A DNA stretch of 64,000 nt from an uncultured Pseudomonadota bacterium (GTDB lineage Bacteria > Vulcanimicrobiota > Vulcanimicrobiia > Eremiobacterales > Eremiobacteraceae). The stretch is taken from contig CAVTNB010000003.1 in the NCBI GenBank assembly GCA_963736005.1, positions 416,001 through 480,000 of the forward strand, in the 5' to 3' direction. This document shows positions 1-64,000 of this stretch, piece after piece. The translations under genes were made by a program, and so were the position numbers. Under the pieces are notes generated by a model, which saw only the letters and a program-made list of their open reading frames with translations, had not been told where the DNA came from and ran no database searches. Positions within the stretch are counted from its first letter, which is position 1, and each line of letters starts with the position of its first letter.

Positions 1-84
1 CTCGCGCGCGCGTGGATCTACAAGTACAATCGTGACCTTGGCCGCGTCATGGTGATCGAAAGCGGCGACTGGCACCACAAGTGA
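1..84 (+). CDS. 3' end of probable gamma-glutamylcyclotransferase (AIG2-like) protein, partial
   Basis: Own translation LARAWIYKYNRDLGRVMVIESGDWHHK*; AWxYxY...I.SGDW is the typical GGCT C-terminus. Confidence 0.65.
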   Translation, partial: LARAWIYKYNRDLGRVMVIESGDWHHK

Positions 85-88
85 GCCT

Positions 89-1378
89 TCATGTTTCTCC
101 GGGTTCCGCTGGGCCCGTGATCAAGCGCGCGCTTCGACTGTAGGTTAAGTATAAGAATCCCCATTCGATAAAAACCAGCAGCCGGCTCTGAAATTCAACC
201 AGATACATCAAGTGAATGAAGAGCCAGAGGAACCAGGCGGGCCATCCCCAGACATGCATGCCGAACACATTTGCCACGGCGGCGGAGCGGCCGATGACCG
301 CCATGTCGCCCCGATTGAAATAGCGAAATGGTGGAACGATCTGCTTTCCCCGCAGGAGGGTGCGGATGACCCGGGCGACATAGGCGCCTTCTTGAATCGC
401 GACCGGGGCGAGACCGGGCAGCGGTTTGCCCTCTGCTCCGGGTGCCGAAGCGAGATCGCCTATGACGAAGATATCCGGAAAATCTGGCACGGTCATATCC
501 GCGTTGACTTGGATTCGACCTGCTCGGTCGGTCGGCGCATGCGTGCGCTGCGCGACTTGCTCGCCGAATGCCGTGGGAGCGATGCCCCCTGCCCACAGAA
601 CGGTCCTAGTTGGCAACCGCGTTGATCCCTGGTCGGTAGAAAATGTCACGGAGCCGGCATCGATGTTTTGAACGCGAGCGCCGGTGAGCACTTCTACACC
701 CAGCCGCTCGACGAGAGCGCGCGCGTGGCTCGAAAGATCCTCGGGATAGACCGGCAAGACGCGAGGCGCGGCCTCGATGAGCACGATGCGAGCATTTTGC
801 GGTTGAATGGATCGGAAATCATGGCGCAGTGTTTCCCGAGCGATTTCGGCTAGAGCTCCGGCCATTTCAAGCCCCGTTGCTCCAGCTCCGACGATGACGA
901 ACGTGAGCCAAGCGCGGATGTCGTTTGCGTCGCTCGATCGCTCGGCAGCTTCGAACGCGTAAAAGATCTTGCGTCGAATGGCGGTGCCTTCTTCGACCGT
1001 CTTTGGGCACTGCGCCCACTCGCGCCACTCGTCGTGTCCGTAGTACGAAGTGTCCGCGCCGGTCGCCACCACGAGCGTGTCGAAGTCGATGCTTGCGCCA
1101 TCCTTGAGCGTCACGCGCCGTAGTTTTGGATCGAGAAACTCCGCTTCTCCCAGCAAGACGCGCACGTTCTGTTGCTTGCTGAGGATCGCGCGCAGTGGCG
1201 AAGCAACTTCGCCGGACGACAGTGATCCCGTCGCGACCTGATACATGAGTGGTTGGAAGAGATGAAAGTTTCGGCGATCTAAGAGCGTGATATCCAGCGG
1301 GGCCGATTTCAAATGTTGAGCCGCGCTGAGCCCCCCGAAGCCTCCGCCGATGATGAGGACTTTAGGAGGCGCCATCAC
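89..1378 (-). CDS. ndh: Type II NADH:quinone oxidoreductase (NDH-2)
   Basis: GGGFGG and GAGATG Rossmann motifs, FQPLMYQVATG, GD motif, C-terminal WLFIHL amphipathic helix. Confidence 0.9.
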   Translation of the reverse strand: MMAPPKVLIIGGGFGGLSAAQHLKSAPLDITLLDRRNFHLFQPLMYQVATGSLSSGEVASPLRAILSKQQNVRVLLGEAEFLDPKLRRVTLKDGASIDFDTLVVATGADTSYYGHDEWREWAQCPKTVEEGTAIRRKIFYAFEAAERSSDANDIRAWLTFVIVGAGATGLEMAGALAEIARETLRHDFRSIQPQNARIVLIEAAPRVLPVYPEDLSSHARALVERLGVEVLTGARVQNIDAGSVTFSTDQGSTRLPTRTVLWAGGIAPTAFGEQVAQRTHAPTDRAGRIQVNADMTVPDFPDIFVIGDLASAPGAEGKPLPGLAPVAIQEGAYVARVIRTLLRGKQIVPPFRYFNRGDMAVIGRSAAVANVFGMHVWGWPAWFLWLFIHLMYLVEFQSRLLVFIEWGFLYLTYSRSARLITGPAEPGET

Positions 1379-2439
1379 TCGCCGTCATAGTAGTCCAGCG
1401 CCGGCGCGGCTCGGACCATGAGTCGATCTCGGGTCGTCACCAGCACTTTGTTGGAATCCGGATAGTAGGCGACCGAACCAAGGCCCTCCATGCCCAGCAT
1501 GAACACACGACACGGCTTGTCGCTTCGATTGATCAGTTGATGGGCGCCGACATCGCCCGGTGGAAACGCGATCACGTCGCCCTTGCGGCACGTTATCTCG
1601 CCGCGCAGTGTGCGAACGACCGCCTCTCCCTCCCAGACAATGAACAATTCTTCTTCGTGCTCCTCAACGTGCAGGGGACAGAAAATCTTGCCTGGCGGCA
1701 AGGTGGTAATTTGATAGCCAAGTTTGCGCGCCCCGATCAGCAACCCGAGCTCGTGAAAAATGCCTTCGTATTTGCCGCCCGCCTCTGAAAAGTGCTCGGC
1801 CGGGGCTTCGTCGATGTTGATCCGATTGACGTACACGTCTTTGCGCGACTGCAGGCACTTGCCGATGATGTCGTCTGCGCTGCCAAAAAGGCACGCCCCG
1901 TCTCCGACCAGCAGGGTGTTCAGGCGCAGCGCCCATATTTGGCGCAAAGATAAGACTGCTTTGACGGGATCGCTAAGTTTTTCATCCGGAGGCAGGCGCA
2001 GCGAACCTGCTGGGTCTCCCCACAAGGCATCTCCCACGATCGCAGCTTTTCGCTTCGGCAGCGAGAGCGCGATTTCGCCCGGGGTCTTTCCGCCCTCGAG
2101 CGCGATGATAGAAATGCCCTCGGCGAGCTCCTCATCCCTCTTGAGCATCCGGTCCACCGGACCGCTGAGCAGTTTTGCTTCATGCTCGCCGGCCAGGATT
2201 TTTGCACCGAAGGCGACTGCGAGCTCGCGCGCTTTGCGTTCGTGATCGCGATTGGTGATGACGATTGTTTGCACCCCACCACGCTCGCGCATGAAGGCGA
2301 CGTCTTCCTCGTTGGTAGCGAGCGGATCGACGACGATATTGCCATCTGAGTGGCGCAGAAAAAATGAATTGAAGAACATGTTGCGATCGGCTTGCCAAAC
2401 CGACCACATGGCTGCGCCATCGAGAGCAAGAGCCTGCAT
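1375..2439 (-). CDS. MBL-fold hydrolase-like domain fused to C-terminal cupin domain
   Basis: VDP...ITNRDHER...GKTPG...VGDA...LVGDG N-domain; PLHVEEHEEE...GAHQLIN...YYPDSNK cupin. Confidence 0.75.
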   Translation of the reverse strand: MQALALDGAAMWSVWQADRNMFFNSFFLRHSDGNIVVDPLATNEEDVAFMRERGGVQTIVITNRDHERKARELAVAFGAKILAGEHEAKLLSGPVDRMLKRDEELAEGISIIALEGGKTPGEIALSLPKRKAAIVGDALWGDPAGSLRLPPDEKLSDPVKAVLSLRQIWALRLNTLLVGDGACLFGSADDIIGKCLQSRKDVYVNRINIDEAPAEHFSEAGGKYEGIFHELGLLIGARKLGYQITTLPPGKIFCPLHVEEHEEELFIVWEGEAVVRTLRGEITCRKGDVIAFPPGDVGAHQLINRSDKPCRVFMLGMEGLGSVAYYPDSNKVLVTTRDRLMVRAAPALDYYDGE

Positions 2440-2455
2440 GGGTACGATCCTCCAG

Positions 2456-2482
2456 CGCGCGCGAACGAATTCGCGCGACTAC
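2456..2482 (-). repeat. REP palindrome family A (GTAG-TCGCGCGAAT.x.TTCGCGCG)
   Basis: cgcgcgcgaacgaattcgcgcgactac; related copies at 21318, 29287, 32158, 35011. Confidence 0.75.
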
Positions 2483-2483
2483 A

Positions 2484-2864
2484 TCATAATGGGGACGTGC
2501 GCTTTTGGATTGCGCGCCGAATTGCCTCCAGCAGCTTCTCGGGTTCGAAGGGTTTGAGGACGCTGCCGTCGCCGATACGATCCATTTCGGCTTGCATCGC
2601 TTCGTCAATGCTTCGTGCGGTGACAAACACAAACGGCATCTCGCTTGTTTCCTTCCTCGCGCGAAGCGCGCCGCACAAGGCCAAGCCATCCATCCCGGGC
2701 ATCAAGACATCTGATACCACAACGTCGACTCGCTCCGTCTGCAACCGGTCGAAGGCCTCATCGCCATCTCTGCACTCGATCACCGAGTGCCCGGCGAACT
2801 TAAGGTATTCGCACAGGACCGAGCGTAAGAGTGGCTCGTCGTCCACTAAGAGTACGCTTGCCAT
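2484..2864 (-). CDS. Single-domain response regulator receiver
   Basis: MASVLLVDDEP...SDVLMPGMDG...VTA...KPF; start taken at ATG 2864, adjacent to the kinase stop. Confidence 0.9.
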   Translation of the reverse strand: MASVLLVDDEPLLRSVLCEYLKFAGHSVIECRDGDEAFDRLQTERVDVVVSDVLMPGMDGLALCGALRARKETSEMPFVFVTARSIDEAMQAEMDRIGDGSVLKPFEPEKLLEAIRRAIQKRTSPL

Positions 2865-2865
2865 T

Positions 2866-4920
2866 TTAGGCCGGCTCCGACACGGGGGCGTCAACTTTTT
2901 GTGCCCTGCCGACTTCGCCGGCGCGTAAGTACTCGATGGTGACGGTCGTGCCGCGTCCGACGTCGCTCGCAACCGAAATCGTACCGTGCATTGATTCCAC
3001 GAGTCGCGCGACGATGGCAAGTCCAAGACCGGCGCCCGACGCCTGAGCGGCCGCCTGGGGGGATCGATAGAAGCGTTCGAAAATATGGGGCAGATCGTCT
3101 TTGGATATTCCAATGCCCGTATCAGCCACGATGAAGCGCACGCGATCGAGGTCGACCTCGACCGTGACGTCAACGCACCCGCTCGCGGGCGTGAATTTCA
3201 ATGCATTGCCCACAAGGTTGTGAACCACGCTGCGCATCGCCTCCGCATCACCGCGAACGATGGCGGGCTTATCGCCGACGTGCAGCTCAATGCGAGGGCC
3301 GGCGGTGGCAAAGCGGCCAACTTCTTCAATACCGGACTGCACCACCGTCCGCAGATCCACATCCGTGGTCCTCATCGTGGCATTTGGAGCGTCCAAGCGG
3401 GCAATCTTTAGGAGATCGTCGACGAGATACGCCAACCTGCGCGTCTCCTGATCCAAGACACTGAGCAGGCGCCCGTCCTCAGGCGCCAACGCGTCGCGTG
3501 GGCCCAACTTCTCCAGCAAGAGTGCTGCGAGCATGCGCAATGTCGTCACCGGCGTTCGCAGCTCGTGACTCGCGGTTGCAATGAAATCGGCGCGCGCGCG
3601 CATTTCGCGCTCGATCAGCTCGTTGGCCTCGAGCAAGTCGTCGATGAGTCGCCGGCGCGCTGTCACGTCGCGCGAGACGGCGATCAGGGTGCCGGAGCTA
3701 TCCAAGCCGTGGCGCGTGAACGTGACGCCGGCGATATAGCGAGTGCCGTCCGCCCGTGTCCGCTCCATCTCTCTATAGACGAATCCTGATTCGCTGACTT
3801 CCTCCCGAATTTCCGAGAGCTGCCTGTCAGACAACCCCAATGCATCGATGGAGGACACTGAAGAGCCGATGAGCTCGCGCGCCGTGCATTGCAGTTCGCT
3901 GCACAGCGCCGCATTGACGTATGCAATCACGCCATCGGCGCTGATGCGCATCACGCCCTCGCGAACCGACTCCACAACGACCGCAAGACGCCGCGATTCA
4001 TTGAGGCTTTCTTCCAGTTCGCGGGTGCGCGCTGCAACGCGCGATTCGAGTTCTTCGTTGAGGGCTTGCACGCGACGGTTGATGTGCCCAACCACTTCGA
4101 TCGGCAGCACGATTGCCAGAACCAGCGCGAGCCATCCGAGCACGAACCACCACGGCCGAACTTCTGCGTGCGCAGGAGCGATGAGGGTCAACTGCAGCAC
4201 GCGGTCGGCAAAGGGGATCGGGAAGGTCTGCCGGTCGGGTTGATTTGCGTCGGCACCGCCAGATGCCACCGCGAGTAACCGGCCGCGGCCATCATCGAGA
4301 GTGAATGGTCCAGGCGCCGCCTTCGTGAGGTCACCTGTCACGAGAAGCCGCACATCCAAAAACTCGACAATCGTGCCGACGTCGCGGTCGCGTCGAACCA
4401 CTCGCGTCGCCAAGAAAAACTGGCCGTCTGACGCAGGCGTTAGAGGCGGCGCAGCGGCTTTTGGAGTGACATCGGAAACAGACGTTGCGCGGCTCAATTC
4501 AGCATCGAAGAGCGCAATTTCGATTGCCTGGATCTCGGGGCGGGAAACGCTGCGCTGGAGAGCGCCCCTTGGAACACCCAGTTGACCTTGGCGCCCTGCC
4601 TGGATGTGCGCCGTGTGTTCGTCGCTGGCATTGAAAAAATCCACCGCCATGATCGCATGATCTAAACTCATCGCGCGGCGAGAGTTGCGCTCGAAGTGCG
4701 GCGCGAGATATCCTTCCACCCCAGTCACGGCGGCAAGACTTTCCACTGCTGCCACCCGCTGGCCCAACCGTTGGGTCTCGCGTTCGACGACGTGCGCGCC
4801 ACGCGCGCGCAAATCAGCGGTCACGGTTGTTTCTTGATAGGCACTGACCGTGCGGAACAACGCGTACGCGACCAATGCGAGGACAATCGCAACGAGAAGC
4901 TGAGAGAATCGAACGCTCAT
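2866..4920 (-). CDS. Membrane sensor histidine kinase (PAS, HisKA, HATPase)
   Basis: Two TM segments, PAS-like region, ASHELRTP H-box, NLVGNALKF, DTGIG, GAGLGL. Confidence 0.92.
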   Translation of the reverse strand: MSVRFSQLLVAIVLALVAYALFRTVSAYQETTVTADLRARGAHVVERETQRLGQRVAAVESLAAVTGVEGYLAPHFERNSRRAMSLDHAIMAVDFFNASDEHTAHIQAGRQGQLGVPRGALQRSVSRPEIQAIEIALFDAELSRATSVSDVTPKAAAPPLTPASDGQFFLATRVVRRDRDVGTIVEFLDVRLLVTGDLTKAAPGPFTLDDGRGRLLAVASGGADANQPDRQTFPIPFADRVLQLTLIAPAHAEVRPWWFVLGWLALVLAIVLPIEVVGHINRRVQALNEELESRVAARTRELEESLNESRRLAVVVESVREGVMRISADGVIAYVNAALCSELQCTARELIGSSVSSIDALGLSDRQLSEIREEVSESGFVYREMERTRADGTRYIAGVTFTRHGLDSSGTLIAVSRDVTARRRLIDDLLEANELIEREMRARADFIATASHELRTPVTTLRMLAALLLEKLGPRDALAPEDGRLLSVLDQETRRLAYLVDDLLKIARLDAPNATMRTTDVDLRTVVQSGIEEVGRFATAGPRIELHVGDKPAIVRGDAEAMRSVVHNLVGNALKFTPASGCVDVTVEVDLDRVRFIVADTGIGISKDDLPHIFERFYRSPQAAAQASGAGLGLAIVARLVESMHGTISVASDVGRGTTVTIEYLRAGEVGRAQKVDAPVSEPA

Positions 4921-5116
4921 CGTATTGCCATCGAACGCCTGAGCTTTTACAACCTATGCAGCAGCGGACCTCCTGAGTCCGCTCGCGGGGCGCACCAAGA
5001 GGTGCGCCGCTGCAAGAACATATTTCGGGGCGGGGTCAAAAGTCCCGCGTTAGAAAAATCATTCAGGCAGCGTGATTAGGCGGGAGCCGGAAGATGCTTG
5101 GCGAACTTTGAAAAGT

Positions 5117-8100
5117 ATGGCTGTTCGCGCACAATCGAAAGTGAATCAACCTGTCACTTTGCGTTTTGAAGAAGGCGTCGGCCCCGAGCGCGGGGGGCCA
5201 CCACTGGGTCTGTGGCAAGAATCAATTCCGTCGCAGACCGCGATCGAGGGAACGTTTCCCAAACCAATTATCGCACAAGGCGTTGCGGCGTATCAGCGCG
5301 GTAAAGTTCGCATCCTCAACTTGCGCCGCGCCGATCTCGTCGCGACCGTCGCCGACACTGAGACGCACACCACCACGCTGACGCGCGATCCGTCGCGACT
5401 GCCACTGGGCATGCGCTGTAATTGCACGTGCCGCTACGGTTATGACTGCAAGCACGCGGTCGCCGCATTGTAGATGCTCGCGGAACTCGCGGCGCAGAAC
5501 ACCGAACCGCCAGAGCCCTCTCCGCCAACGACGCCAACCAACGGAGCGACCTCCGCATCCCATGTGAGCGGCAACGGCTCGGCAACCACGCCGGTTGCGT
5601 CGACCAACGGACGGCCGGTCAGTGAGCTCGGCGAATTGTTCGACTTGCTCGCCCCTCATCATGAAACGCTAGCCCCGCGCCGGCGCCTGTGGGTCGTCGT
5701 CGGTTTCGACGAACGCCTCGGTGTCTTCTACGCGCGCTTGTGTTTGGACGCGCCGAAACTGCACGGGGTCGGACGCACCCATGGCGACCTTCAGCAACTC
5801 TATCGCACGACGCGTCAGGCGAATCTCACGGGCGAGGAATGGGATCGTTACGACGGCGCCTTGCTCTCGGACGCTACTCTTGGCCCGATGTTCGGCACGC
5901 CGGCCGACTACGCGCTTGCCCGCCCCTCGTGCGAACAGACGCAGCGCTTGAGCAACAATTTCGCACAGCTGCTGTTGCGCTTGATCTCGCATCCGCGCGT
6001 TCGCTATGACGACCACTTAGGCTCGCATCCCGAGACCTTGCCGCCCGTGCGGATTGTGCTGTCGCCGCTCCGACTTCGGCTGTCAGGCGAGCGCTCCAGC
6101 GAGGGAGATCTGCAGCTGTCCGGTCATTTTGTTCGTCCCGATGGTTCGACGATCGAGTGCTCGGCTGTGCGCATCATCGATGGGATGCCAGCATGGCTTT
6201 TCGATGGACAGGCATTTTATCTCCACGATGGTTGTTTCAGACTGCGCATCGTCGATCGATTCAAGAACGTTGCGTCGGTGAAGCTATCGTCGCCCGAGGT
6301 GCCGCTGCTGCTCGAACGCGCGCACAACCTGTTAGAACGCGAGACGGCCACGGACTTGCTGCTCCTGCCGGAAGACATGGAGCCCCAGACGCTGGTGCGC
6401 CTGCGCTGGCTCGGCGATGGCATCACCGCCGATGCTGCGGTCGAAGACGCAAGCAGCGGTGCGAACTGGCCCATCACGACTGGCGAGTTTAGTCCTTTGC
6501 GGCGGATCGATGACGGCAAGAAAGACAGCGTGCCAAAGTACGCTTATTGCGATCCGGCAATTGCCGCTCATGTTCGCGCAAAGCTCGAAGCCCATGGTTT
6601 TCGTACCGTGGAAGGACATTTACGAGACCTTCAGGCTCGAACACCCAGACGATCCGTTGCCGCACTACGATGAGACTGCATGGCGGCTCGAGGGGACAGA
6701 CCTCGGCTACCAATTCGGCACCGAGATTTTGCCGGCATGGAAAACTGAATTCCACCTCGATCTTGACGAAACGATGAAATCACTCGTGGAGGGCCCAAAA
6801 GCCATCCACGTTTCTTTATCCGTGGAAAGCGCCGCCGAGAAAGCCAAAGCAAAGGCCAAGGGCAAGATCTCGGCAGCCGCGTCGGGACCAATCGATTGGC
6901 TCGAGATCTCAGTCGAACTCATGCTCGACGGACAACCGCTCTCACCAGACGACGTGAAAGCGTTGTGGCAGAGTTCGGGTCGTTTCTATCGGCTCGCAGA
7001 TGGGCGTTTCATCGATCTTTCGTCGTTTGCTTTGCTGCGCGAGGCCACGGGTGGCTTCGGTCACTGCCTTGAGGCGGGCGGACCGGTGCGCTTGTCTGCG
7101 GCGCAGATGCTCTCGGTCTACGACGACTTGGCGCGTGCCTGCGGCGACGCGGAACTGCCTCAACAGCTACGCGATTTGCGCGAGGCCGTTCGCGGGTTCA
7201 GCGGCATCGAGGAGGTCGACCCGCCGGCGCACCTCGTCAAGATCTTGCGCCCTTATCAGCGACGCGGTTTGGATTTTCTCGCTTATTTCGGCCGATATGC
7301 TTTCGGCGGCATCCTAGCCGATGACATGGGCTTAGGGAAAACGCTCCAAGTGCTGTCGTATTTGGAGCGGGAGCGCTTGCGCCGCGGCAGCGCGCCGAAC
7401 CTCATCGTTTGTCCGACCTCAGTGACGCACACGTGGCTCAGCGAAGCGGCCCGCTTTACGCCCGAGTTGAAGGTCAGCCTCTTGACGGCAGGCGCTGGGC
7501 GCGAAGCCATCTACAATGCCGCGCACACATTCGATTTGCTCGTCACGTCCTACGCGCTCGCGCGTCGCGATGCTGAAAGTCTCAACAAGATTGCCTTCCG
7601 CACCATCGTGTTGGACGAGGCGCAGCAAATCAAGAATCCGCAAGCAAAAATTTCCGTCGTCATCAAGGGCATTAATGCCGAGCAGCGTCTTGCGCTGACA
7701 GGCACGCCGATCGAGAACTCCGTGCTCGATTTGTGGTCCATCGTCGACTTCGTCATGCCCGGGTTGCTTGGCAACGAGAGTCATTTCCGCTCGACCTTTG
7801 AAACGCCGATCATGCGCGACGGGGATGGGGAAAAGCAGCAGCGCCTCGCCAAGCGCGTGCAGCCATTCATGATCCGCCGGCTCAAGACGCAAGTGGCGGC
7901 CGATCTGCCTTCGCGAACCGAGCAAACGATCGAATGCGAGATGACCGCATCGCAAAAGAAAGCCTATCGGGAAATCGTCCTCCGTGCGCGTCGCGAAATC
8001 TTGCGTGAGGTCGACGAGCACGGTATCTCGCGGGCGCAGCTTTCCATCCTCGCGGCACTCACCAAGCTGCGGCAGATCTGCAACCACCCCGGCCTCATCG

Positions 8101-8648
8101 GCGAGCATTGGCGCGAAGACGAAGAGGCCTCCGGGAAATTCCAAGCGTTCTTGGAGTTGTTAGAGTCCATCATCGAGTCAGGCCACCGCGTGCTCGTGTT
8201 CTCTTCTTTCACCGAAATGTTGGGAATCATGCGCGAGTCGTTCGACGCGCGCAAGCGGGCCTATTCGTATCTCGACGGCTCTACGAAGAACCGCGACAAG
8301 GTGCTCGACGATTTCCGTCGCGAGGATGGTCCGCCGGTTTTCCTCATGAGTCTCAAAGCGGGCGGCGTCGGGCTCACGGTGACTGAGGCCGATTACGTCG
8401 TTTTCTACGACCCGTGGTGGAACCCCGCGATCGAGCGCCAAGCGATCGACCGCACGCATCGTATTGGCCAGACCAAGCCAGTGACCGCGTATCGCCTCGT
8501 GACGCTGGGTACGGTTGAAGAGAAGATCCAATCGCTCCAGTATCGCAAACAAGCGCTGGCCGATTCGGTCGTTTCGACCGACACCGCATTTGCGAAGTCA
8601 CTCACGCGCGAGGATCTAGACGAGCTCTTCGCTCCAATCGCCGAGTAG
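5117..8648 (+). pseudogene. SWIM zinc finger-SNF2 helicase, interrupted by in-frame TAG (5471-5473) and a +1 frameshift (about 6598-6601)
   Basis: CNCTC..CKH SWIM motif directly before TAG-ATG; LRPYQ, DDMGLGKT, DEAQ, TGTPIEN, QAIDRTHRIGQ in ORF 6417..8648; removing one T of GGTTTTCG gives a continuous HGFVPWKD. Confidence 0.8.
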
Positions 8649-8670
8649 CTAAAAAAGCGCGTCGCGCGAC

Positions 8671-10047
8671 GTGACCGAAGCCGAATTTAGGAAACTCCTT
8701 ACGGTCGGACTCGACGGCATCGAGCGTTGGGAATGCGGCTTTCGCAGCTTCGTCCCCCACGCGAGCCTGGACGTACCGGCCGAGCAAGCGATTCGCGCCA
8801 TCGACGAGTTGGTGGAGCGACTGCATGAAAACTATCCTTTCTTTCATCCCGACTACGCCGGTCAGATGCTTCGTCCCCCGCATCCGATCGCGTTGGCGGC
8901 GTACACCGTCGCCGCGCGCATCAATCCAAACAATCATGCGCTCGACGGCGGACCGGCCACCGCGCAGCTCGAGCGCGAATGCATCGATCAAATCGCCGCG
9001 ATGTTTGGCTTGCGCGAACCATATCTTGGGCACCTCACCACATCAGGCACGATCGCGAACCTCGAGGCGCTGTGGGTTGCTTCAAGACGCAAGCCAGGCA
9101 AGGCGATCGTTTTCTCGGATGAAGCCCACTACACGCACGCGCGCATGTGCGAACTGCTCGGTGTGAAGACGATCGTGGTGCCGGTCGATGGTCGCGGCCG
9201 GTTGGATCTTGCCGCACTCGAGGCTTTGGACGAGCGCGATGACGTTGGAACGGTTGTCGTGACTGCCGGAACGACCGCAGTGGGAGCGGTTGATCCGATC
9301 GACGCCGTGGTGGCGATGGCAAAAAACAGGGGCTGGCGCGTGCACGCCGACGCTGCGTATGGAGGGTTCTTCGCGTGCATCGCCTCCGCACCCGCCGCGC
9401 AGCTCGAGCAGGGCGCATGGAAGGCGCTTGCGGGCTGCGACTCGATCGTCGTCGATCCCCACAAGCACGGGTTGCAACCGTATGGATGCGGCGCGGTGAT
9501 CTTTGCCGATCCCAACGTCGGCGCGTTCTATCGGCACGATTCGCCCTACACCTACTTCACCTCAAAGAAACTTCATCTCGGGGAAATCAGCCTGGAGTGC
9601 TCGCGCGCCGGCGCAGCTGCCGCAGCGCTGTGGGCAACGCTGCGCGTCCTCCCGCTGAACCCGGATGGATTGGGTCGCTCGTTGCTCGCATCCCGACAGG
9701 CTGCTCTTGCAGCGGATGAAGCAGCAACCGCCACCCAGGTTCTCGAGCTCGTTGTCAAACCGGAGCTAGACATCATTGCGCTCGCACCGATGAACGCGGG
9801 TGAACATCCGAAGGCAACGATCGTTTCCAAACGGAGTGAGAAAGCGTTCGAACATTGCGAACGGGATGCGTCGCCGCTCTTCCTTGCAAAATGGCGACTC
9901 CCCGAGGCCTTCGGACGTCTTGCGCTACCGCAGCTCCAATGGGATGAAGATCACTGCACGATCTTGCGCAGCGTGCTGATGAAACCCGAACACCTGGACA
10001 ACGCCGCCTCGATCGTCACGCGTATCGCCAACGTCTTGAAAACGTAG
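8671..10047 (+). CDS. PLP-dependent group II amino acid decarboxylase
   Basis: [31 protein letters not shown] (PLP lysine). Confidence 0.85.
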
Positions 10048-10116
10048 CGGGCGACAAAATGTCGCGGGCGACTGTCAAGTCGCCCATTGTAGGGGGCGAT
10101 TGGAAAATCGCCCCCT
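10044..10116 (+). repeat. REP cluster: family C (GTAGCGGGCGAC..GTCGCCC) plus family D (GTAGGGGGCGATTGGAAAATCGCCCC)
   Basis: Visible hairpins; family C recurs at 17073 and 38850, family D at 14281. Confidence 0.75.
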
Positions 10117-10393
10117 CCCGTTGTGACCCGTATCGCTTTCACCCTTCATTTCGTCACGTCTCGACTGGCGGAGCGTCCTATTTCCAGCGATTCGCCGATG
10201 AAGTGAAGGATGAAGAACATGACTGAGTGCTGCGCATTTTGCCGTGAAACGATTGGTCAGTCGAAACTCTACGTGAGCCTCGGGCCAGATCTCGATCCTC
10301 ACTTTCCGATTTGCTCGGCATGCTATCTTGTAGCGGTGCGCCACGGTTACCAAGTCGTCTATCGAACGGCGGCTTAAAAGCAACCTCGTCGCG

Positions 10394-11092
10394 TTATTGC
10401 TTTGACGCGTCGATAATGATCACAGCTCGCTCATTCTTATTTTTGAAATCACCAAGGGCACCGACTGCGCTGCCTAACGGGCTCCCTGGCTCGACGAATT
10501 CCCCTGCGGTGTACCCCGAGCGCTGTTTGAGCTGAGAATCGATTCCATTGCGCAAGCCCTGCGGAAGGCTCTGGTACCTCGAAATGAGGGAGATAACCGT
10601 GCCCAGCCTCGCATTGGTCGTGGCCGGGTCCATTGCGATCACGACCAAGCCATGCTTTGCATTGGCCGTGTCATGGAACATGGCGAAATCGACGCCATTC
10701 TTCATCGCCACTGTGTGAATGGTGGACATACTCGCTGGTATCACCACGGCGCTGTAACCGCTGGGCGGCTGTTTTTCGTCTTGACGCAGCCAGTTCTCAA
10801 GATCCGCAAACGACGCGTTCGAGCCCGCAATCACTTCGTCGCCGCTATATGTCCCCGATCCAGCAGCGAAGACACCCGTTCCCATCTGCGAGCTATTAAT
10901 GGTTTGCGAGAAGGGCTTTGCGGCGATGACGCTCGCGCCTTCGATGAGTGGAAAATTGGTTGGATTTGTTGCGTTTGCCGCGGGCGTGGGCGGCTGTTCT
11001 GTCGCTTGGGTCCCAGGAACTGACGTCCCCTTGCTGCACGCGGAGAGGCCAACAATCGCAGCGGCCAAGAAAACCCACAAATGCTTCTTCAT
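10394..11092 (-). CDS. Hypothetical lipoprotein
   Basis: MKK + hydrophobic stretch + LSAC lipobox. Confidence 0.75.
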   Translation of the reverse strand: MKKHLWVFLAAAIVGLSACSKGTSVPGTQATEQPPTPAANATNPTNFPLIEGASVIAAKPFSQTINSSQMGTGVFAAGSGTYSGDEVIAGSNASFADLENWLRQDEKQPPSGYSAVVIPASMSTIHTVAMKNGVDFAMFHDTANAKHGLVVIAMDPATTNARLGTVISLISRYQSLPQGLRNGIDSQLKQRSGYTAGEFVEPGSPLGSAVGALGDFKNKNERAVIIIDASKQ

Positions 11093-11107
11093 AAGTACCC
11101 TCGCCTG

Positions 11108-12112
11108 CTAAGCCTTCGCTTTTTGTACCGTCGTCGCGCTTCCGTTCAGCGGTTGGGTTAGGCCTCGTATGCCAATGCGGGCAAGCGCAGCTGCCCCGAT
11201 GACGCCAGCATTGTTGCCCAGCTGTGCGGTGATAATCTTGGTCATCCCCTTGGGCACCATCGTCGTCAGGTCGTCGACGAGTTTCGTCAGCGGTTCTGCC
11301 AGCATCTTCGAGTCGGTTTGACCGACGCCGCCACCAAGCGCAATGACCGCTGGGTTGGTGAACGCGACGATGTTGGAAACGCCCAGCGCCAGGTCGGCCA
11401 TGTAGTTCTTCCACGCGGCAAGTGCATGTTCGTCACCGCGCGCAGCCGCCTTGCGAATCATCTTGCTGCCCCACTTTGCTTGAGGCTTGCGCGTCAGCAA
11501 CGTGCTGCGCGGGAAGGACGGCGCGAGCGCGAGCGCATGCCGCAAGAGTCCGGTGCCCGATGCTTGCGCTTCGAAGCAACCACGCTTGCCGCACGTGCAG
11601 ATAAAGCCCGTGTTGGGTCGTATGACGTGGTGACCAACTTCGCCCGCTCCCATGGCGTTGCCCAAGATCAGGCGACCACCGGACACAAGGCCTCCACCGA
11701 TGCCGGTGCCAAGCGTGATCAGCGCAAATTCAGTCGTTCCTTTACCCGATCCGTAAAGAAATTCGCCCAGCGTTGCGCAGCGCGCGTCATTGAGGATGTG
11801 AATTGGTTGCTTGACGCGGCGTTCTAGGAGAGAGCGAAGCGGCACGTCGCGCCAACCAAAATTGGGCGAGAAGCGTATGGTGCCGGTTTTTTCGTCGATA
11901 TTTCCCGGCGATCCGATGCCAAGACCGATGCAATCTTTGTCGCCGACGACACTCAGCACCAACTGCATGACTTGGACGATCTGGTCGACGACGTGCGCCG
12001 GGTCGAGCGATGTCAGATCTCGCTCAGCTTGGTCGATGATCGTTCCATCAGCGGCAACGGCGCCCGCCGCGGTGTGTGAGCCGCCCAAGTCGATGCCGAT
12101 GGCAAATTGCAT
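11108..12112 (-). CDS. ROK family sugar kinase (glucokinase-like)
   Basis: GIDLGG, NDA, GTGIGGG, GEVGH, CTCGKRGCFE. Confidence 0.9.
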   Translation of the reverse strand: MQFAIGIDLGGSHTAAGAVAADGTIIDQAERDLTSLDPAHVVDQIVQVMQLVLSVVGDKDCIGLGIGSPGNIDEKTGTIRFSPNFGWRDVPLRSLLERRVKQPIHILNDARCATLGEFLYGSGKGTTEFALITLGTGIGGGLVSGGRLILGNAMGAGEVGHHVIRPNTGFICTCGKRGCFEAQASGTGLLRHALALAPSFPRSTLLTRKPQAKWGSKMIRKAAARGDEHALAAWKNYMADLALGVSNIVAFTNPAVIALGGGVGQTDSKMLAEPLTKLVDDLTTMVPKGMTKIITAQLGNNAGVIGAAALARIGIRGLTQPLNGSATTVQKAKA

Positions 12113-12123
12113 GCCGACTCCTT

Positions 12124-12210
12124 TGGTGCCCAGGACAGGACTCGAACCTGCACCGGTTTTACCCGACTAGCCCCTCAAACTAGCGCGTCTACCAATTCCG
12201 CCACCTGGGC
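12124..12210 (-). tRNA. tRNA-Leu(GAG)
   Basis: GCCCAGG..GGAATTGGTAGAC..CTAGT-TTGAGGG-GCTAG..long variable arm..GGTTCGAGTCC..CCTGGGCACCA; 87 nt with encoded CCA. Confidence 0.95.
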
Positions 12211-12221
12211 GAGCACCAGAA

Positions 12222-12247
12222 AGCGGACCTAAAGGTCCGCTGCTCCA
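12222..12247 (-). repeat. REP palindrome family B (AGCGGACCTAAAGGTCCGCTGCT.C)
   Basis: Same hairpin at 20600-20685, 29309, 56021; degenerate copy near 4958. Confidence 0.75.
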
Positions 12248-12284
12248 TGAGCGTCACGAATTGATTCGCGATTGAACGCCGGAT

Positions 12285-13214
12285 TCATTGGATGTTGGGG
12301 TCGAGGGCGTCGCGCAAACCGTCTCCCATATAGTTAACGGCCAATACCGTAATGAGGATCATGAGACCTGGATAGATGGCAGCCCACGGGGCGATCGTAA
12401 TGTTCTCTTGCGCATTCGCGAGCATACTGCCCCACGACGCCACTGGCGGCTGGATGCCGTAGCCCAGGTAGGACAAGACCGACTCGAGCAGGATGACGTT
12501 GCCGACATCGAGCGTTGCTTGGACGACGATTGGCGCGACTGCATTCGGCAAGAGGTGTTTGGCGACGATGCGCGCATCGCGACAGCCAATCGCGCGAGCC
12601 GCCTCCGCAAATTCTTTCTCGCGAAGGCTCAAGAACGACCCACGCACCAAGCGCGCTACGTTCATCCACGAGAGCAGGCCGATGATCAGCACGATCGAGC
12701 TGAAGTTCAGCGATGCTTTGCTCGATGAGGCAGCCACGATACCGGTGAGCACGAGCAGCAACGGCAACAACGGAATGGACAGGAACGTATCGGTAAGTCG
12801 CATGAGCAACCCATCGATTCGACCGCCATAGTATCCGGCAATGGCGCCGATGAACGTGCCGAGCACGACCTCGATGACGACCGCAAAGGTGGCGACCGTC
12901 AGTGAAATGCGCGCGCCGAAGAGGAGGCGCGTATACAGATCGCGCCCGATCTCATCAGTCCCTAGCCAGTGTCCGAACTGCCCGGGAGCGAGCGGAGTTC
13001 CTTGCCAGTGCGTGTCGATGGCATTTGGATCAAAGTGTGAAAGCCAGGGTGCAAACACGGCACCGCAGACCATGAGCAGGAGGACGAACCCGCCGGTGAG
13101 CGCCAGGCGATGGCGTTTGAACTTGCGCCACGTTTGGTGCCGTTCTTGGACGAACTCATCATCGTAGCTCGGTGCGAGTACTGGTTGTGGCAGGGCATCG
13201 GTTACGTAGGCCAT
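12285..13214 (-). CDS. Oligopeptide/dipeptide ABC transporter permease (OppC/DppC type)
   Basis: HWLGTDEIGRD, EAARAIG EAA loop, HLLPN, GDGLRDALDP. Confidence 0.92.
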   Translation of the reverse strand: MAYVTDALPQPVLAPSYDDEFVQERHQTWRKFKRHRLALTGGFVLLLMVCGAVFAPWLSHFDPNAIDTHWQGTPLAPGQFGHWLGTDEIGRDLYTRLLFGARISLTVATFAVVIEVVLGTFIGAIAGYYGGRIDGLLMRLTDTFLSIPLLPLLLVLTGIVAASSSKASLNFSSIVLIIGLLSWMNVARLVRGSFLSLREKEFAEAARAIGCRDARIVAKHLLPNAVAPIVVQATLDVGNVILLESVLSYLGYGIQPPVASWGSMLANAQENITIAPWAAIYPGLMILITVLAVNYMGDGLRDALDPNIQ

Positions 13215-13226
13215 GAGGTTCGCCTT

Positions 13227-14210
13227 TTAATCGTACTTCACGCGCGGATCGAGCCAGCCATACGCGAGATCCGCCAGAAGATTGAAGAAAACAACTAAAA
13301 TAGCGCTGAGGACGAGATAGGCCATCAAGAGCGCAAAGTCTTGTTGTCCAAGGGCAACGATGAACAGCCTGCCCATACCGGGCCAGGCAAAAATTGATTC
13401 AGTGACGATCGCGCCGGAAAACAAACCTGGAAGCGAGAGCGCCGTGATGGTGACGACCGGCATGAGCGCGTTCTTCAAGCCATGCTTCAACAAGATGCGC
13501 ATGAAGGGCAAGCCCTTTGCCGCTGCCGTGCGCATGTACTCGGTATGCAGAACCTCCTGCATCGAAGCTCTGGTAAAACGCGACCACGTTGCCAGTAGCA
13601 ACATCGAAAGCGTCAACACCGGCAAGACGAGATGCTGCACGCGATCCCAGAAGCCGCCACCTTCAGTTGAGGTCATGCCCGCCGATGGAAAACTGTAATC
13701 GAAAGCATAACCGAAGGCCTGCCAATGAAAACCCTTCACAGAAAAAAGCATCTGCAGCATCAAGGCAAACCAGAAAACCGGCATCGAGAACCCGAAGAAC
13801 GCAAAGGTCGTCACAAAGTAATCGACGAGGGAATATGGCTTGACCGCCGCGATAATGCCGAAGACCAAACCCAGGGCAATGGCAACCGCATAGGACAGCC
13901 CCATGAGTTCGAGTGTCGCCGGTAATCTTTCGAGGATGGCGTCCTTGGCCGGCGTGGAGTTCATTGTCGACCAGCCCCAATCGCCTTTGAGGTAGTTGCC
14001 AAGCCACGAAACATACTGGATCCAAACGGGCCGATCCAAGCCGAAGTTATGTTTGAGCCGAGCGATGTCTGCAGCGGTAATATGCGGGTTCTGCATGTAG
14101 GGAGCGAGCGGCCCACCCGGCATGTAATGCAGAATAGTAAATAAGATGATGCTGATGAATATCAGCAGCGGAATAGCCTGCAACAATCGCCGAATCGTAT
14201 AGTTTAGCAT
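13227..14210 (-). CDS. Oligopeptide/dipeptide ABC transporter permease (OppB/DppB type)
   Basis: RLPATLEL, TAAAKGL...HGLKNAL, ESIFAWPGMG, LDPRV. Confidence 0.92.
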   Translation of the reverse strand: MLNYTIRRLLQAIPLLIFISIILFTILHYMPGGPLAPYMQNPHITAADIARLKHNFGLDRPVWIQYVSWLGNYLKGDWGWSTMNSTPAKDAILERLPATLELMGLSYAVAIALGLVFGIIAAVKPYSLVDYFVTTFAFFGFSMPVFWFALMLQMLFSVKGFHWQAFGYAFDYSFPSAGMTSTEGGGFWDRVQHLVLPVLTLSMLLLATWSRFTRASMQEVLHTEYMRTAAAKGLPFMRILLKHGLKNALMPVVTITALSLPGLFSGAIVTESIFAWPGMGRLFIVALGQQDFALLMAYLVLSAILVVFFNLLADLAYGWLDPRVKYD

Positions 14211-14280
14211 GCCGGCTGAGCCAGGTTTTTTCTGTAGTTTGGACCCTCGGACCTTTGCCCTTTAAGGCTGGAGCAAAGCC

Positions 14281-14307
14281 AGGGGCGATTTTCCAATCGC
14301 CCCCTAC
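14281..14307 (-). repeat. REP palindrome family D
   Basis: Reverse complement GTAGGGGGCGATTGGAAAATCGCCCCT matches 10089-10115; its TAG is the acnA stop. Confidence 0.75.
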
Positions 14308-17048
14308 ATCAGTTGGCGCAAGACGTATGGGAGAATTCCTTCGTGTCGGTAGTACTCGGCCTCATCCGGCGTATCGATCCTCGCACGAACCATGAATTGC
14401 GTTTTCTTCCCGTCTTTGGTGCGCGCGCTCACGGAGAGACGTGCTCCCACACCAACACCGCCGGCAATGCCTGTGACGTCATACACCTCTTCGCCACTCA
14501 AGCCAAGCGTTTCAGCACGTTGTCCGGCGTCGAACTCAAGCGGCAAGACGCCCATCCCTATGAGATTGCTACGATGAATGCGTTCAAAACTTTCCGCGAT
14601 CACGGCGGCGATGCCGAGCAGTTTGGGCCCCTTTGCCGCCCAGTCGCGCGAGGAACCAGAGCCATATTCCTTGCCCGCGATCACGAGCAAGGGGATGCCT
14701 TCGGATTGGTAGCGCAGCGACGCATCGAAAATCGACATCTGTTCGTTGCTCGGCAGGTGCCGCGTGACGCCCCCTTCAGTTCCCGGCGCGAGTTTGTTGC
14801 GCAACCGAATATTCGCAAACGTGCCTCGCATCATCACTTCGTGGTTGCCCCGGCGCGCGCCATACGAATTGAAATCCGCAGGGCTGACGCCGCGCTCGAT
14901 GAGATACGCACCCGCCGGACTGTTCTTGGCAATATTGCCTGCGGGCGAGATGTGGTCGGTCGTCACAGAATCGCCTAACACGGCAAGCACGCGCGCGTCA
15001 ACAATATCTCGGCGCGGCTGCGGGGTTGCGGACATTCCGTCAAAAAATGGCGGGCGGCGGACGTATGTTGACCCGGAGTCCCAGGCGAAGCGCTCGTCCG
15101 CCGACACGCGCAACCCTTTCCAGCGCTCGTCACCACCGAACGCGTCAGCATACTGGCGCCGGAACATTGACTCCGCAACGCACTCGGCGACCGTCGCTCC
15201 GATCTGTTCGGGTGAAGGCCAGATGTCTTTGAGATAGACGGGCTGCCCCGACGCATCGTGACCCAACGGCTCGCTCAGTGGATCGAAATCCATCGTACCG
15301 GCCAGCGCGTATGCCACGACAAGCGGCGGCGAGGCAAGATAATTCGCCCGCACGAGCGGGTGGATGCGGCCTTCAAAATTCCGGTTGCCTGAGAGGACAG
15401 CGCAGACAACCAGCTCGTGCTCGGTGATCGCTTGCGCGATGGCTTCGTCGAGCGGGCCACTGTTGCCGATGCACGTCGTGCAGCCGTAGCCGACAAGATA
15501 GAACCCGAGCTTTTCCAGATAGGGCGTCAGACCGGCCTTGAGCAGATAATCGGTAACAACTTTGGAGCCTGGCGCGAGACTTGTTTTTACCCAGGGCCGC
15601 GCGGAAAGACCGCGATCGACTGCATTTTTGGCGAGCAACCCCGCGCCGACCATGACGCTGGGATTCGATGTGTTCGTGCAACTCGTGATTGCCGCAATCA
15701 CGACGGCGCCGTCGTGAAGGTCAATATTTTCTCCGAGCTTCGTGCAATAGGTCGCCTTGCGCCGAGGTGCCGCGGTAGTTACACTGCCACCTTCGGACGC
15801 CCACTGTTCGACTGCCCCAGGGGAAGCCTTGGCCGGACTGCGCCCTTGCTCGAAGGCTGCCAGAGCGCTTTCAAAGCTGGCCTTCGCCAGGCGCAGGGGC
15901 ACTCGATCTTGCGGGCGCTTTGGGCCCGCAAGCGACGGTTCAACGTTTGCGAGATCGAGTTCGAGGACGTCGGTGAAGAGGGGATCCGGGGAACTGTCCG
16001 TGCGGAACAAGCCTTGCGCACGCGCATACGCGCGAACGAGATCGATGCGCTCGCGGGCGCGCCCAGTGAGTCGCATGTACTCTAATGTAGCATCGTCGAT
16101 CGGAAAGATGGCAACCGTCGATCCGTATTCGGGAGACATGTTACCGATGGTCGCTCGGTCAGCGACACTCAGACTCGACAACCCCGTGCCGAAGAACTCG
16201 ACAAACTTATTGACCACGCCTCGCTTGCGCAGCATTTCCGTCACGGTGAGCACAAGGTCCGTGGCAGTGGCACCCTCGGGCATTTTCCCCGTGATGCGAA
16301 AGCCAATGACTTCGGGAATGAGCATGGTGAGGGGTTGCCCCAGCATTGCCGCCTCGGCTTCGATCCCTCCAACGCCCCAACCCAAGACGCCCAATCCGTT
16401 GATCATGGTTGTGTGCGAGTCGGTGCCCACAAGCGAATCAGGGTAGACGATGGTTTCTCCGTCGCGCTCCTGCTCAAAAACAACGCGGGCGAGGTACTCG
16501 AGGTTGACCTGGTGCACGATGCCAGTGTCGGGTGGCATCGCGACGAATCGGTTCAAAGATTGCTGGGCCCATTTGAGCAATGCGTAACGCTCGCGATTGC
16601 GCTCGAATTCCAAGTCCGCGTTGATGCGAAAGGCGCCAAGATTCCCCCATGCGTCGACTTGCACCGAGTGGTCAATGACGAGTTCAACGTCTTGCAGAGG
16701 ATTGATGCGCCTGGGATTGCCGCCGAGCTCGGCCATCGCGTCGCGCATGGCTGCCAGGTCGACCACCGCCGGCACACCGGTGAAGTCTTGGAGCAGCACC
16801 CGCGCGGGATACATTGCAATGTTGGCAGTGGATGGTGAAGCGGGGTTCCAGGATGCGAGGGCCTTGATTTGATCGGCGGTGACGGAGCGCCCATCTTCGC
16901 GGCGCAACAAATTTTCCAGGATGATCTTGAGCGAGAACGGGAGACGCGAAGGGTGGCCCACGCCAGCGCGCTCGAGCTTTTCGAGGCTCCAATAGGAGAG
17001 CTGACGCTCACCGACTTCGAGCTTGGCCTTGACTTCGAACGTATCCAT
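14304..17048 (-). CDS. acnA: Aconitate hydratase A
   Basis: QDFTGVP, DSHT, AITSCTNTSNP, GYGCTTCIGNSG, GSGSSRDWAAKG. Confidence 0.97.
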   Translation of the reverse strand: MDTFEVKAKLEVGERQLSYWSLEKLERAGVGHPSRLPFSLKIILENLLRREDGRSVTADQIKALASWNPASPSTANIAMYPARVLLQDFTGVPAVVDLAAMRDAMAELGGNPRRINPLQDVELVIDHSVQVDAWGNLGAFRINADLEFERNRERYALLKWAQQSLNRFVAMPPDTGIVHQVNLEYLARVVFEQERDGETIVYPDSLVGTDSHTTMINGLGVLGWGVGGIEAEAAMLGQPLTMLIPEVIGFRITGKMPEGATATDLVLTVTEMLRKRGVVNKFVEFFGTGLSSLSVADRATIGNMSPEYGSTVAIFPIDDATLEYMRLTGRARERIDLVRAYARAQGLFRTDSSPDPLFTDVLELDLANVEPSLAGPKRPQDRVPLRLAKASFESALAAFEQGRSPAKASPGAVEQWASEGGSVTTAAPRRKATYCTKLGENIDLHDGAVVIAAITSCTNTSNPSVMVGAGLLAKNAVDRGLSARPWVKTSLAPGSKVVTDYLLKAGLTPYLEKLGFYLVGYGCTTCIGNSGPLDEAIAQAITEHELVVCAVLSGNRNFEGRIHPLVRANYLASPPLVVAYALAGTMDFDPLSEPLGHDASGQPVYLKDIWPSPEQIGATVAECVAESMFRRQYADAFGGDERWKGLRVSADERFAWDSGSTYVRRPPFFDGMSATPQPRRDIVDARVLAVLGDSVTTDHISPAGNIAKNSPAGAYLIERGVSPADFNSYGARRGNHEVMMRGTFANIRLRNKLAPGTEGGVTRHLPSNEQMSIFDASLRYQSEGIPLLVIAGKEYGSGSSRDWAAKGPKLLGIAAVIAESFERIHRSNLIGMGVLPLEFDAGQRAETLGLSGEEVYDVTGIAGGVGVGARLSVSARTKDGKKTQFMVRARIDTPDEAEYYRHEGILPYVLRQLM

Positions 17049-17072
17049 GTTGCGCTTGCTCCGCCGAGAGAT

Positions 17073-17098
17073 TGGGAGACTTGACAGTCGCCCGCTAC
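17073..17098 (-). repeat. REP palindrome family C
   Basis: gggagacttgacagtcgcccgctac, near-identical to the 38850 copies. Confidence 0.7.
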
Positions 17099-17108
17099 GC
17101 GTGGTTTA

Positions 17109-18558
17109 CTACGCGGGGCCGGCTGAGTAGCCTGGTTTCCCGTCGAACGTGTACAAGTGTTCCGTCTTGATGAAGTCGTAGCCCGCTTCCCCGATGCGAC
17201 CAAGCAGGGCAAGGATGTCACTGTGCGCGAGCACCGATCCATCTGACCCGAGGAATCTCGCCCGCCAATGGTCCGTGCAAAACGTCTCGGGGAAACCGCT
17301 CGGCCACACCACTGTCCCCCGATTGAACACTGCTTGAAGCTTCATTCGATTCGAACCTAGGCGGCTCAACGCCGCGCCCAACGCCTCCGGCTTCGCCGAA
17401 GCCAAGTCAAGATAGACGTCGACGCCGACCAGGGCTTTGGCCTGCGATTTCGCCGCTTGCATTGTGGTGGTGACCCGTTTGCTCGAGCTCGGCCTCTCGA
17501 TACGCCGCAGGCACGAGCCTCGTGGGAGTCTGCCCCAGCCTGGCGATGACTGCCTGGGCAAACTCCTTCGTTCCAACTTTCTCTTTGCTGAGCCCGTCTT
17601 TATGAATGTCATACGTATGGATGCCATCTTCGATTGTGCGCAGCCACGCGTTCTGCGCGCGCGCGGCGACGTCTATCTGACCGATGTGCAACAGCATCAG
17701 GATAGCGCCTTGCAGCAGCCCCGATGGGTTGGCAAGATTTTGATTTGCTCGGCGCGGCGCCGAGCCATGGATCGCCTCGAACATGGCGGCAACGTCGCCG
17801 ATGTTCGCTGAACCGGCAAGGCCCACCGACCCTGCAATCTGCGCCGCGACATCTGAAAGGATGTCGCCATACAGATTGGGCAGCACGAGCACGTCAAACG
17901 CCTCCGGCGTATCGGCGAGCTTGGCCGCCCCAATGTCGACAATCCAAAACTCGCTCGTCAGGTCTGGGTATTCTGTGGCAATTTCATCGAAGACCTTATG
18001 GAACAATCCATCGGTGATTTTGAGAATGTTGTCCTTAGCGAAGCACGTCACTTTCTTGCGGGCATTGGCGCGCGCATATTCAAATGCAAAGCGAACGACT
18101 TTCTCGCTGCCTGGACGCGAGATAAGCTTAAGTGCTTCGGTCATTTGCTGCGTCTGGCGGTACTCGATGCCACCGTACACGTCTTCTTCATTCTCACGCA
18201 CGATGATCAGATTCATCCCGGGGTATTTCGTTTCAACGAAGGGCGCGTAGGCGACGGCGGGTCGCACATTGGCGTACAAGCCAAGTGCGGTGCGCGTGGT
18301 GACGTTCAGGCTCTTATACCCGCCCCCTTGCGGCGTCGTGATGGGAGCCTTCAGAAAAACCCGCGTGCGGCGCAGCGACTCCCACGCGTTCGGCGCAATG
18401 CCTGCGGGGTTGCCCGCGAGGTAGACCTTCTCGCCGATTTCGATGACCTCGATATCCAACGCCGCGCCCGCTGCGATGATGATGTCAAGCGTCGCGCGCA
18501 TGATCTCGGGGCCGATGCCGTCGCCATAGGCGACCGTGATCGGTGTTTTTGACGTCAT
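17109..18558 (-). pseudogene. icd: NADP-dependent isocitrate dehydrogenase, frameshifted near 17440-17500 (possibly an assembly error)
   Basis: MTSKTPITVAYGDGIGPEI, KAPITTP, NLYGDILSD, EAIHGSAP; C-terminal domain (LVGVDVYL..NRG..WP..TDHWRARF..IKTEHLY.FDG..GYS) lies in another frame. Confidence 0.85.
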
Positions 18559-18727
18559 GGATATCCTCGAGGAAAGGAGCTTTGTGGAAGCTTCATGGGC
18601 CCGCCAGCAGCTCTCCTGTTCGCCTTTCGCGTTATGTCGGCGCATGGTATCGTCCCTCGTCCCCAAAACACCCGCACGAAGATTTTCCGCGACGAGCGAG
18701 GTGGGTTTCGTGTCCAATCCAGCCGCC

Positions 18728-20257
18728 GTGCTCGGCCAAGTGGGGCTGCGTGGTCTCGCCTCGCCTCTCGCGATCACGCGCGTTGCGTGGATCGTTGTCG
18801 TTGCGACGACAGTTTTGCGTCTGGTGGTCGCTGCTCGGCTCCCGCTCTCCGGCGATGAAGCGTACTATTGGGAATGGAGCCGCCGCCTCGCGTTCGGTTA
18901 TGTCGATCATCCCCCGATGGTGGCATGGCTCATCGCGCTGTCGACTCTCGGCGCGAAGAGTGTATTTTTGATCCGACTTCCCTTTGTGCTCTGCGGTCTC
19001 GGGTCAGCCATTGCTCTATCTGCCTTTGCCACGCGAGCTGCTGGGGACGAGCGAGCTGGAGCCGTTGCCGCGCTCTTGTTGTCGCTCGCACCGTTTGCAA
19101 CCATCGCTTTTACGATGGCCGCCCCGGATGGCCCCGAACTTTTCTTTTGGAGTCTGTCGCTGTATTTGGCGCTCCGCGCGTTAGACGCAAGCGCTCCAAG
19201 CTGGCGAGTGCCGCTCGCGCTCGCGGTAGCCCTTGCTATTCTCTCAAGCGTGTTGGGCGCGTTCTTGGCGGTTGGCGTCGCGTATGCGCTCGTCCTCAGC
19301 ACGAGTCCAGCGATCGTGCGACGCCTACACGTTCGACCCGATCAAAACGCCCTGGTGGCGGCGCTGCTCTTCGCCGTGACCATCAGCCCGTATCTTTTCT
19401 GGGATGCGTCGCATGGATGGCAGGCTCTGCGCTTCGCATTGCTCGGGCGCCACACGCCTATTCCGGAAGGCAACTTTCTCACGCTTATCGGGCTCACCGT
19501 TGCTGTGTTGACGCCGGGGATTTTTCTCGCAGCATTTCCTGCCTGCGTGCGGCTGCTCCGAGGGTCCTCGCTCGTCGAGCGGCTGCTCCTGGCAACCTCC
19601 CTACCGTTGCTCGCCCTTTGTTGCTTACTCTCGCTGCGTGAGAAGGTCGAGTTCAACTGGATCGATGGAGCATTCGTCTCGTTGATTGCCGCGATAGGAT
19701 TTTATGCCCCACGGATGTTCAATCGCACGAGCTTCCTCTTCGTCGCAGTACCAGCTGGCATTCTCAGCGCAATCCTTTTTCTCGTTGCCATCACGCCTAT
19801 CGGGTCCCTTCGGTTTGTCGAGCACACGTTGGGCATTCATCTTCGCAACCAAGGCGCGTTTGAAATCTGGGCTTTTGAGCCGGCTGCCCGCGACCTTGTC
19901 AAAGAGGCAGCGGCGAGCGGCGCGATGGTTATGACTGACGGCTATGGTCTTTCCAGCGTGCTCGATTTCTACGCTGGCATTCCCCCGGTTGTCATCGGTT
20001 ACGATCGGCAGGGCCAGGAGGCTCGCGGATGGCTGGGCGGTCAGATGCCGCCAACGGCGATTTTTTTCGATAAAGAGCCGCTTGGATCGCGACCAGACTT
20101 CCAACAGCAGCTTGCGCGCGCGTGCGCGGTTGTGACCGATGATGGAACGCGAACCTACTCCATCGATGGTCAGGTAACGCGGACGTTTTATTTGACCCGC
20201 TGTGAGGGCCTCACACCGGCCGGCTTTTCGCTGCTGCTTTTCAAGAACAAGGTATAA
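18728..20257 (+). CDS. GT39/ArnT-like polyprenyl-phosphate glycosyltransferase (start uncertain)
   Basis: DEAYYWEWS..L.FGY.DHPP motif, many TM segments; ORF-track start 18536 overlaps icd, so a GTG at 18728 or 18740 is preferred. Confidence 0.8.
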   Translation: MLGQVGLRGLASPLAITRVAWIVVVATTVLRLVVAARLPLSGDEAYYWEWSRRLAFGYVDHPPMVAWLIALSTLGAKSVFLIRLPFVLCGLGSAIALSAFATRAAGDERAGAVAALLLSLAPFATIAFTMAAPDGPELFFWSLSLYLALRALDASAPSWRVPLALAVALAILSSVLGAFLAVGVAYALVLSTSPAIVRRLHVRPDQNALVAALLFAVTISPYLFWDASHGWQALRFALLGRHTPIPEGNFLTLIGLTVAVLTPGIFLAAFPACVRLLRGSSLVERLLLATSLPLLALCCLLSLREKVEFNWIDGAFVSLIAAIGFYAPRMFNRTSFLFVAVPAGILSAILFLVAITPIGSLRFVEHTLGIHLRNQGAFEIWAFEPAARDLVKEAAASGAMVMTDGYGLSSVLDFYAGIPPVVIGYDRQGQEARGWLGGQMPPTAIFFDKEPLGSRPDFQQQLARACAVVTDDGTRTYSIDGQVTRTFYLTRCEGLTPAGFSLLLFKNKV

Positions 20258-20304
20258 CGTCGGGAGAAGGGGCGACCGACAGATGGGGGCAAATCAGTTG
20301 GCAC

Positions 20305-20610
20305 ATGGACACGAGCACGTATGCTGCCGCTTCCTTTACGCTTTTGCGCGATGCAACCGCTGCTATCGATTGGTTTCGCAACCAAGGGATCGCGCCTGAA
20401 TCCATTCTTGTTGCCGCCCAGCCACCGGGTGAGCCACCGCGCGCGCCGCGCCGTGGTGACAATCTGCGCAGCGATCTCACCTGGGTCGTTGCCCTCGATC
20501 TGCAAGCGGCGGCGCTTCCGCGTTCGGTTGTCCGTGGCACGTTCCAACGCGAGGGCGGTAAGAATCTTTCGCGGGTTCCGACGTTTTCGTTTCTTACGGA
20601 GCGGACCTAA
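20305..20610 (+). CDS. Hypothetical protein
   Basis: ATG-started 101-aa ORF filling the gap, co-oriented with neighbours; stop falls inside a REP. Confidence 0.55.
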   Translation: MDTSTYAAASFTLLRDATAAIDWFRNQGIAPESILVAAQPPGEPPRAPRRGDNLRSDLTWVVALDLQAAALPRSVVRGTFQREGGKNLSRVPTFSFLTERT

Positions 20611-20685
20611 AGGTCCGCTGCTACACCTTAGCGGACCTAGAGGTCCGCTGCTACACCTTAGCGGACCTAGAGGTTCGCTGCTCCA
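20600..20685 (-). repeat. Tandem triplet of REP family B, 30-bp period
   Basis: agcggacctaaaggtccgctgctacacctt-type unit at 20600, 20630 and 20660. Confidence 0.85.
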
Positions 20686-20706
20686 TAAGGCAAAGGCGAT
20701 GGTGCC

Positions 20707-21321
20707 ATGATCGTAGCCATCGGCCGAGAACTTGGCTCAGGCGGCAGAGAAGTCGGCGAGCGCGTTGCGCGGGAACTTGGCGCGGAACTGCTCGACAATC
20801 AAATCATCGATCTCGTCGCCGCTCGCATTGGGGCACCCACGGCCTACGTGCGGGCGCGCGATGAAAACGTTGAAACGTTCGTCGACCGGCTCTTTCGCGT
20901 CATCACGTCAGCCTATCCTGAAGCGTACGCCGCCGAGGGATTGCCCGACTGGTCCGAAGAGCGCATGGTGCAGCTGACCGGAAGCATTATCCAAGAGCAC
21001 GCCGGCGCCGCTTCGCTGGTGGTCATTGGCAGGGGAGCTCCGATGTTGCTGCGCGAGCGCCGCGACGCCGTGCGCGTGTTCATCACGGCGCCGGTGAGCG
21101 TGCGGGTTGCGCGTTTACGCGAACGAACCGGGTGCAGCGCGGACGATGCGGCGCGCGAGATCAAAAAGTCCGACCAGCACCGCTTTGCGTACATGCAGCA
21201 GTATTACAGTGTGGACTGGCGGGATCCGACGCTGTACGACCTCATCGTCAACACAGAGCATGTGAACGTCGACGCGGCCACGAGCCTTATCATCCAAGCA
21301 GGCAGGTCGATGCTCATGTAG
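20707..21321 (+). CDS. Cytidylate kinase-like family protein
   Basis: IAIGRELGSGG P-loop, VIGRGA, D..R..Y..YY..DW.DP.LYDL..NT. Confidence 0.85.
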   Translation: MIVAIGRELGSGGREVGERVARELGAELLDNQIIDLVAARIGAPTAYVRARDENVETFVDRLFRVITSAYPEAYAAEGLPDWSEERMVQLTGSIIQEHAGAASLVVIGRGAPMLLRERRDAVRVFITAPVSVRVARLRERTGCSADDAAREIKKSDQHRFAYMQQYYSVDWRDPTLYDLIVNTEHVNVDAATSLIIQAGRSMLM

Positions 21322-21343
21322 TCGCGCGAATTTATTCGCGCGA
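21318..21343 (+). repeat. REP palindrome family A
   Basis: GTAGTCGCGCGAATTTATTCGCGCGA; its TAG is the stop of the upstream gene. Confidence 0.8.
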
Positions 21344-21359
21344 TTTCTATTCGCGTTTG

Positions 21360-22664
21360 CTAGGCAGTGATCGCGGCCAAGGCCGGACCTTCGCCGATGG
21401 CGCAGACAGCTGCTGCGTCCCAACGCAGACGCTGTCGCGAAAATGCATTGAACTCGCGGGCGCTGATGGTCTTGAGCATTGCGAGTTCCTGTGCAGGCGT
21501 CACCAATTCTTGATCCAAGAGCGCGAGTTCGGCGTAGCGCGCCGCGTTGGCAGCATTCCATTCGGCAATGAGCTCGATCTGCGCTGACAACGCCTCTTTA
21601 CCACGCATCACTTCGTCCTTCGTGAAGCCAGCTGCAGCGGTGTCGGCAAGAATTCGCTTCGTTTCCTTCAGCGCCAGTGCAGCGCGAGCTCGACCGACGG
21701 CTGCCATGGCGCTCATGACGCCGATGTCGGCGTAAAAGTCGAGCGTGGCGTAGACCTCATACGCAAGCCCGAGCTGCTCGCGCAGCCCGTCCCACAGCCT
21801 GCTTCCATCGCCATCGCCAACAAGAACCTGCGCAAGCTGGGTGCTGAGCACGGCGCGGTAGCCATCGGGATACGATGGCGTCGTGGTGGACAGTGAGAAC
21901 CACACTTGCTGGGTGTCGGCGCGGCGCAGCACCCTCGAACGACGGCCTTGTGGCGTAGATGGAGCGCCTGCGCCTCGCAGCCGCCGCGGCGGGAACGCGG
22001 CGTGGTGAGAAGCGCGCCACCTGCCAAAGTGTCGCTGCGCTGCGCCAATCATCTCCTCCGCGGTCATTGGCCCAGCCAGGCTCAGGACTGCGTTCGCCGG
22101 GTGAAAGAACTTGCGGTGAAACCGGCGGACATGCTGCCGCGTGATCTCGCGAATGCTTGCGCGCGAGCCACCGGTGTCACGGCCAAGCGGATGAGAACCC
22201 CACAGGGTCTTATCCGTGAGCACTTCAATGCGCTTGCTGGGATCGACTTCCCAGTCGCGCAACTCTTCTAAGACGACTTGCCGCTCGGTTTCCAAGTCGT
22301 GTGCATCAAAGAGCGGGCGCTGCGCCACGCTTGCAACCAAACCCAAAGCGGTATCCACCTTGCTCATCGGAACGGTGCCCGCGATCGAGATCATTTCTTT
22401 GCTCGTCGTCGGGTTGAAGCGATTGCCGCAGCGCTGCATGGTTGCCGCGATTTGATGACGTGAGAAATCTTGCGTCGATTTAAAGATGAGATGTTCCAGG
22501 AAGTGCGCGAGACCCGGACGCATGGGCGGATCGTACAGCGATCCGGCGCGAATCGCGAGCGTCAGGCTCAAACTGGCGGCGTGCTTCATCGGGGTCGTGA
22601 CAATGCGCAACCCGTTGCTCAGCGTGTGCTGCGCGGGCAAGTTGGTCGATCGCGGGCGGTACAT
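21360..22664 (-). CDS. M16 family zinc metallopeptidase
   Basis: GLAHFLEHL (HxxEH), LSNGLRI, LREQLGLAYEV; start taken at MYRPR. Confidence 0.88.
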   Translation of the reverse strand: MYRPRSTNLPAQHTLSNGLRIVTTPMKHAASLSLTLAIRAGSLYDPPMRPGLAHFLEHLIFKSTQDFSRHQIAATMQRCGNRFNPTTSKEMISIAGTVPMSKVDTALGLVASVAQRPLFDAHDLETERQVVLEELRDWEVDPSKRIEVLTDKTLWGSHPLGRDTGGSRASIREITRQHVRRFHRKFFHPANAVLSLAGPMTAEEMIGAAQRHFGRWRASHHAAFPPRRLRGAGAPSTPQGRRSRVLRRADTQQVWFSLSTTTPSYPDGYRAVLSTQLAQVLVGDGDGSRLWDGLREQLGLAYEVYATLDFYADIGVMSAMAAVGRARAALALKETKRILADTAAAGFTKDEVMRGKEALSAQIELIAEWNAANAARYAELALLDQELVTPAQELAMLKTISAREFNAFSRQRLRWDAAAVCAIGEGPALAAITA

Positions 22665-22844
22665 GGCGGGCCGGAGCTTTCCTGGTGGGAGGGGGGTCTG
22701 GCGCGCCTTGTCTATCACGCGGCCAGGACTCGATGTCTTCGACAACCCAACCCGGCTTCCGTGGCCGAGAGGGACGGTGTTATCAGGGTTTGCCGTCCCA
22801 ATTTCCAAGATACTTGGAGAATATTTCCGGGCCGAATGGACCCC

Positions 22845-23906
22845 TTAGTGCAGGGCGATACCGGCGGGATTGAGCATGGCTGGGCCCGCCACCGTCGCGT
22901 TGGGCAATGGGCCGCTACAGGCGAGATTGCCAAGGTTATTCGCTGCAAACGTGGTGATGTAACCTGACTGCCCAACCACAACCTGGGAGTTGACCACGAA
23001 CACGCTGCCAACCGAGTTCACCGCCACTCCGGTCGAATTGTTGACGCCCGTGTTCGGGCCACAGATCGCATTCACCGGAGAGATATTGTTCATCGTACCA
23101 CTGACGATCCCAGAATAGATCAGCACTTCATCGAAAGATGGCGCCGGATAGTTAACCGAAACATAGAGCCGCCCTGAAGCGTCAAATGCGATCCCCTGCG
23201 GAGTGCTGCCATTCAGCAACGTGTTCGGACCGCTGATCGTGGTCGTCGGCGGTATGTTTCCGTTCGGGTTGCTTGAGAGCGGAGGAAATTCTTCAATGGA
23301 ATTTCCGGATTGGTTGGCTACCCAGATATTCCCACCTGAGTCCAGCGCAATGAATCCAGGTGTGGAAAGACTTGTGGCTGCACCGCTAATGGTATTGCTT
23401 GCAACGTTCGAAGCCGGCGGGAAAATTTTAATGCTCGCGGTACCACCGTTGATTGCGCTGCTCGCAACGTACACGTTCCTTGCGGCGTCAACAGCCACGC
23501 CGATTGGGGTTGAGAGACCGGTGATGGAAAACGTCGGTGCGAGATTACCGTGACCCGCAACGGGATACTCGGTGACGGAGTTGCCGTTCACGCCAGAATT
23601 CGCGACATAAATCGTTCCGCTCGAGTCGATGGCGATGCCCTCAGGATGGAACATCCCGGTATTTGAGCCTTGGATCAGGCGAGCCTGATTGCAGCTGCCG
23701 CAATTGGCGTTCTGGCCGTAGACCAGGACTGAGTTGTTCGTGTAATCGGTGATGAACATCGCGCCACTCGATGGGGGCGGTGTGGGCGGCGCGGGGGTGG
23801 TCGACGAGTTATTGCACCCAGCCACGGCAAGAATGATGCCCACGGCCAGAGCTGGGATGGCCGTCACAGACCGATGGGAAAAACGCGACCTCATGGGAAT
23901 CTCCAT
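22845..23906 (-). CDS. NHL-repeat (beta-propeller) lipoprotein
   Basis: VAGC lipobox, Pro-rich linker, repeated P.GIA.D..G.IYVAN units. Confidence 0.8.
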   Translation of the reverse strand: MEIPMRSRFSHRSVTAIPALAVGIILAVAGCNNSSTTPAPPTPPPSSGAMFITDYTNNSVLVYGQNANCGSCNQARLIQGSNTGMFHPEGIAIDSSGTIYVANSGVNGNSVTEYPVAGHGNLAPTFSITGLSTPIGVAVDAARNVYVASSAINGGTASIKIFPPASNVASNTISGAATSLSTPGFIALDSGGNIWVANQSGNSIEEFPPLSSNPNGNIPPTTTISGPNTLLNGSTPQGIAFDASGRLYVSVNYPAPSFDEVLIYSGIVSGTMNNISPVNAICGPNTGVNNSTGVAVNSVGSVFVVNSQVVVGQSGYITTFAANNLGNLACSGPLPNATVAGPAMLNPAGIALH

Positions 23907-24092
23907 CTTCTACACCAACCCTAAAATTGCGGAAGCTGACAAAATATCTCCTCTTTCTTCAAGCCAAGAGCGCTGCTGGTTCGTTCACTCTAATGTGATT
24001 GTAATGTGATGAGCACGGCGATTTTTTATGAACGCTTCTCTTTCATCGGACTGCAAGGCATCGCTCCCGCTCCACAAGAAGCGGTCCGACCG

Positions 24093-24629
24093 GTGACTGA
24101 CGAGCGCGATCTCTTACGCCTAGTCCAAAGGTGCGACAAGGACGCTTTTGCCGATTTGTACGACCGTCACGCGTCGGTCGTGTACGGCATTTGCCGCCGG
24201 ATTCTCGGGGATCCCGCTGCCGCAGAGGATGTGACCCAATCCGTTTTTACCATGCTGTGGGCCAAGCCGACTGCATTCGCCGGTGGAAACTTTTCAGCGT
24301 GGATTACCAGAGTAGCCCGCAACGCCGCTCTCGACGTTGTGCGCAGCGCAGCAGTGCGGACACGCGAACCCGAAATGCCCGCAGACATCCCGGCCACAGG
24401 TGATCTCGAAGACCAAGTCGTCGCCCGGGTCCAATCCAATGCGATTGCAGGAGCGCTGGCGCAACTACCCGAGGAGCAACGCGAAGCGATCGAGCAAGCA
24501 TATTTCGGCGGCCTCTCCTATCGCGAGGTAGCGGAGAGGCTCGGTGCGCCGCTTGGAACCATCAAGAGCAGAATTCGCAGTGGTTTGCGACAGCTTTGGG
24601 ATGCTTTGCAGCAGCAGGTGGTGTTATGA
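24093..24629 (+). CDS. ECF sigma factor (SigK-like)
   Basis: AEDVTQ.VF..LW, W..RVARN.ALD, LPEEQR..I..AYF.GLSYREVA...GTIKSRIR; start may be further upstream (24006). Confidence 0.9.
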   Translation: MTDERDLLRLVQRCDKDAFADLYDRHASVVYGICRRILGDPAAAEDVTQSVFTMLWAKPTAFAGGNFSAWITRVARNAALDVVRSAAVRTREPEMPADIPATGDLEDQVVARVQSNAIAGALAQLPEEQREAIEQAYFGGLSYREVAERLGAPLGTIKSRIRSGLRQLWDALQQQVVL

Positions 24630-25291
24630 GCACGCAACACACACCCGAACTGCTTGAGATGGTCGCGGTGTATGCGCTAGGTGGCGTGGATGCGACGACT
24701 GGGGAATGTGCGGAACTTCGGGCTCACATCGCACAGTGCCCAATCTGCCAAGAAGAATTTCGTCGCAACGCGGCGACAGCCGCCGCGATCGGACGTTCTG
24801 CGGCCCAAGCACCGCCGCCAAGTCTGCGTGAGAAGATTCTCGCCTCGCTTCCGGCTCGCGTCACACCGCTTGCCCAGCGGCGGCAACCGACATGGTTCGT
24901 TCCCGCCGCCGCAGCGGCAGCGGTCGTCATCGCGGCCGGAATATGGTGGAACGCCCATCGGCAGTCCGGGCAGACGTGGGCTGCGACGTGCACGCCCACG
25001 GCACCCAGCTGTCACGCAAGTGGCGTGCTCAGTGTCGCGGGCGGAGCACTCGAGCTGCAGCTGCACGGCTTAGCCGCGCTGCCATCCGGGAAGCAATATC
25101 AAGCATGGCTGATCATGCCTGGTGCGGCTCCGAAACCCGAACCCGTTTTTTCCGCGAATCAAAGCGGCGATGGATCGGTTGCGATTCCTGAAGCGCCAGC
25201 CAAGGGAGACGTCGTGGCCGTGACGATCGAGCCCGCCGGCGGCTCGCAAAAGCCGACGACGGCGCCGTTTTTAGTCGCGAAGATCGATTGA
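24626..25291 (+). CDS. Anti-sigma factor (RskA-like, ZAS N-terminus)
   Basis: YALG, HxxxCxxC, single TM, YQAW, AVTIEPAGGS..PT; ATGA overlap with the sigma gene. Confidence 0.88.
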   Translation: MSTQHTPELLEMVAVYALGGVDATTGECAELRAHIAQCPICQEEFRRNAATAAAIGRSAAQAPPPSLREKILASLPARVTPLAQRRQPTWFVPAAAAAAVVIAAGIWWNAHRQSGQTWAATCTPTAPSCHASGVLSVAGGALELQLHGLAALPSGKQYQAWLIMPGAAPKPEPVFSANQSGDGSVAIPEAPAKGDVVAVTIEPAGGSQKPTTAPFLVAKID

Positions 25292-25299
25292 CTGAGCTC

Positions 25300-26622
25300 T
25301 TAGGCGACGGTGCTCGTGCGCAGCGCGCGGTGGAGACTCGCTGCGCCATCAGAGAGTTTGATGTCCGCCGGTGAAACTTCATCGACAATGACTTGCTGCG
25401 CCAGTACATCGAGGTAGCTCACCTCGTCGGGAGCAAGTTTGGCCAGGCCCGTTCTCGCGAGCGCGACCAATTCTTTCGCCAGCGCTAAAACGTTCACGCC
25501 TTCCGAACGAGCATCCAGGGCATCGCGCGCAACCGCCATTTGAAGTGCCCGATAGCCCCCTCGGTCGAGACGAGGTGCGAGCCGAAGCGCTTGACCGAGC
25601 GTTTCGGCATCATACGTGAGGCCTTTCCAAAAAGCGGCGAGCGCTATCGCCATCTCGGGAGTTCCGCCGTCGGCGCTGCGCAGTTCAATGTAGTCTCGAA
25701 TGCGGGCCTCCGTGAAGATCATGCTCAGCAAGGTTGGAAAATCGTCAGCGTTCGATCCGGGTATGTCCGTGAGACGCAGACCGGCGTAGTCGAGAAGCTC
25801 ACCGTCGCGCTCGATAAAGAACACCGGCACGTCCAGCATTGCCGCTACGGAGCGGCGCAAATCGAATGGCTCCTCGAGCGTGCCGGGTCCCGGCCCAGTT
25901 CGATCGGCGTCTGTATCAAGCCACACCGCGTAGCGAACTGACTTCAAACCTGTCGGCGCTCCATCGACGAACGGAGAATTGGCGAACATCGCAGCAACGA
26001 TCGGTCCCAGGCGATTCCCCAAGACATATTTTCGCCCCAGATCTTCTTCGTCAGCGTAGTCGATGCTCGTTTGCATCGCAGCGGTCCTGGTCATCATATC
26101 CCAGGCGTGCTGTCCCCGCTGCCCGAGGTAGGGGCGCATGATCGCATAGCGTTGTTTGAGCACCCAAGATTGGTCGGCCGCGCTGCGTACCGGATCGAAT
26201 CCCATGCCGACAAAGAAGATGCCTAACTCTTGCGCGCAAGCATGCAGCTCCGTTAGAAAGCGTTGCAGCGCGCTCGCGTTGTCTGAAAGTGTGCGCTCGG
26301 CGTGACCGGAAAATTCAATCTGACCGCCCGGTTCGAGCGTTATGTCACCAAATGGCATGCGCACGGCAATGATGTTGAGATCCTCTAGAGTTGGCGCACC
26401 GCCCAACGTTACAAACATCCGCAGCAGTGCTTGCACGCGATCGCGATGGATGCGCGCAAGGGTGCTCTGCTCGAAGCCGAGGATTTCATATTCGATGCCG
26501 ACACGCCAATCAGCGACCGGCTTCGCATGCCGGCGAATGTACTCGCATGCTGCATCGAGGTCGAGCTCGGGAGCGGCAAGCGCACTGCCACCGCGGTCGC
26601 GGCGAGGAATAGGTTGCTGCAT
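25300..26622 (-). CDS. Glutamate--cysteine ligase (GCS2 family, GshA/EgtA-like)
   Basis: GIEYE, TLEPGGQIEFSG, KQRY.IM..Y, MM..TA..Q, FANSPF, F.EAR...YIELR.AD. Confidence 0.88.
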   Translation of the reverse strand: MQQPIPRRDRGGSALAAPELDLDAACEYIRRHAKPVADWRVGIEYEILGFEQSTLARIHRDRVQALLRMFVTLGGAPTLEDLNIIAVRMPFGDITLEPGGQIEFSGHAERTLSDNASALQRFLTELHACAQELGIFFVGMGFDPVRSAADQSWVLKQRYAIMRPYLGQRGQHAWDMMTRTAAMQTSIDYADEEDLGRKYVLGNRLGPIVAAMFANSPFVDGAPTGLKSVRYAVWLDTDADRTGPGPGTLEEPFDLRRSVAAMLDVPVFFIERDGELLDYAGLRLTDIPGSNADDFPTLLSMIFTEARIRDYIELRSADGGTPEMAIALAAFWKGLTYDAETLGQALRLAPRLDRGGYRALQMAVARDALDARSEGVNVLALAKELVALARTGLAKLAPDEVSYLDVLAQQVIVDEVSPADIKLSDGAASLHRALRTSTVA

Positions 26623-26638
26623 TACGTAAGCGTTCTTT

Positions 26639-27943
26639 ATGAGTCCGCAGACTTTAACATTGGGGGCGATCGAGCGACTTCGCTCGGCTAGGGCGCAGAC
26701 CGTTCAACTTTTCGACCTGTCGACCTCTGATTCGGTCCTGCGGACCGAGCCAATGCCTGGGTTTCGTCCATTACTTTGGCATCTTGCCCACATCGGGGTG
26801 TACCAAAACTATTGGCTCCTGCAGCGCTGCGCGGGCCAACCCAGCATCAACCCGCTCTATGACGTCTACTTCGATCCCATCAAAACCCCACGAGAGGAGG
26901 CACCAGAGCTTCCCGATCGTTCGCAGATTCTAACTTACCTTGAGGAAACCAGCAAACGCGTTGAAGAGTTCCTCGAGCACGCCGACCTGCGCTCAGAGTC
27001 GATGGCTCACGCTAACAACGGGAAACTCACCCCGTCATATGCAGTTGATCTCGTGTACGAGCACGAGTGCCAGCACCAAGAAACGATTGCCTTTGTCTTT
27101 GCGTCGCTGCCGTACGCAAGCAAAAAGTCAGGGCCGGCGCTGATATCAGGGAAACGGGCGAACCCTCCGCGGGAAATTGTAGTACCGGCGGTGCGGGCTG
27201 CGATCGGGGGTGCACCTTTAGGATTCGTCTACGATAACGAGCTACCGCGACACGAAGTTGAGGTCAAGGCATTTTGCATCGACCGCGATTTGACGACCAA
27301 TGACGAGTATGCGCAGTTCGTTGAAAGCGGCGGTTACGCAAAGCGCGAGTGGTGGACCGACGACGGGTGGCACTGGAGAGAATCGGAAAATGTGAGCTTG
27401 CCTCTGTATTGGTCTGCAAAGCCGTTTCGAGAGCGCGGCTTTTTCACCGAAAGCGACCTGCGCGAGGATGCACCGGTCACGGGGGTGTCGTGGTACGAGG
27501 CGCAAGCGTACTGTGCGTTTCGGGGAAAGCGATTGCCAACCGAATTCGAGTGGGAAGTTGCGGCCGCATGGGATCCAGCGAGCGGCGAGATGCAACGCTT
27601 TCCGTGGGGCGACCGGCCGGCGCCGATCGAGCGGCCACAACCATTGAGCTTTGGAACTCTCCCAGTCGGCACGTGCGCGGACGGCAAGAGCGCACTTGGC
27701 CTAAACGACGTCACGACCAATCTTTGGCAATGGACGGCATCGCCATTTTCCGGCTATGCAGGTTTTGTCGCCTATCCGTATCCCGAATACTCGCAAGCAT
27801 GGTTCGATGGCGATCACTTCGTCGCGCGTGGCGGCTCCTGGTTTACTGCCCCAGCTTTAGGGCGCGCCAGCTTCCGCAATTTCTACCGGCGCCATTTTAG
27901 GCCCGCATTCATTGGCATCCGCTGCGCCCGCGACGCGGGATGA
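26639..27943 (+). CDS. EgtB-like non-heme iron sulfoxide synthase (DinB + FGE-sulfatase domains)
   Basis: WHLAH and HECQHQE iron ligands, YDNE.P.H, RLPTE.EWE.AA, YPEYS..WF, RGGSW. Confidence 0.82.
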   Translation: MSPQTLTLGAIERLRSARAQTVQLFDLSTSDSVLRTEPMPGFRPLLWHLAHIGVYQNYWLLQRCAGQPSINPLYDVYFDPIKTPREEAPELPDRSQILTYLEETSKRVEEFLEHADLRSESMAHANNGKLTPSYAVDLVYEHECQHQETIAFVFASLPYASKKSGPALISGKRANPPREIVVPAVRAAIGGAPLGFVYDNELPRHEVEVKAFCIDRDLTTNDEYAQFVESGGYAKREWWTDDGWHWRESENVSLPLYWSAKPFRERGFFTESDLREDAPVTGVSWYEAQAYCAFRGKRLPTEFEWEVAAAWDPASGEMQRFPWGDRPAPIERPQPLSFGTLPVGTCADGKSALGLNDVTTNLWQWTASPFSGYAGFVAYPYPEYSQAWFDGDHFVARGGSWFTAPALGRASFRNFYRRHFRPAFIGIRCARDAG

Positions 27944-29297
27944 AGCGTGGCTCCTTCGGGCGATCGATCGGTATCACGAGCTGTGTGCTGATCCTACGCT
28001 CGCTGGTCCCGATGTCGTCGCCTCGTTTGCCGCTGCCCAGATACGCCTCGGCCTAACCTTCGGCGGCATCGTCCAATGCCGCTCCCTTCGGCCTGCCTTC
28101 ATCACTTCCCGATCTCTTGAAGCGCTACGCAGGGCTGTCGACACGTTCTGGAACGTCATCCGCGTGATCGAACGAAGCGCGCTTGCGGATGCCTCGCTTG
28201 CCGTGCAACTCGGCTTGACCGAACAGGAACGCAACCTCATCGCCATCGATCCTGGCTACGACGATGCAACAGTCGTTTCTCGCCTCGATACGTTTTTTGC
28301 CGAACGTCCAATCGTCATCGAGTACAATGCCGACAGTCCGGCCGGCATGTCGTATCAAGCAGGGCAAGCAGGCCTCATGCGTCGCTTGCCGGTGTTTGCA
28401 CAATTCGCAACCGAATATCGCCTTGAGGAACTCCGCGCGGACGTTGCGTTGCGCGAAACATTGATTGATGTGTGGCGCGAGTTTAGCACCCGCAAGTCCC
28501 TTGCACCTCGCACGCCTTGCGTCGCCATCGTTGACGTCAAAGCGGCGGAGACGAGTGCCGAGTTCGGCCTTGTCGCCGAGGACTTCAAGACCCATGGCAT
28601 CCCGGCCGTCGTCGCGACGCCCGAGGATCTGCATCTGGTGGATGGCGAGCTGCATGCGTTTGGACGCAGAGTCGACCTCGTCTACAAACGACTGCTCGTT
28701 GCGGACTTTCTGGCGCACTATGACTTGCGCCATCCCTTGGTGCGGGCCTATGCCGCGGGAACCGTGTGCGTCGCGAGTTCGTTTCGTTGCACGATCGCTC
28801 AGAAGAAGCAGGCGCTCGCGGTTCTTTTTGACGACCGCCGTGCAACGTTGTTTTCGAACGAACAACGGCCCGCGATCGAGGAGCTGGTTGCACCGACCTG
28901 GCCGGCGCATTCGTTTGCCAGGGAGCGTTTGGAAACGGAGCGATTCGACTTCGTCCTCAAACCAAATGACGCGCATGGGGGCGAGAACGTGTTCCTTGGA
29001 TGGGAATGCGACGCCGCGCAATGGCGCGATTCGCTCGACACTGCGATCTCCGGCGACTACGTTGTTCAACGGCGAGTGCTGCCGTCTATGGCCACGTACC
29101 CCATTTTCGATGCGGCCGCTCCCCAGGACGGGGCAAAACTCACGGCGCTGCTCGAGGATCGAAACGCCTACGTCTTCCGAGGGATTCTCCGCGGGATCCT
29201 CACGCGATTGTCGGATTCGGCTATCATCAACGTTTCGCGTGGGGGCCAAGCAATTCCAACGTTTGTCATTTCGCCCGCAAACGATGCGCGCGAATAA
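27912..29297 (+). CDS. Circularly permuted ATP-grasp ligase (glutathionylspermidine/glutathione synthetase-like)
   Basis: SRLD, IEYNADSPAG, VLKP.D..GG.NV.LG, VVQ, TRLS...INVS.GG. Confidence 0.8.
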   Translation: MASAAPATRDEAWLLRAIDRYHELCADPTLAGPDVVASFAAAQIRLGLTFGGIVQCRSLRPAFITSRSLEALRRAVDTFWNVIRVIERSALADASLAVQLGLTEQERNLIAIDPGYDDATVVSRLDTFFAERPIVIEYNADSPAGMSYQAGQAGLMRRLPVFAQFATEYRLEELRADVALRETLIDVWREFSTRKSLAPRTPCVAIVDVKAAETSAEFGLVAEDFKTHGIPAVVATPEDLHLVDGELHAFGRRVDLVYKRLLVADFLAHYDLRHPLVRAYAAGTVCVASSFRCTIAQKKQALAVLFDDRRATLFSNEQRPAIEELVAPTWPAHSFARERLETERFDFVLKPNDAHGGENVFLGWECDAAQWRDSLDTAISGDYVVQRRVLPSMATYPIFDAAAPQDGAKLTALLEDRNAYVFRGILRGILTRLSDSAIINVSRGGQAIPTFVISPANDARE

Positions 29298-29334
29298 ATT
29301 CGCCATCGAGCGGACCTAAAGGTCCGCTGCTACA
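29287..29334. repeat. REP pair: truncated family A plus family B
   Basis: cgcgcgaataaattcgc followed by agcggacctaaaggtccgctgctac. Confidence 0.7.
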
Positions 29335-29540
29335 TTAGGCGGCGCGGAGGGCGAGGCTCGCGTTGAGGCCACCAAAGCCAAAACTATTCGAGAGCACGAG
29401 GCACTGGCGCAGCGGCATCGGCACGGGCGGAGTTGAGATGGCAGCCTTCACCCGGCGTTTCCAAGTTGACCACGGGCACGACGGTGCTCTCGAATACCAA
29501 TGGCACACAGCGCAGCCTCCACCGCGCCGGTTCCATCAAC
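29335..29540 (-). pseudogene. Remnant of the 3' end of a beta-ketoacyl-ACP synthase (FabF-like)
   Basis: Across two frameshifts: GTGAVEAALC..., PVVNLETPGEGCHLN, LVLSNSFGFGGLNASLALRAA*. Confidence 0.75.
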
Positions 29541-29686
29541 TCGCGTGCAACCAAGCGTTCCATGTCCCTCGCTCCCGTGTTGACTCTATCGCAATCGCTT
29601 AAAAAACCCATGAAGAGTGATGCCCGTCCGCCTAAAAATCTTATATGATATGAAAACGTCGAGCATAGGACGTTGAGGACCGAACG

Positions 29687-30010
29687 ATGCCAACTCTAAA
29701 GAAGCGTAAGGAAGAGCGCCAAACCCAACCGCCGCCTCGGGTCGATGGATCCGGAGTCATCGCTACACCTGTCTTTGACCCGATGATCCGGTCGCGCGAG
29801 CTAGCAGCGGCCGTCAGCCAGCTCATTGGAGCGGCGACCGAAATATCGGCATGGAGTGTTGGCTATCGCATCACGCCGCTGCTCAGCGGCGTTACCGTGT
29901 CCTGGGAGCGGCGGACCCTCCCGTCGCGGCAGTGGCTTCGCGAACTCGAACAGGAGATCATCACCTTCGGCATTTGCAACGGTCTCCAGGTTTGGTTCCG
30001 CGAGTTCTAA
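29687..30010 (+). CDS. Hypothetical protein
   Basis: ATG with GAGGA upstream; fills the gap. Confidence 0.55.
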   Translation: MPTLKKRKEERQTQPPPRVDGSGVIATPVFDPMIRSRELAAAVSQLIGAATEISAWSVGYRITPLLSGVTVSWERRTLPSRQWLRELEQEIITFGICNGLQVWFREF

Positions 30011-30019
30011 TTCGGTCGG

Positions 30020-31579
30020 TTAGATTTTCTCGCTGACGGATTTCGCGAGCAAGAACAGCAGCAGGTAATCGGGCCCTCCCGCCTTTGAATCTGTCCCCGA
30101 CATGTTGAAGCCGCCAAAGGGGTGCACGCCGACCATCGCACCCGTGCTCTTGCGATTAAAATAGAGGTTCCCGACGTAAAATTCTTCACGCGCGCGTTCG
30201 AGCTTGCGGCGGTCGCTTGAATAGACGCTCCCAGTGAGACCAAACTCGGTGTTATTGGCGATCGCAAGAGCGTCGTCATAATCTTTCGCCTTGATAACGG
30301 CGAGCACCGGGCCGAAGATTTCCTCCTGCGCTAAGGTTGCGGTCGGCGCCACGTCGGTGAAGGCCGTCGGCTCGAGAAAATAGCCCTCGTCGCCCACGCG
30401 CTCGCCGCCGGCAAGCAGCTTGCCCTCCTTCTTGCCGATCTTGATGTAACTCTCGATCTTGTCGCGCGATCGCTCGTTGACGACCGGGCCCATGAAATTC
30501 GACGGATCGATGGGGTCGCCGACGGTGATTGCATCGACCCGCTCCGCGAGGCGAGAAACGAACTCGTCGTAGATGGACGCCTCGATAATCGCACGCGAGC
30601 ACGCCGAACACTTCTGCCCAGAAAAACCAAAAGCGGAACTGGCGACGCCTTCGACCGCAGCGGCAAGATCTGCATCGGCCGCGACGACGATCCCGTCCTT
30701 GCCTCCCATTTCCGCGACCACCCGTTTGATCCAATGTTGGCCCGGGTGCACGTCGGCCGCAAGGCGGTTGATGCGCAAGCCTACTTCTTTGCTGCCGGTG
30801 AACGAGATAAAGCGCACGCGGGGATCGCTGACCAACGCGTCGCCGATCGCTCCACCAGAACCCGTGATGAGATTGACGACTCCCGGTGGCAACCCGCAGG
30901 ACTCGAGCAACTCGACGAACCGCGCAGCGATGACCGGAGAATCACTTGAGGGCTTGAGCACGACCGTGTTGCCGGTGACGATCGCGGCGGACGTCATACC
31001 TGCCATGATCGCAAATGGGAAGTTCCACGGAGGGATCACGATGCCGACCCCCAGAGGAATGTAATGCATTTCGTTGTCTTCGCCCGGCAGCGGCGTCAAA
31101 GGCCTGCGCTGCGCATAGCGCAGCATCTCGCGGCCGTAATATTCGAGAAAGTCGATGCCCTCGGCGATGTCGCCGTCCGCTTCGGGCCAGCTCTTGCCCA
31201 CTTCGAGGATCAGCAGCGCATCGAACTCGTCTCGCCGTTTTCGCAGTTGTTCCGCAGCCGCAAAGAGCAGTTGTGCTCTCTCGCGGGCGGGAACGCGCGA
31301 CCACTGGGAAAAAGCGCGTTCGGCTGCGCCGATTGCTTCGCGCGCTTGCTCCACCGTTGCAGAGGCAACCCGCCCAACGATTTCACCCGGGTGCGAAGGA
31401 TTGATTGACGCAAATTGTTTGCCTGATGGGACGCGCTGTCCGCCGATGATGAGGTCGTACTCTTTGCGTTCGGCGCGCACGCTCGAGATCGCCGCAACAA
31501 GGCTCGCACGCTCGCCCTGGGTTTGAAACGTGCGGAGGGGTTCGTTCGTAAAAGGCCGCTGCTCGATTAGCGTCGCCAT
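30020..31579 (-). CDS. pruA: 1-pyrroline-5-carboxylate dehydrogenase (PruA/RocA type)
   Basis: F.NEP N-terminus, PWNFP, FTGS, AEMGGK, FSGQKCSACS, EEIFGP, GTDSKAGG. Confidence 0.92.
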   Translation of the reverse strand: MATLIEQRPFTNEPLRTFQTQGERASLVAAISSVRAERKEYDLIIGGQRVPSGKQFASINPSHPGEIVGRVASATVEQAREAIGAAERAFSQWSRVPARERAQLLFAAAEQLRKRRDEFDALLILEVGKSWPEADGDIAEGIDFLEYYGREMLRYAQRRPLTPLPGEDNEMHYIPLGVGIVIPPWNFPFAIMAGMTSAAIVTGNTVVLKPSSDSPVIAARFVELLESCGLPPGVVNLITGSGGAIGDALVSDPRVRFISFTGSKEVGLRINRLAADVHPGQHWIKRVVAEMGGKDGIVVAADADLAAAVEGVASSAFGFSGQKCSACSRAIIEASIYDEFVSRLAERVDAITVGDPIDPSNFMGPVVNERSRDKIESYIKIGKKEGKLLAGGERVGDEGYFLEPTAFTDVAPTATLAQEEIFGPVLAVIKAKDYDDALAIANNTEFGLTGSVYSSDRRKLERAREEFYVGNLYFNRKSTGAMVGVHPFGGFNMSGTDSKAGGPDYLLLFLLAKSVSEKI

Positions 31580-31642
31580 GCGTACTCCAAAGAGAATCAA
31601 AGGGGGCGAAAGAAAGGTCGCATCATTGGTTCGCCGGTTCGC

Positions 31643-32155
31643 GTGGGCCAACCCTGGCAGCAGTGCGACGGAGGATACGTGCAGCCGGAGCCGTTCGATA
31701 TCGGGCCCGCAGGCCCCAATGAGTTTGACGTGGCAAGCGAGTTTTGGGTCGCGATGCGGCGAGAACTCGATATGCCGGATGAGGACCTCGCGCCGGATTG
31801 GAAGCCGCGCGCGATTGCCTACTTTACTCGCAGACACGTTGCCGGCGAACTGCGCTGGTTCTTGGCTCGCGACGGCTCGCGAGTCGTCGCCAGTGCGACA
31901 GGTTTCTTGCTCGACGGCTACCCGAGTGAAATTTGCATCAACCGAAAAGTAGGATATGTCGCCGGCGTGTACGTCCTTCCCCAGTTTCGCCGGCGCGGGC
32001 TCGCGCGCGCTGTGACAAAGGCTGCGGTCGACTGGCTGTGGTCGATCGGCTGCAGGCTTGTGCGCCTGCACGCCGCGGACGAGGCACGCCCGATTTACGA
32101 GACGATGGGCTTCGTGCCGAGCAATGAGATGATTCTCGAGCGCCCCGCACCTTGA
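31643..32155 (+). CDS. GNAT family acetyltransferase
   Basis: VYVLPQFRRRGLA acetyl-CoA motif, LHA, YETMGF. Confidence 0.85.
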   Translation: MGQPWQQCDGGYVQPEPFDIGPAGPNEFDVASEFWVAMRRELDMPDEDLAPDWKPRAIAYFTRRHVAGELRWFLARDGSRVVASATGFLLDGYPSEICINRKVGYVAGVYVLPQFRRRGLARAVTKAAVDWLWSIGCRLVRLHAADEARPIYETMGFVPSNEMILERPAP

Positions 32156-32157
32156 TC

Positions 32158-32220
32158 CGCGCGCGCGAATAAATTCGCGCGACTACACTCTTGCGCGCGC
32201 ATAAATTCGCGCGACGACGT
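32158..32220 (-). repeat. REP family A doublet
   Basis: cgcgcgaataaattcgcgcgactac followed by the degenerate cgcgcataaattcgcgcgacgac. Confidence 0.75.
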
Positions 32221-32912
32221 CATGGGCGATTCTCAATCCATCGATAAATCAACGCGGCAATGATCCCGCCCAAAAGTGGGGCAAGGATGAAGAGCCACAA
32301 CTGCCCGACTGCCCAGTCACCTGCGTAAATAGCCGGACCGAGGCTGCGTGCCGGGTTGATGGAGGCGTTGGTGATGGGAATGGCTACGAGATTGGCAACT
32401 GCGAGCGCCAGCCCGATGGGAATGCCGGCAAAGCCACTTGGAGCTGATGCAGCCGTCGAGCCCAAGACGGTGAACACCAAAACAAACGTTAGGAGCGCTT
32501 CGGTAAGAAACGCTGCCCCCATACCAAAGCCTGTTGGTGAGTGATCGCCGAAGCCGTTCGACACTGCTGCCGCGGATGTGTGGATAAAAGCAGGGTCGCT
32601 TGCGCCGGGCGCGCCCAACAAGATGGTCGCCAGGAATCCGAACCCACAAATGCCGCCGAGAAATTGAGCGATCCAGTAGGGGATAACGTCTGACCATTTC
32701 ATGCGGCCGGCAACCGCGGCGCCGATCGTGACTGCGGGATTAACGTGGGCGCCGGAAATTGGCCCGATGGCATAAACCAGGGCAACCAAGACGAGCCCAA
32801 AGGCGAGAGAAATGCCCAGCGCTCCAACGGCTTTGCCGTCAAAGATGGCCGTGCCGACTCCAACAACAACGAGCAAAAGCGTACCGACGAATTCCGCTGC
32901 GTACTTTTTCAT
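32220..32912 (-). CDS. aqpZ: Aquaporin (MIP family)
   Basis: AEFVGT, SGAHVNPAVT, SINPARS; GGGAGG RBS before ATG 32912. Confidence 0.9.
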   Translation of the reverse strand: MKKYAAEFVGTLLLVVVGVGTAIFDGKAVGALGISLAFGLVLVALVYAIGPISGAHVNPAVTIGAAVAGRMKWSDVIPYWIAQFLGGICGFGFLATILLGAPGASDPAFIHTSAAAVSNGFGDHSPTGFGMGAAFLTEALLTFVLVFTVLGSTAASAPSGFAGIPIGLALAVANLVAIPITNASINPARSLGPAIYAGDWAVGQLWLFILAPLLGGIIAALIYRWIENRP

Positions 32913-33032
32913 GCGCCCTCCCAAAAGGAAAAAGCCTCCCCCACAAGGGATTGGCCGCGCTTTATCTTTGTTGGACGGACATTCCTCGCATTCGCGCCAG
33001 GGGCCAAGTCGTCGGACTGGGTATCGTACCAT
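32913..33032 (-). promoter_or_regulatory. Extended -10 promoter and structured leader / attenuator candidate for aqpZ
   Basis: TGGTACGAT; GACTTGGCC..GGCCAATC stem overlapping a terminator-like GGCCAATCCC-TTGT-GGGGGAGGC-TTTTT. Confidence 0.45.
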
Positions 33033-33303
33033 GAATGGATGGCGAACAGACAAGCTCGCTCGATCTCAGACACATAGGTCGGATGCACGATAAAGAAATG
33101 CCTATCGAGCAGGCAGGCATGGAGATGTCAAAACCCGGTCGGGCGGATTTGCGCCGCAGACGACACTCAGTCACGCTGCCTGATGCACCGCTTTCGAAAG
33201 ATGCGGAGTACCCGCCACCTACGGAAATCTAAGCCCGACAGCTGCGCGCAAATTGGCGCGACAATGTGACGGTGCTCAAACCCCACTCGTCGAAATAACA
33301 AAC

Positions 33304-34458
33304 ATGGACGTGCGCCAAACCGAACTCACGCGCGAGGAATTGCAGCGCTACAGTCGCCATCTCATCTTGCCCGAGATTGGCCTCGAGGGGCAGCGCAAAC
33401 TCAAAGCCGCCCGCGTTCTCCTCGTCGGTGCCGGTGGGTTGGGTTCTCCTCTTGGGTTGTATCTTGCAGCGGCGGGAGTCGGAACGCTTGGTATTGTGGA
33501 CGACGACGTGGTTGATGAAACAAACCTGCAGCGGCAGGTGATCCACGGGACTGCTGCCCTTGGTGAATCGAAAGTGCAAAGCGCGGCGCGGCGCATCGCC
33601 GATCTCAATCCGCACGTCGACGTCGTTTCGTATCCTTATCGACTCTCCGCATCAAACGCCCTCGATATCGTGCGGGGCTATGACATCGTCGTCGACGGGA
33701 GCGACAACTTCACGACGCGTTTCCTGGTCAGCGACGCATGCGTCCTGGCCGGTAAGCCAAACGTGTTTGGCTCTGTTTATCGTTTTGAAGGTCAAGCTTC
33801 GGTTTTTGATGCGCAGCGCGGCCCGTGCTATCGCTGTGTATTCCCGGCGCCCCCTCCTCCCGGCGCGGTGCCATCATGCGCGGATGGAGGCGTGCTCGGC
33901 GTTCTTCCCGGTATCGTCGGCCTTATCCAAGCGACCGAAACGATGAAGCTCGTCGCGGGCATCGGCGAGTCGCTCGTCGGAAGGCTGCTTGTCTTCGATG
34001 CTCTCGAAATGCGTTTTCGCACTCTCAAGCTCATAAAAGACGAAAACTGCCCGGCTTGTGGTCCTCATGCAACGATGACCGAGTTACACGATGAACCCGT
34101 CGCGTGCGAAACGCCCTCTGCGAACGGGAGCGAACAGCGAGACGGTTCGATCGACGTCAAGGCGTTACGCGCCAAACTCGATCGCGGCGAGCAGATCGAA
34201 ATCCTTGACGTTCGAGAGCCTGTCGAGCGCGACATCGCGCGACTAGCCAACACCTTGGAGATTCCGTTGGGAGAACTCGGCGAACGGCTGGGCGAGCTGC
34301 CAAAAGATCGGGAGATCGTGGTCTACTGCCTGACCGGCAATCGCAGTGCGCAGGCCGCGCGGCTGCTGACGGAGGCCGGCTTTGCGAACGTTCGCAGTCT
34401 AGAAGGCGGGATTCGGGCTTGGACCGATGAGATAGACCCGACGTTGGCGCGCTACTAA
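33304..34458 (+). CDS. moeB: Molybdopterin-synthase adenylyltransferase with rhodanese domain (MoeB/MoeZ)
   Basis: RYSRH, GAGGLG, NLQRQ, CYRC...CPAC, C-terminal DVRE...YC..G.RS...LEGGI. Confidence 0.92.
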   Translation: MDVRQTELTREELQRYSRHLILPEIGLEGQRKLKAARVLLVGAGGLGSPLGLYLAAAGVGTLGIVDDDVVDETNLQRQVIHGTAALGESKVQSAARRIADLNPHVDVVSYPYRLSASNALDIVRGYDIVVDGSDNFTTRFLVSDACVLAGKPNVFGSVYRFEGQASVFDAQRGPCYRCVFPAPPPPGAVPSCADGGVLGVLPGIVGLIQATETMKLVAGIGESLVGRLLVFDALEMRFRTLKLIKDENCPACGPHATMTELHDEPVACETPSANGSEQRDGSIDVKALRAKLDRGEQIEILDVREPVERDIARLANTLEIPLGELGERLGELPKDREIVVYCLTGNRSAQAARLLTEAGFANVRSLEGGIRAWTDEIDPTLARY

Positions 34459-34493
34459 ACCGCCCTTCGGCCCGCTTTGCGGTGCGGACGGTC

Positions 34494-34523
34494 TTGCGCA
34501 GCGGCGCCCATCAATGGTATGAT
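34494..34523 (+). promoter_or_regulatory. Sigma70-type promoter candidate
   Basis: TTGCGC-18 nt-TATGAT with extended TG; about 130-nt leader follows. Confidence 0.5.
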
Positions 34524-34662
34524 TCTATGTGGTTTTGGTCCTTGGCGGAAAAGACTTGCCCCGGATGTCGAAATTGGATCCATTCAATCTCCTCTCCGCA
34601 AACGTAAGCGCCCCAGAGCCGAAAACCTAAATACCTAACTCGCGAAGAGGAGTCAAAACCGA

Positions 34663-34962
34663 GTGTATACTGACCAATTACTGACATGCGTCGATTGCGG
34701 CGCAGAGTTTACGTTTACTGCTGGTGAGCAGGAATTCTACGCACAAAAGGGCTTCCAGAACAAACCCAATCGTTGCCCCGATTGCCGACAGGCCCGCAAG
34801 GCCAGCCGAGCGCAGGGCGGCGGCGAGCGTCGCAATTTTGCGGCGCGTCAAATGTTCAGCACGACCTGCAGCAGCTGCGGCGGGCCGGCCGAAGTTCCGT
34901 TCCAACCACGTGGCGACAAACCGGTGTATTGCCGGGATTGCTTCCAAAAGATTCGCGCATAG
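34663..34962 (+). CDS. Zinc-ribbon / CxxC-x17-CxxC domain protein
   Basis: CVDC..F.FT.GEQEFY..KGF...P.RC..C and CSSCG....VPF.P....PVYCRDC; GAGGAG RBS. Confidence 0.9.
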   Translation: MYTDQLLTCVDCGAEFTFTAGEQEFYAQKGFQNKPNRCPDCRQARKASRAQGGGERRNFAARQMFSTTCSSCGGPAEVPFQPRGDKPVYCRDCFQKIRA

Positions 34963-34980
34963 CGCAAATCGCAGCAATCG

Positions 34981-35008
34981 AAAAGGACCCTTTTAGGGTC
35001 CTTTTTTT
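34981..35008 (+). terminator. Intrinsic terminator
   Basis: AAAAGGACCCT-TTT-AGGGTCC-TTTTTTT. Confidence 0.85.
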
Positions 35009-35010
35009 AT

Positions 35011-35061
35011 CTCGCGAATAAATTCGCGAGCCTACATTCTCGTGAATATTTGCGAGACTAC
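35011..35061 (-). repeat. REP family A-like doublet
   Basis: ctcgcgaataaattcgcgagcctac and ctcgtgaatatttgcgagactac; the second supplies the solA TAG. Confidence 0.7.
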
Positions 35062-36200
35062 ACGCGGGCCAAACGCTCGAAGCCAAATAAGCCGATGTCG
35101 TGCTGCGTTGAATCGTTGACCACCAGATCGGCCAGCAGTTCACCGACAACGCTGCAGAATTTGAAGCCATGCCCGGAAAAACCGCCAGCGATGATCACGT
35201 TTCGCTGGTGGGGGTGTCGCCCAATGAGAAAATGTTCGTCCGGCGTGAGCGTGTACATGCAAACGGACGATGCGAGATGCTTTCCGTTGGCGTCCGGCAG
35301 CCAATCAGCCAGGGCGACGCGCACGCGCTCCACTTCTTCGGGCGCAACCTCTCGATCGATGACGTCCGGCGTCGTGAAGGTATGCGAGTGATGAAATGCT
35401 GCTTTGATTCCCTCGCCCCCGACGCTTGGAAAACCGTAGAGCACGGAGCGTGGATCGCGCTCGACTATGTACACGGGCAACCGGTCGGGCGCAAAAAGGT
35501 CGGCATTCGCGACTGGCGCAAACCAGTGGGCGACGTTGCGCTCCACGCGCAGCGGTAATCCCAGCTCCTTTGCCTGTTGAGACAGCCAAGCGCCCGCGCA
35601 AATGATGAGCGTGTCAGCGTCAAAGGATTCGCCTGCGGCTGTGCTGACCCGGACAGTTCCGCCAGCGTGTGCTTGCCACGAAGAAACAGAAGCCTCAAAG
35701 CGCAGGTCGGCGCCAGCGCTCGTCGCCCACTCGAGATGCGCTCGAACACAGGCTTCAGGGAAGAGAATCCCCGCTGGCTCTTCAAAGAGGGCGACCTCGT
35801 CTGGGCGAGGGCGCGTCGCAGGAAATCGTGCTCGTATTTCGCGTGCGTCGAGCATCTCGTGCTTCAGATCATGCTCGAGGGCGCTCCGGCGTGAGCCGGA
35901 GACAAGCGAACTGCCTTCCAGGCCAACCATCAAGCCACCCGTGCGCAGGTATAACGCTCGGCCGGTCTTGCGCTCCAACTCGAGCCAGAGATCGTACGCA
36001 CGAAGCAGCAGCGGCACGTAGGCTGGATCTTCCCAGTACGCTTGCCGGATAATGCGCGTTTGACCGTGCGACGATCCGCGATCGTGAGCGGGCGCGAATT
36101 GCTCCAACCCGAGCACGCGCTTGCGGCGGGATGCGAGGTGTGCGGCCGCAGCGCTGCCCATCCCTCCGAGGCCTAGCACGATAGCGTCGTACGTTGGCAT
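35058..36200 (-). CDS. solA: N-methyl-L-tryptophan oxidase / monomeric sarcosine oxidase
   Basis: GLGGMG, GSSHG.TRIIR, CMYT.TPDEHF, GFSGHGFKF. Confidence 0.88.
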   Translation of the reverse strand: MPTYDAIVLGLGGMGSAAAAHLASRRKRVLGLEQFAPAHDRGSSHGQTRIIRQAYWEDPAYVPLLLRAYDLWLELERKTGRALYLRTGGLMVGLEGSSLVSGSRRSALEHDLKHEMLDAREIRARFPATRPRPDEVALFEEPAGILFPEACVRAHLEWATSAGADLRFEASVSSWQAHAGGTVRVSTAAGESFDADTLIICAGAWLSQQAKELGLPLRVERNVAHWFAPVANADLFAPDRLPVYIVERDPRSVLYGFPSVGGEGIKAAFHHSHTFTTPDVIDREVAPEEVERVRVALADWLPDANGKHLASSVCMYTLTPDEHFLIGRHPHQRNVIIAGGFSGHGFKFCSVVGELLADLVVNDSTQHDIGLFGFERLARV

Positions 36201-36257
36201 CGCTTTCCTCATCGTAAAGGTTTTGAGAACGAGATTCGGATAGACTTGCGTCTTGCC

Positions 36258-37352
36258 ATGCCGCACAATAGGTCTATGGAAACACTGCAGCAAGATCCTC
36301 GCCTGATAGCCGTGATGGCCCGCAACCGCAGCGCCGACGGGACCTTTGTCTATGGCGTCAGTTCCACCCATATTTTTTGCCGCCCGTCGTGCGCCTCGCG
36401 ACGACCTCGGTTCGATCGCATTTCGTTCTTTGCAAGTGCGCAGAAGGCTCGGGAGGCCGGCTATCGGGCTTGCCAGCGTTGTCAACCTGAGTCGTCTGAG
36501 TCGCTGGGCGCGGACATGGCGCAACGGGTCTGCCGATACATCGATGCGGTCGAGGAGACACCCAGCCTTGGCGAGCTCGCCGCACACTTCGGATTCAGTC
36601 CGCATCACTTAGCACGAAGCTTTAAGGCCGCGGTTGGCATGACACCCAAGGCATACGCGGATCTCAATCGAGTCGAACGTCTGAAGATCAGGCTGCGAGG
36701 CGGTGAAACCGTTACCGACGCGCTGTATGCTGCAGGCTATGGATCGAGTAGCCGGCTGTACGAGCGCGGCAACGCACTGTTAGGCATGACGCCCAGCAAG
36801 TATCGTCATGCAGGCCAGGGCGCATCGATCGATTTTACGATCGTGCCCTGCCGGCTGGGCAAGGTGCTCGCGGCCGCGACATCGCGCGGCATCTGCGCGG
36901 TAAACCTTGGTGACAGCGACGCTGGACTCGAACGGGGGTTGCGACGCGAATATCACGCAGCGGCGCTACGTCGCAACGACGCCGCTTTGCGGCCGATCGT
37001 CAAGCGCATCATTGCGAACATCGAGCGTGGCGAGCAGCTGCATGGTTTAGCCCTCGATGTCGCCGCAACTGCCTTTACGCGTTCTGTCTGGAAGGCGCTG
37101 GCCGAGATACCGTACGGACAGACACGCACGTACGGAGATATTGCGGCAACACTCGGTCGCCCGACTGCTGCCCGAGCGGTTGCTCGCGCCTGCGCGTCCA
37201 ACCGTGTGGCTCTCATTATCCCTTGTCACCGCGCGGTGCCGCGGTCCGGCGGCACTGGCGGCTACCGCTGGGGGGCAGCACGCAAGCGGGCGCTCTTAGA
37301 ACTGGAACACAAACAGGCCGTCGGAGAGCGCACGACGGGGCAAAAGTCCTAG
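36258..37352 (+). CDS. ada: Bifunctional Ada regulator / O6-methylguanine-DNA methyltransferase
   Basis: CRPSC..CQRC zinc site, AraC HTH, PCHR active site. Confidence 0.93.
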   Translation: MPHNRSMETLQQDPRLIAVMARNRSADGTFVYGVSSTHIFCRPSCASRRPRFDRISFFASAQKAREAGYRACQRCQPESSESLGADMAQRVCRYIDAVEETPSLGELAAHFGFSPHHLARSFKAAVGMTPKAYADLNRVERLKIRLRGGETVTDALYAAGYGSSSRLYERGNALLGMTPSKYRHAGQGASIDFTIVPCRLGKVLAAATSRGICAVNLGDSDAGLERGLRREYHAAALRRNDAALRPIVKRIIANIERGEQLHGLALDVAATAFTRSVWKALAEIPYGQTRTYGDIAATLGRPTAARAVARACASNRVALIIPCHRAVPRSGGTGGYRWGAARKRALLELEHKQAVGERTTGQKS

Positions 37353-37423
37353 CTTCGCGGCGTTTGTTCAATTCGTCCCCTGGAGAAAGGAAAGGTAATG
37401 GGCGGTAGTGCGCTCATCGGAGA

Positions 37424-38845
37424 TTGCGCTTGTCAAGTTTCTCGCGCCAGCTCGTTTGGATTTTCGTAGCGATTGTGATTGCACAATCCGGCGTCTTTGC
37501 AGCGCAGACGGTATTGCCCGTTGCAACAAACATCGCCGGAAGCGTTGCCGTGCAAACGGCAAACGGATCCGAAGAAGTCTCTTCAACACGCATTCTTCGT
37601 TCGGGCGAGGCAGTCATCACCGGTGTCGACTCATCGGCGATTGTGAGTCTTGCTGACGTGGCAAGGGTCATGCTCGGGTCAGGGACGACCCTCACGACCT
37701 TCTCGGATGGAACGACTCTTTCGCTGCAGTTGGTAAGCGGAGAGCTCTGCGTGCAATCGAGTCGACCAACGGTCACCGTTGTCGCCGGATCGCTCAGCTT
37801 GTTGCCAACCAATCCTTCAACGATATACGATCTGAGCTATGCTCAAAACCGCACGGAGCTCTTAGTGTACCGGGGCAGTGTCGCGACCAAAGTCAATGGC
37901 GCAAACCCAACAACGGTCAAAGCTGGAACGGCAGCTGCGATCTTAAATAGCGGAGCGCCTCGACCGGCCGACGTCAGCACAGTAAACGCAGATTTTAGCG
38001 CGCTTCATTGCCCCGATCCATCAATCGTTGCCCAAGTGCTTCCTCAGGAAGCGAACGCTGGAACCACCTCGTCGGCCCACGGCGGTTCCTTCGCAGGAAT
38101 TTTAGGCATCCTCGCGGGGTTGGGTGCGATTGCGGCTGCCGCTGGGCACGCCGGTGGCGGCGGGTCGACCGCCACGACACCGCCGACAACAACTTCCGGG
38201 TCGCCCACGCCCGTGCCGTCTCCATCGATACTGCCTACCGAAACGCCGGCCCCGACGCCCACGCCGACGCCATCGACATCTGGGGATCTCTCACTTTCTC
38301 CGACCGACCTGAGTTTTTCAGCCCCTCTCTCACCGTCGCAGAATTTTGTCGCGCGAGACCACGACACGAGATCGTTTTCTGCGAATAGTTCTGACCTATT
38401 GGTGGCGGTCGTGGTGGAGAAAAACGTCCACAGCCACTCGGCGACCTTCTCGGTCAGCCCAGTGGGCCCGGGTACGGCGACGATTTCCGTGAACGACGGT
38501 GCGGACCGCTCGGGCAGCGTGAGCGTCAGCGTTGGCGTTGGGCTAAGCTCGGCTGCACGCCAGCCTCAAGAGCAAGCAGCGTTCGGTCAGCTCGTCGTGC
38601 TGCCCAAGGAGCTGGTGCTCGGTGTTGGAAACCGCGCCACGTTCATTGTCTCCGAGGCACACTACACCGGACCGTTCCGAGTGATTTCGTCGGGACCATC
38701 TGCTGCGGAAGCGGTACCGGCCCTAAACGTCGGGCCGAGTGCGAGTTTCACGATGATTGGGCGCAGCCCAGGGATTGCGTCTTTGACAATTGCCGACAAT
38801 CACGGTGAGACCGCGACGCTGCAAGTTTCCGTTCGGCCACATTGA
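37424..38845 (+). CDS. Secreted FecR-like domain protein with PT-rich linker and Ig-like C-terminal repeats
   Basis: Signal peptide, L.SG..V.TG.DS.A...L.D FecR-like pattern, TM/Gly-rich segment, TPTPTP linker. Confidence 0.6.
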   Translation: MRLSSFSRQLVWIFVAIVIAQSGVFAAQTVLPVATNIAGSVAVQTANGSEEVSSTRILRSGEAVITGVDSSAIVSLADVARVMLGSGTTLTTFSDGTTLSLQLVSGELCVQSSRPTVTVVAGSLSLLPTNPSTIYDLSYAQNRTELLVYRGSVATKVNGANPTTVKAGTAAAILNSGAPRPADVSTVNADFSALHCPDPSIVAQVLPQEANAGTTSSAHGGSFAGILGILAGLGAIAAAAGHAGGGGSTATTPPTTTSGSPTPVPSPSILPTETPAPTPTPTPSTSGDLSLSPTDLSFSAPLSPSQNFVARDHDTRSFSANSSDLLVAVVVEKNVHSHSATFSVSPVGPGTATISVNDGADRSGSVSVSVGVGLSSAARQPQEQAAFGQLVVLPKELVLGVGNRATFIVSEAHYTGPFRVISSGPSAAEAVPALNVGPSASFTMIGRSPGIASLTIADNHGETATLQVSVRPH

Positions 38846-38849
38846 CTTT

Positions 38850-38909
38850 GAGGGCGACTTGACAGTCGCCCGCTACATCCCGAGGGCGACTTGACAGTCG
38901 CCCGCTACA
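38850..38909 (-). repeat. REP family C tandem doublet, 32-bp period
   Basis: gagggcgacttgacagtcgcccgctacat occurs twice. Confidence 0.85.
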
Positions 38910-39572
38910 TTACGTTGGAGTAGCGATAATAAAGACCGCAAGTGCTGCGGGGCCATGAGCGCCCAGTACGAGCGTCTTTTCGATATCTGCGGTTCTGCTT
39001 GGACCGGTGATGATCACGCCTTCGCCGCGTTCGCCCGCGCGCGCCGCCTCATTGATGCATGCGAGTGCGACGTTCGAGAGCGATGCGTGAAGGCGCGCCA
39101 TCTCGCTCACAACAACGCACGTTGGCGGGAGATAGGGCAGCAGGCGATCCTCGTAGCTCGTCGCCACCGTTAGGACTGAACCCGTATCGGCCAGCAGCGC
39201 AAGGCCATCGATGAGACAACACCCTACTCGCTCTAACTCGGCCGCAGACCGCCCCTTCGCGGGTGCCACGTCGAAGCCGCGCAGCGCCAAACCTATCTCC
39301 AGCGCAAGAGGGGATGACTGCACCGCCATGCTGTTGATGCCGCGGGCGCGCACGTAGGTCTCGATTGCGCTCGCGCATGCAAGCTTGTCGCGAATGATAG
39401 TCGCTGTTCCCGCCAGCGCGCGTAACTCCGAGCAGAACATCTCTTCTAGAGAAGCGCTTGATGTGTCTGGTGCGATTAATGCGAATGCCGTGGGCGGCGC
39501 GCCGCGCGACGCATCGGCGCCCAGCGCATGCCGGATTGACTGAAGAACCTGCGCGCGAGCATCAGAGGTCAT
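38910..39572 (-). CDS. lutC: Lactate utilization protein C (LUD domain)
   Basis: ADTGS, ITGPSRTADIEK.LV.GAHGP. Confidence 0.85.
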   Translation of the reverse strand: MTSDARAQVLQSIRHALGADASRGAPPTAFALIAPDTSSASLEEMFCSELRALAGTATIIRDKLACASAIETYVRARGINSMAVQSSPLALEIGLALRGFDVAPAKGRSAAELERVGCCLIDGLALLADTGSVLTVATSYEDRLLPYLPPTCVVVSEMARLHASLSNVALACINEAARAGERGEGVIITGPSRTADIEKTLVLGAHGPAALAVFIIATPT

Positions 39573-40938
39573 GTTCTTCTGCCCACCACTCCTTGAAGCT
39601 CTGATCGGGAACCGGCGGGAGCGCCCGTTGCTTCGCCCAAGCGCCAAGCAGGCCGGGGTACCAACCGATGGTCCTCCCCAACCGAGCCGCGCGACGCAGC
39701 CAGCGAATTCCGCGACGATATGCGGGCAAGCTCTGCATCGCTTTGGCCCAGAAGCGAATTGCTCGAGTGGTGCTCGGGTTGCCCGCGCGCGTTTCCTCAA
39801 CGACCTTGTGACGCAGGTAGACCAATTGGTGCGCCAGATCGATCGCCACAGGACATGCATCCTGACATGCGCCGCACAACGACGATGCGAACGGGAGCTC
39901 TGATGCTTGTTCGGTTCCAACCAATGCCGGCGTGGTCGTGGCGCCAATTGGCCCGCTGTACGCCCCGCCATACGCCCAACCACCTGCGCGCCGGTAGACC
40001 GGACACACGTTAAGGCACGCGCCACAGCGAATGCAATACAGAGACTCGCGTGTTCTTGGGTCGGCCAAGAGCGTCGTGCGATTTGCGTCTACCAGGATGC
40101 AGTACGTTATCTTGCCAGGCTCGGCGCCGAGAAAGTAGTGCGTGTAGGTGGTGAGTTTTTGACCGGTGCCCGCACGCGCCAGCAGTCGGAGGAACACTTG
40201 CAGATCGTCGAGGCGCGGAATGACCTTCTCGATCCCCATGAGTGCGATGTGAACCGAAGGTACCGATGATGACAGCCCACCATTGCCTTCATTTTCAACA
40301 ACCACGATCGTGCCGGTCTCTGCAATCGCGAAGTTAACGCCGGTGATCCCCACCGCTGCCGTCAGGTAACGTCGCCGCAAGCGTTCGCGCGCAGCGCACA
40401 TCAGGACTTCAGGGTCGTCACTGTACGGAATGCCTAGCTTGCGTTCGAAGAGCACGCCAATCTCTTGGCGCGAGAGATGCAATGCCGGACCGATGATATG
40501 CGAGGGACGCTGCCCAGCCAACTGCACGATAAACTCGCCCAGATCGGTTTCGACAGGATCGATGGTCGCAGCGATTAGATGCTCGTTGAGGTCCATCTCC
40601 TCCGACAGCATCGACTTGCCTTTGACCACCGACATTGCGCCATGCCGGTGGCAGATATCGATCACGTGCGCGACGGCATCGGCCACCGTGGGAGCCCATA
40701 GCACGGTTCCACCTCGGGCGGTGAACTGCGCTTCAAATTGCTCGAGCAACTGATCGAGGTGTGCGATGGAGTATGCTTTGATGGCATGCGCGGCGCTGCG
40801 CAGAGCTTGCCATGGAACCTGCCTTCTCGCGGCGTCGGACGTTTCGGTCGTGCGCTCGAGCGTGGCCAGCAGTGCGGATGATGTGGTAGGATGGGCAAAC
40901 CCGCGCGCAACCGCTTTGCGATCGAAAGGTTTAGCCAT
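39562..40938 (-). CDS. lutB: Lactate utilization Fe-S protein B
   Basis: KGKSM, ETDLGEFI, ENEGN, CIRCGAC.N.CP, SSLCGAC...CP. Confidence 0.9.
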   Translation of the reverse strand: MAKPFDRKAVARGFAHPTTSSALLATLERTTETSDAARRQVPWQALRSAAHAIKAYSIAHLDQLLEQFEAQFTARGGTVLWAPTVADAVAHVIDICHRHGAMSVVKGKSMLSEEMDLNEHLIAATIDPVETDLGEFIVQLAGQRPSHIIGPALHLSRQEIGVLFERKLGIPYSDDPEVLMCAARERLRRRYLTAAVGITGVNFAIAETGTIVVVENEGNGGLSSSVPSVHIALMGIEKVIPRLDDLQVFLRLLARAGTGQKLTTYTHYFLGAEPGKITYCILVDANRTTLLADPRTRESLYCIRCGACLNVCPVYRRAGGWAYGGAYSGPIGATTTPALVGTEQASELPFASSLCGACQDACPVAIDLAHQLVYLRHKVVEETRAGNPSTTRAIRFWAKAMQSLPAYRRGIRWLRRAARLGRTIGWYPGLLGAWAKQRALPPVPDQSFKEWWAEEHDL

Positions 40939-41686
40939 CGCTGGCCAGGATTTCAGCCAAGTGCATGAACCGCAGCATGGTGTGCGGCTGTGTTTTTCGG
41001 ACAAGACCTTCGACGTGCATGAGACAGCTTGCATCGCCCGAGGTCACAACCGTAGCCCCGGTGTGCGCGATGTGCTCGCACTTCGCTTGGCCCATGGAAA
41101 CCGAAAGCTCAGGATACTTCACGGCGAAAAGGCCACCGAATCCGCAACACTCATCCATCCGTGGCAGCTCGACATACTCGAGTCCGCGAACCGCCCGCAA
41201 GAGCGTCAGCGCCGCATTCGTAGCGTGCAACTCTCGACGCGCGTGACATCCATCGTGGTAGGTTACCGTGCCAGCAAAGCTCGCGCCTACATCGTCAAAC
41301 CCAAGCTTTTCCACGAGAAAGGTCGCGAGGTCGTACACGCGCGCGCCAACCTGCGTCGCCTCCACTTCGCCCTCGAGCGCGGCGTAGAAAACTCGCGCCA
41401 TCGCGCCGCACGAGCCCGAGGGAACCACGATCCAAGGAAAGCTTGAGAACACGTCCGCAAAGCGACGAGCCAATGCCCGCGTCTCGGACCACAGCCCGGC
41501 GTTGAACGCGGGTTGTCCGCAGCACGTTTGCTCCATCGGATATTCCAGCGGCACGCCGAGTCGCTCGAAGAGCTTAACGACGGATCTGCCTACCTGTGGA
41601 AAGAGCGCGTCGCAGTAGCAGGGCAGAAACAGTGCAACGCGCTCTCCTTGACGATACCGAACAGAAGGCGCCGATGTTTCAATCAT
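40931..41686 (-). CDS. lutA: Lactate utilization protein A (CCG domains)
   Basis: QTCCGQP, SGSC, YHDGCH, CCGFGG, DASC. Confidence 0.9.
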   Translation of the reverse strand: MIETSAPSVRYRQGERVALFLPCYCDALFPQVGRSVVKLFERLGVPLEYPMEQTCCGQPAFNAGLWSETRALARRFADVFSSFPWIVVPSGSCGAMARVFYAALEGEVEATQVGARVYDLATFLVEKLGFDDVGASFAGTVTYHDGCHARRELHATNAALTLLRAVRGLEYVELPRMDECCGFGGLFAVKYPELSVSMGQAKCEHIAHTGATVVTSGDASCLMHVEGLVRKTQPHTMLRFMHLAEILASDG

Positions 41687-41719
41687 CGCCGCCTTGTGTT
41701 CAACGTGCCCGCGACGCCA

Positions 41720-44107
41720 TCATTGCCCGAACTTCAAACCGACGTCGAAGAGCCGAGGTGGCGCATAGTGGTTGCCCTGCGCGTTGAGGATCGTCACATA
41801 GTAGCGATCGTTAAAGAGGTTTTGAATCCGAAACGTAAGGGCGGTCCGCGGTCCGACGCTCACGCCCTTCTCAACCGAGAAGATTGTGTGCGGTGTCTTC
41901 TTACAAAAGCCAGGAGTTCCGGCCGGACAAATGGCCGACGAGAGACCGCTGCCATACTCCGCGTCCGCTGAAAACCACCCATTCTGATTGTCGTTCATGA
42001 GCATGCCGGCGGTGACGCTGTAGCTTTGATCGTGATCCGCGGGTGTGAACCCCGTGGGCGATCCGAAGCAGGGTGCAAGCAGCTGCGTTTCGCATCCCGA
42101 GTTCAACGACAGCGTGTGGGCGACGTTGACGTACGCCCGTCCGTTGCGAATGAGCGGCGCTTGGTAGGTTAGTGCTTCCTGCGAAAGCCGGCCAAGCGTG
42201 TAGTTGATGTCCTGATGGAGCAGCGTCACGCCAACTTGCGTGTCATCGATGAGATCGTTGGCATTCTTCTGCCAAACGCGAAAGCCCAGGGTTCCATTAC
42301 CCAACGGGAGATGGCCTCCAAGTTCGAGTTGCGTATCGCGCTCTGGTTTGAGATCGAATTGCGCGAGCGTCGACTGCAGCGGCAAGTTCAACAATTGCGC
42401 GGCTCGCGGATCGACGTTTTCAAGGGAGAATGGTTCGAAGAAGCGCCCTAGATACACATAGACACTCGCCCGAGGTCCGAAATTTCTCGCGAGCTTGATG
42501 CGCGGACTCACCGCGCCGAATCCACGGGCAAAATCTGTCGACTTGATGTTGAACAGATCCCAGCGCATTCCGTAGTCGAGTGTGTAGGCGTTCCCCATGG
42601 TCCAGCTATCCTCAACGTACGTGCTGTAGATGTTGCCCACGTTGGGATTGTTGTCCACCACCGTAAAGGGTGCATGCGGCATTCCTTTCGTAAAAATCGG
42701 CGCCAAGAAGTTGTTCGGTTGCAGCGTCACCTGATAGTCTTTGATGACGCGGGTCCCATCGTAGGAGATGCCAGCGCGCAGTTCGTGCTTCTCGTATTGT
42801 TTTGAGTAATCGCTTTGAAAGATGTAATCCAGCGCCGTCTTGTCGTCGAAGAGCGAGAAGGCGCACGTGGTGGGAGAAAAGACTCCGGTTTGCACAGCCT
42901 TGGCGCAATCGGTGGAGCTTCCACCGTTGCCGAAAGGCGGTGGAGTTTGGTTGATAGCCTCTCCAAAGGCCCAGTCGTTGACCGGATCGCCGTAGTCCAC
43001 AACACGCGAAACCTTAAATGCCGGTCCAAAACTGAGCGCGCCTGCATTGCCCAGAGCCTGGCGGAATTGAACATTGACGAAGGTGTCGAGTTGCTTCTCG
43101 CTGTCATCCGTGTTCCCAGGCTCTCCAAAGCTGGTAGCATTGGGTATTTGGTTTGTTTGGAAACTGTTGATGATCGAGACGTCGGTGAAGTTGTTATTGC
43201 CGCGCGGCAGCGTCAAGCGCACGAACTCATTCGCGTCGCTTGCGTTGTTGTGCGGCGAACCCAGGTCGGGCGGGTCTAAGCCGCGAGTGGACTGGTCGAG
43301 ATGCAGAGCTGCAGCGAGCCCCCCACCACCACTAAGCGGTGAGTGGAACCCCAGCGTCTCGTCGAGGTTCGTGTACGAACCAACGTGCATTTCACCATCA
43401 ACGCCCGCTGGTCCGGATTGGGCGCGGGTTGAGATGTTGAGTACCGACCCGAATTTGAGTCCATACTGCGCCGGGTACGCACCCTCCATGGCATCGACGA
43501 ACGATACATCGTTGGGATCGATCTCACTGCCGATCTCTCGATTGAGCGCCTGAGGCACCGCAACGCCGTCAACGACGTAGTTGATGACTCCGTGGTCGCC
43601 GTTGAGGTGCACAACGCCGTTGGCCCCGCGCACCGCGCCGGGCAGCTGGATGAGTGCTTCGGGGAAGTTGCCGTTGTATGGCAAGCGCGTCAATACCGTC
43701 TTGTTGAGAACCGTATCGGAGCCGCTGCCGCGGCTGACTCCGGAGGTCACAACGCTCACGCGTCCGAGTTCGGATATTTGAGCAAGCACGAGCATGACCG
43801 TTGCGCCGCCGTTGCTCAGATCCACCCGGACCTGAGCTTGCATGCCACTTGCTGTCGCGGTCACGATATACGTGCCAAGACCGAGACCCGGGAATGTAAA
43901 GTGCCCCTGCGGGTCCGTGATGACTTTGGCCGTGAAATTATTGCCAGCCACCGTGACCGCAGCCCCTGGAACGGACTTGCCGTCTGACGTGACCGTACCG
44001 GACAAGAAAGCGCTCCCACCGGCCGCTAGCACCGCGCTTTTTTCCAAATAGGTGCAAGCGCACCACATTATTGTGAGAACGAGAAAAAACCGAGAAAACT
44101 TCTCCAC
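41720..44107 (-). CDS. TonB-dependent outer membrane receptor with N-terminal carboxypeptidase-regulatory-like domain
   Basis: Signal peptide, G.V...G..VPGA.V, plug YVVDGV..GAYPAQYG, LKPERD, NLFN..Y, terminal beta strand. Confidence 0.88.
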   Translation of the reverse strand: MEKFSRFFLVLTIMWCACTYLEKSAVLAAGGSAFLSGTVTSDGKSVPGAAVTVAGNNFTAKVITDPQGHFTFPGLGLGTYIVTATASGMQAQVRVDLSNGGATVMLVLAQISELGRVSVVTSGVSRGSGSDTVLNKTVLTRLPYNGNFPEALIQLPGAVRGANGVVHLNGDHGVINYVVDGVAVPQALNREIGSEIDPNDVSFVDAMEGAYPAQYGLKFGSVLNISTRAQSGPAGVDGEMHVGSYTNLDETLGFHSPLSGGGGLAAALHLDQSTRGLDPPDLGSPHNNASDANEFVRLTLPRGNNNFTDVSIINSFQTNQIPNATSFGEPGNTDDSEKQLDTFVNVQFRQALGNAGALSFGPAFKVSRVVDYGDPVNDWAFGEAINQTPPPFGNGGSSTDCAKAVQTGVFSPTTCAFSLFDDKTALDYIFQSDYSKQYEKHELRAGISYDGTRVIKDYQVTLQPNNFLAPIFTKGMPHAPFTVVDNNPNVGNIYSTYVEDSWTMGNAYTLDYGMRWDLFNIKSTDFARGFGAVSPRIKLARNFGPRASVYVYLGRFFEPFSLENVDPRAAQLLNLPLQSTLAQFDLKPERDTQLELGGHLPLGNGTLGFRVWQKNANDLIDDTQVGVTLLHQDINYTLGRLSQEALTYQAPLIRNGRAYVNVAHTLSLNSGCETQLLAPCFGSPTGFTPADHDQSYSVTAGMLMNDNQNGWFSADAEYGSGLSSAICPAGTPGFCKKTPHTIFSVEKGVSVGPRTALTFRIQNLFNDRYYVTILNAQGNHYAPPRLFDVGLKFGQ

Positions 44108-44201
44108 GATGACTCCAACTCCTCATGAATATCTTCAAACGACGGCTGTCACAGCCGGCGTATGCCGACCGTAAGACGCGCGCTTTTAGGGCGCTAGGGG
44201 A

Positions 44202-44864
44202 TTACGCGAGGAGCGGAGGTGGACGGTTGGCGAGTTGCGGTGACCAAAAGATGCTGCGTGGCGACCACGCGAAGTTCAAGCATGGCCGGAACACATGGGA
44301 CGTCTCGCCAGCAGCTGGAAGCAGCATCGCCGCCAAGCGTGCTGCAACTCTTGGCAGTCGTGCGGCAATGAGCCGTCCAACAATGGCGAGCAACAGTGCC
44401 GTGACAAGGGCACCAACGACGCCTGCGATCACGTCATGACCGCAAAAGAAGCAACCCTCGCCGATCGCGCTGCCGACGCCGGCCGCAAATTGCAGGGTCG
44501 CCGCGAGCAAATAGAATTGCCAGCCGCCGCCCAGAGGCAGCGTGGCCATCTCATTTGAGAGCAGACGTTTAAAATCTCGGATACCACTGGCCCGCTGTGT
44601 CAGTCCGCGAAATTCACAGACGACGACCGTTGCGCTCGCAAGCGCGATCAGGGCAAGATAGGCGTGACGTGGGGAGAGCACAATGTGCGCGTCAGCATCT
44701 GCGCCCATCCCAAAAAACTCGGATGCCAAATGGGTGAGCACGGCACCTACAACGATGCCCGCTGGAACGGTCCAACGCAAGCTCGATGCCTGAGCCCAAT
44801 GTTGAGAGGTCACAGAAAACAATTTCCCCACTGATAAGTATCGGCTTGCCCAAAGCTGCGGCAT
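44202..44864 (-). CDS. Membrane protein ending in LANRPPP; putative arrest-peptide leader (start 44864 or 44813)
   Basis: About 4 hydrophobic segments, His residues, CFFCGH, C-terminal SPQLANRPPPLLA; lies directly upstream of a TBDR gene. Confidence 0.7.
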   Translation of the reverse strand: MPQLWASRYLSVGKLFSVTSQHWAQASSLRWTVPAGIVVGAVLTHLASEFFGMGADADAHIVLSPRHAYLALIALASATVVVCEFRGLTQRASGIRDFKRLLSNEMATLPLGGGWQFYLLAATLQFAAGVGSAIGEGCFFCGHDVIAGVVGALVTALLLAIVGRLIAARLPRVAARLAAMLLPAAGETSHVFRPCLNFAWSPRSIFWSPQLANRPPPLLA

Positions 44865-44883
44865 ATGCTGGTCATCACACTTG

Positions 44884-44906
44884 TTATCGAGAATCATTCT
44901 CGATAA
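44884..44906. promoter_or_regulatory. Fur-family (Zur-like) operator palindrome
   Basis: TTATCGAGAAT-C-ATTCTCGATAA perfect inverted repeat, identical to 55987-56009. Confidence 0.85.
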
Positions 44907-44997
44907 CCACAGCGGCTGACCTTCGCCTAGCATCATGAAAATGCCCTGAATCCCTTGCAATGGATGACTGACGAAATGCCGAACACTCATACAGAAT

Positions 44998-45675
44998 ATG
45001 CCAAACCGAGACCGCTTCGCCTGGCTCCTTATTACCGCGACTGCCCTTGCCGCCATGGTCGTCGGCCATGCACTAGAGCTGTGGCTTGAGAACATACATG
45101 CCTTTGGCGAGCGTCCTGCTCAGTATAACCACGTTGCCCAAAGCTTCGTCGTGGAAATGGCTGCGCTTGCGTTTCTCGTTGCAGGGGTCGCTCTTGTCAG
45201 CCGCCTGGTCGCTTTGGCGGCACGATCAGTTCCGCGCGGCGACTCCTTGTTGCCCGCGTTGCACGCGATTGCCCAAAACGGGGTGGGTCGAGTCATCTTG
45301 CGCCTCGTCACCGTACAGCTACTCGCGCTGCTGCTGACGGAGTTTTGCGAACAGCGGCTCTCTGGATTCCAGGGCAATGCGCTCCTGTCGATCGTCGGAC
45401 CAGGTCACGCGACAGCGCTCGCTGTCCATCTGCTTTTGGGTTCGCTGGCTGCATTTTTGCTCTTTCGTTTTGCGCGCTTCGCGTCTGCGCGGACACGCTC
45501 ACTCGTCCATGCCGTCGTTGCTTTCCTGCGCTGGGTTGCGCTGCAGCCCAACGGCACCGCGCAACTTCCGCATGGTCCCTCGAGCGTTCCCACATTTTTT
45601 GCCCGCAAGCTTTGCCTGATCTCTCTCGGACTTGCTAATAGACCACCTCCGATAACCTCCGCACTTTTCGCCTAG
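44998..45675 (+). CDS. Membrane protein ending in LANRPPP; putative arrest-peptide leader
   Basis: About 4 hydrophobic segments with His residues (GHALE, HAF, NHV, GHA..VH), C-terminal LGLANRPPPITSALFA; lies directly upstream of a TBDR gene. Confidence 0.75.
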   Translation: MPNRDRFAWLLITATALAAMVVGHALELWLENIHAFGERPAQYNHVAQSFVVEMAALAFLVAGVALVSRLVALAARSVPRGDSLLPALHAIAQNGVGRVILRLVTVQLLALLLTEFCEQRLSGFQGNALLSIVGPGHATALAVHLLLGSLAAFLLFRFARFASARTRSLVHAVVAFLRWVALQPNGTAQLPHGPSSVPTFFARKLCLISLGLANRPPPITSALFA

Positions 45676-45740
45676 GCACAAAGCCGTCGTGGCTTTGGCA
45701 TAGCCTAGGCTCCTTGCTATGCTTTTTGCGGAGGTCTTCC

Positions 45741-48026
45741 ATGCGATTTGTACTCGCAACCATTGTCTTGGCAATTCTTGTCACTATGTGCTCCTTGAAC
45801 CCAGCATCCGCCGATGTCTACGGATCTGTGCGCGGCGTTGTTTTCGATCCTGGCAATCACCCCATCGACGGTGCGAAGGTCTCGCTCGCGGCGCCTGACG
45901 AAGCCACGCAAACAACGCCGACCGACTCCACTGGGCATTTCCGTTTTGCCCAGGTACCCTTCGACACATACGCACTGAGCGTTGATGCCCAAGGCTTCGC
46001 CCCAGCCTCGAGCGTGGTGACAGTTTTGTCGGGTAACGCGGTGGACGTGACATTCCATCTTTCACTCAAGACGATCGGGCGGGTCGTCGCGGTGGGCACG
46101 TCGACGGGTGCATCAGGGCAACCCGTGAGCGTCAACGTTATTTCGCAACAAACCATAGCAGCGCTGCCCAACGGAAACTCGCTGCAGCGAATAGTACAGA
46201 CCGTTCCCGGCGTCGTTCCGTTTTCATATAACGAACCGGTTGCGCGCGGCTTTCATGGCGTGACCTACGAGATCGACGGGGTCCCGTTACCGCAAACCGC
46301 GGGGCAGTACTTCTCCGAGATTATCGACCCGCGTGACGTCGATCGCCTCGAAGTGTTCACGGGCGCAATGCCCGCCGAGTTCGGCGGTCAGCGTCAGGGC
46401 GCCGTGGTTGACGTGCTCACGAAGTCCGCGAACCAGTTCATCGGCCCAGATGGGGGTACCGTGTCTCTGTTCGGCGGATCGTATAATACCGCTGGTGTGT
46501 CGCTCGATCAGGTGGCTGGAAGCGGAAATTTCCGCGCATTCTTCAACGCCAATCTGTTTCGGAACGCACGTGGTTTGGATTCTCCAACGAGCTCCCCCGA
46601 GCACGACAACTCCAATCAGAGCGACGGCTTCTTGCGACTTCTGTTCTCGCCGAGCTCGCGCGATACGCTGGCGTTTGACTATTCCGAGCAGTATGCAGCG
46701 TTCCAAATTCCAATCGACACGAACCAACACGACCCTAACAACCCAAATTGGTCAGTGCCCGGCACCGACGACAACCAACACGAGTATACCCGCTTTGCGA
46801 ATCTCACGTACAATCACACAAGCGCCGATGGCAATGGCTTTTTCGAGTTGACGCCCTGGTGGAGTTCGGACCGGCTCACCTATCTGCCGGATCCGCAGAA
46901 CGACCTCGCCGGCGCCTCGCAATCCTCGACCTTCCAGGACCGTTACTCCAACTTTGTCGGTCTCGCAGCCGCTCTGTTTCGTGGTGGTGAAAGGAACAGC
47001 GTCAAAGTTGGAGTCAACACCGACGTTCAAAACATGATGAGCGCGTTCAACATCTTGTTCATCGACCCAAACACCGGGAAGCTTGCGCCTCCTTTTGAGG
47101 ACAACGTTGCTCAACGCGGAACGAACACGGGAGTCTATGCCGAAGACAAGTTCTATGCCTCGCCTTACGTGACCCTAGACGGCGGCCTTCGCTGGGATCA
47201 CTCGACTGGCTTCACGTCTGGCAATCAGATTAGCCCGCGCATTGAAGCCAATTTTCAGGCAGACCCAAAGAACGTTGTCCATTTTTACTACGGCCGCTTG
47301 TATGCCGCACCAGCCCTCGAAGACGTGCGGCGAGATGCAGTCGTTATTGGCGGCGGTTCGTCTAACGCAGTGCCGGTGTACGACCTCAAACCTGAGCGAG
47401 ACTCTATTTATGAGGCCGGCGTTGCGCACGAGTTCAGTCCGCTCGTGCACGGCTTCCTTACCTTGTGGGGTCGGTCAGTCAACAACGTCCTCGATACGAC
47501 GCAGATCGGCAGTACGCCGTTGTTTACGGTCTTCAACTCTGCGGGAGGTCAGGCAAGCGGCGTGGAGTTTCGCATCAACGGCCGCGTCCTCAATGGCAAC
47601 TCCTATTACTTCTCGTATGGCACAAGCTACAGCATCGCGTCAGGCATCTCCGGCGGAACGTTCAACTTCCCAGTCAGCGCGCTGCAGGGTGCCAACGGGT
47701 GGGCGCTCGAGGACCACGATCAAACGAACACGATCAACACGGCGTACACGTTCACTGCTCCCGGTGGCCGGTTCGCGACGCTGCAAGCCCTCTTTGGCAG
47801 CGGCTTCCCAGTGCAGTTCGAAAATGGCCCGGGGCGGCTGCCGGCGCACTGGGAACTTGGCGCCTCGTACGGACAGCCGGCGTCGCGCACGGGCGTGGGC
47901 TGGGAAGTGAGCGGCACGAACCTGCTCAATCACTTCTATCTAATCAAAGTCGCGAACGGGTTCAACTCCACGCAGTACTCGGCCGGAAGGCAGGTTACTG
48001 TGAAGTTGACGGCGCCTGTCTACTAA
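45741..48026 (+). CDS. TonB-dependent outer membrane receptor (paralogue of 41720..44107)
   Basis: GGAGG RBS, signal peptide, YEIDGV..GAMPAEFG plug, SPR, LKPERD, DHDQ, NLLN..Y. Confidence 0.88.
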   Translation: MRFVLATIVLAILVTMCSLNPASADVYGSVRGVVFDPGNHPIDGAKVSLAAPDEATQTTPTDSTGHFRFAQVPFDTYALSVDAQGFAPASSVVTVLSGNAVDVTFHLSLKTIGRVVAVGTSTGASGQPVSVNVISQQTIAALPNGNSLQRIVQTVPGVVPFSYNEPVARGFHGVTYEIDGVPLPQTAGQYFSEIIDPRDVDRLEVFTGAMPAEFGGQRQGAVVDVLTKSANQFIGPDGGTVSLFGGSYNTAGVSLDQVAGSGNFRAFFNANLFRNARGLDSPTSSPEHDNSNQSDGFLRLLFSPSSRDTLAFDYSEQYAAFQIPIDTNQHDPNNPNWSVPGTDDNQHEYTRFANLTYNHTSADGNGFFELTPWWSSDRLTYLPDPQNDLAGASQSSTFQDRYSNFVGLAAALFRGGERNSVKVGVNTDVQNMMSAFNILFIDPNTGKLAPPFEDNVAQRGTNTGVYAEDKFYASPYVTLDGGLRWDHSTGFTSGNQISPRIEANFQADPKNVVHFYYGRLYAAPALEDVRRDAVVIGGGSSNAVPVYDLKPERDSIYEAGVAHEFSPLVHGFLTLWGRSVNNVLDTTQIGSTPLFTVFNSAGGQASGVEFRINGRVLNGNSYYFSYGTSYSIASGISGGTFNFPVSALQGANGWALEDHDQTNTINTAYTFTAPGGRFATLQALFGSGFPVQFENGPGRLPAHWELGASYGQPASRTGVGWEVSGTNLLNHFYLIKVANGFNSTQYSAGRQVTVKLTAPVY

Positions 48027-48471
48027 GCCGGGACTGTGCACGCGACCACCACGCAAGGTAGATCGCCGCAGCAAAGAGACTCACGTCGCGTAGCACCGTC
48101 ATCCACGTCGCGGGTTGATTGTCGCCTGGACCAAAGCAACCGCAAGGCGCACTCAACCCGCGGATGACGGCCGAAGCAACGATAACCGAGAAGAGCGCGA
48201 GCACAGCAGCCGCGACCGCTGAAGACACCGGAAGCAGGAGCCCCGCTACGAGATAAATCCCAAGCAGTATCTCAAGTGGCGGGAGCGCGAGCGCCAAGCC
48301 TGCAACAAACGGGGGAGGCGCGCCAAGCTTGTAGGCGGTTATCGCCGCGGCGAGATCGGCGGGATGGCCAATTTTCAAGATGCCTGCAGCGAGGAAAATG
48401 CCGCCGACGATAAGGCGTACGAGGAAGGGAACAATATGAGCGCGAGGCCCAAAGAGACGAGCCAGGGTCAA
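47995..48471 (-). CDS. MauE/DoxX family membrane protein (start uncertain)
   Basis: RL..GG.FL.AG..K, LP.LE..LG, CGCFG, RD. Confidence 0.8.
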   Translation of the reverse strand: MTLARLFGPRAHIVPFLVRLIVGGIFLAAGILKIGHPADLAAAITAYKLGAPPPFVAGLALALPPLEILLGIYLVAGLLLPVSSAVAAAVLALFSVIVASAVIRGLSAPCGCFGPGDNQPATWMTVLRDVSLFAAAIYLAWWSRAQSRLSRQAPSTSQ

Positions 48472-49089
48472 AAGGCCGCCACCTCGCCGCCACGCCGACC
48501 CACAAGCGTGCTCTTGCCAGCCATCGTCGCGTTGGTTGCGATTGCTGCTATCATTGTCTACGCGGTTCTGCACGCCAACCGAGCCGTTCCTGGGTCTGCT
48601 GTCGCAACCGACTCGCCTGCGCTCCCACCGCCAATCAAAGCCGGCGCGCAAGCGCCCGGGTTTGCGTTGCCCAGCAAGATTGGCACGTTTTCCTCAAGCG
48701 AACTTGACGGCACGCCCTATCTCTTGGAGATTTTTGCGACGTGGTGCCCGCACTGCCAGCGCATGACGAAGGTTCTGCGCGCGATTCGCGCGAGCGTACC
48801 GCAAGCGCGTCTCGGCATGGTTTCGGTGACCGGCTCGCCGTACGCGGCTAATTCGACGCCGGACAATCTCGTTCCCGAAAATCAAGGTGACGTTGATGCA
48901 TTTGAGTCAACGTTCGGCGTCACGTGGCCGAGCTTTTACGATCCCGACCTTACGGTGGCAAAGAAGTGGGGCTTGGATGGCTTCCCGACGATCTTCATCG
49001 TCAATGCAAAAGGAACGATCGTCTACGCAACGAGCGGGGAAGTATCAAAAACCGAATTGATGAACGCCATAAAGAAGGCCGGCGCTTAG
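48436..49089 (+). CDS. TlpA/ResA-like membrane-anchored thioredoxin
   Basis: TM anchor, APGF.L, FATWCPHC, G.PT.FIV...G; GGAAGGG RBS. Confidence 0.88.
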   Translation: MSARPKETSQGQKAATSPPRRPTSVLLPAIVALVAIAAIIVYAVLHANRAVPGSAVATDSPALPPPIKAGAQAPGFALPSKIGTFSSSELDGTPYLLEIFATWCPHCQRMTKVLRAIRASVPQARLGMVSVTGSPYAANSTPDNLVPENQGDVDAFESTFGVTWPSFYDPDLTVAKKWGLDGFPTIFIVNAKGTIVYATSGEVSKTELMNAIKKAGA

Positions 49090-49829
49090 ACACTGCGCTG
49101 CAGCACGAACAAGGAGTCATAGTATCCTCTTGTGCTCGGCGTAAAATGAGATCGCCGGGCTGAGGCAATTTCTCCTTGGGCGGCCAAGCGCGCGAGCAGT
49201 GCCGGGCACCCGCGCGATGAGGCCAAGCGCATCCAGCGCGATCCGGCCGAGCGCCGAATCGGATAGTGCCGCAGCACGGTGAAGCCACTGCGCCGGAAGG
49301 TCTCGCCATAGCGCTCGATGGTCAAACCACGTCCATTGTCGAGCTGTTCGATCAGGATGCCGTTGCCGCCGGGCGCCGTCACGCGGGCGAGCTCTGGCAT
49401 TGCGGCATCCAGGACAGCGGTACGCAGCAAGACGTACGCGCTCAAGAACAAGTCGAAAAATCCATCGGCGAAAGGCAATGGGCCGTCGCGCCACAGCACG
49501 AGACGATCCTCCGGCACGACGTGCGCGGCGCGCGCCATCTCGATGCAATCCGCCGTGCGATCCACGCCATAGGTTTGCGCTGCGAAAGCGGAGAGGGTGG
49601 GCATCAACCGCGCCCCACCACATCCGAAATCTAGGGCGCGTTCGTACCGCCGATGCAGCTCGCCGAGCGCTCGGCTTAGGGAGATCTTGTGCACCGCGTC
49701 GATGAACCCGTTCTTCTTCCCAATTGTGTCTCCGCAATCGAGCGCCACGCCATAGACGCCATAGCGCGCACGGTCGCTCCATGAGAGACCTTCGTACACG
49801 TCGAAGTTTTCTTCAACCATTGAAGCCAT
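49086..49829 (-). CDS. Class I SAM-dependent methyltransferase
   Basis: ALDFGCGGA, GVD, LPFADGFFD, RV..PGG. Confidence 0.85.
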   Translation of the reverse strand: MASMVEENFDVYEGLSWSDRARYGVYGVALDCGDTIGKKNGFIDAVHKISLSRALGELHRRYERALDFGCGGARLMPTLSAFAAQTYGVDRTADCIEMARAAHVVPEDRLVLWRDGPLPFADGFFDLFLSAYVLLRTAVLDAAMPELARVTAPGGNGILIEQLDNGRGLTIERYGETFRRSGFTVLRHYPIRRSAGSRWMRLASSRGCPALLARLAAQGEIASARRSHFTPSTRGYYDSLFVLQRSV

Positions 49830-49841
49830 GAGGGGAGAGCA

Positions 49842-50099
49842 ATGCCGCGATACGTCTCATTACACGCGCTTGGCTGTTTGCCGAAACCGGCGTTTGCTTC
49901 CTTGTGCGCGAGAATTTTCTCGGGCAGTACCGCTGCGCACCGAATCATCGCAGGGCAGGTGGGAGAAAAGATGCTCGTCGAGTTCGATGCGCCCGATGCG
50001 CCAAGCGCGGAGGCGTGGTTGCGTGCGAACAAACTCACACCGCTGTGGGTGCTGCGCCTCGACTACGAAAGCACGGATGGTCGGATCGCCGAACTCTGA
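49842..50099 (+). CDS. Small hypothetical protein, DUF4242-like
   Basis: GAGGGGAG RBS; MPRYVSLH...KMLVEFDAPD..SAE pattern resembles DUF4242. Confidence 0.55.
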   Translation: MPRYVSLHALGCLPKPAFASLCARIFSGSTAAHRIIAGQVGEKMLVEFDAPDAPSAEAWLRANKLTPLWVLRLDYESTDGRIAEL

Positions 50100-50280
50100 A
50101 CCTGATCTTGCCGCCGCATTGAGGTGACCAATCCCATATGAAGGGCGCCAGTGAGGTCATCTGTAGGTCATATGTCGCGGGTTTAAAGCGTCCGGCGAGG
50201 GAAGACTTGGTCACACCCATACACATGGGCCGAACACTTACTCAACGTGAATTCACACAATCGAAAGGCTTAATCTCTTC

Positions 50281-50715
50281 ATGAAGAAACTACAACAAGG
50301 GTTCACGCTCATCGAACTGATGATCGTGATCGCCATTATCGCGATTCTCGCAGCCATTCTTATTCCGAACTTCCTCCACGCGCGTTCTGAGGCCGTCACC
50401 GCGGCCTGCGAAGGCAACGAGAAGCAGCTTGCCACAGCTGAAGAGGAATACTCGGTTGACAATGGCGGCGCGTATGCTTCGCTTGCCGTCCTCACGACAC
50501 CATACTTGAGCGTCGTTGTGACGGATCCGGTGAAGAAGGGCAACGCTTACACCGTGACGATCCCGGGTTCGGGCTCCAATGGCTCGTATCAGATCTCGGA
50601 CGCGGGCGGACATGACACGACCACCACGACCAGCCTCACGCAAACGGGCGGTGCTGCATGCACGGCGTGCGCATCCATCGTTTACGCACAGGCCTCTGGC
50701 ATCCACGGTAACTAA
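50281..50715 (+). CDS. Type IV pilin / prepilin
   Basis: KKLQQG|FTLIELMIVIAIIAILAAI N-methylation motif. Confidence 0.9.
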   Translation: MKKLQQGFTLIELMIVIAIIAILAAILIPNFLHARSEAVTAACEGNEKQLATAEEEYSVDNGGAYASLAVLTTPYLSVVVTDPVKKGNAYTVTIPGSGSNGSYQISDAGGHDTTTTTSLTQTGGAACTACASIVYAQASGIHGN

Positions 50716-50738
50716 AACGCTCGACGCGGAGCAAAAGT

Positions 50739-50771
50739 AAAAGAGCCGGTCCCTGGACCGGCTCTTTTTTT
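50739..50771. terminator. Intrinsic terminator (likely bidirectional)
   Basis: AAAAGAGCCGGTCC-CT-GGACCGGCTC-TTTTTTT between convergent genes. Confidence 0.85.
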
Positions 50772-50782
50772 GCGAGCTATAC

Positions 50783-51427
50783 CTATTGACTTGCGTTAGC
50801 CGCGTTATGCAAATACGAATCGATGAACGAGACGATCTTGTGCTTGTCGATCGCCGGCAACGTCCCCAATCGTGTCCAGGCGGTGAGCGCAATCCGTGAC
50901 TTCATCGCGGGATAGGGCGCCACGATAACCGCCAGCCCCTGATCTTCGCCGTTTTGCACGTCCGCCGCGCTTGGCTGCAACTCATTTGTGGGAATGAGGT
51001 GCATGTCGTACACCATCGCAATGCTACCGAGCGCGGCCGCCAGACCAGGACAATTGCAATTGTACTGCAGCAACACATTGCCGTGTTCGAGCAAGTGAAC
51101 TTGGACGTACTTGGGAATCGGCACCGGGCTGATAAACGTGTCGGTAAAGAGTTCGCGATGGGGACCAGAGCTCGGCGGGTTGGAATTGTACACGAAATCA
51201 TCCGGTTCGCCCGGTTGTAAGTGCGTGTGGCCTTGCGAGGGATAATACGTACCCAAAAACGGAGCTGGAGAGTTTACCGGCGTGGCGGAAGTGGTACTGC
51301 TCGCAGGAGCAGCGTTGGCGGGGGAGGCAGAAGCCGCCCCGCCACTCCGCGAACCCGAGCACCCAGCGAGCGCGAGGACGCACACGGCAACAGTGAGGCT
51401 TGATCGAACGGCGCACGCAAAGTTCAT
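50783..51427 (-). CDS. DUF3105-like lipoprotein
   Basis: LAGC lipobox; YNSNPPSSGPH, VHLLEHG, YNC, IALTAW. Confidence 0.8.
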   Translation of the reverse strand: MNFACAVRSSLTVAVCVLALAGCSGSRSGGAASASPANAAPASSTTSATPVNSPAPFLGTYYPSQGHTHLQPGEPDDFVYNSNPPSSGPHRELFTDTFISPVPIPKYVQVHLLEHGNVLLQYNCNCPGLAAALGSIAMVYDMHLIPTNELQPSAADVQNGEDQGLAVIVAPYPAMKSRIALTAWTRLGTLPAIDKHKIVSFIDSYLHNAANASQ

Positions 51428-51467
51428 ATCTGAGCTTTCGTCCTGGACGCGCGCCGGGCCTCGCATC

Positions 51468-52103
51468 TCACTGATTGAGGTTGTCTTCGTTGCGCAGCCA
51501 TTGGTTGATGAATGACATGATTTTTGTTCGGTCCACGGCATCGAGCGTTGCCAAGCGCGTCCAGGCGGTGAGCGCTATTTTGTGAGGCATCCCTGGATAA
51601 GGCGCGACAATCACCGCGAGCCCGCTTTCCTCCGCCGAGTGAACTTGATCCGGTGTGGGTTGTACCGTCCCTGGCGGCAAGACTCTGGCATCGAACTCAT
51701 TAGCAATTTCAGCAAGCTGTTGCGCGACGTCCGGGCACAGCAAGCAATTGTATTGCAACAAAATATTGCCGTGCTCGAGCAAGTGCACTTGGACGTACTT
51801 AGGAAGCGGTGTCGCGTTGATCAATACCCCTGTTGTGACTTCCCGATGATATCCAGAAGTTGGTGGATCGCTGTTGTATCGAAAATGCGCAAAGCGACGG
51901 TCGTCACCAGGCATGTGCCCTTGATGGCCCTGCGAAGGATAGTGGGAGCCCGTAAAGGCGCTCGGTGCGGGCTGCGGCGGAGCGTTTGCGCTACGCAAGT
52001 GCATGATGAGCGCCACCACGACGCCGGCGACCACGATGAGGGCGAGCACCGGGGGCAGCAGCGACATCGCCGAAGATTGCTGTTTTTTGATTCTTTTTGC
52101 CAT
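51468..52103 (-). CDS. DUF3105-like membrane-anchored protein (paralogue)
   Basis: TM anchor; YNSDPPTSGYH, VHLLEHG, YNC, IALTAW. Confidence 0.8.
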   Translation of the reverse strand: MAKRIKKQQSSAMSLLPPVLALIVVAGVVVALIMHLRSANAPPQPAPSAFTGSHYPSQGHQGHMPGDDRRFAHFRYNSDPPTSGYHREVTTGVLINATPLPKYVQVHLLEHGNILLQYNCLLCPDVAQQLAEIANEFDARVLPPGTVQPTPDQVHSAEESGLAVIVAPYPGMPHKIALTAWTRLATLDAVDRTKIMSFINQWLRNEDNLNQ

Positions 52104-52915
52104 TAGCTTCCCGGAAAATAAGGCACGGCGTCGATGTCCTGGGTAATGATTCCATGGTACGTGCCGTGTCCAAAGGCAGTCAGATCGACGGAGAACAAGC
52201 CGCCGTTGGTTGTGACGCGCACCGTCACAAGGCCCAGCGGCACGTCGGTCGTCTGCCACGTTTCGACGCGCGATTCGGGCAGTCCGGTCGAACCTCCGAT
52301 ATCTCGTGGGGGAAAGTCGACACTGGTATGCACCGTGTTGAGCGTGGCGCCGCGGATCGAAACGTTCTCCGGCCGAGATGAAACGACGATCCCGGCGCGA
52401 GTGTCGGGCATCGGCAACAAGCCGAACAGCAAGAGCGATTGGAGCGTTTGGTGGTATGTGGCAGGCACTGGCTTCGATGGGTCGCCACCCAAACGAAAGA
52501 GCGCGTCGCCGATCTTGATGATGCCGCCGGCGAATGAATAGAGCCGCAGGCTGTCGTTGAAATCCGGTGCGTCGACGAACATCTTCCAGGTAATGGTTCC
52601 CCCCGCGACCGACTGGCTCGCCACGGGTGAAGAGACCAGTCCAGACGTCTGTGTTTGAATTTCAAAGAACGCCGCCTGCGTGGCTCCAAGTGTGCCAGTT
52701 CCAAAGCCGATCGTCTTCGTCGCAACCGGATTGCCATTCACCGAGACTCGATAGCGTACCCAATCACCCGCCTGTGGGGCGACAAAGAGATAACCAAAGA
52801 GATCGGTCTGCGTGATGGTCTGGCCAACCTGCGGAGCGACGATTGCCGCACGCGCGGGCGCGAGCAAGCCCAGCATCACCCCCACCAGCTCGGCGGTTAC
52901 GAGCAGCGCGCGCAC
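52103..52915 (-). CDS. Secreted hypothetical protein
   Basis: Signal peptide (ARA), overlaps both neighbours. Confidence 0.7.
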   Translation of the reverse strand: MRALLVTAELVGVMLGLLAPARAAIVAPQVGQTITQTDLFGYLFVAPQAGDWVRYRVSVNGNPVATKTIGFGTGTLGATQAAFFEIQTQTSGLVSSPVASQSVAGGTITWKMFVDAPDFNDSLRLYSFAGGIIKIGDALFRLGGDPSKPVPATYHQTLQSLLLFGLLPMPDTRAGIVVSSRPENVSIRGATLNTVHTSVDFPPRDIGGSTGLPESRVETWQTTDVPLGLVTVRVTTNGGLFSVDLTAFGHGTYHGIITQDIDAVPYFPGS

Positions 52916-53328
52916 ACGCCGAAAAATTCCAGTTGATGCTCCGTGAGCGAAAATCCGAGTCCGCGCGATAGGATCCTCTCGTAGTTGGGCAGCGCTTTGC
53001 AGGGAACGTCATCGACGCGGCCGCAGCGCTTGCACACGGCGTGATGGTGATGCTCGCTCGCGCACCAGAGGTAGGCTGCTTCGCCATGCTGTTGGGTTGC
53101 GGTCGACACCCAACCCATCTCACGCAGCGCCTCGAGCGTTCGGTAAATGGTCGCGAGTCCGACGGGCGGGCGTCGGCCACGCATCCGCTCGTGCAGCTCT
53201 TTGGCGGTGAGGTAGCGGCGCGCCGATCGCAGCGCGCCAATCACGTGCTGGCGCTGTTTGGTCATGCGACGCGATGTGCCTGCGAAAAGTTCGCGAGAGC
53301 CTATCGGCGGCTTTGCGGGGGTTTTCAT
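52897..53328 (-). CDS. zur: Fur-family regulator, probably Zur
   Basis: MTKQR, ATIYRTL, HHHHAVCKRCG, FGVCARC; within the znu operon. Confidence 0.85.
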   Translation of the reverse strand: MKTPAKPPIGSRELFAGTSRRMTKQRQHVIGALRSARRYLTAKELHERMRGRRPPVGLATIYRTLEALREMGWVSTATQQHGEAAYLWCASEHHHHAVCKRCGRVDDVPCKALPNYERILSRGLGFSLTEHQLEFFGVCARCS

Positions 53329-54188
53329 TTGACGCGTGCAGCCGTTCGGCGCGCATCGAGCAGCGCGGTCAGCAACGAGCGGCGCTTGGGTGAGAAGATC
53401 ATGGCGCCGAAGAAGCACGCGGTTGCGACGAGGACGATGCTTGCGCCCGAAGCGACGTTGAGATAGAAGGAGAGATACAGACCGACGATGGCCGATCCCA
53501 TCCCGACGATGGCAGAAATGAACATCATTGGGCCGAATCGGTTGGTGAGTTGGTACGCGGTGGCCGCAGGCGTCACAAGCAACGCGGCAACTAAGACGAT
53601 ACCGGCCGCCTGGAGTGAAACGATGATCGTGACCGCCAAAATCCCAAGCAAGAGATAGGAGAGGCCGTCCACCGGCAGCCCGCTGGCGCCGGCCGAGACG
53701 GGGTCAAACGAGGCAAAGAGCAGCTCTTTGTAGAGCAACGCGATGACAGCGAGAATGACCGTCGTCAGCAAAGCAATGATGACGATATCCTTGCGATCGA
53801 TCGCTAAGATGTTGCCGAAGAGAAAATCTTGAAGATCGATGACGTAATTCTTGACGTGTGACATGAGCGCAATGCCCAGAGCAAACGCAGCGGTAAAAAA
53901 CACGCCGATCGTCGTATCGAGCGAGACTTCCGATTTCTTGCTCACAGCGCCGATCCCAAGCGCCGTGAGAATGGTAAAAATGAGTCCGCCAATGTACAGA
54001 TCGAACTTCAGGAGATACGCGATGACGATGCCAGCGAACGATGCGTGCGCCAGACCGTCGCCGATAAACGACATATTGCGGAGCACGACGTAGACCCCGA
54101 CAATCGAGCAGACGAGTCCAATGAGCAGCGCGGTTATGAGTGCGCGCACCATAAAATCGTTCTGCAGGGGCGAAATGAGAAGATCCAC
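53325..54188 (-). CDS. znuB: Zn/Mn ABC transporter permease
   Basis: GDGLAHAS, LFGNIL, SFDP, G..LV.ALL.TPA.TA. Confidence 0.88.
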   Translation of the reverse strand: MDLLISPLQNDFMVRALITALLIGLVCSIVGVYVVLRNMSFIGDGLAHASFAGIVIAYLLKFDLYIGGLIFTILTALGIGAVSKKSEVSLDTTIGVFFTAAFALGIALMSHVKNYVIDLQDFLFGNILAIDRKDIVIIALLTTVILAVIALLYKELLFASFDPVSAGASGLPVDGLSYLLLGILAVTIIVSLQAAGIVLVAALLVTPAATAYQLTNRFGPMMFISAIVGMGSAIVGLYLSFYLNVASGASIVLVATACFFGAMIFSPKRRSLLTALLDARRTAARVK

Positions 54189-54192
54189 GTCG

Positions 54193-55089
54193 TTACGCCG
54201 GCGTTGGGGCGCCGAAGAGCACGTGGCTGCCATAGGTGGCCGAGAGCGTTTCCCGAGTGAGGACTTCGGAGGGCGAACCGAAGGCAACGACGCGATGGTT
54301 GAGGGCCAAGACCCGATCGAACCACTCCGCCACGCACGAAAGATCGTGGGTCGTGGCGATGATCGTAGTGCCCTTCTGCTTCAGCCCTTCGAGCAAGGTA
54401 AAGATGGCGTGCTGCGTGGTTGCGTCGACCCCAGCGATCGGCTCGTCGAGCAGCATGAGCTGCGGGCGTTGCACGAGCGCGCGGGCGACGAAAACGCGCT
54501 GTTGCTGACCGCCTGACAGCTGGCCGATTTGCGCGCCAGCGTAGGCTGACATGCCCAACTGTTCTATGGCTTCTGCCGCTGCCTGACGGTCCGCTGCGCT
54601 CGGCCTTCGGAAGAGTCCCACGCGACCGTAGGTGCCCATGAGGACGACGTCGGTGACGGTGACCGGGAACGACCAATTGACCGACTCGCTTTGCGGCACG
54701 TAGCCGATGAGATGGCGCACTTCGGGGCTGGGCGGTTGCCCAAAAACGAGCACTGAGCCGCATTGCACGGGCAAGAGGCCGGCAATGACTTTCAACAGCG
54801 TTGACTTACCGGATCCGTTTGGGCCGATGATGCCGACGAACTCGCCCCGCTTGACGCCAAACGTTACCTCGTCGAGCACGTCCCTGCCGAAATAGCCGGC
54901 GCACACCCCCTCCACCCACAACGCCTGCTCGGCGATTTTGTCGAGGCTCGGTGCGACCTTGGCATGGCCTTCGTGAGGATGGGTGTGAAAAGTTGCTGGC
55001 GCCACGGCATGGCTGTGGTCCAACGCGGGCGGAACTTCATGTGGCGCAACGTGCGTATGATCGTGTCGCACGGCCGGATCGCTTTTCAT
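54193..55089 (-). CDS. znuC: Zn/Mn ABC transporter ATPase with His-rich N-terminal extension
   Basis: GPNGSGKST, GYVPQ, LSGGQQQR, LLDEP, THD. Confidence 0.9.
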   Translation of the reverse strand: MKSDPAVRHDHTHVAPHEVPPALDHSHAVAPATFHTHPHEGHAKVAPSLDKIAEQALWVEGVCAGYFGRDVLDEVTFGVKRGEFVGIIGPNGSGKSTLLKVIAGLLPVQCGSVLVFGQPPSPEVRHLIGYVPQSESVNWSFPVTVTDVVLMGTYGRVGLFRRPSAADRQAAAEAIEQLGMSAYAGAQIGQLSGGQQQRVFVARALVQRPQLMLLDEPIAGVDATTQHAIFTLLEGLKQKGTTIIATTHDLSCVAEWFDRVLALNHRVVAFGSPSEVLTRETLSATYGSHVLFGAPTPA

Positions 55090-56000
55090 TTGAGCGCCTG
55101 CACGATCGTCTTGACGTCGTGATGCATCATGCCCTCGTAGGAGCTGAGATCGGGAGTGGTGCCCAAGGAGTCATCGTACAAATTGGTGACCGTCTTGATG
55201 CCTGCCGAATCCGCAAGTTGCTTGGCGAGCTTCGGGGAGAATTCCGGCTCGGCGAAGATTGCTCGCACATTGTGCGCTTTTGCTCTTGCAATGAGCGACA
55301 CGAGGTCGGCCGCTGAGGGTTCTTTGCCAGGCGACTGCTCGATCGCGCCGACGTCATCGATGCCATAACGCCGATCGAAGTAAAACCAAGCGTCGTGGTC
55401 GGCGATCATGGCACGCTGACTCGGCGGAATGGTTGAAATTTGCTGACGGGTCCACGCATCAAGCGCGGCAAGGTCTTTGACTTCTGCCGCGGCGTTCTTT
55501 CGGTATAAGGCAGCGTGAGCAGGGTCCGTTGCCACGAGCGCATCGGCAATCGCGCGCACGTACGAAGCGGCGTACTGCGGATCGAGCCAAAAGTGGGGGT
55601 TGGCAAATTCGCTGCCGTTTGGATGGCTCACTTGTCTGGGGAGCGAGTCGCTCAGCACCTCAATGCGCGCCTGCGGCGAGGCGTCTGCCAGCAGTTTTGT
55701 CAGCCACGCTTCCAATCCCGAACCATTTTCCACGATCACCGCGGCATGGCTGAGCTCGATGAGATCCCGCGGCGCCGGTTCGTACGTTTCAGGAGATGCG
55801 CCGATGGGCACGAGCCAATGAACCTCGAGTGCGTCCCCCGCGACCGTTTTGACAAGGGAGGCGAGGGTGGAGGTGGTCGCGACGACGATTGGTTTCCCGG
55901 AAGCGGTCGCAGCGGGAGCGGTACCCGTGCTGTGCCCGCACGCCAGCAGTGCAGCTATGGCCACGCATACCGAACCAGCTCGGATTTTATCGAGAATCAT
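55086..56000 (-). CDS. znuA: Zn/Mn ABC transporter substrate-binding lipoprotein
   Basis: LLAC lipobox, ENG.GLE, NPHFWLDP, HDAW.YF, IF.E, DSLG. Confidence 0.88.
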   Translation of the reverse strand: MILDKIRAGSVCVAIAALLACGHSTGTAPAATASGKPIVVATTSTLASLVKTVAGDALEVHWLVPIGASPETYEPAPRDLIELSHAAVIVENGSGLEAWLTKLLADASPQARIEVLSDSLPRQVSHPNGSEFANPHFWLDPQYAASYVRAIADALVATDPAHAALYRKNAAAEVKDLAALDAWTRQQISTIPPSQRAMIADHDAWFYFDRRYGIDDVGAIEQSPGKEPSAADLVSLIARAKAHNVRAIFAEPEFSPKLAKQLADSAGIKTVTNLYDDSLGTTPDLSSYEGMMHHDVKTIVQALK

Positions 56001-56009
56001 TCTCGATAA
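55987..56009. promoter_or_regulatory. Fur-family (Zur-like) operator palindrome overlapping the znuA start codon
   Basis: TTATCGAGAATCATTCTCGATAA, identical to 44884-44906. Confidence 0.85.
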
Positions 56010-56020
56010 TTATCTAGGCT

Positions 56021-56078
56021 GTAGCAGCGGACCTTTAGGTCCGCTAAGCCAAAGCGCAGCTAAAGGTGCGCTGCTACA
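56021..56078. repeat. Inverted REP family B doublet
   Basis: GTAGCAGCGGACCTTTAGGTCCGCT facing agcgcagctaaaggtgcgctgctac. Confidence 0.75.
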
Positions 56079-56084
56079 ATGACG

Positions 56085-56235
56085 CTAGGAGAGAACGGAT
56101 TCGCGATAGCTCTCCATGATGTTGCGCACGTACGCCTGGGTCTCTGGGAAAGGCGGGACGCCACCGTATTTGTCGACGGCCGCGGGGCCCGCGTTGTACG
56201 CGGCGAGGGCGAGGTCGACCTGACCATGATAATGG
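56085..56235 (-). pseudogene. 3' fragment of a lytic transglycosylase (SLT) gene
   Basis: [35 protein letters not shown]; homology and host-like composition stop at about 56235; the catalytic ES/GLMQ half is absent. Confidence 0.85.
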
Positions 56236-56286
56236 CAGGGACTAAGTGCGAACATACCTAAAGGACCGCCAACTGAGGTTTCTCCT

Positions 56287-58049
56287 ATGGTAAGTCCGTT
56301 CAAAGGTGGGGGATGTATGCGAGGGTTTCAACTAAAACCCAGGCAGACAAGAAGCTGTCGATCCCCGTTCAATTGGGCCTAATGAGGGCACATGTCAAGT
56401 CAAGTGGGTGGCAGGAGGTTGCAGCTTTCGAGGAGCCGGGGAAGTCCGGCACATTGGTCAAGCGTCTGCCTGTCTTGAATGGCCCTGATCGAGGAAGCCA
56501 CTGGCCCAGCGCCCCGCTTCGACACGGTGCTAGTTTACGACATTTCCCGCTGGGGGGCCGCAACACGGATGCAGTCTTGGCAAAGGAAGTCATACGCCAG
56601 CGGGGGATTCGAGTAATTTATCTCGCCGAGCAAACGGGCGAGACTGAGGAATCGGAGGACATTGAGGGTGCTGTTCGAATGGCTTGCCAAGATGCACAGC
56701 CGGTGTTCTGGCGCGCAAGGTTCCCAAAAGTCAACGTGAAGCAGTCAAGGAGGGCCGCTGGGGCAGCGGAGTGCCGCAAGTGTTCGGGTACTTCACACAA
56801 AAAGGAAAAGGTCTGGTCCCCAATCCACAGACGGCACCCATAGTTCTACAATGTTTCAAGAAGTACGCTGCTGGTGATCAATCCGCTCGATTGCAAAATG
56901 GCTAAACACAAATGTTTCAGCCCAGCGAGGCGGATCGTGGCGTAGTGGAACGGTCCACAACCTTCTTACTAGACGCGCGTACCTCGGGCACATAACCTAC
57001 GGCGCTGCACCGAGTGAACGGTAAGCGTGTTCGACTTTCGACTCGAAGAGAGAACGGAAAATCCTAACCAGTACAAACGACTTGTGCTGCAGAGACTTTT
57101 CGATCAGGTTCAAGAACGTCTCAGCCGTAACGATCAGAGCCGCGCAGAAGGTTGTCTCAACGGAATGTGCTCGCGGTTGTCGGACGGTGCAAGTGCGGTT
57201 CAACTCTAACCTTTCAAAAAGGTGGTGGCCCTCGCAAGGACCGCAAAAAATATCGCTCGCTGGTTCTGGCACTGCAGCCGCTGTCGCCTGAATGTTGATC
57301 CGAGGCGCAATTTCGAGGGGTGCTACGGCTACTTTCCGCAGGACGTAGTCGAGACGATGATTCGGGATAGGATGCATTTTCTTCTTGCTGCTGGTGGAAT
57401 AAAGCAAGCCGTTCAAGCATACAATGCCGCTGCTGCTCAGGCCTCGGAGCCACCGGAACTTGCTACTCTCAAAACGATGGTCGATGGTCTCAGGAAGCGT
57501 GAGCGCAGCCTCGTTGAATTCATCGGTGACGGTTCTCGAAGTTTCGATGCCGTTGCCGAGGACCTGGAGAAAGCAAACGGACTGCCAGGATGCAGAAGAA
57601 AAACCTAGCACAAGTGCTGGCTCGGGTCTGCCAGATTCAATCACCGATTGACGAAGCAGAGATTGAAGGCGCTTCTGATAAAATCCGCAAGGCCCTCAAA
57701 GCCGGAGACATTGCCAAACTAGCAGTTGTCTTACCTCACCTTGTGTCGAAGATTGAAATAGACTTCACGTTGCGACACGATACCGCAAAATACTGGCGCA
57801 GACGGGCACAAGATTTTCTTGAAACTCTTGCAAGAGAAACTCGCAAGAAGTGTGACGAGAAAAACATTTCTAGATTGGAAGTCCGCGTATGATGAAAACG
57901 ACAAATTGCAGGCCGCTGCTCATCGTGGTCTCGTCATGCATCTGAAGTACGACATAGCTAACCTGGCTTCAGCCGGTCAAGAGGCTCTCGAAGCAGTTGG
58001 CGAGTATGCCCACGGGCACACTTCGGAAGCGTTACTCTCCAAAGCCTAA
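56287..58049 (+). pseudogene. Large serine recombinase (integrase), multiply frameshifted
   Basis: YARVST..Q, SG, FDTVLVYDISR, G.W.....FGY, L.PNP..A.IV..CF..Y and Y.G motifs spread over several frames; coiled-coil C-terminal part. Confidence 0.8.
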
Positions 58050-58104
58050 ATTCAACCGCATAACCCAAGAGGGCGACGGCCCTCTTCTTTTCAAGGAAAT
58101 TTCA

Positions 58105-58455
58105 ATGTCCGCCACAACCGTAATCAATTCATCCATAAGCCCAGGCCAATCCGTCTCGGGGACTTTCATGACGTCCGCTCCCTTCAGAGGGGTAGAGATT
58201 GTTCAAGAGCAGACAATGGCCCAACCAACCTTTCCCGGCGTGTTGGTCTCCTACCAAATCAGCCTAGACAATGGCACCACATGGTCAGATGCCCAGCCGG
58301 TTCAGCACGAAGCGAATGCCAGTATAAGTGGATCGGGAAACTCAAGCTCAATCTTGCTAAATGAATTCGCCACAACTGTAAAATTCAATGCGACCAACAC
58401 CAACCGAGCCGTAGCATGCGCCTCCTTTGTGTTGGAGGCGGAATGCTTCACCTAG
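58105..58455 (+). CDS. Hypothetical beta-rich protein
   Basis: AAGGAA RBS then ATG; YQISLDNGTTW motif. Confidence 0.6.
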   Translation: MSATTVINSSISPGQSVSGTFMTSAPFRGVEIVQEQTMAQPTFPGVLVSYQISLDNGTTWSDAQPVQHEANASISGSGNSSSILLNEFATTVKFNATNTNRAVACASFVLEAECFT

Positions 58456-58837
58456 GATGAGATACTTAGAAGCCTCATCCCGAAGCAGTTGCGAAGCACC
58501 CGGAGATTCAAAACAGCTATTGTTGGATCGTTGAAAATAAATGCGGCAACCCCCAATGTCTGAACCCACTTCACCAGCTTGACAAACCGAAGGCTAAGAA
58601 ATGAGACAGAATGATTTTAATTAAGGCAGTTTGCGTTGTACTTGTGCGCCTGGTTCTTAGCTTCTTTCGGGGCAAGAACTAATGACGAGGATCGACCGGC
58701 AGATTGACCTCGTCTTAAATTCCAAGAACCCGAGGCTCGCCAAGTTTCTTTTTGGAGAACGTGGGCTTCCGTTGTTGGAAGTTATCAAGCAACTAAGGGA
58801 ACAAAAACCAACGGTAAAATCAGATAAGGATTAAACA

Positions 58838-59682
58838 ATGGGAAACTTTCAAGATTTAACCGGACAGCGTTTCGGACGGCTAACAGTACTGCGATTGGCT
58901 GATAGAACTAAACCAGGATACTACCGTTACGAGTGTCTGTGCGACTGCGGGAAAACTACCATCGTCCAGGGCAATGCCCTGCGCTCCGGTACAATAAAAA
59001 GTTGTGGGTGCCTGCGCCTGGAGCGGCTAAGGGAGTCTCTCCGCAGACGAATCGTACTGTCCGGCCCAGGGTCACCTAAATTTGCAGACCTTACAGGTCA
59101 AACATTTGGCAGGCTTACTGTTCTAGGTTATGCTGGCAAAAAAGGCGGGAGCACCTATAATTGCCTTTGCACCTGTGGCAACACAAAAATCGTCCTCGGG
59201 AGGTCTTTAACGACCGGCGCAACCAAGAGTTGCGGATGCCTGCTCATGCAGTTTGCCCAGGTTCCCTCCCGGTCATGCAGCCAGAAACTCTGTGCTGGAT
59301 GCTTACAAACGAAACGCCCGTACGCGAAGCATCCCCTGGGAACTTACGGACGAACAGGCCTTCGCCCTATTCGAACAACCTTGCTTCTACTGCGGAGCAG
59401 CGAAGTCTTAACTCTACTGGACTGGGCGTACAAGGGGGAAAACCCCGCTGGAGAACTCCCTTCCAATATAACGGCATAGACCGTGTAGACAATTCTAAGG
59501 GCTACACGTCGGATAACGTAGTACCATGCTGCCACACCCATAACAGAATGAAGCTCGATCTGACCTCTAGTCAGTTTTTAGATCAAGCGAAACAGCTTGT
59601 TATGATGTCCGAATCCCGAGCCGATCAGCACCTCTTTAACGAGTTGTCTCCTGAAGATTTCAACGGAGACTGGTTTGACTAA
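58838..59682 (+). pseudogene. Phage-type HNH-like endonuclease with duplicated DLTGQ.FGRLTV / C.C.CG / KSCGC modules, frameshifted
   Basis: Two N-terminal repeats in ORF 58838; NGIDRVDNSKGY..DNVVPCC...NRMK in the second frame. Confidence 0.75.
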
Positions 59683-59754
59683 AAAGAAAAGGAGCCCCAC
59701 TTTGCGTGAAGCTCCCTTAGTGAACCAGATTTCTATTCGATACGCTTGTCCTTT

Positions 59755-59934
59755 CTAGACCTTAGTGCTATGGGTTGCGGTCACGGCTTCTTCTAGAGCT
59801 TCCGTGAACTGTTCAATCCCGACCTTTGTCGAGAGGTTGAACACACCGGGAGTGCCGGTGTCAGTGTAGGCAATTTTCCAACTGCTCCGCTTCACGCCCG
59901 CTGGATCAGTCAGCGTGATTGTGTAGTGCTCCAT
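59755..59934 (-). CDS. Small hypothetical protein (59 aa), absent from the ORF track
   Basis: AAAGGAG RBS; MEHYTITLTDPAGVKRSSWKIAY...HSTKV*. Confidence 0.55.
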   Translation of the reverse strand: MEHYTITLTDPAGVKRSSWKIAYTDTGTPGVFNLSTKVGIEQFTEALEEAVTATHSTKV

Positions 59935-59979
59935 TTTGATTTCTCCTTTGGTTTCTAGTGATTAAATGGGGCGATAAAT

Positions 59980-61103
59980 CTAATTGATGATCACGGTGGA
60001 GGTGGTGAAGGAAATGGCTTCGCTACCGGACTGGTCACGAGTGTGGTTACTGGGATCAGAGGCATGAACGACTATGTTACAAGAACCCGGTCCAATGGGC
60101 GTAACCGTGTATTGATCTTGATTGTCTCCGATTGGATTATCTGCAATTGTTGCGATTCCCGAGCAACGATCCGTCTCAGAAAATGAATAGCTGTCGTTTG
60201 TCGCGCCGGTTGCCGTGAATGTCTGTGCGAAGGTTGCACCGGTTGCAGTAAAGTTTAGCGCCGATGGATTTAGGGAGAGCGGTGCCGAGGTGTAAGCAAC
60301 TAGTAGAGTTCCAAGCACGACTGAAGTGGTGCGCTCGTGGCCGTAATGGTATCAGTTGTTGCAGTGCCACCATTGTAGGCGTATGTAACGGCTGCGCCTG
60401 GTGCGCTCACGGATGTGGGATTGATCGTGGCAATGGAAGTCTGCGTGTTCGAGAGATTCACGGTTAGGGAATTCCCGGAAGAATCAATAAAGTTTCCGGG
60501 TCCGAGGATCGTTGCACCGCTTGCGTCCAAACCCGCGACGTTAAGTGCTTGACTCAGTGCTGTCCCCAGGAAAATTGGATTCGTTGCCAAGCTCATCGCA
60601 ATACTGGAGACAACACCATTAACGCTTATATTTATTGTGTTGGCAACTCCAGCGAGTACCAAGTAGTTCACGGTTGCGGCACCGAGTAGATTACCAGTCG
60701 CACCTGAACCTCGGTAGAGCTTCACGGCAAAAGAATCTTCCGCTACGGGTGCATTAACGGTGATCGAGCATGTGACCGGGGGTCCAGGAACGCACCGGGC
60801 GAGGTCGTGGTCAAGTTCTGGACAATCGGAGTGCCACCGTTGATTGATATACTGACCGAGCCGGTTCCGGGAGAGATAAAGAAACGGTGGAACCTCGGTG
60901 TAAAGTCAACTGATGACACTCCTGTGCCCTGGCGGTGCAGGTATACGAAAGTAGAAAGTTACTGGTGACTTTGGACCTGATTGTGAGTGTGTGACCGGCG
61001 CAAGAGCACCGCCCCCGCCACCTCCGCAACCAAACATTATGGCCGCGACAACAATGGCAAGTATGCCGACTACCAGACCTATTCGATGATGAGTCAAAGT
61101 CAT
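59980..61103 (-). pseudogene. Secreted Ser/Thr-rich lipoprotein, frameshifted
   Basis: MFGCGGGGG lipobox start; continuous beta-rich protein (FISPGT.SV.I...CSITVNAP...D.F.V...) split across at least 4 segments. Confidence 0.65.
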
Positions 61104-61760
61104 TTACTTTTTCCCTTTCTTGATCTTGAGTGAATTGCGATACAGAAAAGCAAGGACCTCGGGAGCGCAAGTCCCGTCGAATGTGCGAAGTCTCTTCTCT
61201 TAGGGATTCGTTTAGGAACGGGAACCTCTGGTCGCGAAAACCTCACGAATGCATCCTGCGAACAGGTGAACAACCGCGTGATAGACAGCGGACCAGAACG
61301 TGACGCAGAGTAGAAATCCCGTGAACCAGATCAGTGGTAGCTCGATAGCGTCGAAGATTTTCTGGTGAGTTTTCATGTGACTGCACAAAGCTCGTCGAGG
61401 TACTTAGCGTAGGCCCGGTAGACGTAGCACCGAGCTTCAGACAGACGAAGAAGAAAGCATTCGACCATCCGCTATGGATGTTTTTGTGAGTGACGACCCA
61501 GACACGCGGACCCTGCTCCTCACCTTCAGGAACGATCAAAGCCCATAACTCTGAAGTGTCGCCAACTGTAACGCGCCACAGGGCAATGACTTGCGATGGT
61601 TGTGAAAATTGCACATAGGATAATCTTCTTTCAGACGGAGCGGGCCGAGAATTATTAGTGCTCCAGCCGCTAGTAGTATTGACGGCTAGAAGCGCGGAAC
61701 CCTTGAGTGTCCGTCATACCGGAACAGGAGTAGACGGAGCTGTAGGGGACACAAGGGTCC

Positions 61761-62004
61761 ATGCCCGGATACGCAAGGTTGCCGTAACCTGAGCGCCGAG
61801 ACGTTCTCGGAGGCCCAGAAGCTGCTCATTGAGGCAACCAGGGCAGGCAGGCGGGTAAGTATGAGTGCTATTGTGGAGATTGCAGTGGCCCGCTTTGTGA
61901 AGCGACCTCCGAATGAAGTCGCGACCGCACTCAAGGGCGTAAAAGCCAGAAGATCACCGCCAGCTAAAGAAGCCGCTAAACCAACTTTCAAAAGAGAAAA
62001 TTGA
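61761..62004 (+). pseudogene. Small ribbon-helix-helix-like DNA-binding protein with 5' frameshift
   Basis: Own translation NLSAETFSEAQKLLIEATRAGRRVSMSAIVEIAVARFV...; no in-frame start codon, nearest ATG at 61761 is out of frame. Confidence 0.4.
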
Positions 62005-62005
62005 A

Positions 62006-62419
62006 ATGACCATAAATGTGCCCTTATATGCTTTTGCTCAGGATGGATTCAACGGAAGCATACAGGTCGATACCATAGTTCTGGAATGTCAGTTTGACCA
62101 ACAAGTCATTGCTCCGGTGAACCCAGGTGAAGAAGCCAATCAGATTCCACCGAATCAAACCGGTTACCGAAGAAACGAGCCGATGTGATCCCTCAATTCC
62201 CAATTGCTTCCGTGGAGCTATCCCTTGCCGGTGGCTGTCAATGCCGAGCAGTGTTTCGCAATTTTGTCGGTAACAAATCCACAGAATCAAACCACGAACT
62301 ACAATTTTGTAATGATGGATTACCTAACGATGAATATGAACACGTCCCGAGCGGTCTTTGAAACCCTGGGCATCAATCGACTCCAAGTAACGATCACCAA
62401 GTGGAATCGAGTTTCTTAA
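62006..62419 (+). pseudogene. Hypothetical protein, probably split
   Basis: Two consecutive short ORFs (62006..62188 and 62204..62419) of similar composition. Confidence 0.35.
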
Positions 62420-62815
62420 CGGCTACGAAAAAGAAGAAGTCGCAGCACTCGCCACTGAGTAGCAAAAAGAAAAGCCCCTGAAGATCAGAAGCTCAAGCGA
62501 AGGATTTAGAGTTAGTAGCGGCGGATTCTCTTGTACGAGTCCTTCGATTCCTTCGGTCTGCCTCTCTTTGGGGGCTCCAAACTCAGACCGAGAATCGAGA
62601 GCAGACTAAACCCAGACTGATAATTCTCACCAGAAGCATTGAACCCAATCTGTCGATTTCCCGAGTATGGACCAGCACCGAGGATGATGAGCGCTGACCC
62701 ATTACGCGACTTCCTGACTGATTGCGGATGTGAGCATGGCGCGGATCGACGTAGGACCCACGCCTTACCTGTCTTGGGTGATACGTAGCCGCCTATTTCG
62801 AGCATCTTGGCAATA

Positions 62816-63370
62816 TCACGCAGGGACTTGCCCTGAGCCTTCCATAGCCTTCGCGCGGCCCAAATGCTTCATCGCAGCAGGATCAGGAACGATTGAGTAC
62901 TCTGACGGGTCCATCCAAAGGGGGTCCGAGAGTAGCTTTATGGTGTGCTTGATGAGCCAGCACGTCGCGCACACGCTCAGATGCGGATTTTCTCTCCAGG
63001 CAAACACGTTCACCATGAGGTTCAAAACCATTCGACCTGTTGGTGCGGTGTCCAGTGACTCACCAAGCGAACACAGTGCAACATTGTGGCGGGCAAACAA
63101 CTGCAACAAGAACTGACAATCTGCAATGGATCGAGTTAGACGATCAAGCTTAGTGACGAGCACAGCGGAGACTTCACCAGCACGAACCATTTTGATTAGC
63201 TGATCTATGCTAGGGCGCTTGAGTGAGCTAGCGCTGGCATTGTTCACGATGATGTCACTAAGGACTCGATCCGTTGCCACCGCGTAAGCGGCTAGTTTGT
63301 GCTGCTGCATTTCAACGCTGTTGGGCTGCTCCGAGGTGGAAGTTCGAGCATACCCGAGTACCTTTGCCAT
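62816..63370 (-). pseudogene. Serine resolvase/recombinase, frameshifted after the catalytic domain
   Basis: GYARTST..Q, RP, KLDRLTRS, DT..PTGR; ASERVRDVLAH and RTPFGW continue in other frames. Confidence 0.8.
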
Positions 63371-64000
63371 TGGAAACGCCTCCGTTCAGTGCCTACCTAC
63401 TGAACATTCTACTCCTACCCTACCGAAACCGCAACCTGGCAAAATCCCTTTTTGAGGCTGTTTCCTACCCTGCAGCCTCCGATTCCATGAAGGGGACCCT
63501 TACGTCGATTCTAGCCCGGTTTCCGGCCAATTGTGGGTATTCTGGAGGGGTGGTGCCTGGACACCCTGATTCTTGACCCACCTGGACCGGGCCTGAAAGC
63601 GAGCAGCGGAGCGCGAGCGGTAGCTCGGAGAAGCCTTATGGTGCCCAGGTTGGAATCCTAAGAGTGCCGATACCTTACTTTTAGTAAGTTCTTTTTGGCC
63701 CCCTTAGCTGGGTCGGCAACGTAAGCAATTTTAGCGAGCGATGAGGTGGTCCATTGAAGACGGTCGATCCTGAGGCTTCCCTACCCTCACCGCAGCACGA
63801 TCCAAGTACGCGGGGTATCTAACCATCCAAAGCGTGATCGAACACCCCATAATGGTCAGTCTGTTCACTCCTGGTCAGAACTGCACACTGCCGTATACTG
63901 GCCGGTATTTTCAAAGTCTCTATCCATGCGGGTTTGCGGGCGAAATCCTTGCCTGATCCATCCTCGCTCCTTGGCAGGGGGAACTCTTGCGGCACCGTCC

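What the first reader, a model, noticed from the sequence alone, without database searches (positions are those of the whole stretch)
25300..29297. gamma-Glu-Cys ligase + EgtB-like sulfoxide synthase + circularly permuted ATP-grasp ligase: candidate new thiol pathway
Established: EgtA and EgtB start ergothioneine synthesis, normally with EgtC, EgtD and EgtE. None of those three is in this window. Instead the EgtB-like gene overlaps a CP-ATP-grasp ligase of the glutathione/glutathionylspermidine synthetase type. The iron ligands and the YS tyrosine region are kept, but the mycobacterial RxxR and RNWD substrate motifs appear altered (TPREEA, RNFY). Inference: the cluster makes a gamma-Glu-Cys-X peptide or thiohistidine conjugate rather than plain ergothioneine.
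Basis: partly seen in the sequence, partly recalled or inferred. Interest (0 to 1): 0.7.

Follow-up and report, generated by a model that had tools for sequence, protein, structure and literature searches.

The report
Three-gene variant ergothioneine module
In one family of soil bacteria, three enzymes of uncertain exact chemistry sit where relatives have a single gene for making the antioxidant ergothioneine, which suggests an undescribed route to it through a glutathione-like sulfur carrier.

Summary
The trio is real and conserved: a plant-type gamma-Glu-Cys ligase (gshA, not mycobacterial EgtA) head-to-head with a non-heme-iron sulfoxide synthase (NHISS) that overlaps a circularly permuted (CP) ATP-grasp ligase with the glutathione-synthetase fold. 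Closest relatives are titled Eremiobacteraceae. 19 of 32 family genomes carry all three genes. The other 13 carry no orthologue and have an EgtB-IV-type enzyme instead (motif checked in 11), mostly in the same chromosomal slot. egtD lies elsewhere in this genome beside a betaine-type transporter; egtC and gshB were not found in any of the 32. The closest outside NHISS relatives (Pyrinomonadaceae) sit with egtD and gshA. What is new: the NHISS active-site motif (FRHH--RAHQHYYNFYF) matches none of 12 published subfamily motifs, and the partner ligase differs in class from the RimK-type ligases of the known thiohistidine-dipeptide clusters. Best guess: the ligase extends gamma-Glu-Cys to a glutathione-like tripeptide that serves as sulfur donor or co-product. 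No substrate is shown. New variant of a known kind; easily tested in vitro.

The parts
25300..26622 (-). gshA: plant/alphaproteobacterial-type glutamate-cysteine ligase (GCS2), 440 aa, the genome's only GCS2 match
   Evidence: PF04107 E 1e-40; TIGR01436 268 bits; 2GWC 228 bits with the RY..M, M..R.T, R...W and E.R motifs aligned and kept across orthologues; one copy
26623..26638 (.). 16-bp gap between head-to-head starts; similarly tight in orthologous loci
   Evidence: sequence; relatives; no sigma-70 consensus site found in 23800-29800
26639..27943 (+). EgtB-branch non-heme-iron sulfoxide synthase, 434 aa, composite motif FRHH--RAHQHYYNFYF; the genome's only NHISS
   Evidence: DinB_2 + FGE-sulfatase; EgtB 318 and SenA 319 bits, both under cut-off; best PDB match EgtB-I 4X8B; motif and tree; one FGE-sulfatase match in the genome
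27912..29297 (+). circularly permuted ATP-grasp amide ligase, 454-461 aa; start either TTG 27912 or ACG 27933, where 7 of 16 loci read have ATG
   Evidence: homologues carry PF14403/PF03738; profile hits 3N6X, Cp1B, GspS, YgiC; AF2 model pLDDT 95 matches eukaryotic glutathione synthetase, GspS and YgiC/YjfC; identical overlap in 16 of 16 loci read
24006..25291 (+). flanking ECF sigma / RskA-type anti-sigma pair; synteny marker, not claimed as part of the pathway
   Evidence: Pfam; flanks both the trio and the EgtB-IV-type gene of sister genera

Best explanation
The locus is this lineage's sulfur-insertion module for aerobic ergothioneine synthesis. EgtD (elsewhere, G000:C1:1906842-1907762) makes hercynine. 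GshA makes gamma-Glu-Cys. The CP-ATP-grasp activates the Cys carboxylate with ATP and adds an amino acid (Gly most likely), giving glutathione or a homologue in a genome without GshB. The NHISS couples the thiol donor (the tripeptide and/or gamma-Glu-Cys) to C2 of hercynine with O2. With no EgtC, general enzymes (gamma-glutamyltranspeptidase, a peptidase, a class-V PLP lyase) trim the sulfoxide to ergothioneine, which the egtD-linked betaine-type ABC system may move. Shown: gene identities, folds, motifs, distribution, synteny. Inferred: every substrate. My odds are about 0.7 that ergothioneine is the end product, 0.55 that the ligase makes gamma-Glu-Cys-X, and 0.3 that the tripeptide is the NHISS's preferred donor.
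For: Only NHISS in the genome with a full EgtD (368 bits, cut-off 291); egtD in 18 of 19 trio genomes. Hercynine-pocket residues Q145, N414, F415 and catalytic Y381 are invariant in 57 of 57 clade proteins and 63 of 63 next relatives. Mutual exclusion with an EgtB-IV-type gene, 19 against 13 genomes, in the same slot between rskA and fabF in 6 of 9 loci examined, with a seventh having rskA and then a contig end. gshA in 19 of 19 and 0 of 13; full ligase orthologue in 19 of 19 and 0 of 13. Sister clade (bootstrap 100) in Pyrinomonadaceae has egtD in 19 of 20 loci, gshA in 19 of 20 and the ABC transporter in 16 of 20 by eye. Ligase fold is that of enzymes that activate the carboxylate of a gamma-glutamyl peptide, and its homologues sit near a YbdK-type Glu ligase (7 of 8 Pyrinomonadaceae loci listed). 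No GshB above cut-off in 32 family genomes or 5 Pyrinomonadaceae. In the NHISS, R90 is lost and S43 becomes Arg; both positions bind the cysteinyl part in EgtB-I (PMC11237966), which fits a moved carboxylate (inference). GGT present.
Against: Fold does not give the substrate: Z 29-31 is tied among YjfC/YgiC, GspS and glutathione synthetases at 12-15% identity, and a fungal ligase with other substrates (Cp1B; role recalled) also matches. In Pyrinomonadaceae the ligase is next to the NHISS in 0 of 20 loci, and homologues occur in 81 of 81 genomes whether or not the NHISS is there (42 of 81); 18 of those 42 have an unlinked EgtC-like gene, which points to the ordinary gamma-Glu-Cys route. The gamma-Glu-binding D416/R420 are Tyr/Phe, as in Cys-only enzymes. 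No glutathione-using gene tracks the trio: GrxD-like and PF13417 matches occur in both groups. The 19 genomes are kin and may reflect one acquisition. G000 is 84% complete.
Confidence: 0.5

Rival explanations
1. Tailored end product: the ligase and/or GshA act after the NHISS, on its sulfoxide or on 2-thiohistidine, and the cell keeps a new thio-imidazole peptide (for example gamma-Glu-Cys-thiohistidine, or a thioglutine-like gamma-Glu-thiohistidine made by the GCS2 enzyme).
For: The ligase overlaps the NHISS, not gshA, with an identical overlap in 16 of 16 loci read. No EgtC in 32 genomes. 27 positions are fixed in the 56 clade ligases but rare in 30 outside homologues, including Q446/A447 in the C-terminal loop. 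Precedent: NHISS + ATP-grasp clusters make thiohistidine dipeptides, and one YbdK-like enzyme makes thioglutine (PMC13674229).
Against: Those NHISSs are all on the OvoA branch, use histidine and pair with RimK-type ligases. This one is on the EgtB branch with N414-F415 (hercynine type per PMC11030361), and hercynine has no free amine. It stands in place of EgtB-IV while egtD is kept.
Confidence: 0.2
2. The NHISS uses free cysteine, like the EgtB-IV it replaces; GshA and the ligase form an independent branch that makes gamma-Glu-Cys or a tripeptide thiol buffer and travel with it as a thiol-protection island.
For: Positions 416/420 are Y/F, like the Cys-only OvoA and EgtB-IV consensus endings (PMC11030361 Supplementary Table 4). 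A review reports that changing Asp52 and Ala420 of the C. thermophilum enzyme favours Cys (PMC9103826). It would explain the missing EgtC.
Against: gshA is tied to this NHISS in two phyla (19 of 19 genomes; 19 of 20 loci). The cyanobacterial 'Unknown B' enzymes also lack D416/R420 yet have egtC adjacent in 5 of 5 such loci, so the loss does not exclude a gamma-Glu donor. EgtC-like genes occur in 18 of 42 Pyrinomonadaceae with this NHISS and 1 of 39 without.
Confidence: 0.2
3. The ligase does EgtC's job, removing the gamma-glutamyl group from the sulfoxide by an ADP/phosphate-dependent reverse reaction.
For: It appears in cis in the lineage where no EgtC was found.
Against: In this fold the activated carboxylate is that of the residue after gamma-Glu, not the gamma-carboxyl (recalled from glutathione synthetase and GspS). 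I know no precedent. 24 of 42 Pyrinomonadaceae lack both an EgtC-like gene and a linked ligase.
Confidence: 0.05
4. Selenoneine-type chemistry (SenA-like, selenosugar or selenocysteinyl donor).
For: SenA HMM scores as high as EgtB (319 against 318 bits); RNFY is shared.
Against: Under the SenA cut-off of 420; lacks SenA's N-E-H, H-R and final R; 4 trio genomes carry a separate SenA-motif gene (one scored 503 bits); no senB/senC-like ORF was seen next to the trio (read by eye, no family search).
Confidence: 0.05

Closest known systems
Type I EgtB pathway (EgtABCDE, Mycolicibacterium; PDB 4X8B)
   Same: Best structural-database match (338 bits against 251 for the next); iron triad, Y377/Y380, Q137, N414, R87 kept; a Glu-Cys ligase next door; EgtD in the genome.
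   Different: S43R, D48H, R90A, W415F, D416Y, R420F; GshA is plant-type and divergent; no EgtC or EgtE above cut-off; extra CP-ATP-grasp; forms its own clade.
EgtB-IV (Cys + hercynine, OvoA branch)
   Same: Occupies the same chromosomal slot in sister genera and shares egtD.
   Different: About 30% identity, other branch, single gene, no gshA or ligase orthologue in those genomes.
NHISS 'Unknown B' subfamily (FSHH--KRHQHYYNWYV; PMC11030361 Supplementary Table 4)
   Same: H48, Y-Y, loss of D416/R420; weakly supported sister group (bootstrap 68).
   Different: Keeps S43 and R90, has W415, and sits with egtC; no ligase found beside it.
ash / tgi clusters (actinothioneine, thioglutine; PMC13674229)
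   Same: NHISS plus an ATP-dependent amide ligase in one cluster.
   Different: Those NHISSs are OvoA-branch and use His + Cys, their ligases are RimK-like (one YbdK-like); here an EgtB-branch enzyme, a CP-ATP-grasp and a GshA, with egtD in the genome.
Eukaryotic glutathione synthetase / GspS / YgiC-YjfC (CP-ATP-grasp)
   Same: Whole-chain fold (TM 0.6-0.7; Z 29-31, rmsd 3.1-3.8 A over 359-414 residues); R124, D126, E137, N139, S142 align with the GspS catalytic motif.
   Different: 12-16% identity; belongs to an uncharacterised bacterial family (Acidobacteriota, Chloroflexota and others); substrates unknown.

Membership tests
NHISS (EgtB/OvoA/SenA) family | DinB + FGE domains with a three-His iron triad | tested here: met
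   (H142, H146 in 120 of 120; H51 invariant in alignment A2)
EgtB type I | composite motif xSDH--RRHQHYYNWDR (PMC11030361) | tested here: not met
   reads FRHH--RAHQHYYNFYF, while all 10 control EgtB-I loci gave the published motif
EgtB type I | catalytic Tyr at the 377 position | tested here: met
   Y381 aligned, invariant
EgtB type II | xSHHYYRR motif with the loop-1 Tyr pair | tested here: not met
   no YY insertion against 6QKI/8QF6; R43 and A88 differ
SenA | xNEH--HRHxHYYN(F/Y)(F/Y)R; NF041186 above 420 bits | tested here: not met
   319 bits; motif differs
OvoA / EgtB-IV / AshA / TgiA branch | RxYH--D motif, OvoA-like branch | tested here: not met
   165 bits on TIGR04344; groups away from EgtB-IV
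Ergothioneine sulfoxide synthase (function) | C2 sulfoxidation of hercynine | not testable with these tools
   inferred from pocket residues, egtD and synteny
EgtA (TIGR03444) | score above 370.8 bits | tested here: not met
   111 bits
Plant/alphaproteobacterial GshA (TIGR01436) | score above 463 bits and conserved substrate-pocket motifs | tested here: inconclusive
   268 bits, under cut-off but best hit; motifs aligned to 2GWC and conserved
Circularly permuted ATP-grasp superfamily | permuted ATP-grasp fold with R-x-D and E-x-N motifs | tested here: met
   Pfam cut-offs not reached by this protein
Glutathione synthetase (function) | gamma-Glu-Cys + Gly ligation | not testable with these tools
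   fold tied with GspS and YgiC
ash/tgi thiohistidine-dipeptide clusters | OvoA-branch NHISS with a RimK-like (or YbdK-like) ligase | tested here: not met
   RimK/LysX folds score Z about 9 against 29-31 for CP-type; NHISS on the EgtB branch

The most novel reading that the evidence does not exclude
A fifth kind of aerobic ergothioneine route in which a new NHISS subfamily takes a glutathione-like tripeptide as its sulfur donor, the tripeptide being made by a bacterial CP-ATP-grasp that replaces GshB. That would also give a first function to a ligase family found in all 81 Pyrinomonadaceae genomes searched; alternatively the trio yields a new thio-imidazole peptide.
Probability: 0.35. Interest if true: 0.75.

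Novelty: new variant of a known kind. Interest (0 to 1): 0.57.

Why it matters
Sulfoxide synthases are being mined actively for new chemistry, and subfamilies are defined by exactly the residues that differ here. This gives a motif-defined, two-phylum subfamily with a natural control (sister genera that use one Cys-type enzyme in the same slot) and a partner ligase from an uncharacterised family common in soil Acidobacteria. Three purified enzymes would settle whether a sulfoxide synthase can use glutathione, whether bacteria have a eukaryote-fold glutathione synthetase, and how ergothioneine is finished without EgtC. If the outcome is plain gamma-Glu-Cys to ergothioneine plus a side peptide, it is a modest addition to the EgtB type list.

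Tried and rejected
Single-sequence fold of the ligase failed (pLDDT 36); redone with an alignment. No structure of the NHISS was predicted, both jobs being used, so pocket geometry rests on alignment. Single-sequence PDB, Pfam and NCBIfam searches missed the ligase. The ligase tree did not resolve its origin (support 0.14 for its grouping; the family orthologues were dropped by my de-duplication so only the window's protein represented the clade). Metagenome scan: of 80 loci only one clear and one partial member of this subfamily by motif, and no ligase beside any NHISS, so it added no new contexts. Of 116 length-filtered representatives from the top 150, 2 carry the RHH..NF(Y/F/W)F motif. Glutathione-user genes were uninformative. 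No BshC in 5 genomes. No dedicated EgtE in 5 genomes, only generic class-V enzymes. No sigma-70 promoter consensus. No RNA holder was listed, which is no evidence. Earlier-findings look-ups gave nothing relevant. No complex prediction was run, as binding is not claimed. Naowarojna 2019 was not held, so the Ala420 point comes from a review passage.
Full report
Observation. The three ORFs are present as described. Gene 1 (25300-26622, minus strand) is a GCS2 ligase closest to plant/alphaproteobacterial GshA (TIGR01436 268 bits, EgtA 111 bits, both under cut-off; plant 2GWC best in PDB). Gene 2 (26639-27943) is a DinB + FGE non-heme-iron sulfoxide synthase (NHISS) scoring 318-319 bits on EgtB and SenA, under both cut-offs. 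Gene 3 (to 29297) had no family hit on its own, but homologues carry PF14403/PF03738, a profile of 86 sequences hits 3N6X, Cp1B, GspS and YgiC, and a model at pLDDT 95 matches eukaryotic glutathione synthetases, GspS and YgiC/YjfC over the whole chain, far above RimK/LysX (Z about 9). gshA is head-to-head with the other two.

Organism and genome context. The closest titled records are mostly Eremiobacteraceae / Vulcanimicrobiota. G000 is 84% complete. It has one NHISS, one GCS2, a full EgtD on another contig beside a betaine-type ABC transporter, a gamma-glutamyltranspeptidase and several class-V PLP enzymes but no EgtE above cut-off. No GshB and no EgtC (also none by tblastn with an EgtC-like protein) were found.

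Distribution in the family (32 genomes, G000 included). 19 genomes in 6 genera have the NHISS orthologue (57-72% identity; one frameshifted copy scores lower), gshA and the ligase. The three are adjacent on one contig in 18 and split by a contig end in 1. The other 13, in 4 genera, have no GCS2, only weak partial ligase matches, and an NHISS of about 30% identity with the EgtB-IV-type motif (checked in 11 of 13; one was skipped for a stop in my extension, one is split). Of 9 such loci examined, 6 lie between rskA and fabF as the trio does in most genera, 1 has rskA and then a contig end, and 2 lie elsewhere; four trio loci of one genus also lie elsewhere. egtD is in 18 of 19 and 11 of 13. EgtC and GshB are above cut-off in 0 of 32. 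These genomes are kin, so the co-occurrence may be one event retained across genera. G233 and G260 (trio) and G128 (EgtB-IV) are flagged unpublished; without them the split is 17 against 12. The SenA score below rests on G233.

Outside the family. The next NHISS relatives (46-51%) are named Pyrinomonadaceae or Blastocatellia where named. 42 of 81 genomes of that family have a match at E 1e-78 or better (the tally includes unpublished G291 and G278). In 20 loci fetched from them, egtD was present in 19, gshA in 19 (one cut by a contig end), a betaine-type ABC transporter in 16 by eye (one checked by HMM), and the ligase in none. Ligase homologues (32-38%) occur elsewhere in 81 of 81 genomes, with a YbdK-type ligase nearby in 7 of 8 loci listed. 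An unlinked EgtC-like gene (192 bits, cut-off 219) occurs in 18 of the 42 and 1 of the other 39. No GshB in 5 tested.

Active site. Using the 17-position composite motif of Kayrouz et al. (PMC11030361; passages and Supplementary Table 4 read), the window reads FRHH--RAHQHYYNFYF and the Pyrinomonadaceae FRHH--RSHQHYYNFFF, while control loci gave the published EgtB-I, SenA and Unknown B motifs, and EgtB-II-like and EgtB-IV-like ones. It matches none of the 6 characterised and 6 uncharacterised motifs listed; the paper leaves 4,580 sequences as 'other', which may include it. In a 45-sequence tree (one dropped for a stop; labels assigned by motif) the two groups are sisters at bootstrap 100, with Unknown B next at 68. 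Hercynine-side residues and the catalytic Tyr are kept. Donor-side residues S43, D48, R90, D416 and R420 (roles from passages of PMC11237966, PMC9103826, PMC4768315) are all changed. Loss of D416/R420 could mean a Cys donor, but cyanobacterial Unknown B enzymes share that loss and have egtC adjacent in 5 of 5 loci; a sixth Unknown-B-like locus (L211) had none. The R90-out, R43-in swap is nearly specific to this clade: 2 of 116 representatives share the full pattern and a third has the swap with NWFT.

Mechanism. The simplest reading of an in-place swap for EgtB-IV with egtD retained is that the trio delivers the same net step toward ergothioneine. GshA supplies gamma-Glu-Cys. A ligase of the glutathione-synthetase fold beside a GshA, in genomes without GshB, most plausibly extends it. 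Its identical overlap with the NHISS (16 of 16 loci read, of 19 tried) suggests the product matters to the NHISS. Pyrinomonadaceae could supply the ligase in trans, but their universal copies prove nothing either way. All substrates are inferred; rivals are listed with odds.

Comparison with print. Abbott et al. 2026 (PMC13674229; parts 1-4 of 5 of the main text, part 1 of 6 of the supplement and one term search read; figures not visible) describe about 100 NHISS + ATP-grasp clusters making thiohistidine dipeptides. They state that all lie on the OvoA branch and that the ligases are RimK-like except one YbdK-like, so this locus falls outside that set, though I could not see their cluster figure or most of the supplement. 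Passages of PMC10696552 and PMC10903977 gave background. Searches for EgtB + sulfoxide synthase + ATP-grasp found only that paper; ergothioneine with Eremiobacterota or with Pyrinomonadaceae found none; a glutathione-donor search found none; two searches on circularly permuted ATP-grasps listed no functional study of this family (listings only). The library lacks most subscription papers.

Verdict. Real, conserved and not described in what I could search: a new motif subfamily of ergothioneine-type sulfoxide synthase with a newly recruited ligase. Most likely a variant route to a known metabolite, with a fair chance of new enzymology. Interest 0.57.

Noticed in passing
window 27933-27935: The codon where orthologous ligases appear to start is ATG in 7 and ACG in 9 of 16 loci read; the change is silent in the overlapping NHISS frame. 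Either ACG initiation by coupling or use of an upstream TTG/ATG.
   Followed up: partly
L360 (G000:C1:187423-190739): A second, distant CP-ATP-grasp-like gene converges on a class-V PLP aminotransferase; weak matches of this kind occur in nearly all 32 family genomes.
   Followed up: no
L138-L141: Four trio-bearing genomes have a separate SenA-motif gene, suggesting selenoneine alongside ergothioneine in this family; L138 is from an unpublished genome.
   Followed up: partly
L325-L329: A monothiol glutaredoxin-like gene is present in 5 of 5 genomes tested, including two with no GCS2 ligase at all, so its thiol partner there is unexplained.
   Followed up: no
L330-L359, L044, L046: CP-ATP-grasp homologues occur in 81 of 81 Pyrinomonadaceae genomes, often two copies, near YbdK-type ligases; in another class of the window's phylum they follow a gene of about 325 aa with no Pfam or NCBIfam hit. 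Function unknown.
   Followed up: partly
window 24006-25291: An ECF sigma / RskA-type anti-sigma pair flanks the NHISS slot in both trio and EgtB-IV genera, sometimes co-directional with the NHISS; possible stress regulation.
   Followed up: no
window 29687-30010: A 107-aa ORF without Pfam hit is conserved (58-85%) between the trio and the aldehyde-dehydrogenase gene in several genera.
   Followed up: no
window 56000-64000: GC falls from about 60% to 50-54%, and an ORF that looks like a resolvase by its N-terminus (recalled motif) lies at 62816-63370, suggesting a mobile island edge.
   Followed up: no

Follow-up and report, generated by a model that had tools for sequence, protein, structure and literature searches.

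The window analysed here is a 64,000-nt stretch of contig CAVTNB010000003.1 (GCA_963736005.1, Eremiobacteraceae), to which all coordinates refer. It contains two divergent ORFs for predicted membrane proteins, named leader L and leader R, each followed by a gene for a TonB-dependent receptor (TBDR-L and TBDR-R; Table 1). The divergent arrangement, the LANRPPP sequence near both C-termini and the receptor genes 65-94 nt downstream had all been read in this way in the earlier note, and each is present. Leader L ends in PQLANRPPPLLA followed by a stop codon, and its NRPPP codons (44214-44228) are separated from this stop by three codons. Leader R ends in GLANRPPPITSALFA and a stop codon, with seven codons between the NRPPP codons (45637-45651) and the stop. 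The longest ORF form of leader L would start at 45095, encode 297 aa and overlap leader R; since homologues indicate so, we place its start at TTG 44822 or ATG 44864.

Table 1. Features of the leader-receptor locus and of the znuA-like operon (window coordinates).
Feature	Position	Strand	Description
TBDR-L, TonB-dependent receptor	41720..44107	-	795 aa, GTG start; CarboxypepD_reg + plug + barrel
Spacer L	44108..44201	-	94 nt; inner hairpins; TBDR-L RBS GAGGAG 44119-44124, GGAG 44113-44116
Leader L, 4-TM membrane protein	44202..44864	-	206 aa with start at TTG 44822 (more likely) or 220 aa with start at ATG 44864
Fur-family (Zur-type) operator, putative	44883..44907	.	perfect 12-1-12 palindrome (25 bp) between the leaders: GTTATCGAGAATCATTCTCGATAAC
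Leader R, 4-TM membrane protein	44998..45675	+	225 aa, rich in conserved His/Glu
Spacer R	45676..45740	+	65 nt; hairpin from leader R stop codon, then SD GGAGG 45730-45734
TBDR-R, TonB-dependent receptor	45741..48026	+	761 aa from ATG 45741; longest ORF from TTG 45714
Operon znuA-like/ABC/ABC-3/Fur	52897..56000	-	Pfam ZnuA, ABC_tran, ABC-3, FUR
Fur-family regulator	52897-53418	-	FUR (Pfam)
ABC-3 permease	53325-54287	-	ABC-3 (Pfam)
ABC ATPase	54193-55089	-	ABC_tran (Pfam)
znuA-like SBP	55086-56000	-	ZnuA (Pfam)
Second identical 23-nt core	55987..56009	.	start of znuA-like operon

Both receptors match PF13620 (N-terminal CarboxypepD_reg), PF07715 and PF00593 in Pfam, the Plug match of TBDR-L being weak (E 0.0069, below cut-off), and they share 26% identity over 747 columns. 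When compared with the PDB, TBDR-L had no relative at E<=1e-3 and TBDR-R gave weak matches alone, to enterobactin receptors (E about 1e-5); as to the substrate, neither the PDB nor the NCBIfam searches returned an informative relative of either receptor. TBDR-R most likely starts at ATG 45741, 6 nt after GGAGG, hence the 65-nt length of spacer R. This spacer also carries a promoter-like site, TTGGCA-17-TATGCT (45695-45723), where 0.6+-0.9 such sites are expected by chance; such a site counts against a receptor gated by its leader.

A Zur-like box had been claimed for the module, and there is indeed, between the leaders, a palindrome whose 23-nt core (44884-44906) has exactly two copies in the 2.84-Mb assembly, this one and a second at the head of the operon for the znuA-like protein and the Fur-family regulator. 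Besides the gene for this regulator, no other Fur-family gene turned up in the assembly, which is 84% complete; the regulator is the presumed repressor at both boxes. In NCBIfam, the regulator scored best as Fur or PerR and reached 44 bits as Zur, while the substrate-binding protein (SBP) had AztC/AztB (zinc) as best matches; neither AztC (206 bits) nor MntC (Mn, 205 bits) reached the cut-off. Where Mn-type proteins presumably have Glu, the SBP carries His (ADHDAW). Given that a putative Zur-type operator lies at the leader locus, the metal concerned is probably zinc. Of 42 related loci, 26 have a related box; in the other 16, which include all six of the second taxonomic family, none was found.

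About four hydrophobic segments had been proposed for each leader, in agreement with the AlphaFold2 models, which have four hydrophobic helices in leader R (pLDDT 79.1) and helices at 32-56, 65-91, 115-135 and 145-181, followed by a disordered tail, in leader L (pLDDT 74.7). Counting by a simple hydropathy method among 141 homologues, we obtained exactly 4 TM segments in 72, 3 in 44 and 5 in 15. Both leaders contain His residues, and the predicted CxxC-G-H sequence is found in leader L as GEGCFFCGHD. The model of leader L had no Foldseek match in the PDB at E<=1e-3 (best match E 0.4), and no function can be drawn from the fold because it is a generic helical bundle. Leader L matched no Pfam or NCBIfam family. 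In the ESM Atlas, the nearest clusters (0.95) consist of hypothetical proteins without a name, from Vulcanimicrobiota and Actinomycetota, which we take as a lead only. The earlier note had also raised a comparison with DUF2946 by HMM. This kinship was rejected: neither window leader had any Pfam match at E<=1, neither had an NCBIfam match, and none of 32 members of the leader L family matched DUF2946 at E<=10.

The C-terminal motif is conserved in homologues of both leaders: LANRPPP is invariant in 29/29 homologues of leader R, and NRPPP in all 31 homologues of leader L that have an intact C-terminus. The leaders had been described as otherwise dissimilar, and in a single pairwise BLAST LANRPPP was the sole match (E 0.013); however, an hhalign comparison of the two families (94.5%, E 7.7e-8) makes them remote paralogues. 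The identical CCA-CCT-CCG codons reported for the PPP of both window leaders are there, while the codons for N, R, A and L differ. A comparison of 24 junctions shows different Pro codons in use (at the first Pro, CCA in 10, CCT in 7 and CCG in 7), and Arg is encoded by both CGN and AGR. Since the RPPP codons vary synonymously and NRPPP is invariant, selection must act on the peptide and not on the DNA. An RNA-level cause for the shared CCA-CCT-CCG was considered and discarded as the main cause of conservation, given that codons vary freely in homologues. In the window, the CCUCC that these codons create is nevertheless predicted to pair as an anti-SD.

In a wider family of 124 representatives (E<=1e-3, among 1.84e9 proteins), RPPP lies within the last 30 residues of 98, and two representatives have NRAPP aligned on NRPPP. 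Scans of metagenome contigs with each NRAPP variant as query, meant to give their gene context, found no relative. A cluster look-up of distant family members returned Candidatus Velthaea as the sole name. The same genome encodes a third paralogue that ends in GERAPPLLAS; among the matches listed, 119 of its 120 homologues have a terminal RAPP, and one member has RGPP. In hhalign, the alignment of its family to that of leader R spans the full length (93.9%, E 1.6e-7, 209 columns) and places GERAPP on ANRPPP. Thus, RPPP, RAPP and RGPP interchange on one scaffold.

The region upstream of the motif is constrained in another way. The linker to RPPP has a fixed length but not a fixed sequence: the distance from CxxCGHD to RPPP in the L family is 76 in 26/31 members (range 75-78), and that from GPGH to RPPP in the R family is 79-81 in 29/29. 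Along the tail, the mean majority fraction is 0.31/0.40 in the linker, 0.59/0.85 in the 8-9 residues before the motif, 0.97/1.00 in NRPPP and 0.44/0.55 after it, and the four-helix domain has 0.63-0.64, as in an ordinary protein. His, Cys and Glu residues are conserved in the homologues, as the note's metal-sensing reading supposed of His and Cys. Being large and well conserved, with conserved polar residues, the leaders may have a function of their own. After the motif, the homologues have 0-13 residues to the stop codon, and the downstream gene follows 31-115 nt away.

This downstream gene is nearly always a receptor gene, as the linkage proposed earlier would have it. L-type leaders precede a TBDR gene in 13/13 loci, and an ORF with RPPP does so in 39/41 (35/37 when the unpublished genomes G344 and G233 are left out) and 19/19 loci of two further sets. 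The loci counted are kin and come partly from the same genomes, so that these counts are not independent. Related leaders also precede unrelated envelope genes (LytR_cpsA_psr and cytochrome-c proteins), a pattern more readily expected of a regulatory module than of a dedicated subunit.

Then, we considered the RNA at the leader-receptor junctions. For spacer R, the RNA fold has -52.8 kcal/mol (z -3.1), with the Shine-Dalgarno sequence (SD) of TBDR-R paired (P 1.00) with the anti-SD ACCUCCGCA of leader R (45655-45663), and the duplex reaches -19.6 vs -12.2+-2.7 for shuffles. On the other side, the SD region of TBDR-L has its pairing partner in leader L, at the RPPP/LL codons, the duplex reaching -23.9 kcal/mol vs -17.3+-3.3. 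Pairing of the SD (P>=0.8) is predicted for 22 of 24 junctions, its partner being mostly the stretch that begins at the R codon and reaches 15 nt past PPP, and the outer stem recovered by RNAalifold shows compensatory changes. The anti-SD of the L family consists of the Leu-Gln codons after RPPP and covaries with the SD flank (CUCCAG:CUGGAG vs CUCCGU:ACGGAG). Using 200 composition-preserving shuffles per junction, we found that the duplex beats shuffles at p<=0.05 in 44 of 65 distinct junctions (median z -2.1, median dG -18.2 kcal/mol) and is no better at this threshold in the other 21. Part of this complementarity is to be expected anyway, since any GGAGG can pair with codons as rich in C as those for PPP. 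When a stalled ribosome was imitated by a crude folding constraint, the SD was still paired (P 0.21-0.94), which counts against its exposure by the ribosome. No intrinsic-terminator-like site was found in either window spacer; on visual inspection, the hairpin is followed by a U-rich run in some homologous R-type spacers.

Taking these observations together, our preferred reading, to which we give a probability of about 60%, is that the leaders act as RAPP-like nascent-chain arrest peptides that make the receptor's ribosome-binding site accessible, on top of Zur-type repression. Each leader would cross the inner membrane with four helices, in an N-in, C-in topology, and its C-terminal (N)RPPP would serve as a RAPP-like arrest motif. 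The regulator of the neighbouring znuA-like operon would repress transcription of both leader-receptor pairs through the common palindrome. In the transcript, the receptor SD would be sequestered in a stem by long-range pairing with codons that lie at RPPP or just 3' of it. A ribosome arrested there would keep the anti-SD in its mRNA channel, leaving the SD free and the receptor translated, whereas quick release from arrest would lead to termination a few codons later, re-formation of the stem and loss of receptor synthesis. Release may depend on how the four-helix domain inserts or folds during translation. Because a cluster of His/Glu (and Cys) predicted to face the periplasm stands at a fixed distance from RPPP, we infer that a periplasmic metal, probably zinc, would shorten the arrest and shut off receptor synthesis, as copper does for CruR. 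Ribosome arrest at RPPP, its coupling to SD exposure, the metal and this polarity are thus predictions of the reading.

Polyproline stalls are normally relieved by EF-P, and the genome encodes EF-P, which counts against arrest at RPPP. What is published on the motif goes the other way as far as the available parts of the papers extend: RPPP was the strongest XPPP staller in E. coli (PMC4176338), though scored there in cells or extracts lacking EF-P, which lessens the point, it is itself listed among the RAPP-like sequences of PMC10987492, and RAPP and RGPP are experimentally proven arrest motifs at which arrest is strong and not relieved by EF-P (PMC12992588). Among the matches listed, literature searches for RPPP together with arrest peptides returned PMC10987492 and PMC4176338 alone, and those for NRPPP no paper on bacteria.

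The presence of EF-P would also suit leaders that are stable inner-membrane proteins, for instance metal-handling partners of the receptors, which are translationally coupled to them constitutively and sense nothing. RPPP would then merely slow the ribosome at the end of the ORF, opening the anti-SD stem and fixing the ratio of receptor to leader. An SD-sequestering stem would serve any ribosome that reaches the ORF end, and the four-helix domain is conserved to the degree of an ordinary protein, with invariant His/Glu/Cys. We nonetheless hold such coupling to be unlikely, because the same scaffold and motif stand before genes as different as those for TBDRs, LytR_cpsA_psr and cytochrome-c proteins, because the length of the linker is kept although its sequence varies, and because RAPP and RGPP take the place of RPPP in homologues, where a strong arrest that is refractory to EF-P (PMC12992588, available part) is more than a pause.

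Less probable still is an output like that of CruR, with control of transcription elongation in place of SD exposure, Rho-dependent (or hairpin-dependent) termination in the spacer being prevented by the stalled ribosome. CruR works in this way upstream of a TBDR according to the available part of PMC9426467, and the spacers considered here are highly structured over their 31-115 nt, with a hairpin that begins at or spans the leader stop codon. This rival does not need the complementarity between RPPP-proximal codons and the SD, and the window spacers show nothing like an intrinsic terminator. Proline-rich C-terminal tails are often binding motifs, and RPPP might belong to the mature protein, as a cytoplasmic docking or sorting signal for instance, with no role in translation and with an RNA pairing that is a by-product of CCN codons matching GGAGG by composition. 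This we regard as very improbable: the L-family anti-SD is made of Leu-Gln codons that covary with the SD flank and not of Pro codons, 44 of the 65 junctions beat shuffles of the same composition, RPPP alternates solely with RAPP and RGPP, and it always lies 0-13 residues from a stop codon with the next gene 31-115 nt away.

Starting from the arrest reading, one may go further and see in these proteins a superfamily of polytopic nascent-chain sensors specific to Eremiobacterota/Vulcanimicrobiota, with the window pair as the first zinc-responsive arrest peptides. This extension is tentative and in our view rather doubtful. If true, the ribosome-bound four-helix membrane domain, with its metal site facing the periplasm, would be read out by way of a motif that can be RAPP, RGPP or RPPP and is held at a fixed ruler distance; the two diverged copies would respond to zinc in the periplasm and control the translation of two different receptors, in addition to the sensing by Zur in the cytoplasm; and swapping EF-P-refractory RAPP/RGPP for EF-P-sensitive RPPP would tune the hardness of the switch. 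To our knowledge, metal-responsive arrest peptides (CruR, CutF) have been described for a few years only, and all those characterised are small, secreted, copper-responsive DUF2946 proteins. The present locus would add the same logic on an unrelated four-helix membrane scaffold from an uncultured phylum, coupled to a Zur-type operator and probably to zinc. We also know of no published RAPP/RGPP survey in which RPPP was sought as a family signature, and the RPPP/RAPP/RGPP swaps among homologues amount to a natural experiment linking polyproline stalling to RAPP-type arrest. The leader C-terminus, the 65-nt spacer and the receptor start form a compact, testable system, well suited to asking by what means a folding membrane domain, or a metal bound across the membrane, frees a stalled ribosome.

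The architecture had seemed unfamiliar in the earlier note, which holds in part. Both RAPP/RGPP uORFs before TBDRs and four-TM RAPP/RGPP arrest peptides are in print (available part of PMC12992588), whereas the RPPP variant and a four-TM, non-DUF2946 scaffold with a Zur-type operator set the window pair apart from CruR and CutF. The comparisons below follow the known systems as the available parts of the cited sources describe them. CruR, the DUF2946 uORF of CruR-BfrG in Bordetella pertussis (PMC9426467; arrest shown in vitro in PMC12992588), resembles the leaders in that its C-terminal R-x-P-P stands shortly before the stop codon and keeps a fixed distance to a metal-binding motif, and in that a TonB-dependent receptor lies directly downstream across a structured spacer. 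In CruR-BfrG, metal controls the receptor post-transcriptionally, and by analogy the same may hold here. CruR is, however, an exported DUF2946 protein of roughly 145 aa with a signal peptide, with RAPP at a spacing of 45 residues, and works with copper through Rho-dependent termination, while the leaders have four TM segments, 206-225 aa, no DUF2946 match, RPPP at about 76-80 residues, a conserved SD-sequestering stem and a Zur-type operator. The spacing between metal motif and proline motif is thus analogous to that of DUF2946 and not homologous, and the four predicted TM helices differ from the small exported DUF2946 protein with its Sec signal peptide.

CutF, the DUF2946 protein of CutF-CutO in Rhodobacter capsulatus (bioRxiv 10.1101/2025.02.05.636593), stalls at a C-terminal PPP repeat with involvement of EF-P, where RPPP is the predicted stall site here, and its stalled ribosome melts a stem-loop that shields the downstream RBS, much like the stem we propose. 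Its metal site senses the periplasm across the membrane, which by analogy may also apply to the leaders. CutF is small and secreted and precedes a multicopper oxidase gene, whereas the leaders are polytopic and target receptors, and copper induces the CutF stall, opposite to the polarity that we suggest. Similar by description are SLIV_18480, SLIV_27375, SLIV_33595, together with SLIV_33605, of Streptomyces lividans (PMC12992588), four-TM peptides that arrest in vitro. Like the window leaders, they have conserved His/Cys, for which metal binding is predicted, as well as a RAPP-like motif at the C-terminus and a metal- or envelope-related gene downstream; they belong to another phylum, carry RAPP/RGPP and do not precede TonB-dependent receptors. 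Finally, SecM-SecA (PMC10987492) and the RAPP arrest peptides ApdA/ApdP (PMC10951233) likewise have an R-A-(G/P)-P-type motif near the ORF end, with a localisation signal or TM segments upstream, and in their case the downstream SD is masked by a stem until the stalled ribosome opens it, the corresponding stem here being predicted in silico. SecM, ApdA and ApdP monitor Sec/YidC and precede secA, secDF or yidC, whereas the leaders described here precede outer-membrane receptors under a putative metalloregulator.

The receptor genes TBDR-R and TBDR-L are each preceded by a membrane-protein gene (leader R and leader L, respectively), and the two leaders are transcribed divergently. An earlier note had read these from the sequence as LANRPPP-ending leaders gating TonB-dependent receptors (TBDRs) under one Zur-like box, and had proposed looking in homologues for the C-terminal motif, the His/Cys residues and the receptor linkage, and testing the leaders against DUF2946. 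The divergent leaders, the receptor genes behind each of them and a palindrome in between are all present. Pro-Pro-Pro is encoded by the same codons, CCA-CCT-CCG, in both leaders, and Leu, Ala, Asn and Arg are each encoded differently. Both receptors have CarboxypepD_reg, Plug and barrel domains and are 26% identical to each other. The longest form of leader L (from 45095) would run into leader R. Because leader L homologues begin near TM1, and P0030, a near-identical homologue of 206 aa, begins at the residue corresponding to TTG 44822, which is preceded by GGGGA, leader L probably starts at 44822, at most at ATG 44864. The spacer behind leader R also contains a promoter-like sequence, within chance expectation (0.6±0.9 per region), which, if real, would give TBDR-R a leader-independent transcript.

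Positions of the leaders, junction elements and surrounding features (window coordinates, except for the last row)
Feature	Position	Strand	Description
Leader R	44998-45675	+	225 aa; C-terminal end ...GLANRPPPITSALFA
Leader L	stop side at 44202	-	C-terminal end ...PQLANRPPPLLA
Spacer, leader R to receptor	to ATG 45741	+	65 nt; GGAGG 6 nt upstream of ATG
Spacer, leader L to receptor	to GTG 44107	-	94 nt
Palindrome	44883-44907		perfect 12-1-12, between leaders
Second copy of palindrome core	55987-56009		over start of znuA-like gene
Plus-side anti-SD	45655-45663	+	ACCUCCGCA
Stop-codon hairpin	45670-45712	+
Promoter-like site	45695-45723		TTGGCA-17-TATGCT
MauE/DoxX-type protein and redoxin/thioredoxin-like protein	47995-49089	-/+	divergent, directly after TBDR-R
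ORF	50281-50715		begins MKKLQQGFTLIELMIVIAIIAILAAILIP
znuA-like operon region	50783-56009
DUF3105 paralogues	50783-51541, 51468-52259	as operon
270-aa ORF	52103-52915	as operon
Segment of lower G+C	56000-64000		from about 0.60 to 0.50-0.54
Resolvase N-terminal fragment	56313-56843
Third paralogue (contig of the same genome, outside window)	about G000:C3:301879-302538 (L002:1207-1866)	+ (L002)	219 aa, four hydrophobic segments; C-terminal end GERAPPLLAS

The C-terminal RPPP is kept in homologues: LANRPPP was invariant in all 29 database relatives of leader R (42-98% identity), and among the 31 relatives of leader L, NRPPP was found in 31/31 sequences with an intact C-terminus. By comparing 24 leader ends (window plus 13 genome loci), we found that the codons vary, the first Pro being CCA in 10, CCT in 7 and CCG in 7, and Arg being encoded by both CGN and AGR. 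Thus, conservation acts on amino acids and not on nucleotides and, judging from these sequences, the motif is selected as a peptide. When 1.84 billion representative proteins were searched with a profile, only 124 matched at E<=1e-3, with RPPP within the last 30 residues in 98 and NRPPP in 56; those without RPPP near the end were mostly fragments or the weakest matches. Common to the whole superfamily are a His...Glu in TM1, an Arg-His preceding TM2, a Glu-Gly following TM3 and the C-terminal motif. CxxC is present in only 29/124 representatives.

In two representatives, NRAPP stands exactly where the closest relatives have NRPPP. When the genome that contains the window was scanned for R[PAG]PP at C-termini, a third paralogue was found, with a LytR_cpsA_psr gene 51 nt behind it. 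RAPP ends 119/120 of its homologues among the matches listed, and one member of this branch, from another genome, has RGPP. This family aligned with that of leader R over 209 columns (hhalign 93.9%, E 1.6e-7), GERAPP falling on ANRPPP, and matched that of leader L weakly (39%); the leader L and leader R families matched each other at 94.5% (E 7.7e-8). According to the cited papers, RAPP and RGPP are the motifs with the most robust arrest and are EF-P-refractory, in vitro stalling is described for CruR and for four-TM RAPP/RGPP proteins of S. lividans (PMC12992588), RPPP stalls more strongly than any other XPPP context in E. coli without EF-P (PMC4176338) and RPPP is counted among 'RAPP-like' sequences (PMC10987492).

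Linkage to receptors, also anticipated by the earlier note, was strong, in counts that are not independent as the loci are kin and partly come from the same genomes fetched twice. In 13 loci from one-genome-per-species contigs, all Eremiobacterota/Vulcanimicrobiota MAGs, an L-type receptor follows the L-type leader in 13/13; the full mirror layout with R-type leader and receptor occurs in 8/13, two more being cut off on the R side. Among 29 returned loci, a receptor lies behind 39 of 41 RPPP-ending ORFs (35/37 without two unpublished genomes), one exception being a frame-choice artefact and the other preceding a lipoprotein-like protein gene. Of 20 further loci in a second family, 19 have an RPPP ORF, with a receptor behind 19/19. 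The family was found in 63 of 401 sampled genomes of the phylum, five of the matching genomes being unpublished; it was present in 26/29 genomes of the taxonomic family to which the window belongs, in 36/297 of the second family and in 0/73 elsewhere. Related leaders of the superfamily also stand in front of other envelope genes: the RAPP/RGPP branch lies upstream of LytR_cpsA_psr genes in four of the loci examined. Some superfamily members ending in ...IANRPPP, in other genomes of the same family, precede non-TBDR genes, which encode secreted proteins ending in a cytochrome-c domain (loci L076, L079) or without an assigned family (L077, L078, L082).

In the AlphaFold2 models (pLDDT 74.7 for L, 79.1 for R), both leaders have four long helices, and their C-terminal tail is disordered. 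By the positive-inside rule, the N-terminus, loop 2 and tail would be cytoplasmic, and the conserved His/Glu/Cys would cluster at the periplasmic face. The tail linker is poorly conserved (0.31 L, 0.40 R) and fixed in length: the distance from periplasmic motif to RPPP is 76 in 26/31 L-family and 79-81 in 29/29 R-family sequences, and in the RAPP branch RAPP follows ExxEQ at a distance of 93-95 residues in 25/25. Conservation is 0.59 (L) and 0.85 (R) in the 8-9 residues before the motif and 0.44 and 0.55 after it. Such a profile would be expected for a nascent chain with its last dozen residues at the exit tunnel and a folded domain just outside.

At the RNA level, the plus-side receptor Shine-Dalgarno (SD; GCGGAGGU) is predicted to pair with a leader-end segment (anti-SD) just 3' of the Pro codons, in an outer stem that encloses a hairpin starting at the leader stop codon (-52.8 kcal/mol, z -3.1). 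For leader L, the RPPP-Leu-Leu codons are predicted to pair with the SD and start codon of its receptor (z -2.0). The SD was paired at P>=0.8 in 22/24 junctions, mainly with the segment from the Arg codon to 15 nt after PPP, and RNAalifold recovered the outer stem in both families. The L-family anti-SD is formed by the Leu-Gln codons (CUCCAG), located two codons past PPP; at one locus, where CUCCGU pairs with ACGGAG, there is a double compensatory change. When 39 nt from the Asn codon were hybridized in silico with receptor positions -20 to +6 in 65 distinct junctions, the median was -18.2 kcal/mol (median z -2.1), and 44/65 beat 200 composition-preserving shuffles each at p<=0.05. Known ribosome footprints suggest that a ribosome holding the second Pro codon in its P site would have the anti-SD about +7 to +18 nt downstream, inside its mRNA channel or at the channel entrance. 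In a crude fold with constraints, the SD was not cleanly released (P 0.21-0.94); we regard the geometry as suggestive. In many junctions the leader stop codon lies in a hairpin loop or 5' arm (GCAUCAGCC-UAA-GGCUGAUGC type), as in the window and the plus-strand junctions of loci L008, L014 and L016.

The Zur-like box also gained support: its 23-nt core has exactly two copies in the 2.84-Mb assembly, the second at a znuA-like substrate-binding protein (SBP) gene. Behind it come genes for an ABC ATPase, an ABC-3 permease and a Fur-family regulator; no other Fur-family gene was found in the assembly (84% complete). Similar boxes (consensus TTATTGAGAATNATTCTCAATAA) were found immediately upstream of the leaders in 26/42 related loci; within this set, the six second-family loci yielded none. 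Zinc is the likeliest metal, since the best NCBIfam matches are AztC and AztB, both below cut-off and tied with MntC. Given that the SBP ATG sits at the centre of the second box, its mRNA may be leaderless.

The 270-aa ORF, which has no assigned family, and the DUF3105 paralogues lie downstream of this operon. The MauE/DoxX and redoxin pair is found behind the R-type receptor in 5/13 genome loci and downstream of the L-type receptor in two more, and may be a periplasmic thiol-disulfide system tied to the module. The start of ORF 50281-50715 resembles the N-terminal methylation motif of type IV pilins or pseudopilins. The low-G+C segment right after the znuA-like operon, with its resolvase fragment, may be mobile or foreign.

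We favour, at a probability of about 0.6, the reading that these are arrest leaders whose predicted stall exposes the receptor SD, under Zur-type transcriptional control. A ribosome stalled at the motif would open the SD, with Zur-type control as a layer over the leaders. More tentatively, the stall might be released when the nascent domain binds metal in the periplasm or inserts into the membrane, so that metal sufficiency would stop receptor synthesis. Against arrest leaders count the EF-P encoded by the genome, the one third of junctions that do not exceed shuffles, and a conservation of the leaders like that of ordinary proteins. That one scaffold with one motif precedes unrelated genes is the pattern of a regulatory leader and not of a dedicated transport subunit. 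It is unlikely that the leaders are functional membrane proteins which merely couple receptor synthesis constitutively to their own. A CruR-like output through Rho or a terminator, set beside the SD pairing, seems more unlikely still, and RPPP as a motif of the mature protein very improbable.

In the literature searched we found no mention of an NRPPP family; similar ORFs could be listed in supplements of the survey papers. Arrest leaders of this type would work similarly to CruR-BfrG and CutF-CutO, both DUF2946 systems, and the fixed linker length resembles the fixed CXXC-RAPP spacing of CruR; in contrast, the leaders here proved not to be DUF2946. In described features (four TM, C-terminal motif) they resemble the RAPP/RGPP arrest peptides of S. 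lividans. What is new is the scaffold, the motif variant with its natural RAPP/RGPP/RPPP interchange and the duplicated mirror layout under one operator, and the metal is probably new among known systems of the kind.

Follow-up and report, generated by a model that had tools for sequence, protein, structure and literature searches.

In the window examined here, a 64,000 nt stretch of DNA from an uncultured bacterium of the Eremiobacteraceae, a TonB-dependent receptor gene follows a gene for a predicted four-helix membrane protein (the leader). The locus raises the question of whether the last codons of the leader hide the receptor's ribosome-binding site until a ribosome pauses on them. The match between the leader tail and the receptor's Shine-Dalgarno (SD) sequence is kept with altered letters in related soil bacteria, which, on comparative grounds, makes a ribosome-pausing switch likely. 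Features of the locus are given in Table 1.

Table 1. Positions in the window of the leader, the receptor and associated features
Feature	Position	Strand	Remarks
TonB-dependent receptor, 795 aa	41720..44107	-	GTG start; PF13620, PF07715 (weak), PF00593
Receptor ribosome-binding site	44113..44124	-	GAGGAG, then GGAG 5 nt before the start
Inner 9-bp hairpin	44151..44172	-	Caps the interrupted outer stem; folds up the 94-nt spacer
Anti-Shine-Dalgarno	44208..44218	-	Within the leader's Pro-Pro-Leu-Leu codons; from folding and comparative tests
Arg-Pro-Pro-Pro codons, predicted pause site	44214..44225	-	Second Pro in P site, third in A site; position from PMC4176338
Candidate outer-face metal site, H27, E31, H49, E118	44433..44732	-	From conservation; residue 1 is the codon at 44810
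Leader gene, 203 aa, four predicted transmembrane helices	44202..44813	-	Ends N-R-P-P-P-L-L-A-stop; putative GTG start
23-bp palindromic box of Fur-family type	44884..44906	.	Between two divergent leaders
Mirror unit	44998..48026	+	Second RPPP leader 44998-45675, second TonB-dependent receptor (ATG 45741), own anti-SD/SD helix
Second box copy	55987..56009	.	At the start of the metal ABC importer operon
Metal ABC importer operon	55086-56000, 54193-55089, 53325-54287		Ends in a Zur-like gene, about 52897-53277

The receptor starts where the original prediction had placed it. The GTG at 44107 is the first possible start, since an in-frame TGA is found 18 nt upstream. The next in-frame ATG (codon 14) is rejected as an alternative; it would remove most of the signal-peptide-like N-terminus. 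In the relative L122 the GAGGAG of the binding site is retained and the proximal GGAG is lost. The receptor is rich in conserved histidines: H172, H692 and H740 are present in 55/55 aligned receptors, and six further His in 51/55. A sequence search against solved structures gives no match for the receptor.

The proposed pairing is exact. On the minus strand, CUCCGCUCCUC (44218-44208) begins at the second base of the second Pro codon and extends through Pro-Leu-Leu of the leader end, and its partner GAGGAGUUGGAG (44124-44113) precedes the GTG. The two are antiparallel and form 10 Watson-Crick pairs and one G-U, with one bulged U. In the partition function the 10 pairs have probabilities of 0.98-1.00, and the G-U is split 0.49/0.50 over two registers. 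The minimum free energy structure of 44085-44250 contains both the tail/SD helix and the inner hairpin (z -2.29; 5 of 200 shuffles match its energy). The 16S tail of this genome is complementary to AGGAGGU.

The inner hairpin (44172-44151) forms its nine pairs with ensemble probabilities of 0.97-0.99. Its closing A-U is G-C in L122, and eight of the nine pairs are kept in L199. The suggestion that such a hairpin shortens the loop holds across the family: of the 81 loci whose spacer is at least 30 nt long, 76 have one that folds better than its shuffled versions (median z -1.87). The hairpin is not taken as a terminator because no intrinsic terminator is called in the spacer; a weak one is called at 44270-44256, inside the leader. 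A sigma-70 scan found no internal promoter for the minus-strand receptor, and an Rfam search of the window returned a tRNA only, with no riboswitch at the gathering threshold.

Taken at this single locus, the pairing is only modest evidence beyond chance, because 27 of 290 co-directional gene junctions (roughly called, in a GC-rich genome) pair as strongly, reaching -18.7 kcal/mol, and because any proline codon (CCN) is by nature complementary to an SD sequence. Against 300 synonymous recodings of its tail the locus reaches p 0.027; among foreign tails, 1.8% pair equally well. The rival view, that C-rich proline codons match a G-rich SD sequence by chance, draws on the same junction count and codon bias; it is nevertheless largely refuted and highly improbable, as the pairing in most orthologues uses the variable codons that follow RPPP and as the swap, recoding, flank and sister-pair tests are all above their controls.

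These tests use 125 unique family leaders, of which nine are left out (three whose motif is over 22 aa away from the end, five with too little downstream DNA, one without an SD-led start), giving 116 leader-receptor loci. Loci L074, L079 and L128 and the duplicate L180, from genomes flagged as unpublished, are excluded. Own tails pair with own binding sites at -16.6 kcal/mol and with swapped ones at -11.3 (0 of 10,000 permutations, a count that overstates significance because the sequences are related). The values for 39 representatives below 50% identity are -16.8 and -11.4. The cognate effect is absent in the two 36-nt windows immediately upstream of the tail; the window 108-73 nt upstream displays a small cognate bias of 0.8 kcal/mol (12/5,000). 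When nearest neighbours are taken as 44 disjoint pairs, 38 of these prefer the own partner. The bases on either side of the SD core, which were not used for choice of register, pair in 34% of cells versus 24% when shuffled (89 loci; 0/10,000). Natural codons outdo synonymous recodings in 102 of the 116 loci; the other 14 are no better than their own recodings, and locus L132 is unremarkable (p 0.30). The pairing, predicted to be kept in orthologues, is present there with different, compensating letters, and across orthologues it is clearly non-chance.

The leader that carries the anti-SD has a putative start at GTG-Thr-Ser-Gln, which the close relatives L122 and L199 both keep in frame. The ATG at 44864 is disfavoured as a start, being out of frame in L122. 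An AlphaFold2 model (pLDDT 84) places helices at positions 14-42, 47-73, 97-117 and 127-163. The leader matches no Pfam or NCBIfam family (Pfam at E 0.05), and a Foldseek search with the model gives no match at E 0.001. A fold match to ABC-exporter helices (best Z 8.3, rmsd 6.8) is read as a common helical arrangement.

Among 89 leaders, H27, H49 and E118 are each conserved in 88, and E31 in 80 (otherwise seven His and two Asp). A subset adds C120-x-x-C123 and D126 to the candidate site, C120 being present in 55 and C123 in 54. From hydropathy and Lys/Arg density, H27, E31, H49 and E118 would lie on the outer face of the membrane. The spacing from E118 to R196 is 75-80 aa in 87 of the 89, despite a poorly conserved linker, and about 50 aa separate R196 from the end of the last helix's hydrophobic core, near residue 145.

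The C-terminal motif is likewise highly conserved. R-[APG]-P-P is found in the last 22 aa of 122 of 125 profile-chosen leaders, with the motif further in in the remaining three, and [RHQKN]-x-P-P in the last 30 aa of 131 of 150 library proteins. In 110 of the 116 loci the motif reads RPPP, and the stop codon is found 3-13 codons past it. Of the XPPP motifs tested in E. coli, RPPP stalls most strongly, and EF-P rescues this stalling (PMC4176338). EF-P-proof arrest is shown for RAPP and RGPP in PMC12992588, the main text of which does not contain RPPP.

In the folding model the 24 nt that begin with the Arg codon take up about 70% of the SD pairing (0.70 per SD base). When the footprint of a paused ribosome is blocked, the opening energy drops by 1.4 kcal/mol or more at 101 of 116 loci; a control block has this effect at 21 of 116. 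In the window the opening energy falls from 14.8-17.9 to 6.4-8.7. With the ribosome in place the modelled SD is still mostly paired to other partners, its unpaired probability changing from 0.07 to 0.20 and, with a different folding window, the opening energy from 18.6 to 11.9. The computed arrangement is that of the SecM/CutF type, in which the stalled ribosome covers the 5' arm of an SD-hiding helix.

A terminating ribosome would often open the helix as well, because the stop codon is so close to RPPP. This bears on plain translational coupling, in which the helix would be melted by each ribosome that completes the leader, with RPPP just prolonging its stay and the Zur-like repressor as the sole regulator. 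The anti-SD is within the ribosome's reach of the stop codon, three leaders run through the SD itself and a transcriptional box already exists. Coupling is nonetheless improbable: it leaves the fixed E118-R196 spacing and the near-invariant ligands unexplained, and gives no reason for a 200-aa membrane protein kept only in cis, before the receptor in 114 of 116 loci.

Control by Rho, in which the pause would chiefly prevent Rho-dependent termination, with the helix in a secondary role, appears still less probable. The leader end does display a C>G stretch (about 44276-44160, 42-43% C versus 19% G) as in cruR; however, the cruR rut site is described as unstructured (PMC9426467), whereas the stretch here is paired and co-varies with the SD, and the region owes its C-richness to the proline and anti-SD codons.

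The reading favored here, held with somewhat more confidence than doubt, is a ribosome-pausing switch in which the RPPP tail codons hide the receptor's binding site unless a ribosome is paused there, probably tuned by metal. A pause with the second proline in the P site would cover 44218-44208 and allow translation of the receptor. The four helices would already be in the membrane during the pause, so that the outer-face H27/E31/H49/E118 could bind metal and alter the pause length. Metal scarcity would maintain the pause and keep the receptor on; metal binding would free the ribosome and the helix would reclose. This direction is predicted from the receptor's role as an importer under a probable Zur box.

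The box is found at only two sites in the genome at up to three mismatches (reversed control, 0), and a 7-1-7 box is located upstream of 23 of 103 family leaders (control windows, 0). The best PDB matches of the Zur-like regulator are 3mwm, which we take to be S. coelicolor Zur, and 2o03, titled "probable Zinc uptake regulation protein FurB". The ABC binding protein is closest to the AztC (206 bits) and MntC (205 bits) models, both below cut-off. Copper is suggested by the CxxC, present in 55 of 89 leaders, and by the SCO1/CopC neighbours that some loci have. If a metal controls the switch, zinc is the most likely candidate, with copper or manganese possible.

A set of 57 orthologous receptor loci divides into 21 with the leader, 27 in which a Fur-family gene is adjacent instead, nine with neither and none with both. 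Leaderless loci display more open binding sites (median 7.6 versus 11.8 with leader, for 22 leaderless and 21 leader loci with SD energy of -4.5 or lower; 4 of 58 loci lacked a start or hit), a comparison confounded by GC content (0.68 with leader versus 0.52).

It may be, rather tentatively, that four-helix leaders across this lineage sense zinc outside the inner membrane while ribosome-bound, through the His-Glu-His-Glu site, and gate the receptor by way of the anti-SD in the RPPP codons; as part of the same tentative reading, such a zinc nascent-chain switch would be stacked under, or exchanged with, Zur-type repression. No zinc-responsive nascent-chain switch was found in the literature searched. 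The switch could also be real but read membrane-insertion capacity or EF-P activity, as in MifM and SecM, the His and Glu residues being structural. Four helices with a tail of fixed length to RPPP would equally suit a translocon force sensor as described in PMC10987492; efp is present in this genome, CutF output is reported to be constitutive without EF-P (10.1101/2025.02.05.636593), and an unrelated RAPP leader in the same genome precedes a LytR-CpsA-Psr gene. This alternative is unlikely, as the near-invariant charged His/Glu on one membrane face point to metal, as do the box common only to the metal importer, the swap with Fur-family genes and the His-rich receptor.

In the favored reading the leader would work like CutF, CruR and SecM, but it is not a DUF2946 protein. 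PF11162 (DUF2946) is absent from the hits of 21 leader members at E 1, and a genome-wide search gives one sub-threshold match, elsewhere and with stops. The leader has four long hydrophobic helices, not a single export signal and a soluble periplasmic part, and the CxxC of some members is ~73 residues before the Arg, not ~45. It shares with RAPP-like arrest uORFs the conserved C-terminal R-x-P-P, a localisation signal at the N-terminus, over 30 aa away from the motif, and its place as first gene before a co-oriented target.

CutF-cutO of Rhodobacter capsulatus (DUF2946) is described as a leader that is exported during translation, carries a metal motif on the outer face and has PPP at its C-terminus (PMC9973294), where the pause melts a stem-loop hiding the SD of the next gene (PMC9973294; 10.1101/2025.02.05.636593). 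CutF, however, is a small secreted protein with CxxxC, whereas the present leader is a four-helix membrane protein with His/Glu; the cutO stem-loop is described as intergenic, whereas the stall codons contain the anti-SD here; and for CutF it is copper that induces the pause, ahead of a copper oxidase, whereas the opposite direction is predicted for this importer.

CruR (Bp2923)-bfrG of Bordetella pertussis (DUF2946) is likewise a leader before a TonB-dependent receptor, with a C-terminal R-x-P-P and a fixed spacing between metal motif and stall motif, CxxC-RAPP (PMC9426467). Metal relieves the CruR pause and shuts the importer off (PMC9426467), and arrest is shown in PMC12992588. CruR differs in having RAPP with CxxC 45 residues before, versus RPPP, 75-80 aa and no DUF2946 match here, and in acting through Rho termination; "Shine-Dalgarno" and "RBS" are absent from the main text of PMC9426467, in contrast to the SD-hiding helix of this locus.

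The SLIV_18480-type RAPP/RGPP arrest peptides of Streptomyces lividans resemble the leader in their description: four transmembrane segments and a His-based metal site, both predicted, together with a C-terminal R-x-P-P and, downstream, a gene related to metals (PMC12992588). That survey describes RAPP/RGPP uORFs before TonB receptors as widespread. RPPP is not among the motifs it counts (RAPP/RGPP), nearly all of its TonB-class leaders are proteins with a signal peptide, and its main text does not describe an SD-hiding helix. Atlas hits to Actinomycetota (0.95) for the leader family are a lead only. In SecM, MifM, VemP and uDF_RQH the stalled ribosome also disrupts a stem-loop hiding a downstream SD, but these monitor Sec/YidC and control sec/yidC genes rather than a probable metal importer (PMC10987492).

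The literature search found no paper on this leader family; RAPP/RGPP members could stand in the accession-keyed uORF tables of PMC12992588. Metal-sensing ribosome-stalling leaders are so far proven for copper only (CruR, CutF). Whether and how arrest regulates downstream genes is named as an open question in the RAPP/RGPP survey (PMC12992588), and the leader family offers a comparative answer, i.e. an SD-hiding arm within the stall codons that co-varies in more than 100 loci. It would extend this kind of leader to RPPP and to a polytopic His/Glu sensor, probably of zinc. The locus is a compact system for a reporter test, and the leaderless, Fur-family-linked copies of the same receptor are the natural comparison.

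The mirror unit had been taken, from its same geometry with a different sequence, as an argument for selection rather than chance. By itself the argument is weak, because the leaders are related and single junctions often pair this well. The two leaders of the window are distant homologues (hhalign probability 92.8%, E 3.9e-7), and the units are therefore not fully independent. Selection over chance is borne out instead by the orthologues. The anti-SD/SD helix of the plus-strand unit has a z of -3.59.

The minus-strand leader gene terminates in AAC CGT CCA CCT CCG CTC CTC GCG TAA (N-R-P-P-P-L-L-A-stop), and the gene downstream of it encodes a 795 aa TonB-dependent receptor with many conserved histidines. 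The GTG start of the receptor is upheld: with a TGA in frame 18 nt upstream, translation could not begin any earlier. The 16S tail of the genome is complementary to AGGAGGU. The tail codons of the leader (anti-SD) and the G-rich ribosome-binding site of the receptor (SD) pair as originally predicted, with 10 Watson-Crick pairs, one G-U and one bulge; the G-U pair is divided between two registers. Both this helix and an internal hairpin are present in the minimum free energy (MFE) structure of positions 44085–44250 (−54.8 kcal/mol, z = −2.29; 5 of 200 shuffles are equally good), with pair probabilities of 0.98–1.00 for the ten anti-SD/SD pairs and 0.97–0.99 for the hairpin.

Features of the leader-receptor junction
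Feature	Position	Strand	Basis
Anti-SD	44218–44208	−	sequence
G-rich site	44124–44113	−	sequence
Hairpin	44172–44151	−	sequence and folding
Receptor start GTG	44107	−	sequence

The duplex between a 36 nt stretch beginning at the Arg codon and the 20 nt before the start has an energy of −18.7 kcal/mol vs. a mean of −11.5 kcal/mol for synonymous recodings (p = 0.027); −18.7 kcal/mol is also reached by 27 of 290 roughly called junctions in the genome. No Rfam family is found at the leader-receptor junction. By itself, the window locus is only modest evidence against chance pairing. The same geometry in the divergent plus-strand unit (44998..48026) had been taken as independent support. This mirror unit does fold likewise (z = −3.59), but it is no independent witness because its leader is a distant homologue of the minus-strand leader.

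Of 261 genomes in the class, 78 match a profile built from 21 leaders (a tally that counts three genomes flagged as unpublished, whose loci are excluded from later counts), and the profile picks out 215 clusters (50% identity) in a set of 1.84 billion proteins. Twenty-two of 28 named records are titled Eremiobacterota, Vulcanimicrobiota or Baltobacteraceae. With metagenome loci included there are 125 unique leaders, of which 116 are usable, and a TonB receptor is downstream in 114 of these.

The paired sequences vary between loci, e.g. CUCCUAGA with UCUAGGAG in L008, CCCUCUCGA with UCGAGAGGG in L036 and CUCCAGUC with GACUGGAG in L127; the pairing is kept while the letters differ, and own pairs are stronger than swapped ones. 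The mean energy of own tail with own SD is −16.6 vs. −11.3 kcal/mol when swapped (116 loci; 0 of 10,000 permutations, although here and below such counts overstate significance because the loci are kin and not independent). In 64 of the 116 the own tail is better than 95% of foreign tails. The gap persists in 89 and in 39 dereplicated leaders and is absent from two windows just upstream; a third window is biased by 0.8–0.9 kcal/mol. Among 44 disjoint nearest-neighbour pairs the own partner is preferred in 38 and not in 6. With the register set from the SD core alone, the bases flanking the core are Watson-Crick in 34% of cells vs. 24% shuffled (89 loci; 0 of 10,000). Natural codons are better than the mean of their own recodings in 102 of 116 loci (p 0.05 or less in 55). 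All of these co-variation tests agree in direction. The pairing is a real, selected RNA feature, and chance pairing is highly improbable. The idea that the hairpin shortens the loop is also supported: among the 81 loci with a spacer of at least 30 nt, the spacer is more stably folded than its shuffles in 76.

In L122, from a close relative (genome G160), the proximal GGAG equivalent to 44116–44113 is lost; the GAGGAG, roughly 10 nt away from the GTG, is retained and still paired. In L041, L160 and L169 the leader frame continues through the SD and beyond the receptor start, and these loci retain RPPP/RAPP and a short anti-SD/SD hairpin.

E. coli ribosomes are reported to stall strongly on RPPP with the second Pro in the P site, and are rescued by EF-P (PMC4176338); the RAPP of CruR is reported to stall in the same register (PMC12992588). 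The anti-SD in the window is within the P-site, A-site and following two codons of the predicted RPPP pause; across the family, most of the modelled SD pairing is 12–23 nt downstream, measured from where the Arg codon starts. When the ribosome footprint is forced unpaired, 101 of 116 loci show a drop in SD opening energy of 1.4 kcal/mol or more, vs. 21 of 116 for a control block placed upstream, and the median energy goes from 12.5 to 7.3. For the window it goes from 14.8–17.9 to 6.4–8.7, varying with downstream length, and from 18.6 to 11.9 under another folding window. The alternative structure partly remains, thus the model predicts a large shift and not a fully open SD.

The pairing is probably part of a stall-gated translation switch. 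The leader would be inserted into the membrane co-translationally, and the ribosome would pause before the last Pro of RPPP, sitting over the anti-SD, with translation of the receptor as the result; binding of metal at an outer site would then free the ribosome and let the helix close again. As a whole this switch is fairly probable, and joins the observed pairing to a pause, sensing and a direction that we infer. It resembles CutF, where a PPP pause is described as melting an SD-hiding stem (PMC9973294; bioRxiv 10.1101/2025.02.05.636593), CruR in its target and likely direction (PMC9426467), and SecM in its described working (PMC10987492). Rho control of the CruR type, for which a C>G stretch at the end of the leader speaks, is improbable.

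The leader most likely starts at GTG 44813 and has 203 aa. It matched no Pfam or NCBIfam family, DUF2946 included, of which it is not a member. The AlphaFold2 model (pLDDT 84) has four long helices, and its tail is modelled at low confidence. Hydropathy and Lys/Arg-rich loops suggest that both termini are inside; on this predicted topology H27, E31, H49, E118 and an optional C120-x-x-C123 would therefore be on the outer face. The spacing from E118 to R196 (the Arg of RPPP) is 75–80 residues in 87 of 89 leaders, with a poorly conserved linker; constant spacing between sensor and stall motif is described as a hallmark of CruR (PMC9426467). A leader that monitors membrane insertion or EF-P is an unlikely alternative to the metal-responsive switch. 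RAPP/RGPP arrest peptides that have four helices and a predicted His metal site are reported, as are RAPP/RGPP leaders upstream of TonB receptors (PMC12992588); the literature searched yielded nothing on an RPPP four-helix leader family, although supplementary lists could include members.

A perfect 23-bp palindrome is located between the two divergent leaders. Its sole other genomic site is 11 kb away, where an operon for a metal ABC importer begins. The last gene of this operon is of the Fur family and has among its best PDB matches one titled zinc uptake regulator FurB. Models of zinc AztC and of manganese MntC give the ABC binding protein equal scores. A similar box is upstream of 23 of 103 leaders vs. 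0 control windows. Counter to zinc, 55 of 89 leaders contain CxxC, and 4 of the scanned loci have SCO1 or CopC/CopD genes nearby. The signal is inferred to be zinc first, copper next, and manganese or other last. Of 57 orthologous receptor loci, 21 have a leader, 27 a Fur-family gene within 1.5 kb, 9 neither and 0 both, an exclusivity favoured by the short flank (L228 carries both). The presence of the same receptor with either a leader or an adjacent Fur-family gene and box (L002–L058) suggests an exchange of regulatory modes. Plain translational coupling under a repressor is rather unlikely, slightly more so than the insertion or EF-P monitor.

In some leaderless receptor copies (L002–L058) the box is immediately upstream of the ATG, which would fit a leaderless mRNA. 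The box at 55987–56009 includes the called ATG (56000) of the ABC binding protein, thus the true start is later or the mRNA is leaderless. At the metal ABC operon, two tandem DUF3105 genes (50783–52259) follow the Zur-like gene and an unnamed ORF.

A third membrane leader of this genome (contig C3, ending at 302538, +; also L262:101–2062) has the tail E-R-A-P-P-L-L-A-S and precedes a LytR-CpsA-Psr gene; it matches neither leader profile, and the codons after its RAPP pair with the GGAG of the next gene in the MFE structure. A 93 aa stop-to-stop frame on contig C2 (ending at 190870, −), with the tail E-R-A-P-P-L-L-T-A and no clear gene after it, is possibly a leader remnant. Leaders of the plus-unit type are upstream of an SCO1/SenC gene (L110, +) and a CopC gene (L185, −), and one of the window family is upstream of an AcrB-family transporter (L170, −). 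In L059 and L060, the leaders before plus-type receptors are variants that carry RAPP and, close to the N-terminus, a repeat rich in Met and His.

Follow-up and report, generated by a model that had tools for sequence, protein, structure and literature searches.

Two gene pairs lie back to back in the window (the whole 64,000-nucleotide stretch of DNA that was analysed). On the plus strand, ORF A (44998..45675) encodes a conserved polytopic membrane protein of 225 aa that ends in LANRPPPITSALFA, followed by a TAG stop codon (45673-45675). Downstream of it lies a TonB-dependent receptor gene (45741..48026) with CarboxypepD_reg, Plug and beta-barrel domains, which we propose to be the regulated gene. 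On the minus strand, ORF B (44202..44807; about 201 aa, with an uncertain start) is distantly paralogous to A, contains GEGCFFCGHD and ends in LANRPPPLLA; it precedes a second TonB-dependent receptor gene (41720..44107), 26% identical to the plus-strand receptor. NCBIfam assigned no specific substrate class to either receptor and gave weak, sub-threshold matches to heme, siderophore and PqqU models.

Neither ORF A nor ORF B had a match in Pfam (E <= 0.01) or NCBIfam, and the clusters returned by an ESM Atlas search were all labelled merely as hypothetical proteins. PF11162 (DUF2946) was absent from 17/17 A members even at E <= 10. A whole-genome search with the same model had no hit at either the A loci or the B loci, its top match, elsewhere, being below the cut-off (15.7 bits) and interrupted by stops. 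A and B were alignable to each other by profile comparison (hhalign probability 89%, E 2.2e-6). The AF2 model of B (pLDDT 73.7) possessed four long helices (residues 13-37, 46-72, 96-116 and 126-162) and a disordered segment comprising the final ~40 residues; Foldseek found no match to it in the PDB at E <= 0.001. ORF A is a four-helix membrane protein outside any Pfam family. Full-length homologues of it were found in 19/24 genomes of the same family, and members were 219-234 aa long. With this length, and with about 200 aa and four long helices in B, the proteins are unlike the small exported Sec-signal proteins of DUF2946. The residues H24, E31, H45, Q48, E115, E118, Q119, H137 and R215-P218 were invariant across ORF A homologues. 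ORF A lacks a CxxC motif, and its GxGH-to-R spacing was 75-79 residues in 17/17 A loci. GEGCxFCGHD was present in 17/20 B loci with a CxxC-to-R spacing of 71-74 residues, and in 14/15 further loci this spacing was 70-74 residues.

Both proteins carry the tetrapeptide RPPP near the C-terminus, encoded at 45640..45651 in ORF A (aga cca cct ccg) and at 44225-44214 on the minus strand in ORF B. The comparison covered two Vulcanimicrobiota families, with 52 homologous loci that form three deeply diverged paralogue groups. RPPP was found 1-9 codons ahead of the stop in 52/52 loci, and a CarboxypepD_reg-type receptor gene was next downstream in 51/52. Apart from RPPP, no feature is invariant among these paralogues, which can otherwise be aligned only at the profile level; conservation of an R-x-P-P-type C-terminal motif amid a diverging remainder is also the pattern of RAPP-like arrest peptides. 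LANRPPP was retained by 29/29 database homologues of ORF A. Among 132 cluster representatives, drawn from 1.84 billion proteins, 108 had RPPP within the last 25 residues (84 of these 108 lacking CxxC) and two had NRAPP in the same place; roughly half of the 22 representatives with neither motif look like fragments, judged from length. The codons used for RPPP over the 52 loci included six different Arg codons and all four Pro codons, and selection on the motif therefore acts at the peptide level. Constraint on the RNA as the sole cause of its conservation was rejected, Arg being drawn from both codon families and Pro from all four codons. CCT is the rarest Pro codon of the genome (12%), yet it encodes the first Pro in 17/52 loci and the second in 20/52. 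We infer that the ribosome pauses at RPPP. In E. coli, RPPP was the strongest XPPP staller in assays without EF-P (PMC4176338) and is under-represented (PMC4176338; bioRxiv 10.1101/2024.08.03.606492).

The first-pass annotation, made from the sequence alone, had placed the receptor Shine-Dalgarno (SD) sequence of the plus-strand locus in a long hairpin with codons that follow RPPP, and its coordinates proved correct. The anti-SD arm ACCTCCGCA (45655..45663, codons Thr-Ser-Ala) pairs with the SD arm TGCGGAGGT (45727..45735), within which the SD GGAGG (45730-45734) lies 6 nt 5′ of the ATG (45741-45743). Nested between the arms is an inner hairpin (45670..45710), formed by GCCTAGGC at 45670-45677, which includes the stop codon, with its second copy at 45703-45710, and by CAAAGCC (45679-45685) with GGCTTTG (45691-45697). 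A second ACCTCCG, the first in 5′ to 3′ order, lies inside the RPPP codons (45645-45651). RNA folding of 45620-45760 reproduced the nested hairpin exactly as claimed, with an energy of -48.3 kcal/mol; shuffled sequences averaged -34.2 (sd 3.6), which gives z -3.90, and 0/200 of them equalled it. The modelled energy for opening this ribosome binding site (RBS) was 15.6 kcal/mol; among 150 further strong-SD starts, picked heuristically from the same genome, 2.7% reached this value. At this locus alone, 3.7% of 300 synonymous recodings of the post-R codons gave SD pairing as strong as that observed. No Rfam 15 covariance model matched 43900-45900 at E <= 1. Judged by eye only, the stem containing the stop codon was altered on both sides in relatives (GCTTAGGC/GCCTAAGC in L004). 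The minus-strand locus has a pairing of its own, between an anti-SD CTCCGCTCCTC in the last Pro codons and Leu-Leu of ORF B (44208..44218) and the SD region GAGGAGTTGGAG (44113..44124) of the receptor that starts at GTG 44107-44105.

The anti-SD/SD pairing is conserved with compensatory change, as in systems of the secM-secA type. Covariation in homologues had been named as a test by the first-pass annotation, and cognate pairing did exceed non-cognate pairing in 37 loci (-15.74 vs -11.29 kcal/mol; 0/10000 permutations), in A only (15/10000), in B only (0/10000), in the 33 loci from published genomes (0/10000) and in an independent set of 12 loci from the second family (-11.47 vs -9.24 kcal/mol; 2/10000), although all of these counts overstate significance because related loci are not independent. 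The RNAalifold consensus structure consisted of the anti-SD/SD helix only. In an unfitted MAFFT alignment, 7 of its 11 pairs varied on both sides, and 76.8% of cells were paired compared with 27-44% when the partners were slid; the covariation score on this alignment was matched by 0/500 shuffles. Cognate pairing was weak at L063 (-5.8) and L071 (-5.2) and no better than non-cognate pairing at L013 and L014. Pro codons of the form CCU-CCN yield CCUCC, which is complementary to any GGAGG, and the pairing could thus be a chance by-product of the proline motif. The best partner of the SD does fall within the Pro codons in about one third of loci, and in several the anti-SD is just these codons (CCUCC), available from any PP pair. 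However, the pairing reaches past the SD core, varies on both sides, is present in three paralogue groups and exceeds that of synonymously recoded sequences (-15.74 observed vs -10.98 recoded in 37 loci, reached by 0/300 sets; 23/37 loci at 0.05 or below when taken singly). A by-product of this kind is already disfavoured and hardly credible.

The position of the anti-SD relative to RPPP was assessed with the second Pro in the P site, an assignment assumed from the PPP and RAPP toeprints that are described in PMC12992588. At the plus-strand locus this places cct (45646-48) in the P site and the core of the anti-SD arm at +9..+14 nt from it. The core lay inside -12..+14 nt of the P site in 36/37 loci. 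In the full set it was inside the footprint of the paused ribosome in 46/52 loci, against 36.1 expected from uniform placement (P 8e-4), and partly beyond +14 in 6/52. As in secM-secA, a ribosome at the proposed stall site would cover one arm of the helix, and the downstream SD is paired in the free mRNA (unpaired probability < 0.2 in 33/37 loci). The first-pass annotation had further predicted that such a ribosome would free the RBS. Masking the footprint did abolish the long stem at the plus-strand locus (-48.3 to -35.3 kcal/mol), but unmasking of the SD in the model was partial. Under an equilibrium model the mean SD unpaired probability rose from 0.08 to only 0.23, and exceeded 0.5 in 2/37 loci with the ribosome in place. 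The mean RBS opening energy fell from 12.9 kcal/mol in free mRNA to 7.7 with a ribosome at PPP, and to 6.4 when the mRNA 5′ of the footprint was also blocked, compared with a genome background of 9.5 +/- 3.4 kcal/mol.

A ribosome at the stop codon lowered the opening energy almost equally (7.2 vs 6.4-7.7 kcal/mol at PPP), so that the model cannot tell a pause at PPP from ordinary transit or termination. The similarity of these values is what plain translational coupling would give, with the SD masked so that receptor translation follows the passage of ribosomes through the upstream ORF end, no programmed arrest, and RPPP kept for a protein-level reason such as a contact of the cytoplasmic tail. 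EF-P, which normally relieves pauses at PPP, is encoded in the source genome, and the upstream ORFs are full-size conserved proteins and not throw-away leaders; both points are in keeping with coupling. It does not account well for the placement of the anti-SD, which in family B tracks PPP (sd 4.2 nt) more closely than the stop (sd 7.3 nt). In the eight loci with 8-9 codons after PPP, the core ended 17-20 nt before the stop in 7/8 and 29 nt before it in L025, in all cases outside the footprint of a terminating ribosome. The invariance of RPPP alone among such divergent paralogues, the known arrest motif RAPP at its position in two homologues, and the predicted disorder of the tail also argue against coupling without arrest, which we consider unlikely. 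The SD would instead be opened by the pause rather than by mere transit.

Two further explanations concern transcription. A paused ribosome may mainly shield the nascent RNA from Rho or block a terminator hairpin, with the SD pairing secondary. CruR governs a TonB-dependent transporter in this way (PMC9426467), and a T-rich run was seen by eye 3′ of the inner hairpin in some relatives (L008, L009, L011, L017). However, a terminator scan of the window called no GC-rich hairpin with a U tract at 45655-45735, the covariation resides in the anti-SD/SD helix itself, and the intergenic regions, at 28-107 nt, are short and contain structure, whereas the rut region described for cruR is unstructured. 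Transcriptional control of this kind is therefore improbable. Still less probable is a receptor promoter inside the intergenic region, which would leave the anti-SD off the receptor mRNA and make the hairpin irrelevant to the receptor. A single sigma-70-like match was found (TTGGCA-17-TATGCT, 45695-45723), but 0.6 matches were expected in shuffles, the resulting transcript would begin at about the SD itself, and the covariation would be left unexplained.

We consider that the 3′ end of the membrane-protein gene probably harbours a translational switch, in which a pause at RPPP frees the SD of the receptor. In free mRNA this SD would be locked in the long hairpin, its partner strand being the codons at or just after RPPP near the end of the upstream ORF. 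A ribosome paused on RPPP, with the second Pro in the P site and the third in the A site, would cover the anti-SD with its mRNA channel; the released SD could then be used by 30S subunits to initiate receptor translation. Once the pause is resolved, the ribosome would reach the stop, the hairpin would re-form and receptor translation would be turned off. The upstream protein, a four-helix inner-membrane protein, probably tunes how long the pause lasts, either by binding metal or by the pulling force generated as it inserts into the membrane, by analogy with CutF and CruR. It has conserved His/Glu residues, joined in paralogue B by Cys-x-x-Cys, and their distance from RPPP is constant.

The first-pass annotation had likened the locus to secM and mifM. 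This analogy is right in kind, but CutF-CutO and CruR-BfrG, both with DUF2946 arrest peptides, are nearer in function and are the closest known systems, although the A/B proteins do not match DUF2946 in sequence. They share with DUF2946 proteins a C-terminal RAPP or proline-rich motif at the head of a metal-homeostasis or TonB-dependent transporter operon. In CutF-CutO of Rhodobacter capsulatus, PPP stands at the end of the upstream ORF, and the SD of the gene that follows, a multicopper oxidase, is shielded by a stem-loop. The proposal is that this stem-loop melts when the nascent membrane-targeted chain stalls; EF-P is involved, and CutF itself is small and secreted, having a Sec signal peptide as well as CxxxC (PMC9973294; bioRxiv 10.1101/2025.02.05.636593). 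The A/B loci have in common with it the PPP near the upstream ORF end, the SD-shielding stem-loop, the proposed opening by stalling and, in B, a Cys motif upstream of the proposed stall site. They differ in encoding four-helix membrane proteins of 200-225 aa without a PF11162 match and with the motif [NSY]RPPP, in regulating a TonB-dependent receptor, and in having the anti-SD within the coding region, inside the footprint of the stalled ribosome. CruR of Bordetella pertussis has CxxC and, at conserved spacing, a C-terminal R-x-P-P three residues ahead of the stop. Its gene is the first of an operon that includes a TonB-dependent transporter (BfrG), and arrest has been demonstrated with the P and A sites occupied by PP (PMC9426467; PMC12992588). 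The motif type and the TonB-dependent partner gene are shared, and B has a CxxC at a fixed spacing of its own. However, CruR has RAPP and not RPPP, a spacing of 45 residues and not 70-74 (B), and Rho-dependent termination over a 162-bp intergenic region without involvement of EF-P, and no SD-sequestering helix such as that of the A/B loci is reported for it in the accessible text (PMC9426467; PMC12992588).

In SecM-secA, MifM-yidC2, VemP-secDF2 and the RAPP/RGPP (RQH) peptides, a C-terminal arrest motif adjoins an SD-masking structure in ORFs with an N-terminal membrane or secretion signal that are otherwise unrelated, the motif alone being conserved; RAPP/RGPP uORFs show enrichment ahead of genes for TonB-dependent receptors (PMC10987492; PMC12992588). 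The A/B loci resemble them in the arrest-type motif beside an SD-masking structure and in its conservation amid divergence, whereas those systems regulate Sec/YidC components or are short uORFs. EF-P-dependent polyproline pausing (the XPPP hierarchy, CadC) differs in that the pauses tune the level of their own protein and not the RBS of a downstream gene (PMC4176338; bioRxiv 10.1101/2024.08.03.606492). Literature searches gave no description of the ORF A/B family or of an RPPP uORF class, although the supplementary tables of PMC10987492 and PMC12992588 could list such ORFs.

Arrest peptides that sense extracytoplasmic conditions have only lately been recognised (CutF, CruR and the RAPP/RGPP uORFs before TonB-dependent receptors). 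The locus would add to them a polyproline (RPPP) class on a polytopic membrane protein with no sequence match to DUF2946, and an unusually clean natural data set of 52 loci in three paralogue groups with many compensatory changes and with the anti-SD placed exactly within the mRNA channel of the proposed paused ribosome. For Vulcanimicrobiota (Eremiobacterota), an almost uncultured phylum, it would also be the first proposal of how nutrient or metal uptake is regulated. More such switches could be sought with the rule of a C-terminal R-x-P-P followed within ~14 nt by the complement of the next gene's SD.

More tentatively, and with the balance somewhat against it, the full-size four-helix inner-membrane protein may be a functional metal-binding protein and at once its own arrest peptide. 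The pulling force on the nascent chain, and through it the pause length, would depend on metal occupancy of the periplasm-facing His/Glu/Cys site or on the insertion of the last helix, ~45 residues ahead of RPPP. If so, an outer-membrane receptor would be under direct, transmembrane control at the level of translation, invented independently of DUF2946 and layered on transcriptional control of the Fur type. A perfect 12-1-12 palindrome, GTTATCGAGAAT-C-ATTCTCGATAAC (44883..44907, no strand), lies between the divergent ORFs A and B and is a likely candidate operator of a Fur-family metal regulator, with a presumed likeness to the Fur box. Divergent neighbours have one site in common, and palindrome matches of at least 17/25 were found upstream of 9/17 A loci and 13/20 B loci.

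ORF A, a plus-strand membrane-protein gene (44998-45675, 225 aa, C-terminus LANRPPPITSALFA before the stop), lies 5′ of a TonB-dependent receptor gene with CarboxypepD_reg, Plug and barrel domains (45741-48026, plus strand). Divergent from it, on the minus strand, ORF B (44202 to about 44807, C-terminus LANRPPPLLA before the stop) precedes a second receptor (41720-44107, minus strand; 26% identity to the first). LANRPPP was the only part shared by A and B in BLASTP, and an hhalign match over 187 columns (probability 89%, E 2.2e-6) identifies them as distant paralogues. Neither had a match in Pfam or NCBIfam, and DUF2946 (PF11162) was searched for and was absent at both loci. In the AlphaFold2 model of B (pLDDT 73.7), four long helices are followed by residues 163-201, a disordered tail bearing NRPPP; a fold search of the model against the PDB gave no match. 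Directly 3′ of the plus-strand receptor (47995-49089) is a thiol-redox pair, made up of a MauE/DoxX membrane protein on the minus strand and, on the plus strand, a secreted thioredoxin/redoxin-like protein.

The first-pass annotation proposed that codons just after RPPP are complementary to the receptor Shine-Dalgarno sequence (SD) and form a single long hairpin with it. Both arms were found where claimed on the plus strand, the anti-SD ACCTCCGCA at 45655-45663 and its partner TGCGGAGGT at 45727-45735, the latter containing the SD GGAGG (45730-45734), with the ATG at 45741 6 nt further on. The nested stems GCCTAGGC (45670-77, 45703-10) and CAAAGCC/GGCTTTG (45679-85, 45691-97) were also present, as was an extra ACCTCCG (45645-51) within the RPPP codons aga-cca-cct-ccg (45640-51); the ORF A stop, TAG (45673-75), is inside the first GCCTAGGC copy. 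The ViennaRNA fold of 45620-45760 matched the claimed hairpin exactly, at -48.3 kcal/mol. Shuffled versions averaged -34.2 +/- 3.6 kcal/mol (native z -3.9) and none of 200 was equally stable. A sigma-70-like match, TTGGCA-17-TATGCT, occurs within the hairpin (45695-45723; one site against 0.6 expected by chance). The same logic holds at the B locus, where CTCCGCTCCTC (44218-44208, minus strand) pairs with GAGGAGTTGGAG (44124-44113), directly 5′ of the GTG at 44107; the fold at this minus-strand site (44113-44225) reached -54.7 kcal/mol, and -41.1 with the ribosome footprint masked.

The lineage is Vulcanimicrobiota, placed by one named record. A was found in 19 and B in 22 of the 24 same-family genomes searched, and single-protein queries found neither in 16 genomes belonging to two further families within the class. 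Among 300 further genomes of the phylum, a B profile had matches in 19/22 genomes of one family (f1) and 29/206 of another (f2), and none in the 72 genomes of 19 other families. The analysis covered 52 loci, of which 17 belong to A, 23 to B and 12 to f2. They include L004 and L026 (G013) and L017 and L031 (G008) from unpublished genomes, which are also within the 37-locus counts below. Three more A-query matches were left out, L019 and L020, cut by contig ends, and L018 (G022:C1), where the homologue comes in two pieces that match query 4-128 and 131-225 next to each other, perhaps through a frameshift or assembly error.

All 52 loci had [N/S/Y]RPPP 1-9 codons 5′ of the stop, and in 51 the next ORF downstream was a CarboxypepD_reg-type receptor. 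The exception, L012 (G005), has a downstream ORF of 303 aa with a signal-peptide-like start and no CarboxypepD_reg or Plug match; its SD and a CTCCAC/GTGGAG pairing are still there. LANRPPP was kept in 29/29 database homologues of A, none of which has a name, and RPPP lay within the final 25 residues of 108/132 cluster representatives drawn from 1.84 billion proteins. Two representatives (P0120, P0154) carried NRAPP at the same C-terminal place, a link to the already known class of RAPP arrest peptides. Of the 22 with neither RPPP nor RAPP, about half look like fragments, judged by length, and two (P0069, P0079) had LPPP (LPPPRLL). Since the RPPP codons vary across the 52 loci, with six Arg codons from both codon families and all four Pro codons, selection acts on the peptide, beyond the RNA alone.

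Selection on the pairing was assessed in five ways, among them duplex energies between the R codon to +33 nt and -17 to -3 of the receptor start. Covariation, suggested earlier as a check, was borne out in the A, B and f2 sets. Cognate pairs averaged -15.74 kcal/mol against -11.29 for non-cognate pairs in 37 loci (0/10,000 permutations as low), though this and the other permutation and shuffle counts overstate significance because kin are not independent. The count was 15/10,000 for A alone, 0/10,000 for B alone, 0/10,000 without the four unpublished-genome loci, and 0/10,000 with longer windows (-19.18 vs -13.97). The 12 previously unused f2 loci gave -11.47 vs -9.24 (2/10,000); the signal recurs in three paralogue groups. 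Synonymous recoding of these same codons by genome codon usage weakened the duplex to -10.98 from the observed -15.74, which none of 300 sets reached; 23/37 individual loci were at 0.05 or below. The anti-SD/SD helix was the sole RNAalifold consensus in MAFFT alignments of 8 A and 10 B sequences. In an unfitted B alignment, its 11 pairs had 76.8% paired cells against 27-44% with slid partners, both-sided changes in 7/11 pairs, and a covariation score of 0.230 vs 0.118 shuffled (reached by 0/500 shuffles). Both-sided changes include CTCTCCAAGTC/GACTTGGAGAG (L032), TCCCTCTCGA/TCGAGAGGGA (L035), and GCTCCTAG/CTAGGAGC (L061) vs CGCTCCTAA/TTAGGAGCG (L064); in the last two loci the stop codon belongs to the anti-SD and co-varies with its partner.

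A ribosome footprint spans -12 to +14 nt. With the P site assumed at the second Pro codon, the SD-core partner lay entirely within this span in 36/37 loci, and in 46/52 loci against 36.1 expected (P 8e-4, under a uniform-placement null that ignores base composition); the six outside overshot by 1-4 nt. In the CruR toeprint, the PP of RAPP occupies the P and A sites (PMC12992588). The anti-SD position in family B varied less relative to PPP (sd 4.2 nt) than to the stop (7.3 nt). Eight loci have 8-9 codons after PPP; in seven of them the core ended 17-20 nt 5′ of the stop, and in L025 29 nt, which is beyond the reach of a terminating ribosome.

Masking the footprint at the plus-strand locus abolished the long stem, as anticipated (-48.3 to -35.3 kcal/mol), and left the SD an alternative 6-bp partner immediately 5′ of the masked stretch. 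Across the 37 loci, opening the SD-to-start region cost 12.9 kcal/mol before masking and 7.7 after it, or 6.4 if the mRNA upstream was blocked too; in 32/37 the drop was at least 3 kcal/mol. The background was 9.5 +/- 3.4 for 150 heuristically picked strong-SD starts of the same genome. Two results speak against a pause-driven release. The mean unpaired probability of the SD rose only from 0.08 to 0.23, and a ribosome at the stop gave 7.2 kcal/mol, so that thermodynamic modelling does not separate a PPP pause from plain transit.

The locus is best read as a switch of the SecM/CutF type, in which a ribosome pausing on RPPP would expose the receptor SD. In E. coli lacking EF-P, both in vitro and in vivo, RPPP is described as the strongest staller of the XPPP series, and it is under-represented in that species (PMC4176338); a later reporter study uses it as a 'strong' standard (bioRxiv 10.1101/2024.08.03.606492). 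EF-P is encoded in the source genome, so a long arrest would need conserved upstream residues ([L/F/Y/G]-N-R) or a nascent-chain state to assist it, as is reported for CutF, where Cu overrides EF-P (bioRxiv 10.1101/2025.02.05.636593). B carried GEGCxFCGHD 71-74 residues from RPPP in 17/20 loci, and 70-74 in 14/15 further loci; His and Glu residues are invariant in A, and its GxGH lies 75-79 residues N-terminal of RPPP in 17/17. Conserved motifs at such a fixed spacing suggest a possible sensing role, and we infer from the spacing that the last helix would be just beyond the exit tunnel once the ribosome is at RPPP.

CutF-CutO combines a PPP tail with a stem-loop shielding the SD (PMC9973294), CruR-BfrG combines CxxC, RAPP and a TonB-dependent transporter and works through Rho (PMC9426467), and RAPP/RGPP uORFs are enriched 5′ of TonB-dependent receptor genes (PMC12992588). 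In the available part of PMC10987492, RPPP figures only as a proteome search term. No earlier description was found in the article text that the literature search covered. A and B fall outside DUF2946 in sequence and architecture yet appear to act like its members, and for this reason their switch would be classed as a variant of an already known type of system.

The 190-nt gap between A and B contains a perfect 12-1-12 palindrome of 25 nt, GTTATCGAGAAT-C-ATTCTCGATAAC (44883-44907), which we take to resemble a Fur-family 7-1-7 operator. Related palindromes (consensus about TTATTGAGAATGATTCTCAATAA) lay upstream of 9/17 A and 13/20 B loci. The Fur-box likeness suggests metal-dependent transcription layered over the translational switch. 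Most A and B start codons lack an SD (L013, L014 and other loci), and several have a TATAAT-like hexamer at about -11 to -6, as in GCCGTATAATATCAA-ATG, as would be expected for leaderless mRNAs; this pattern is not clear for ORF A of the window.
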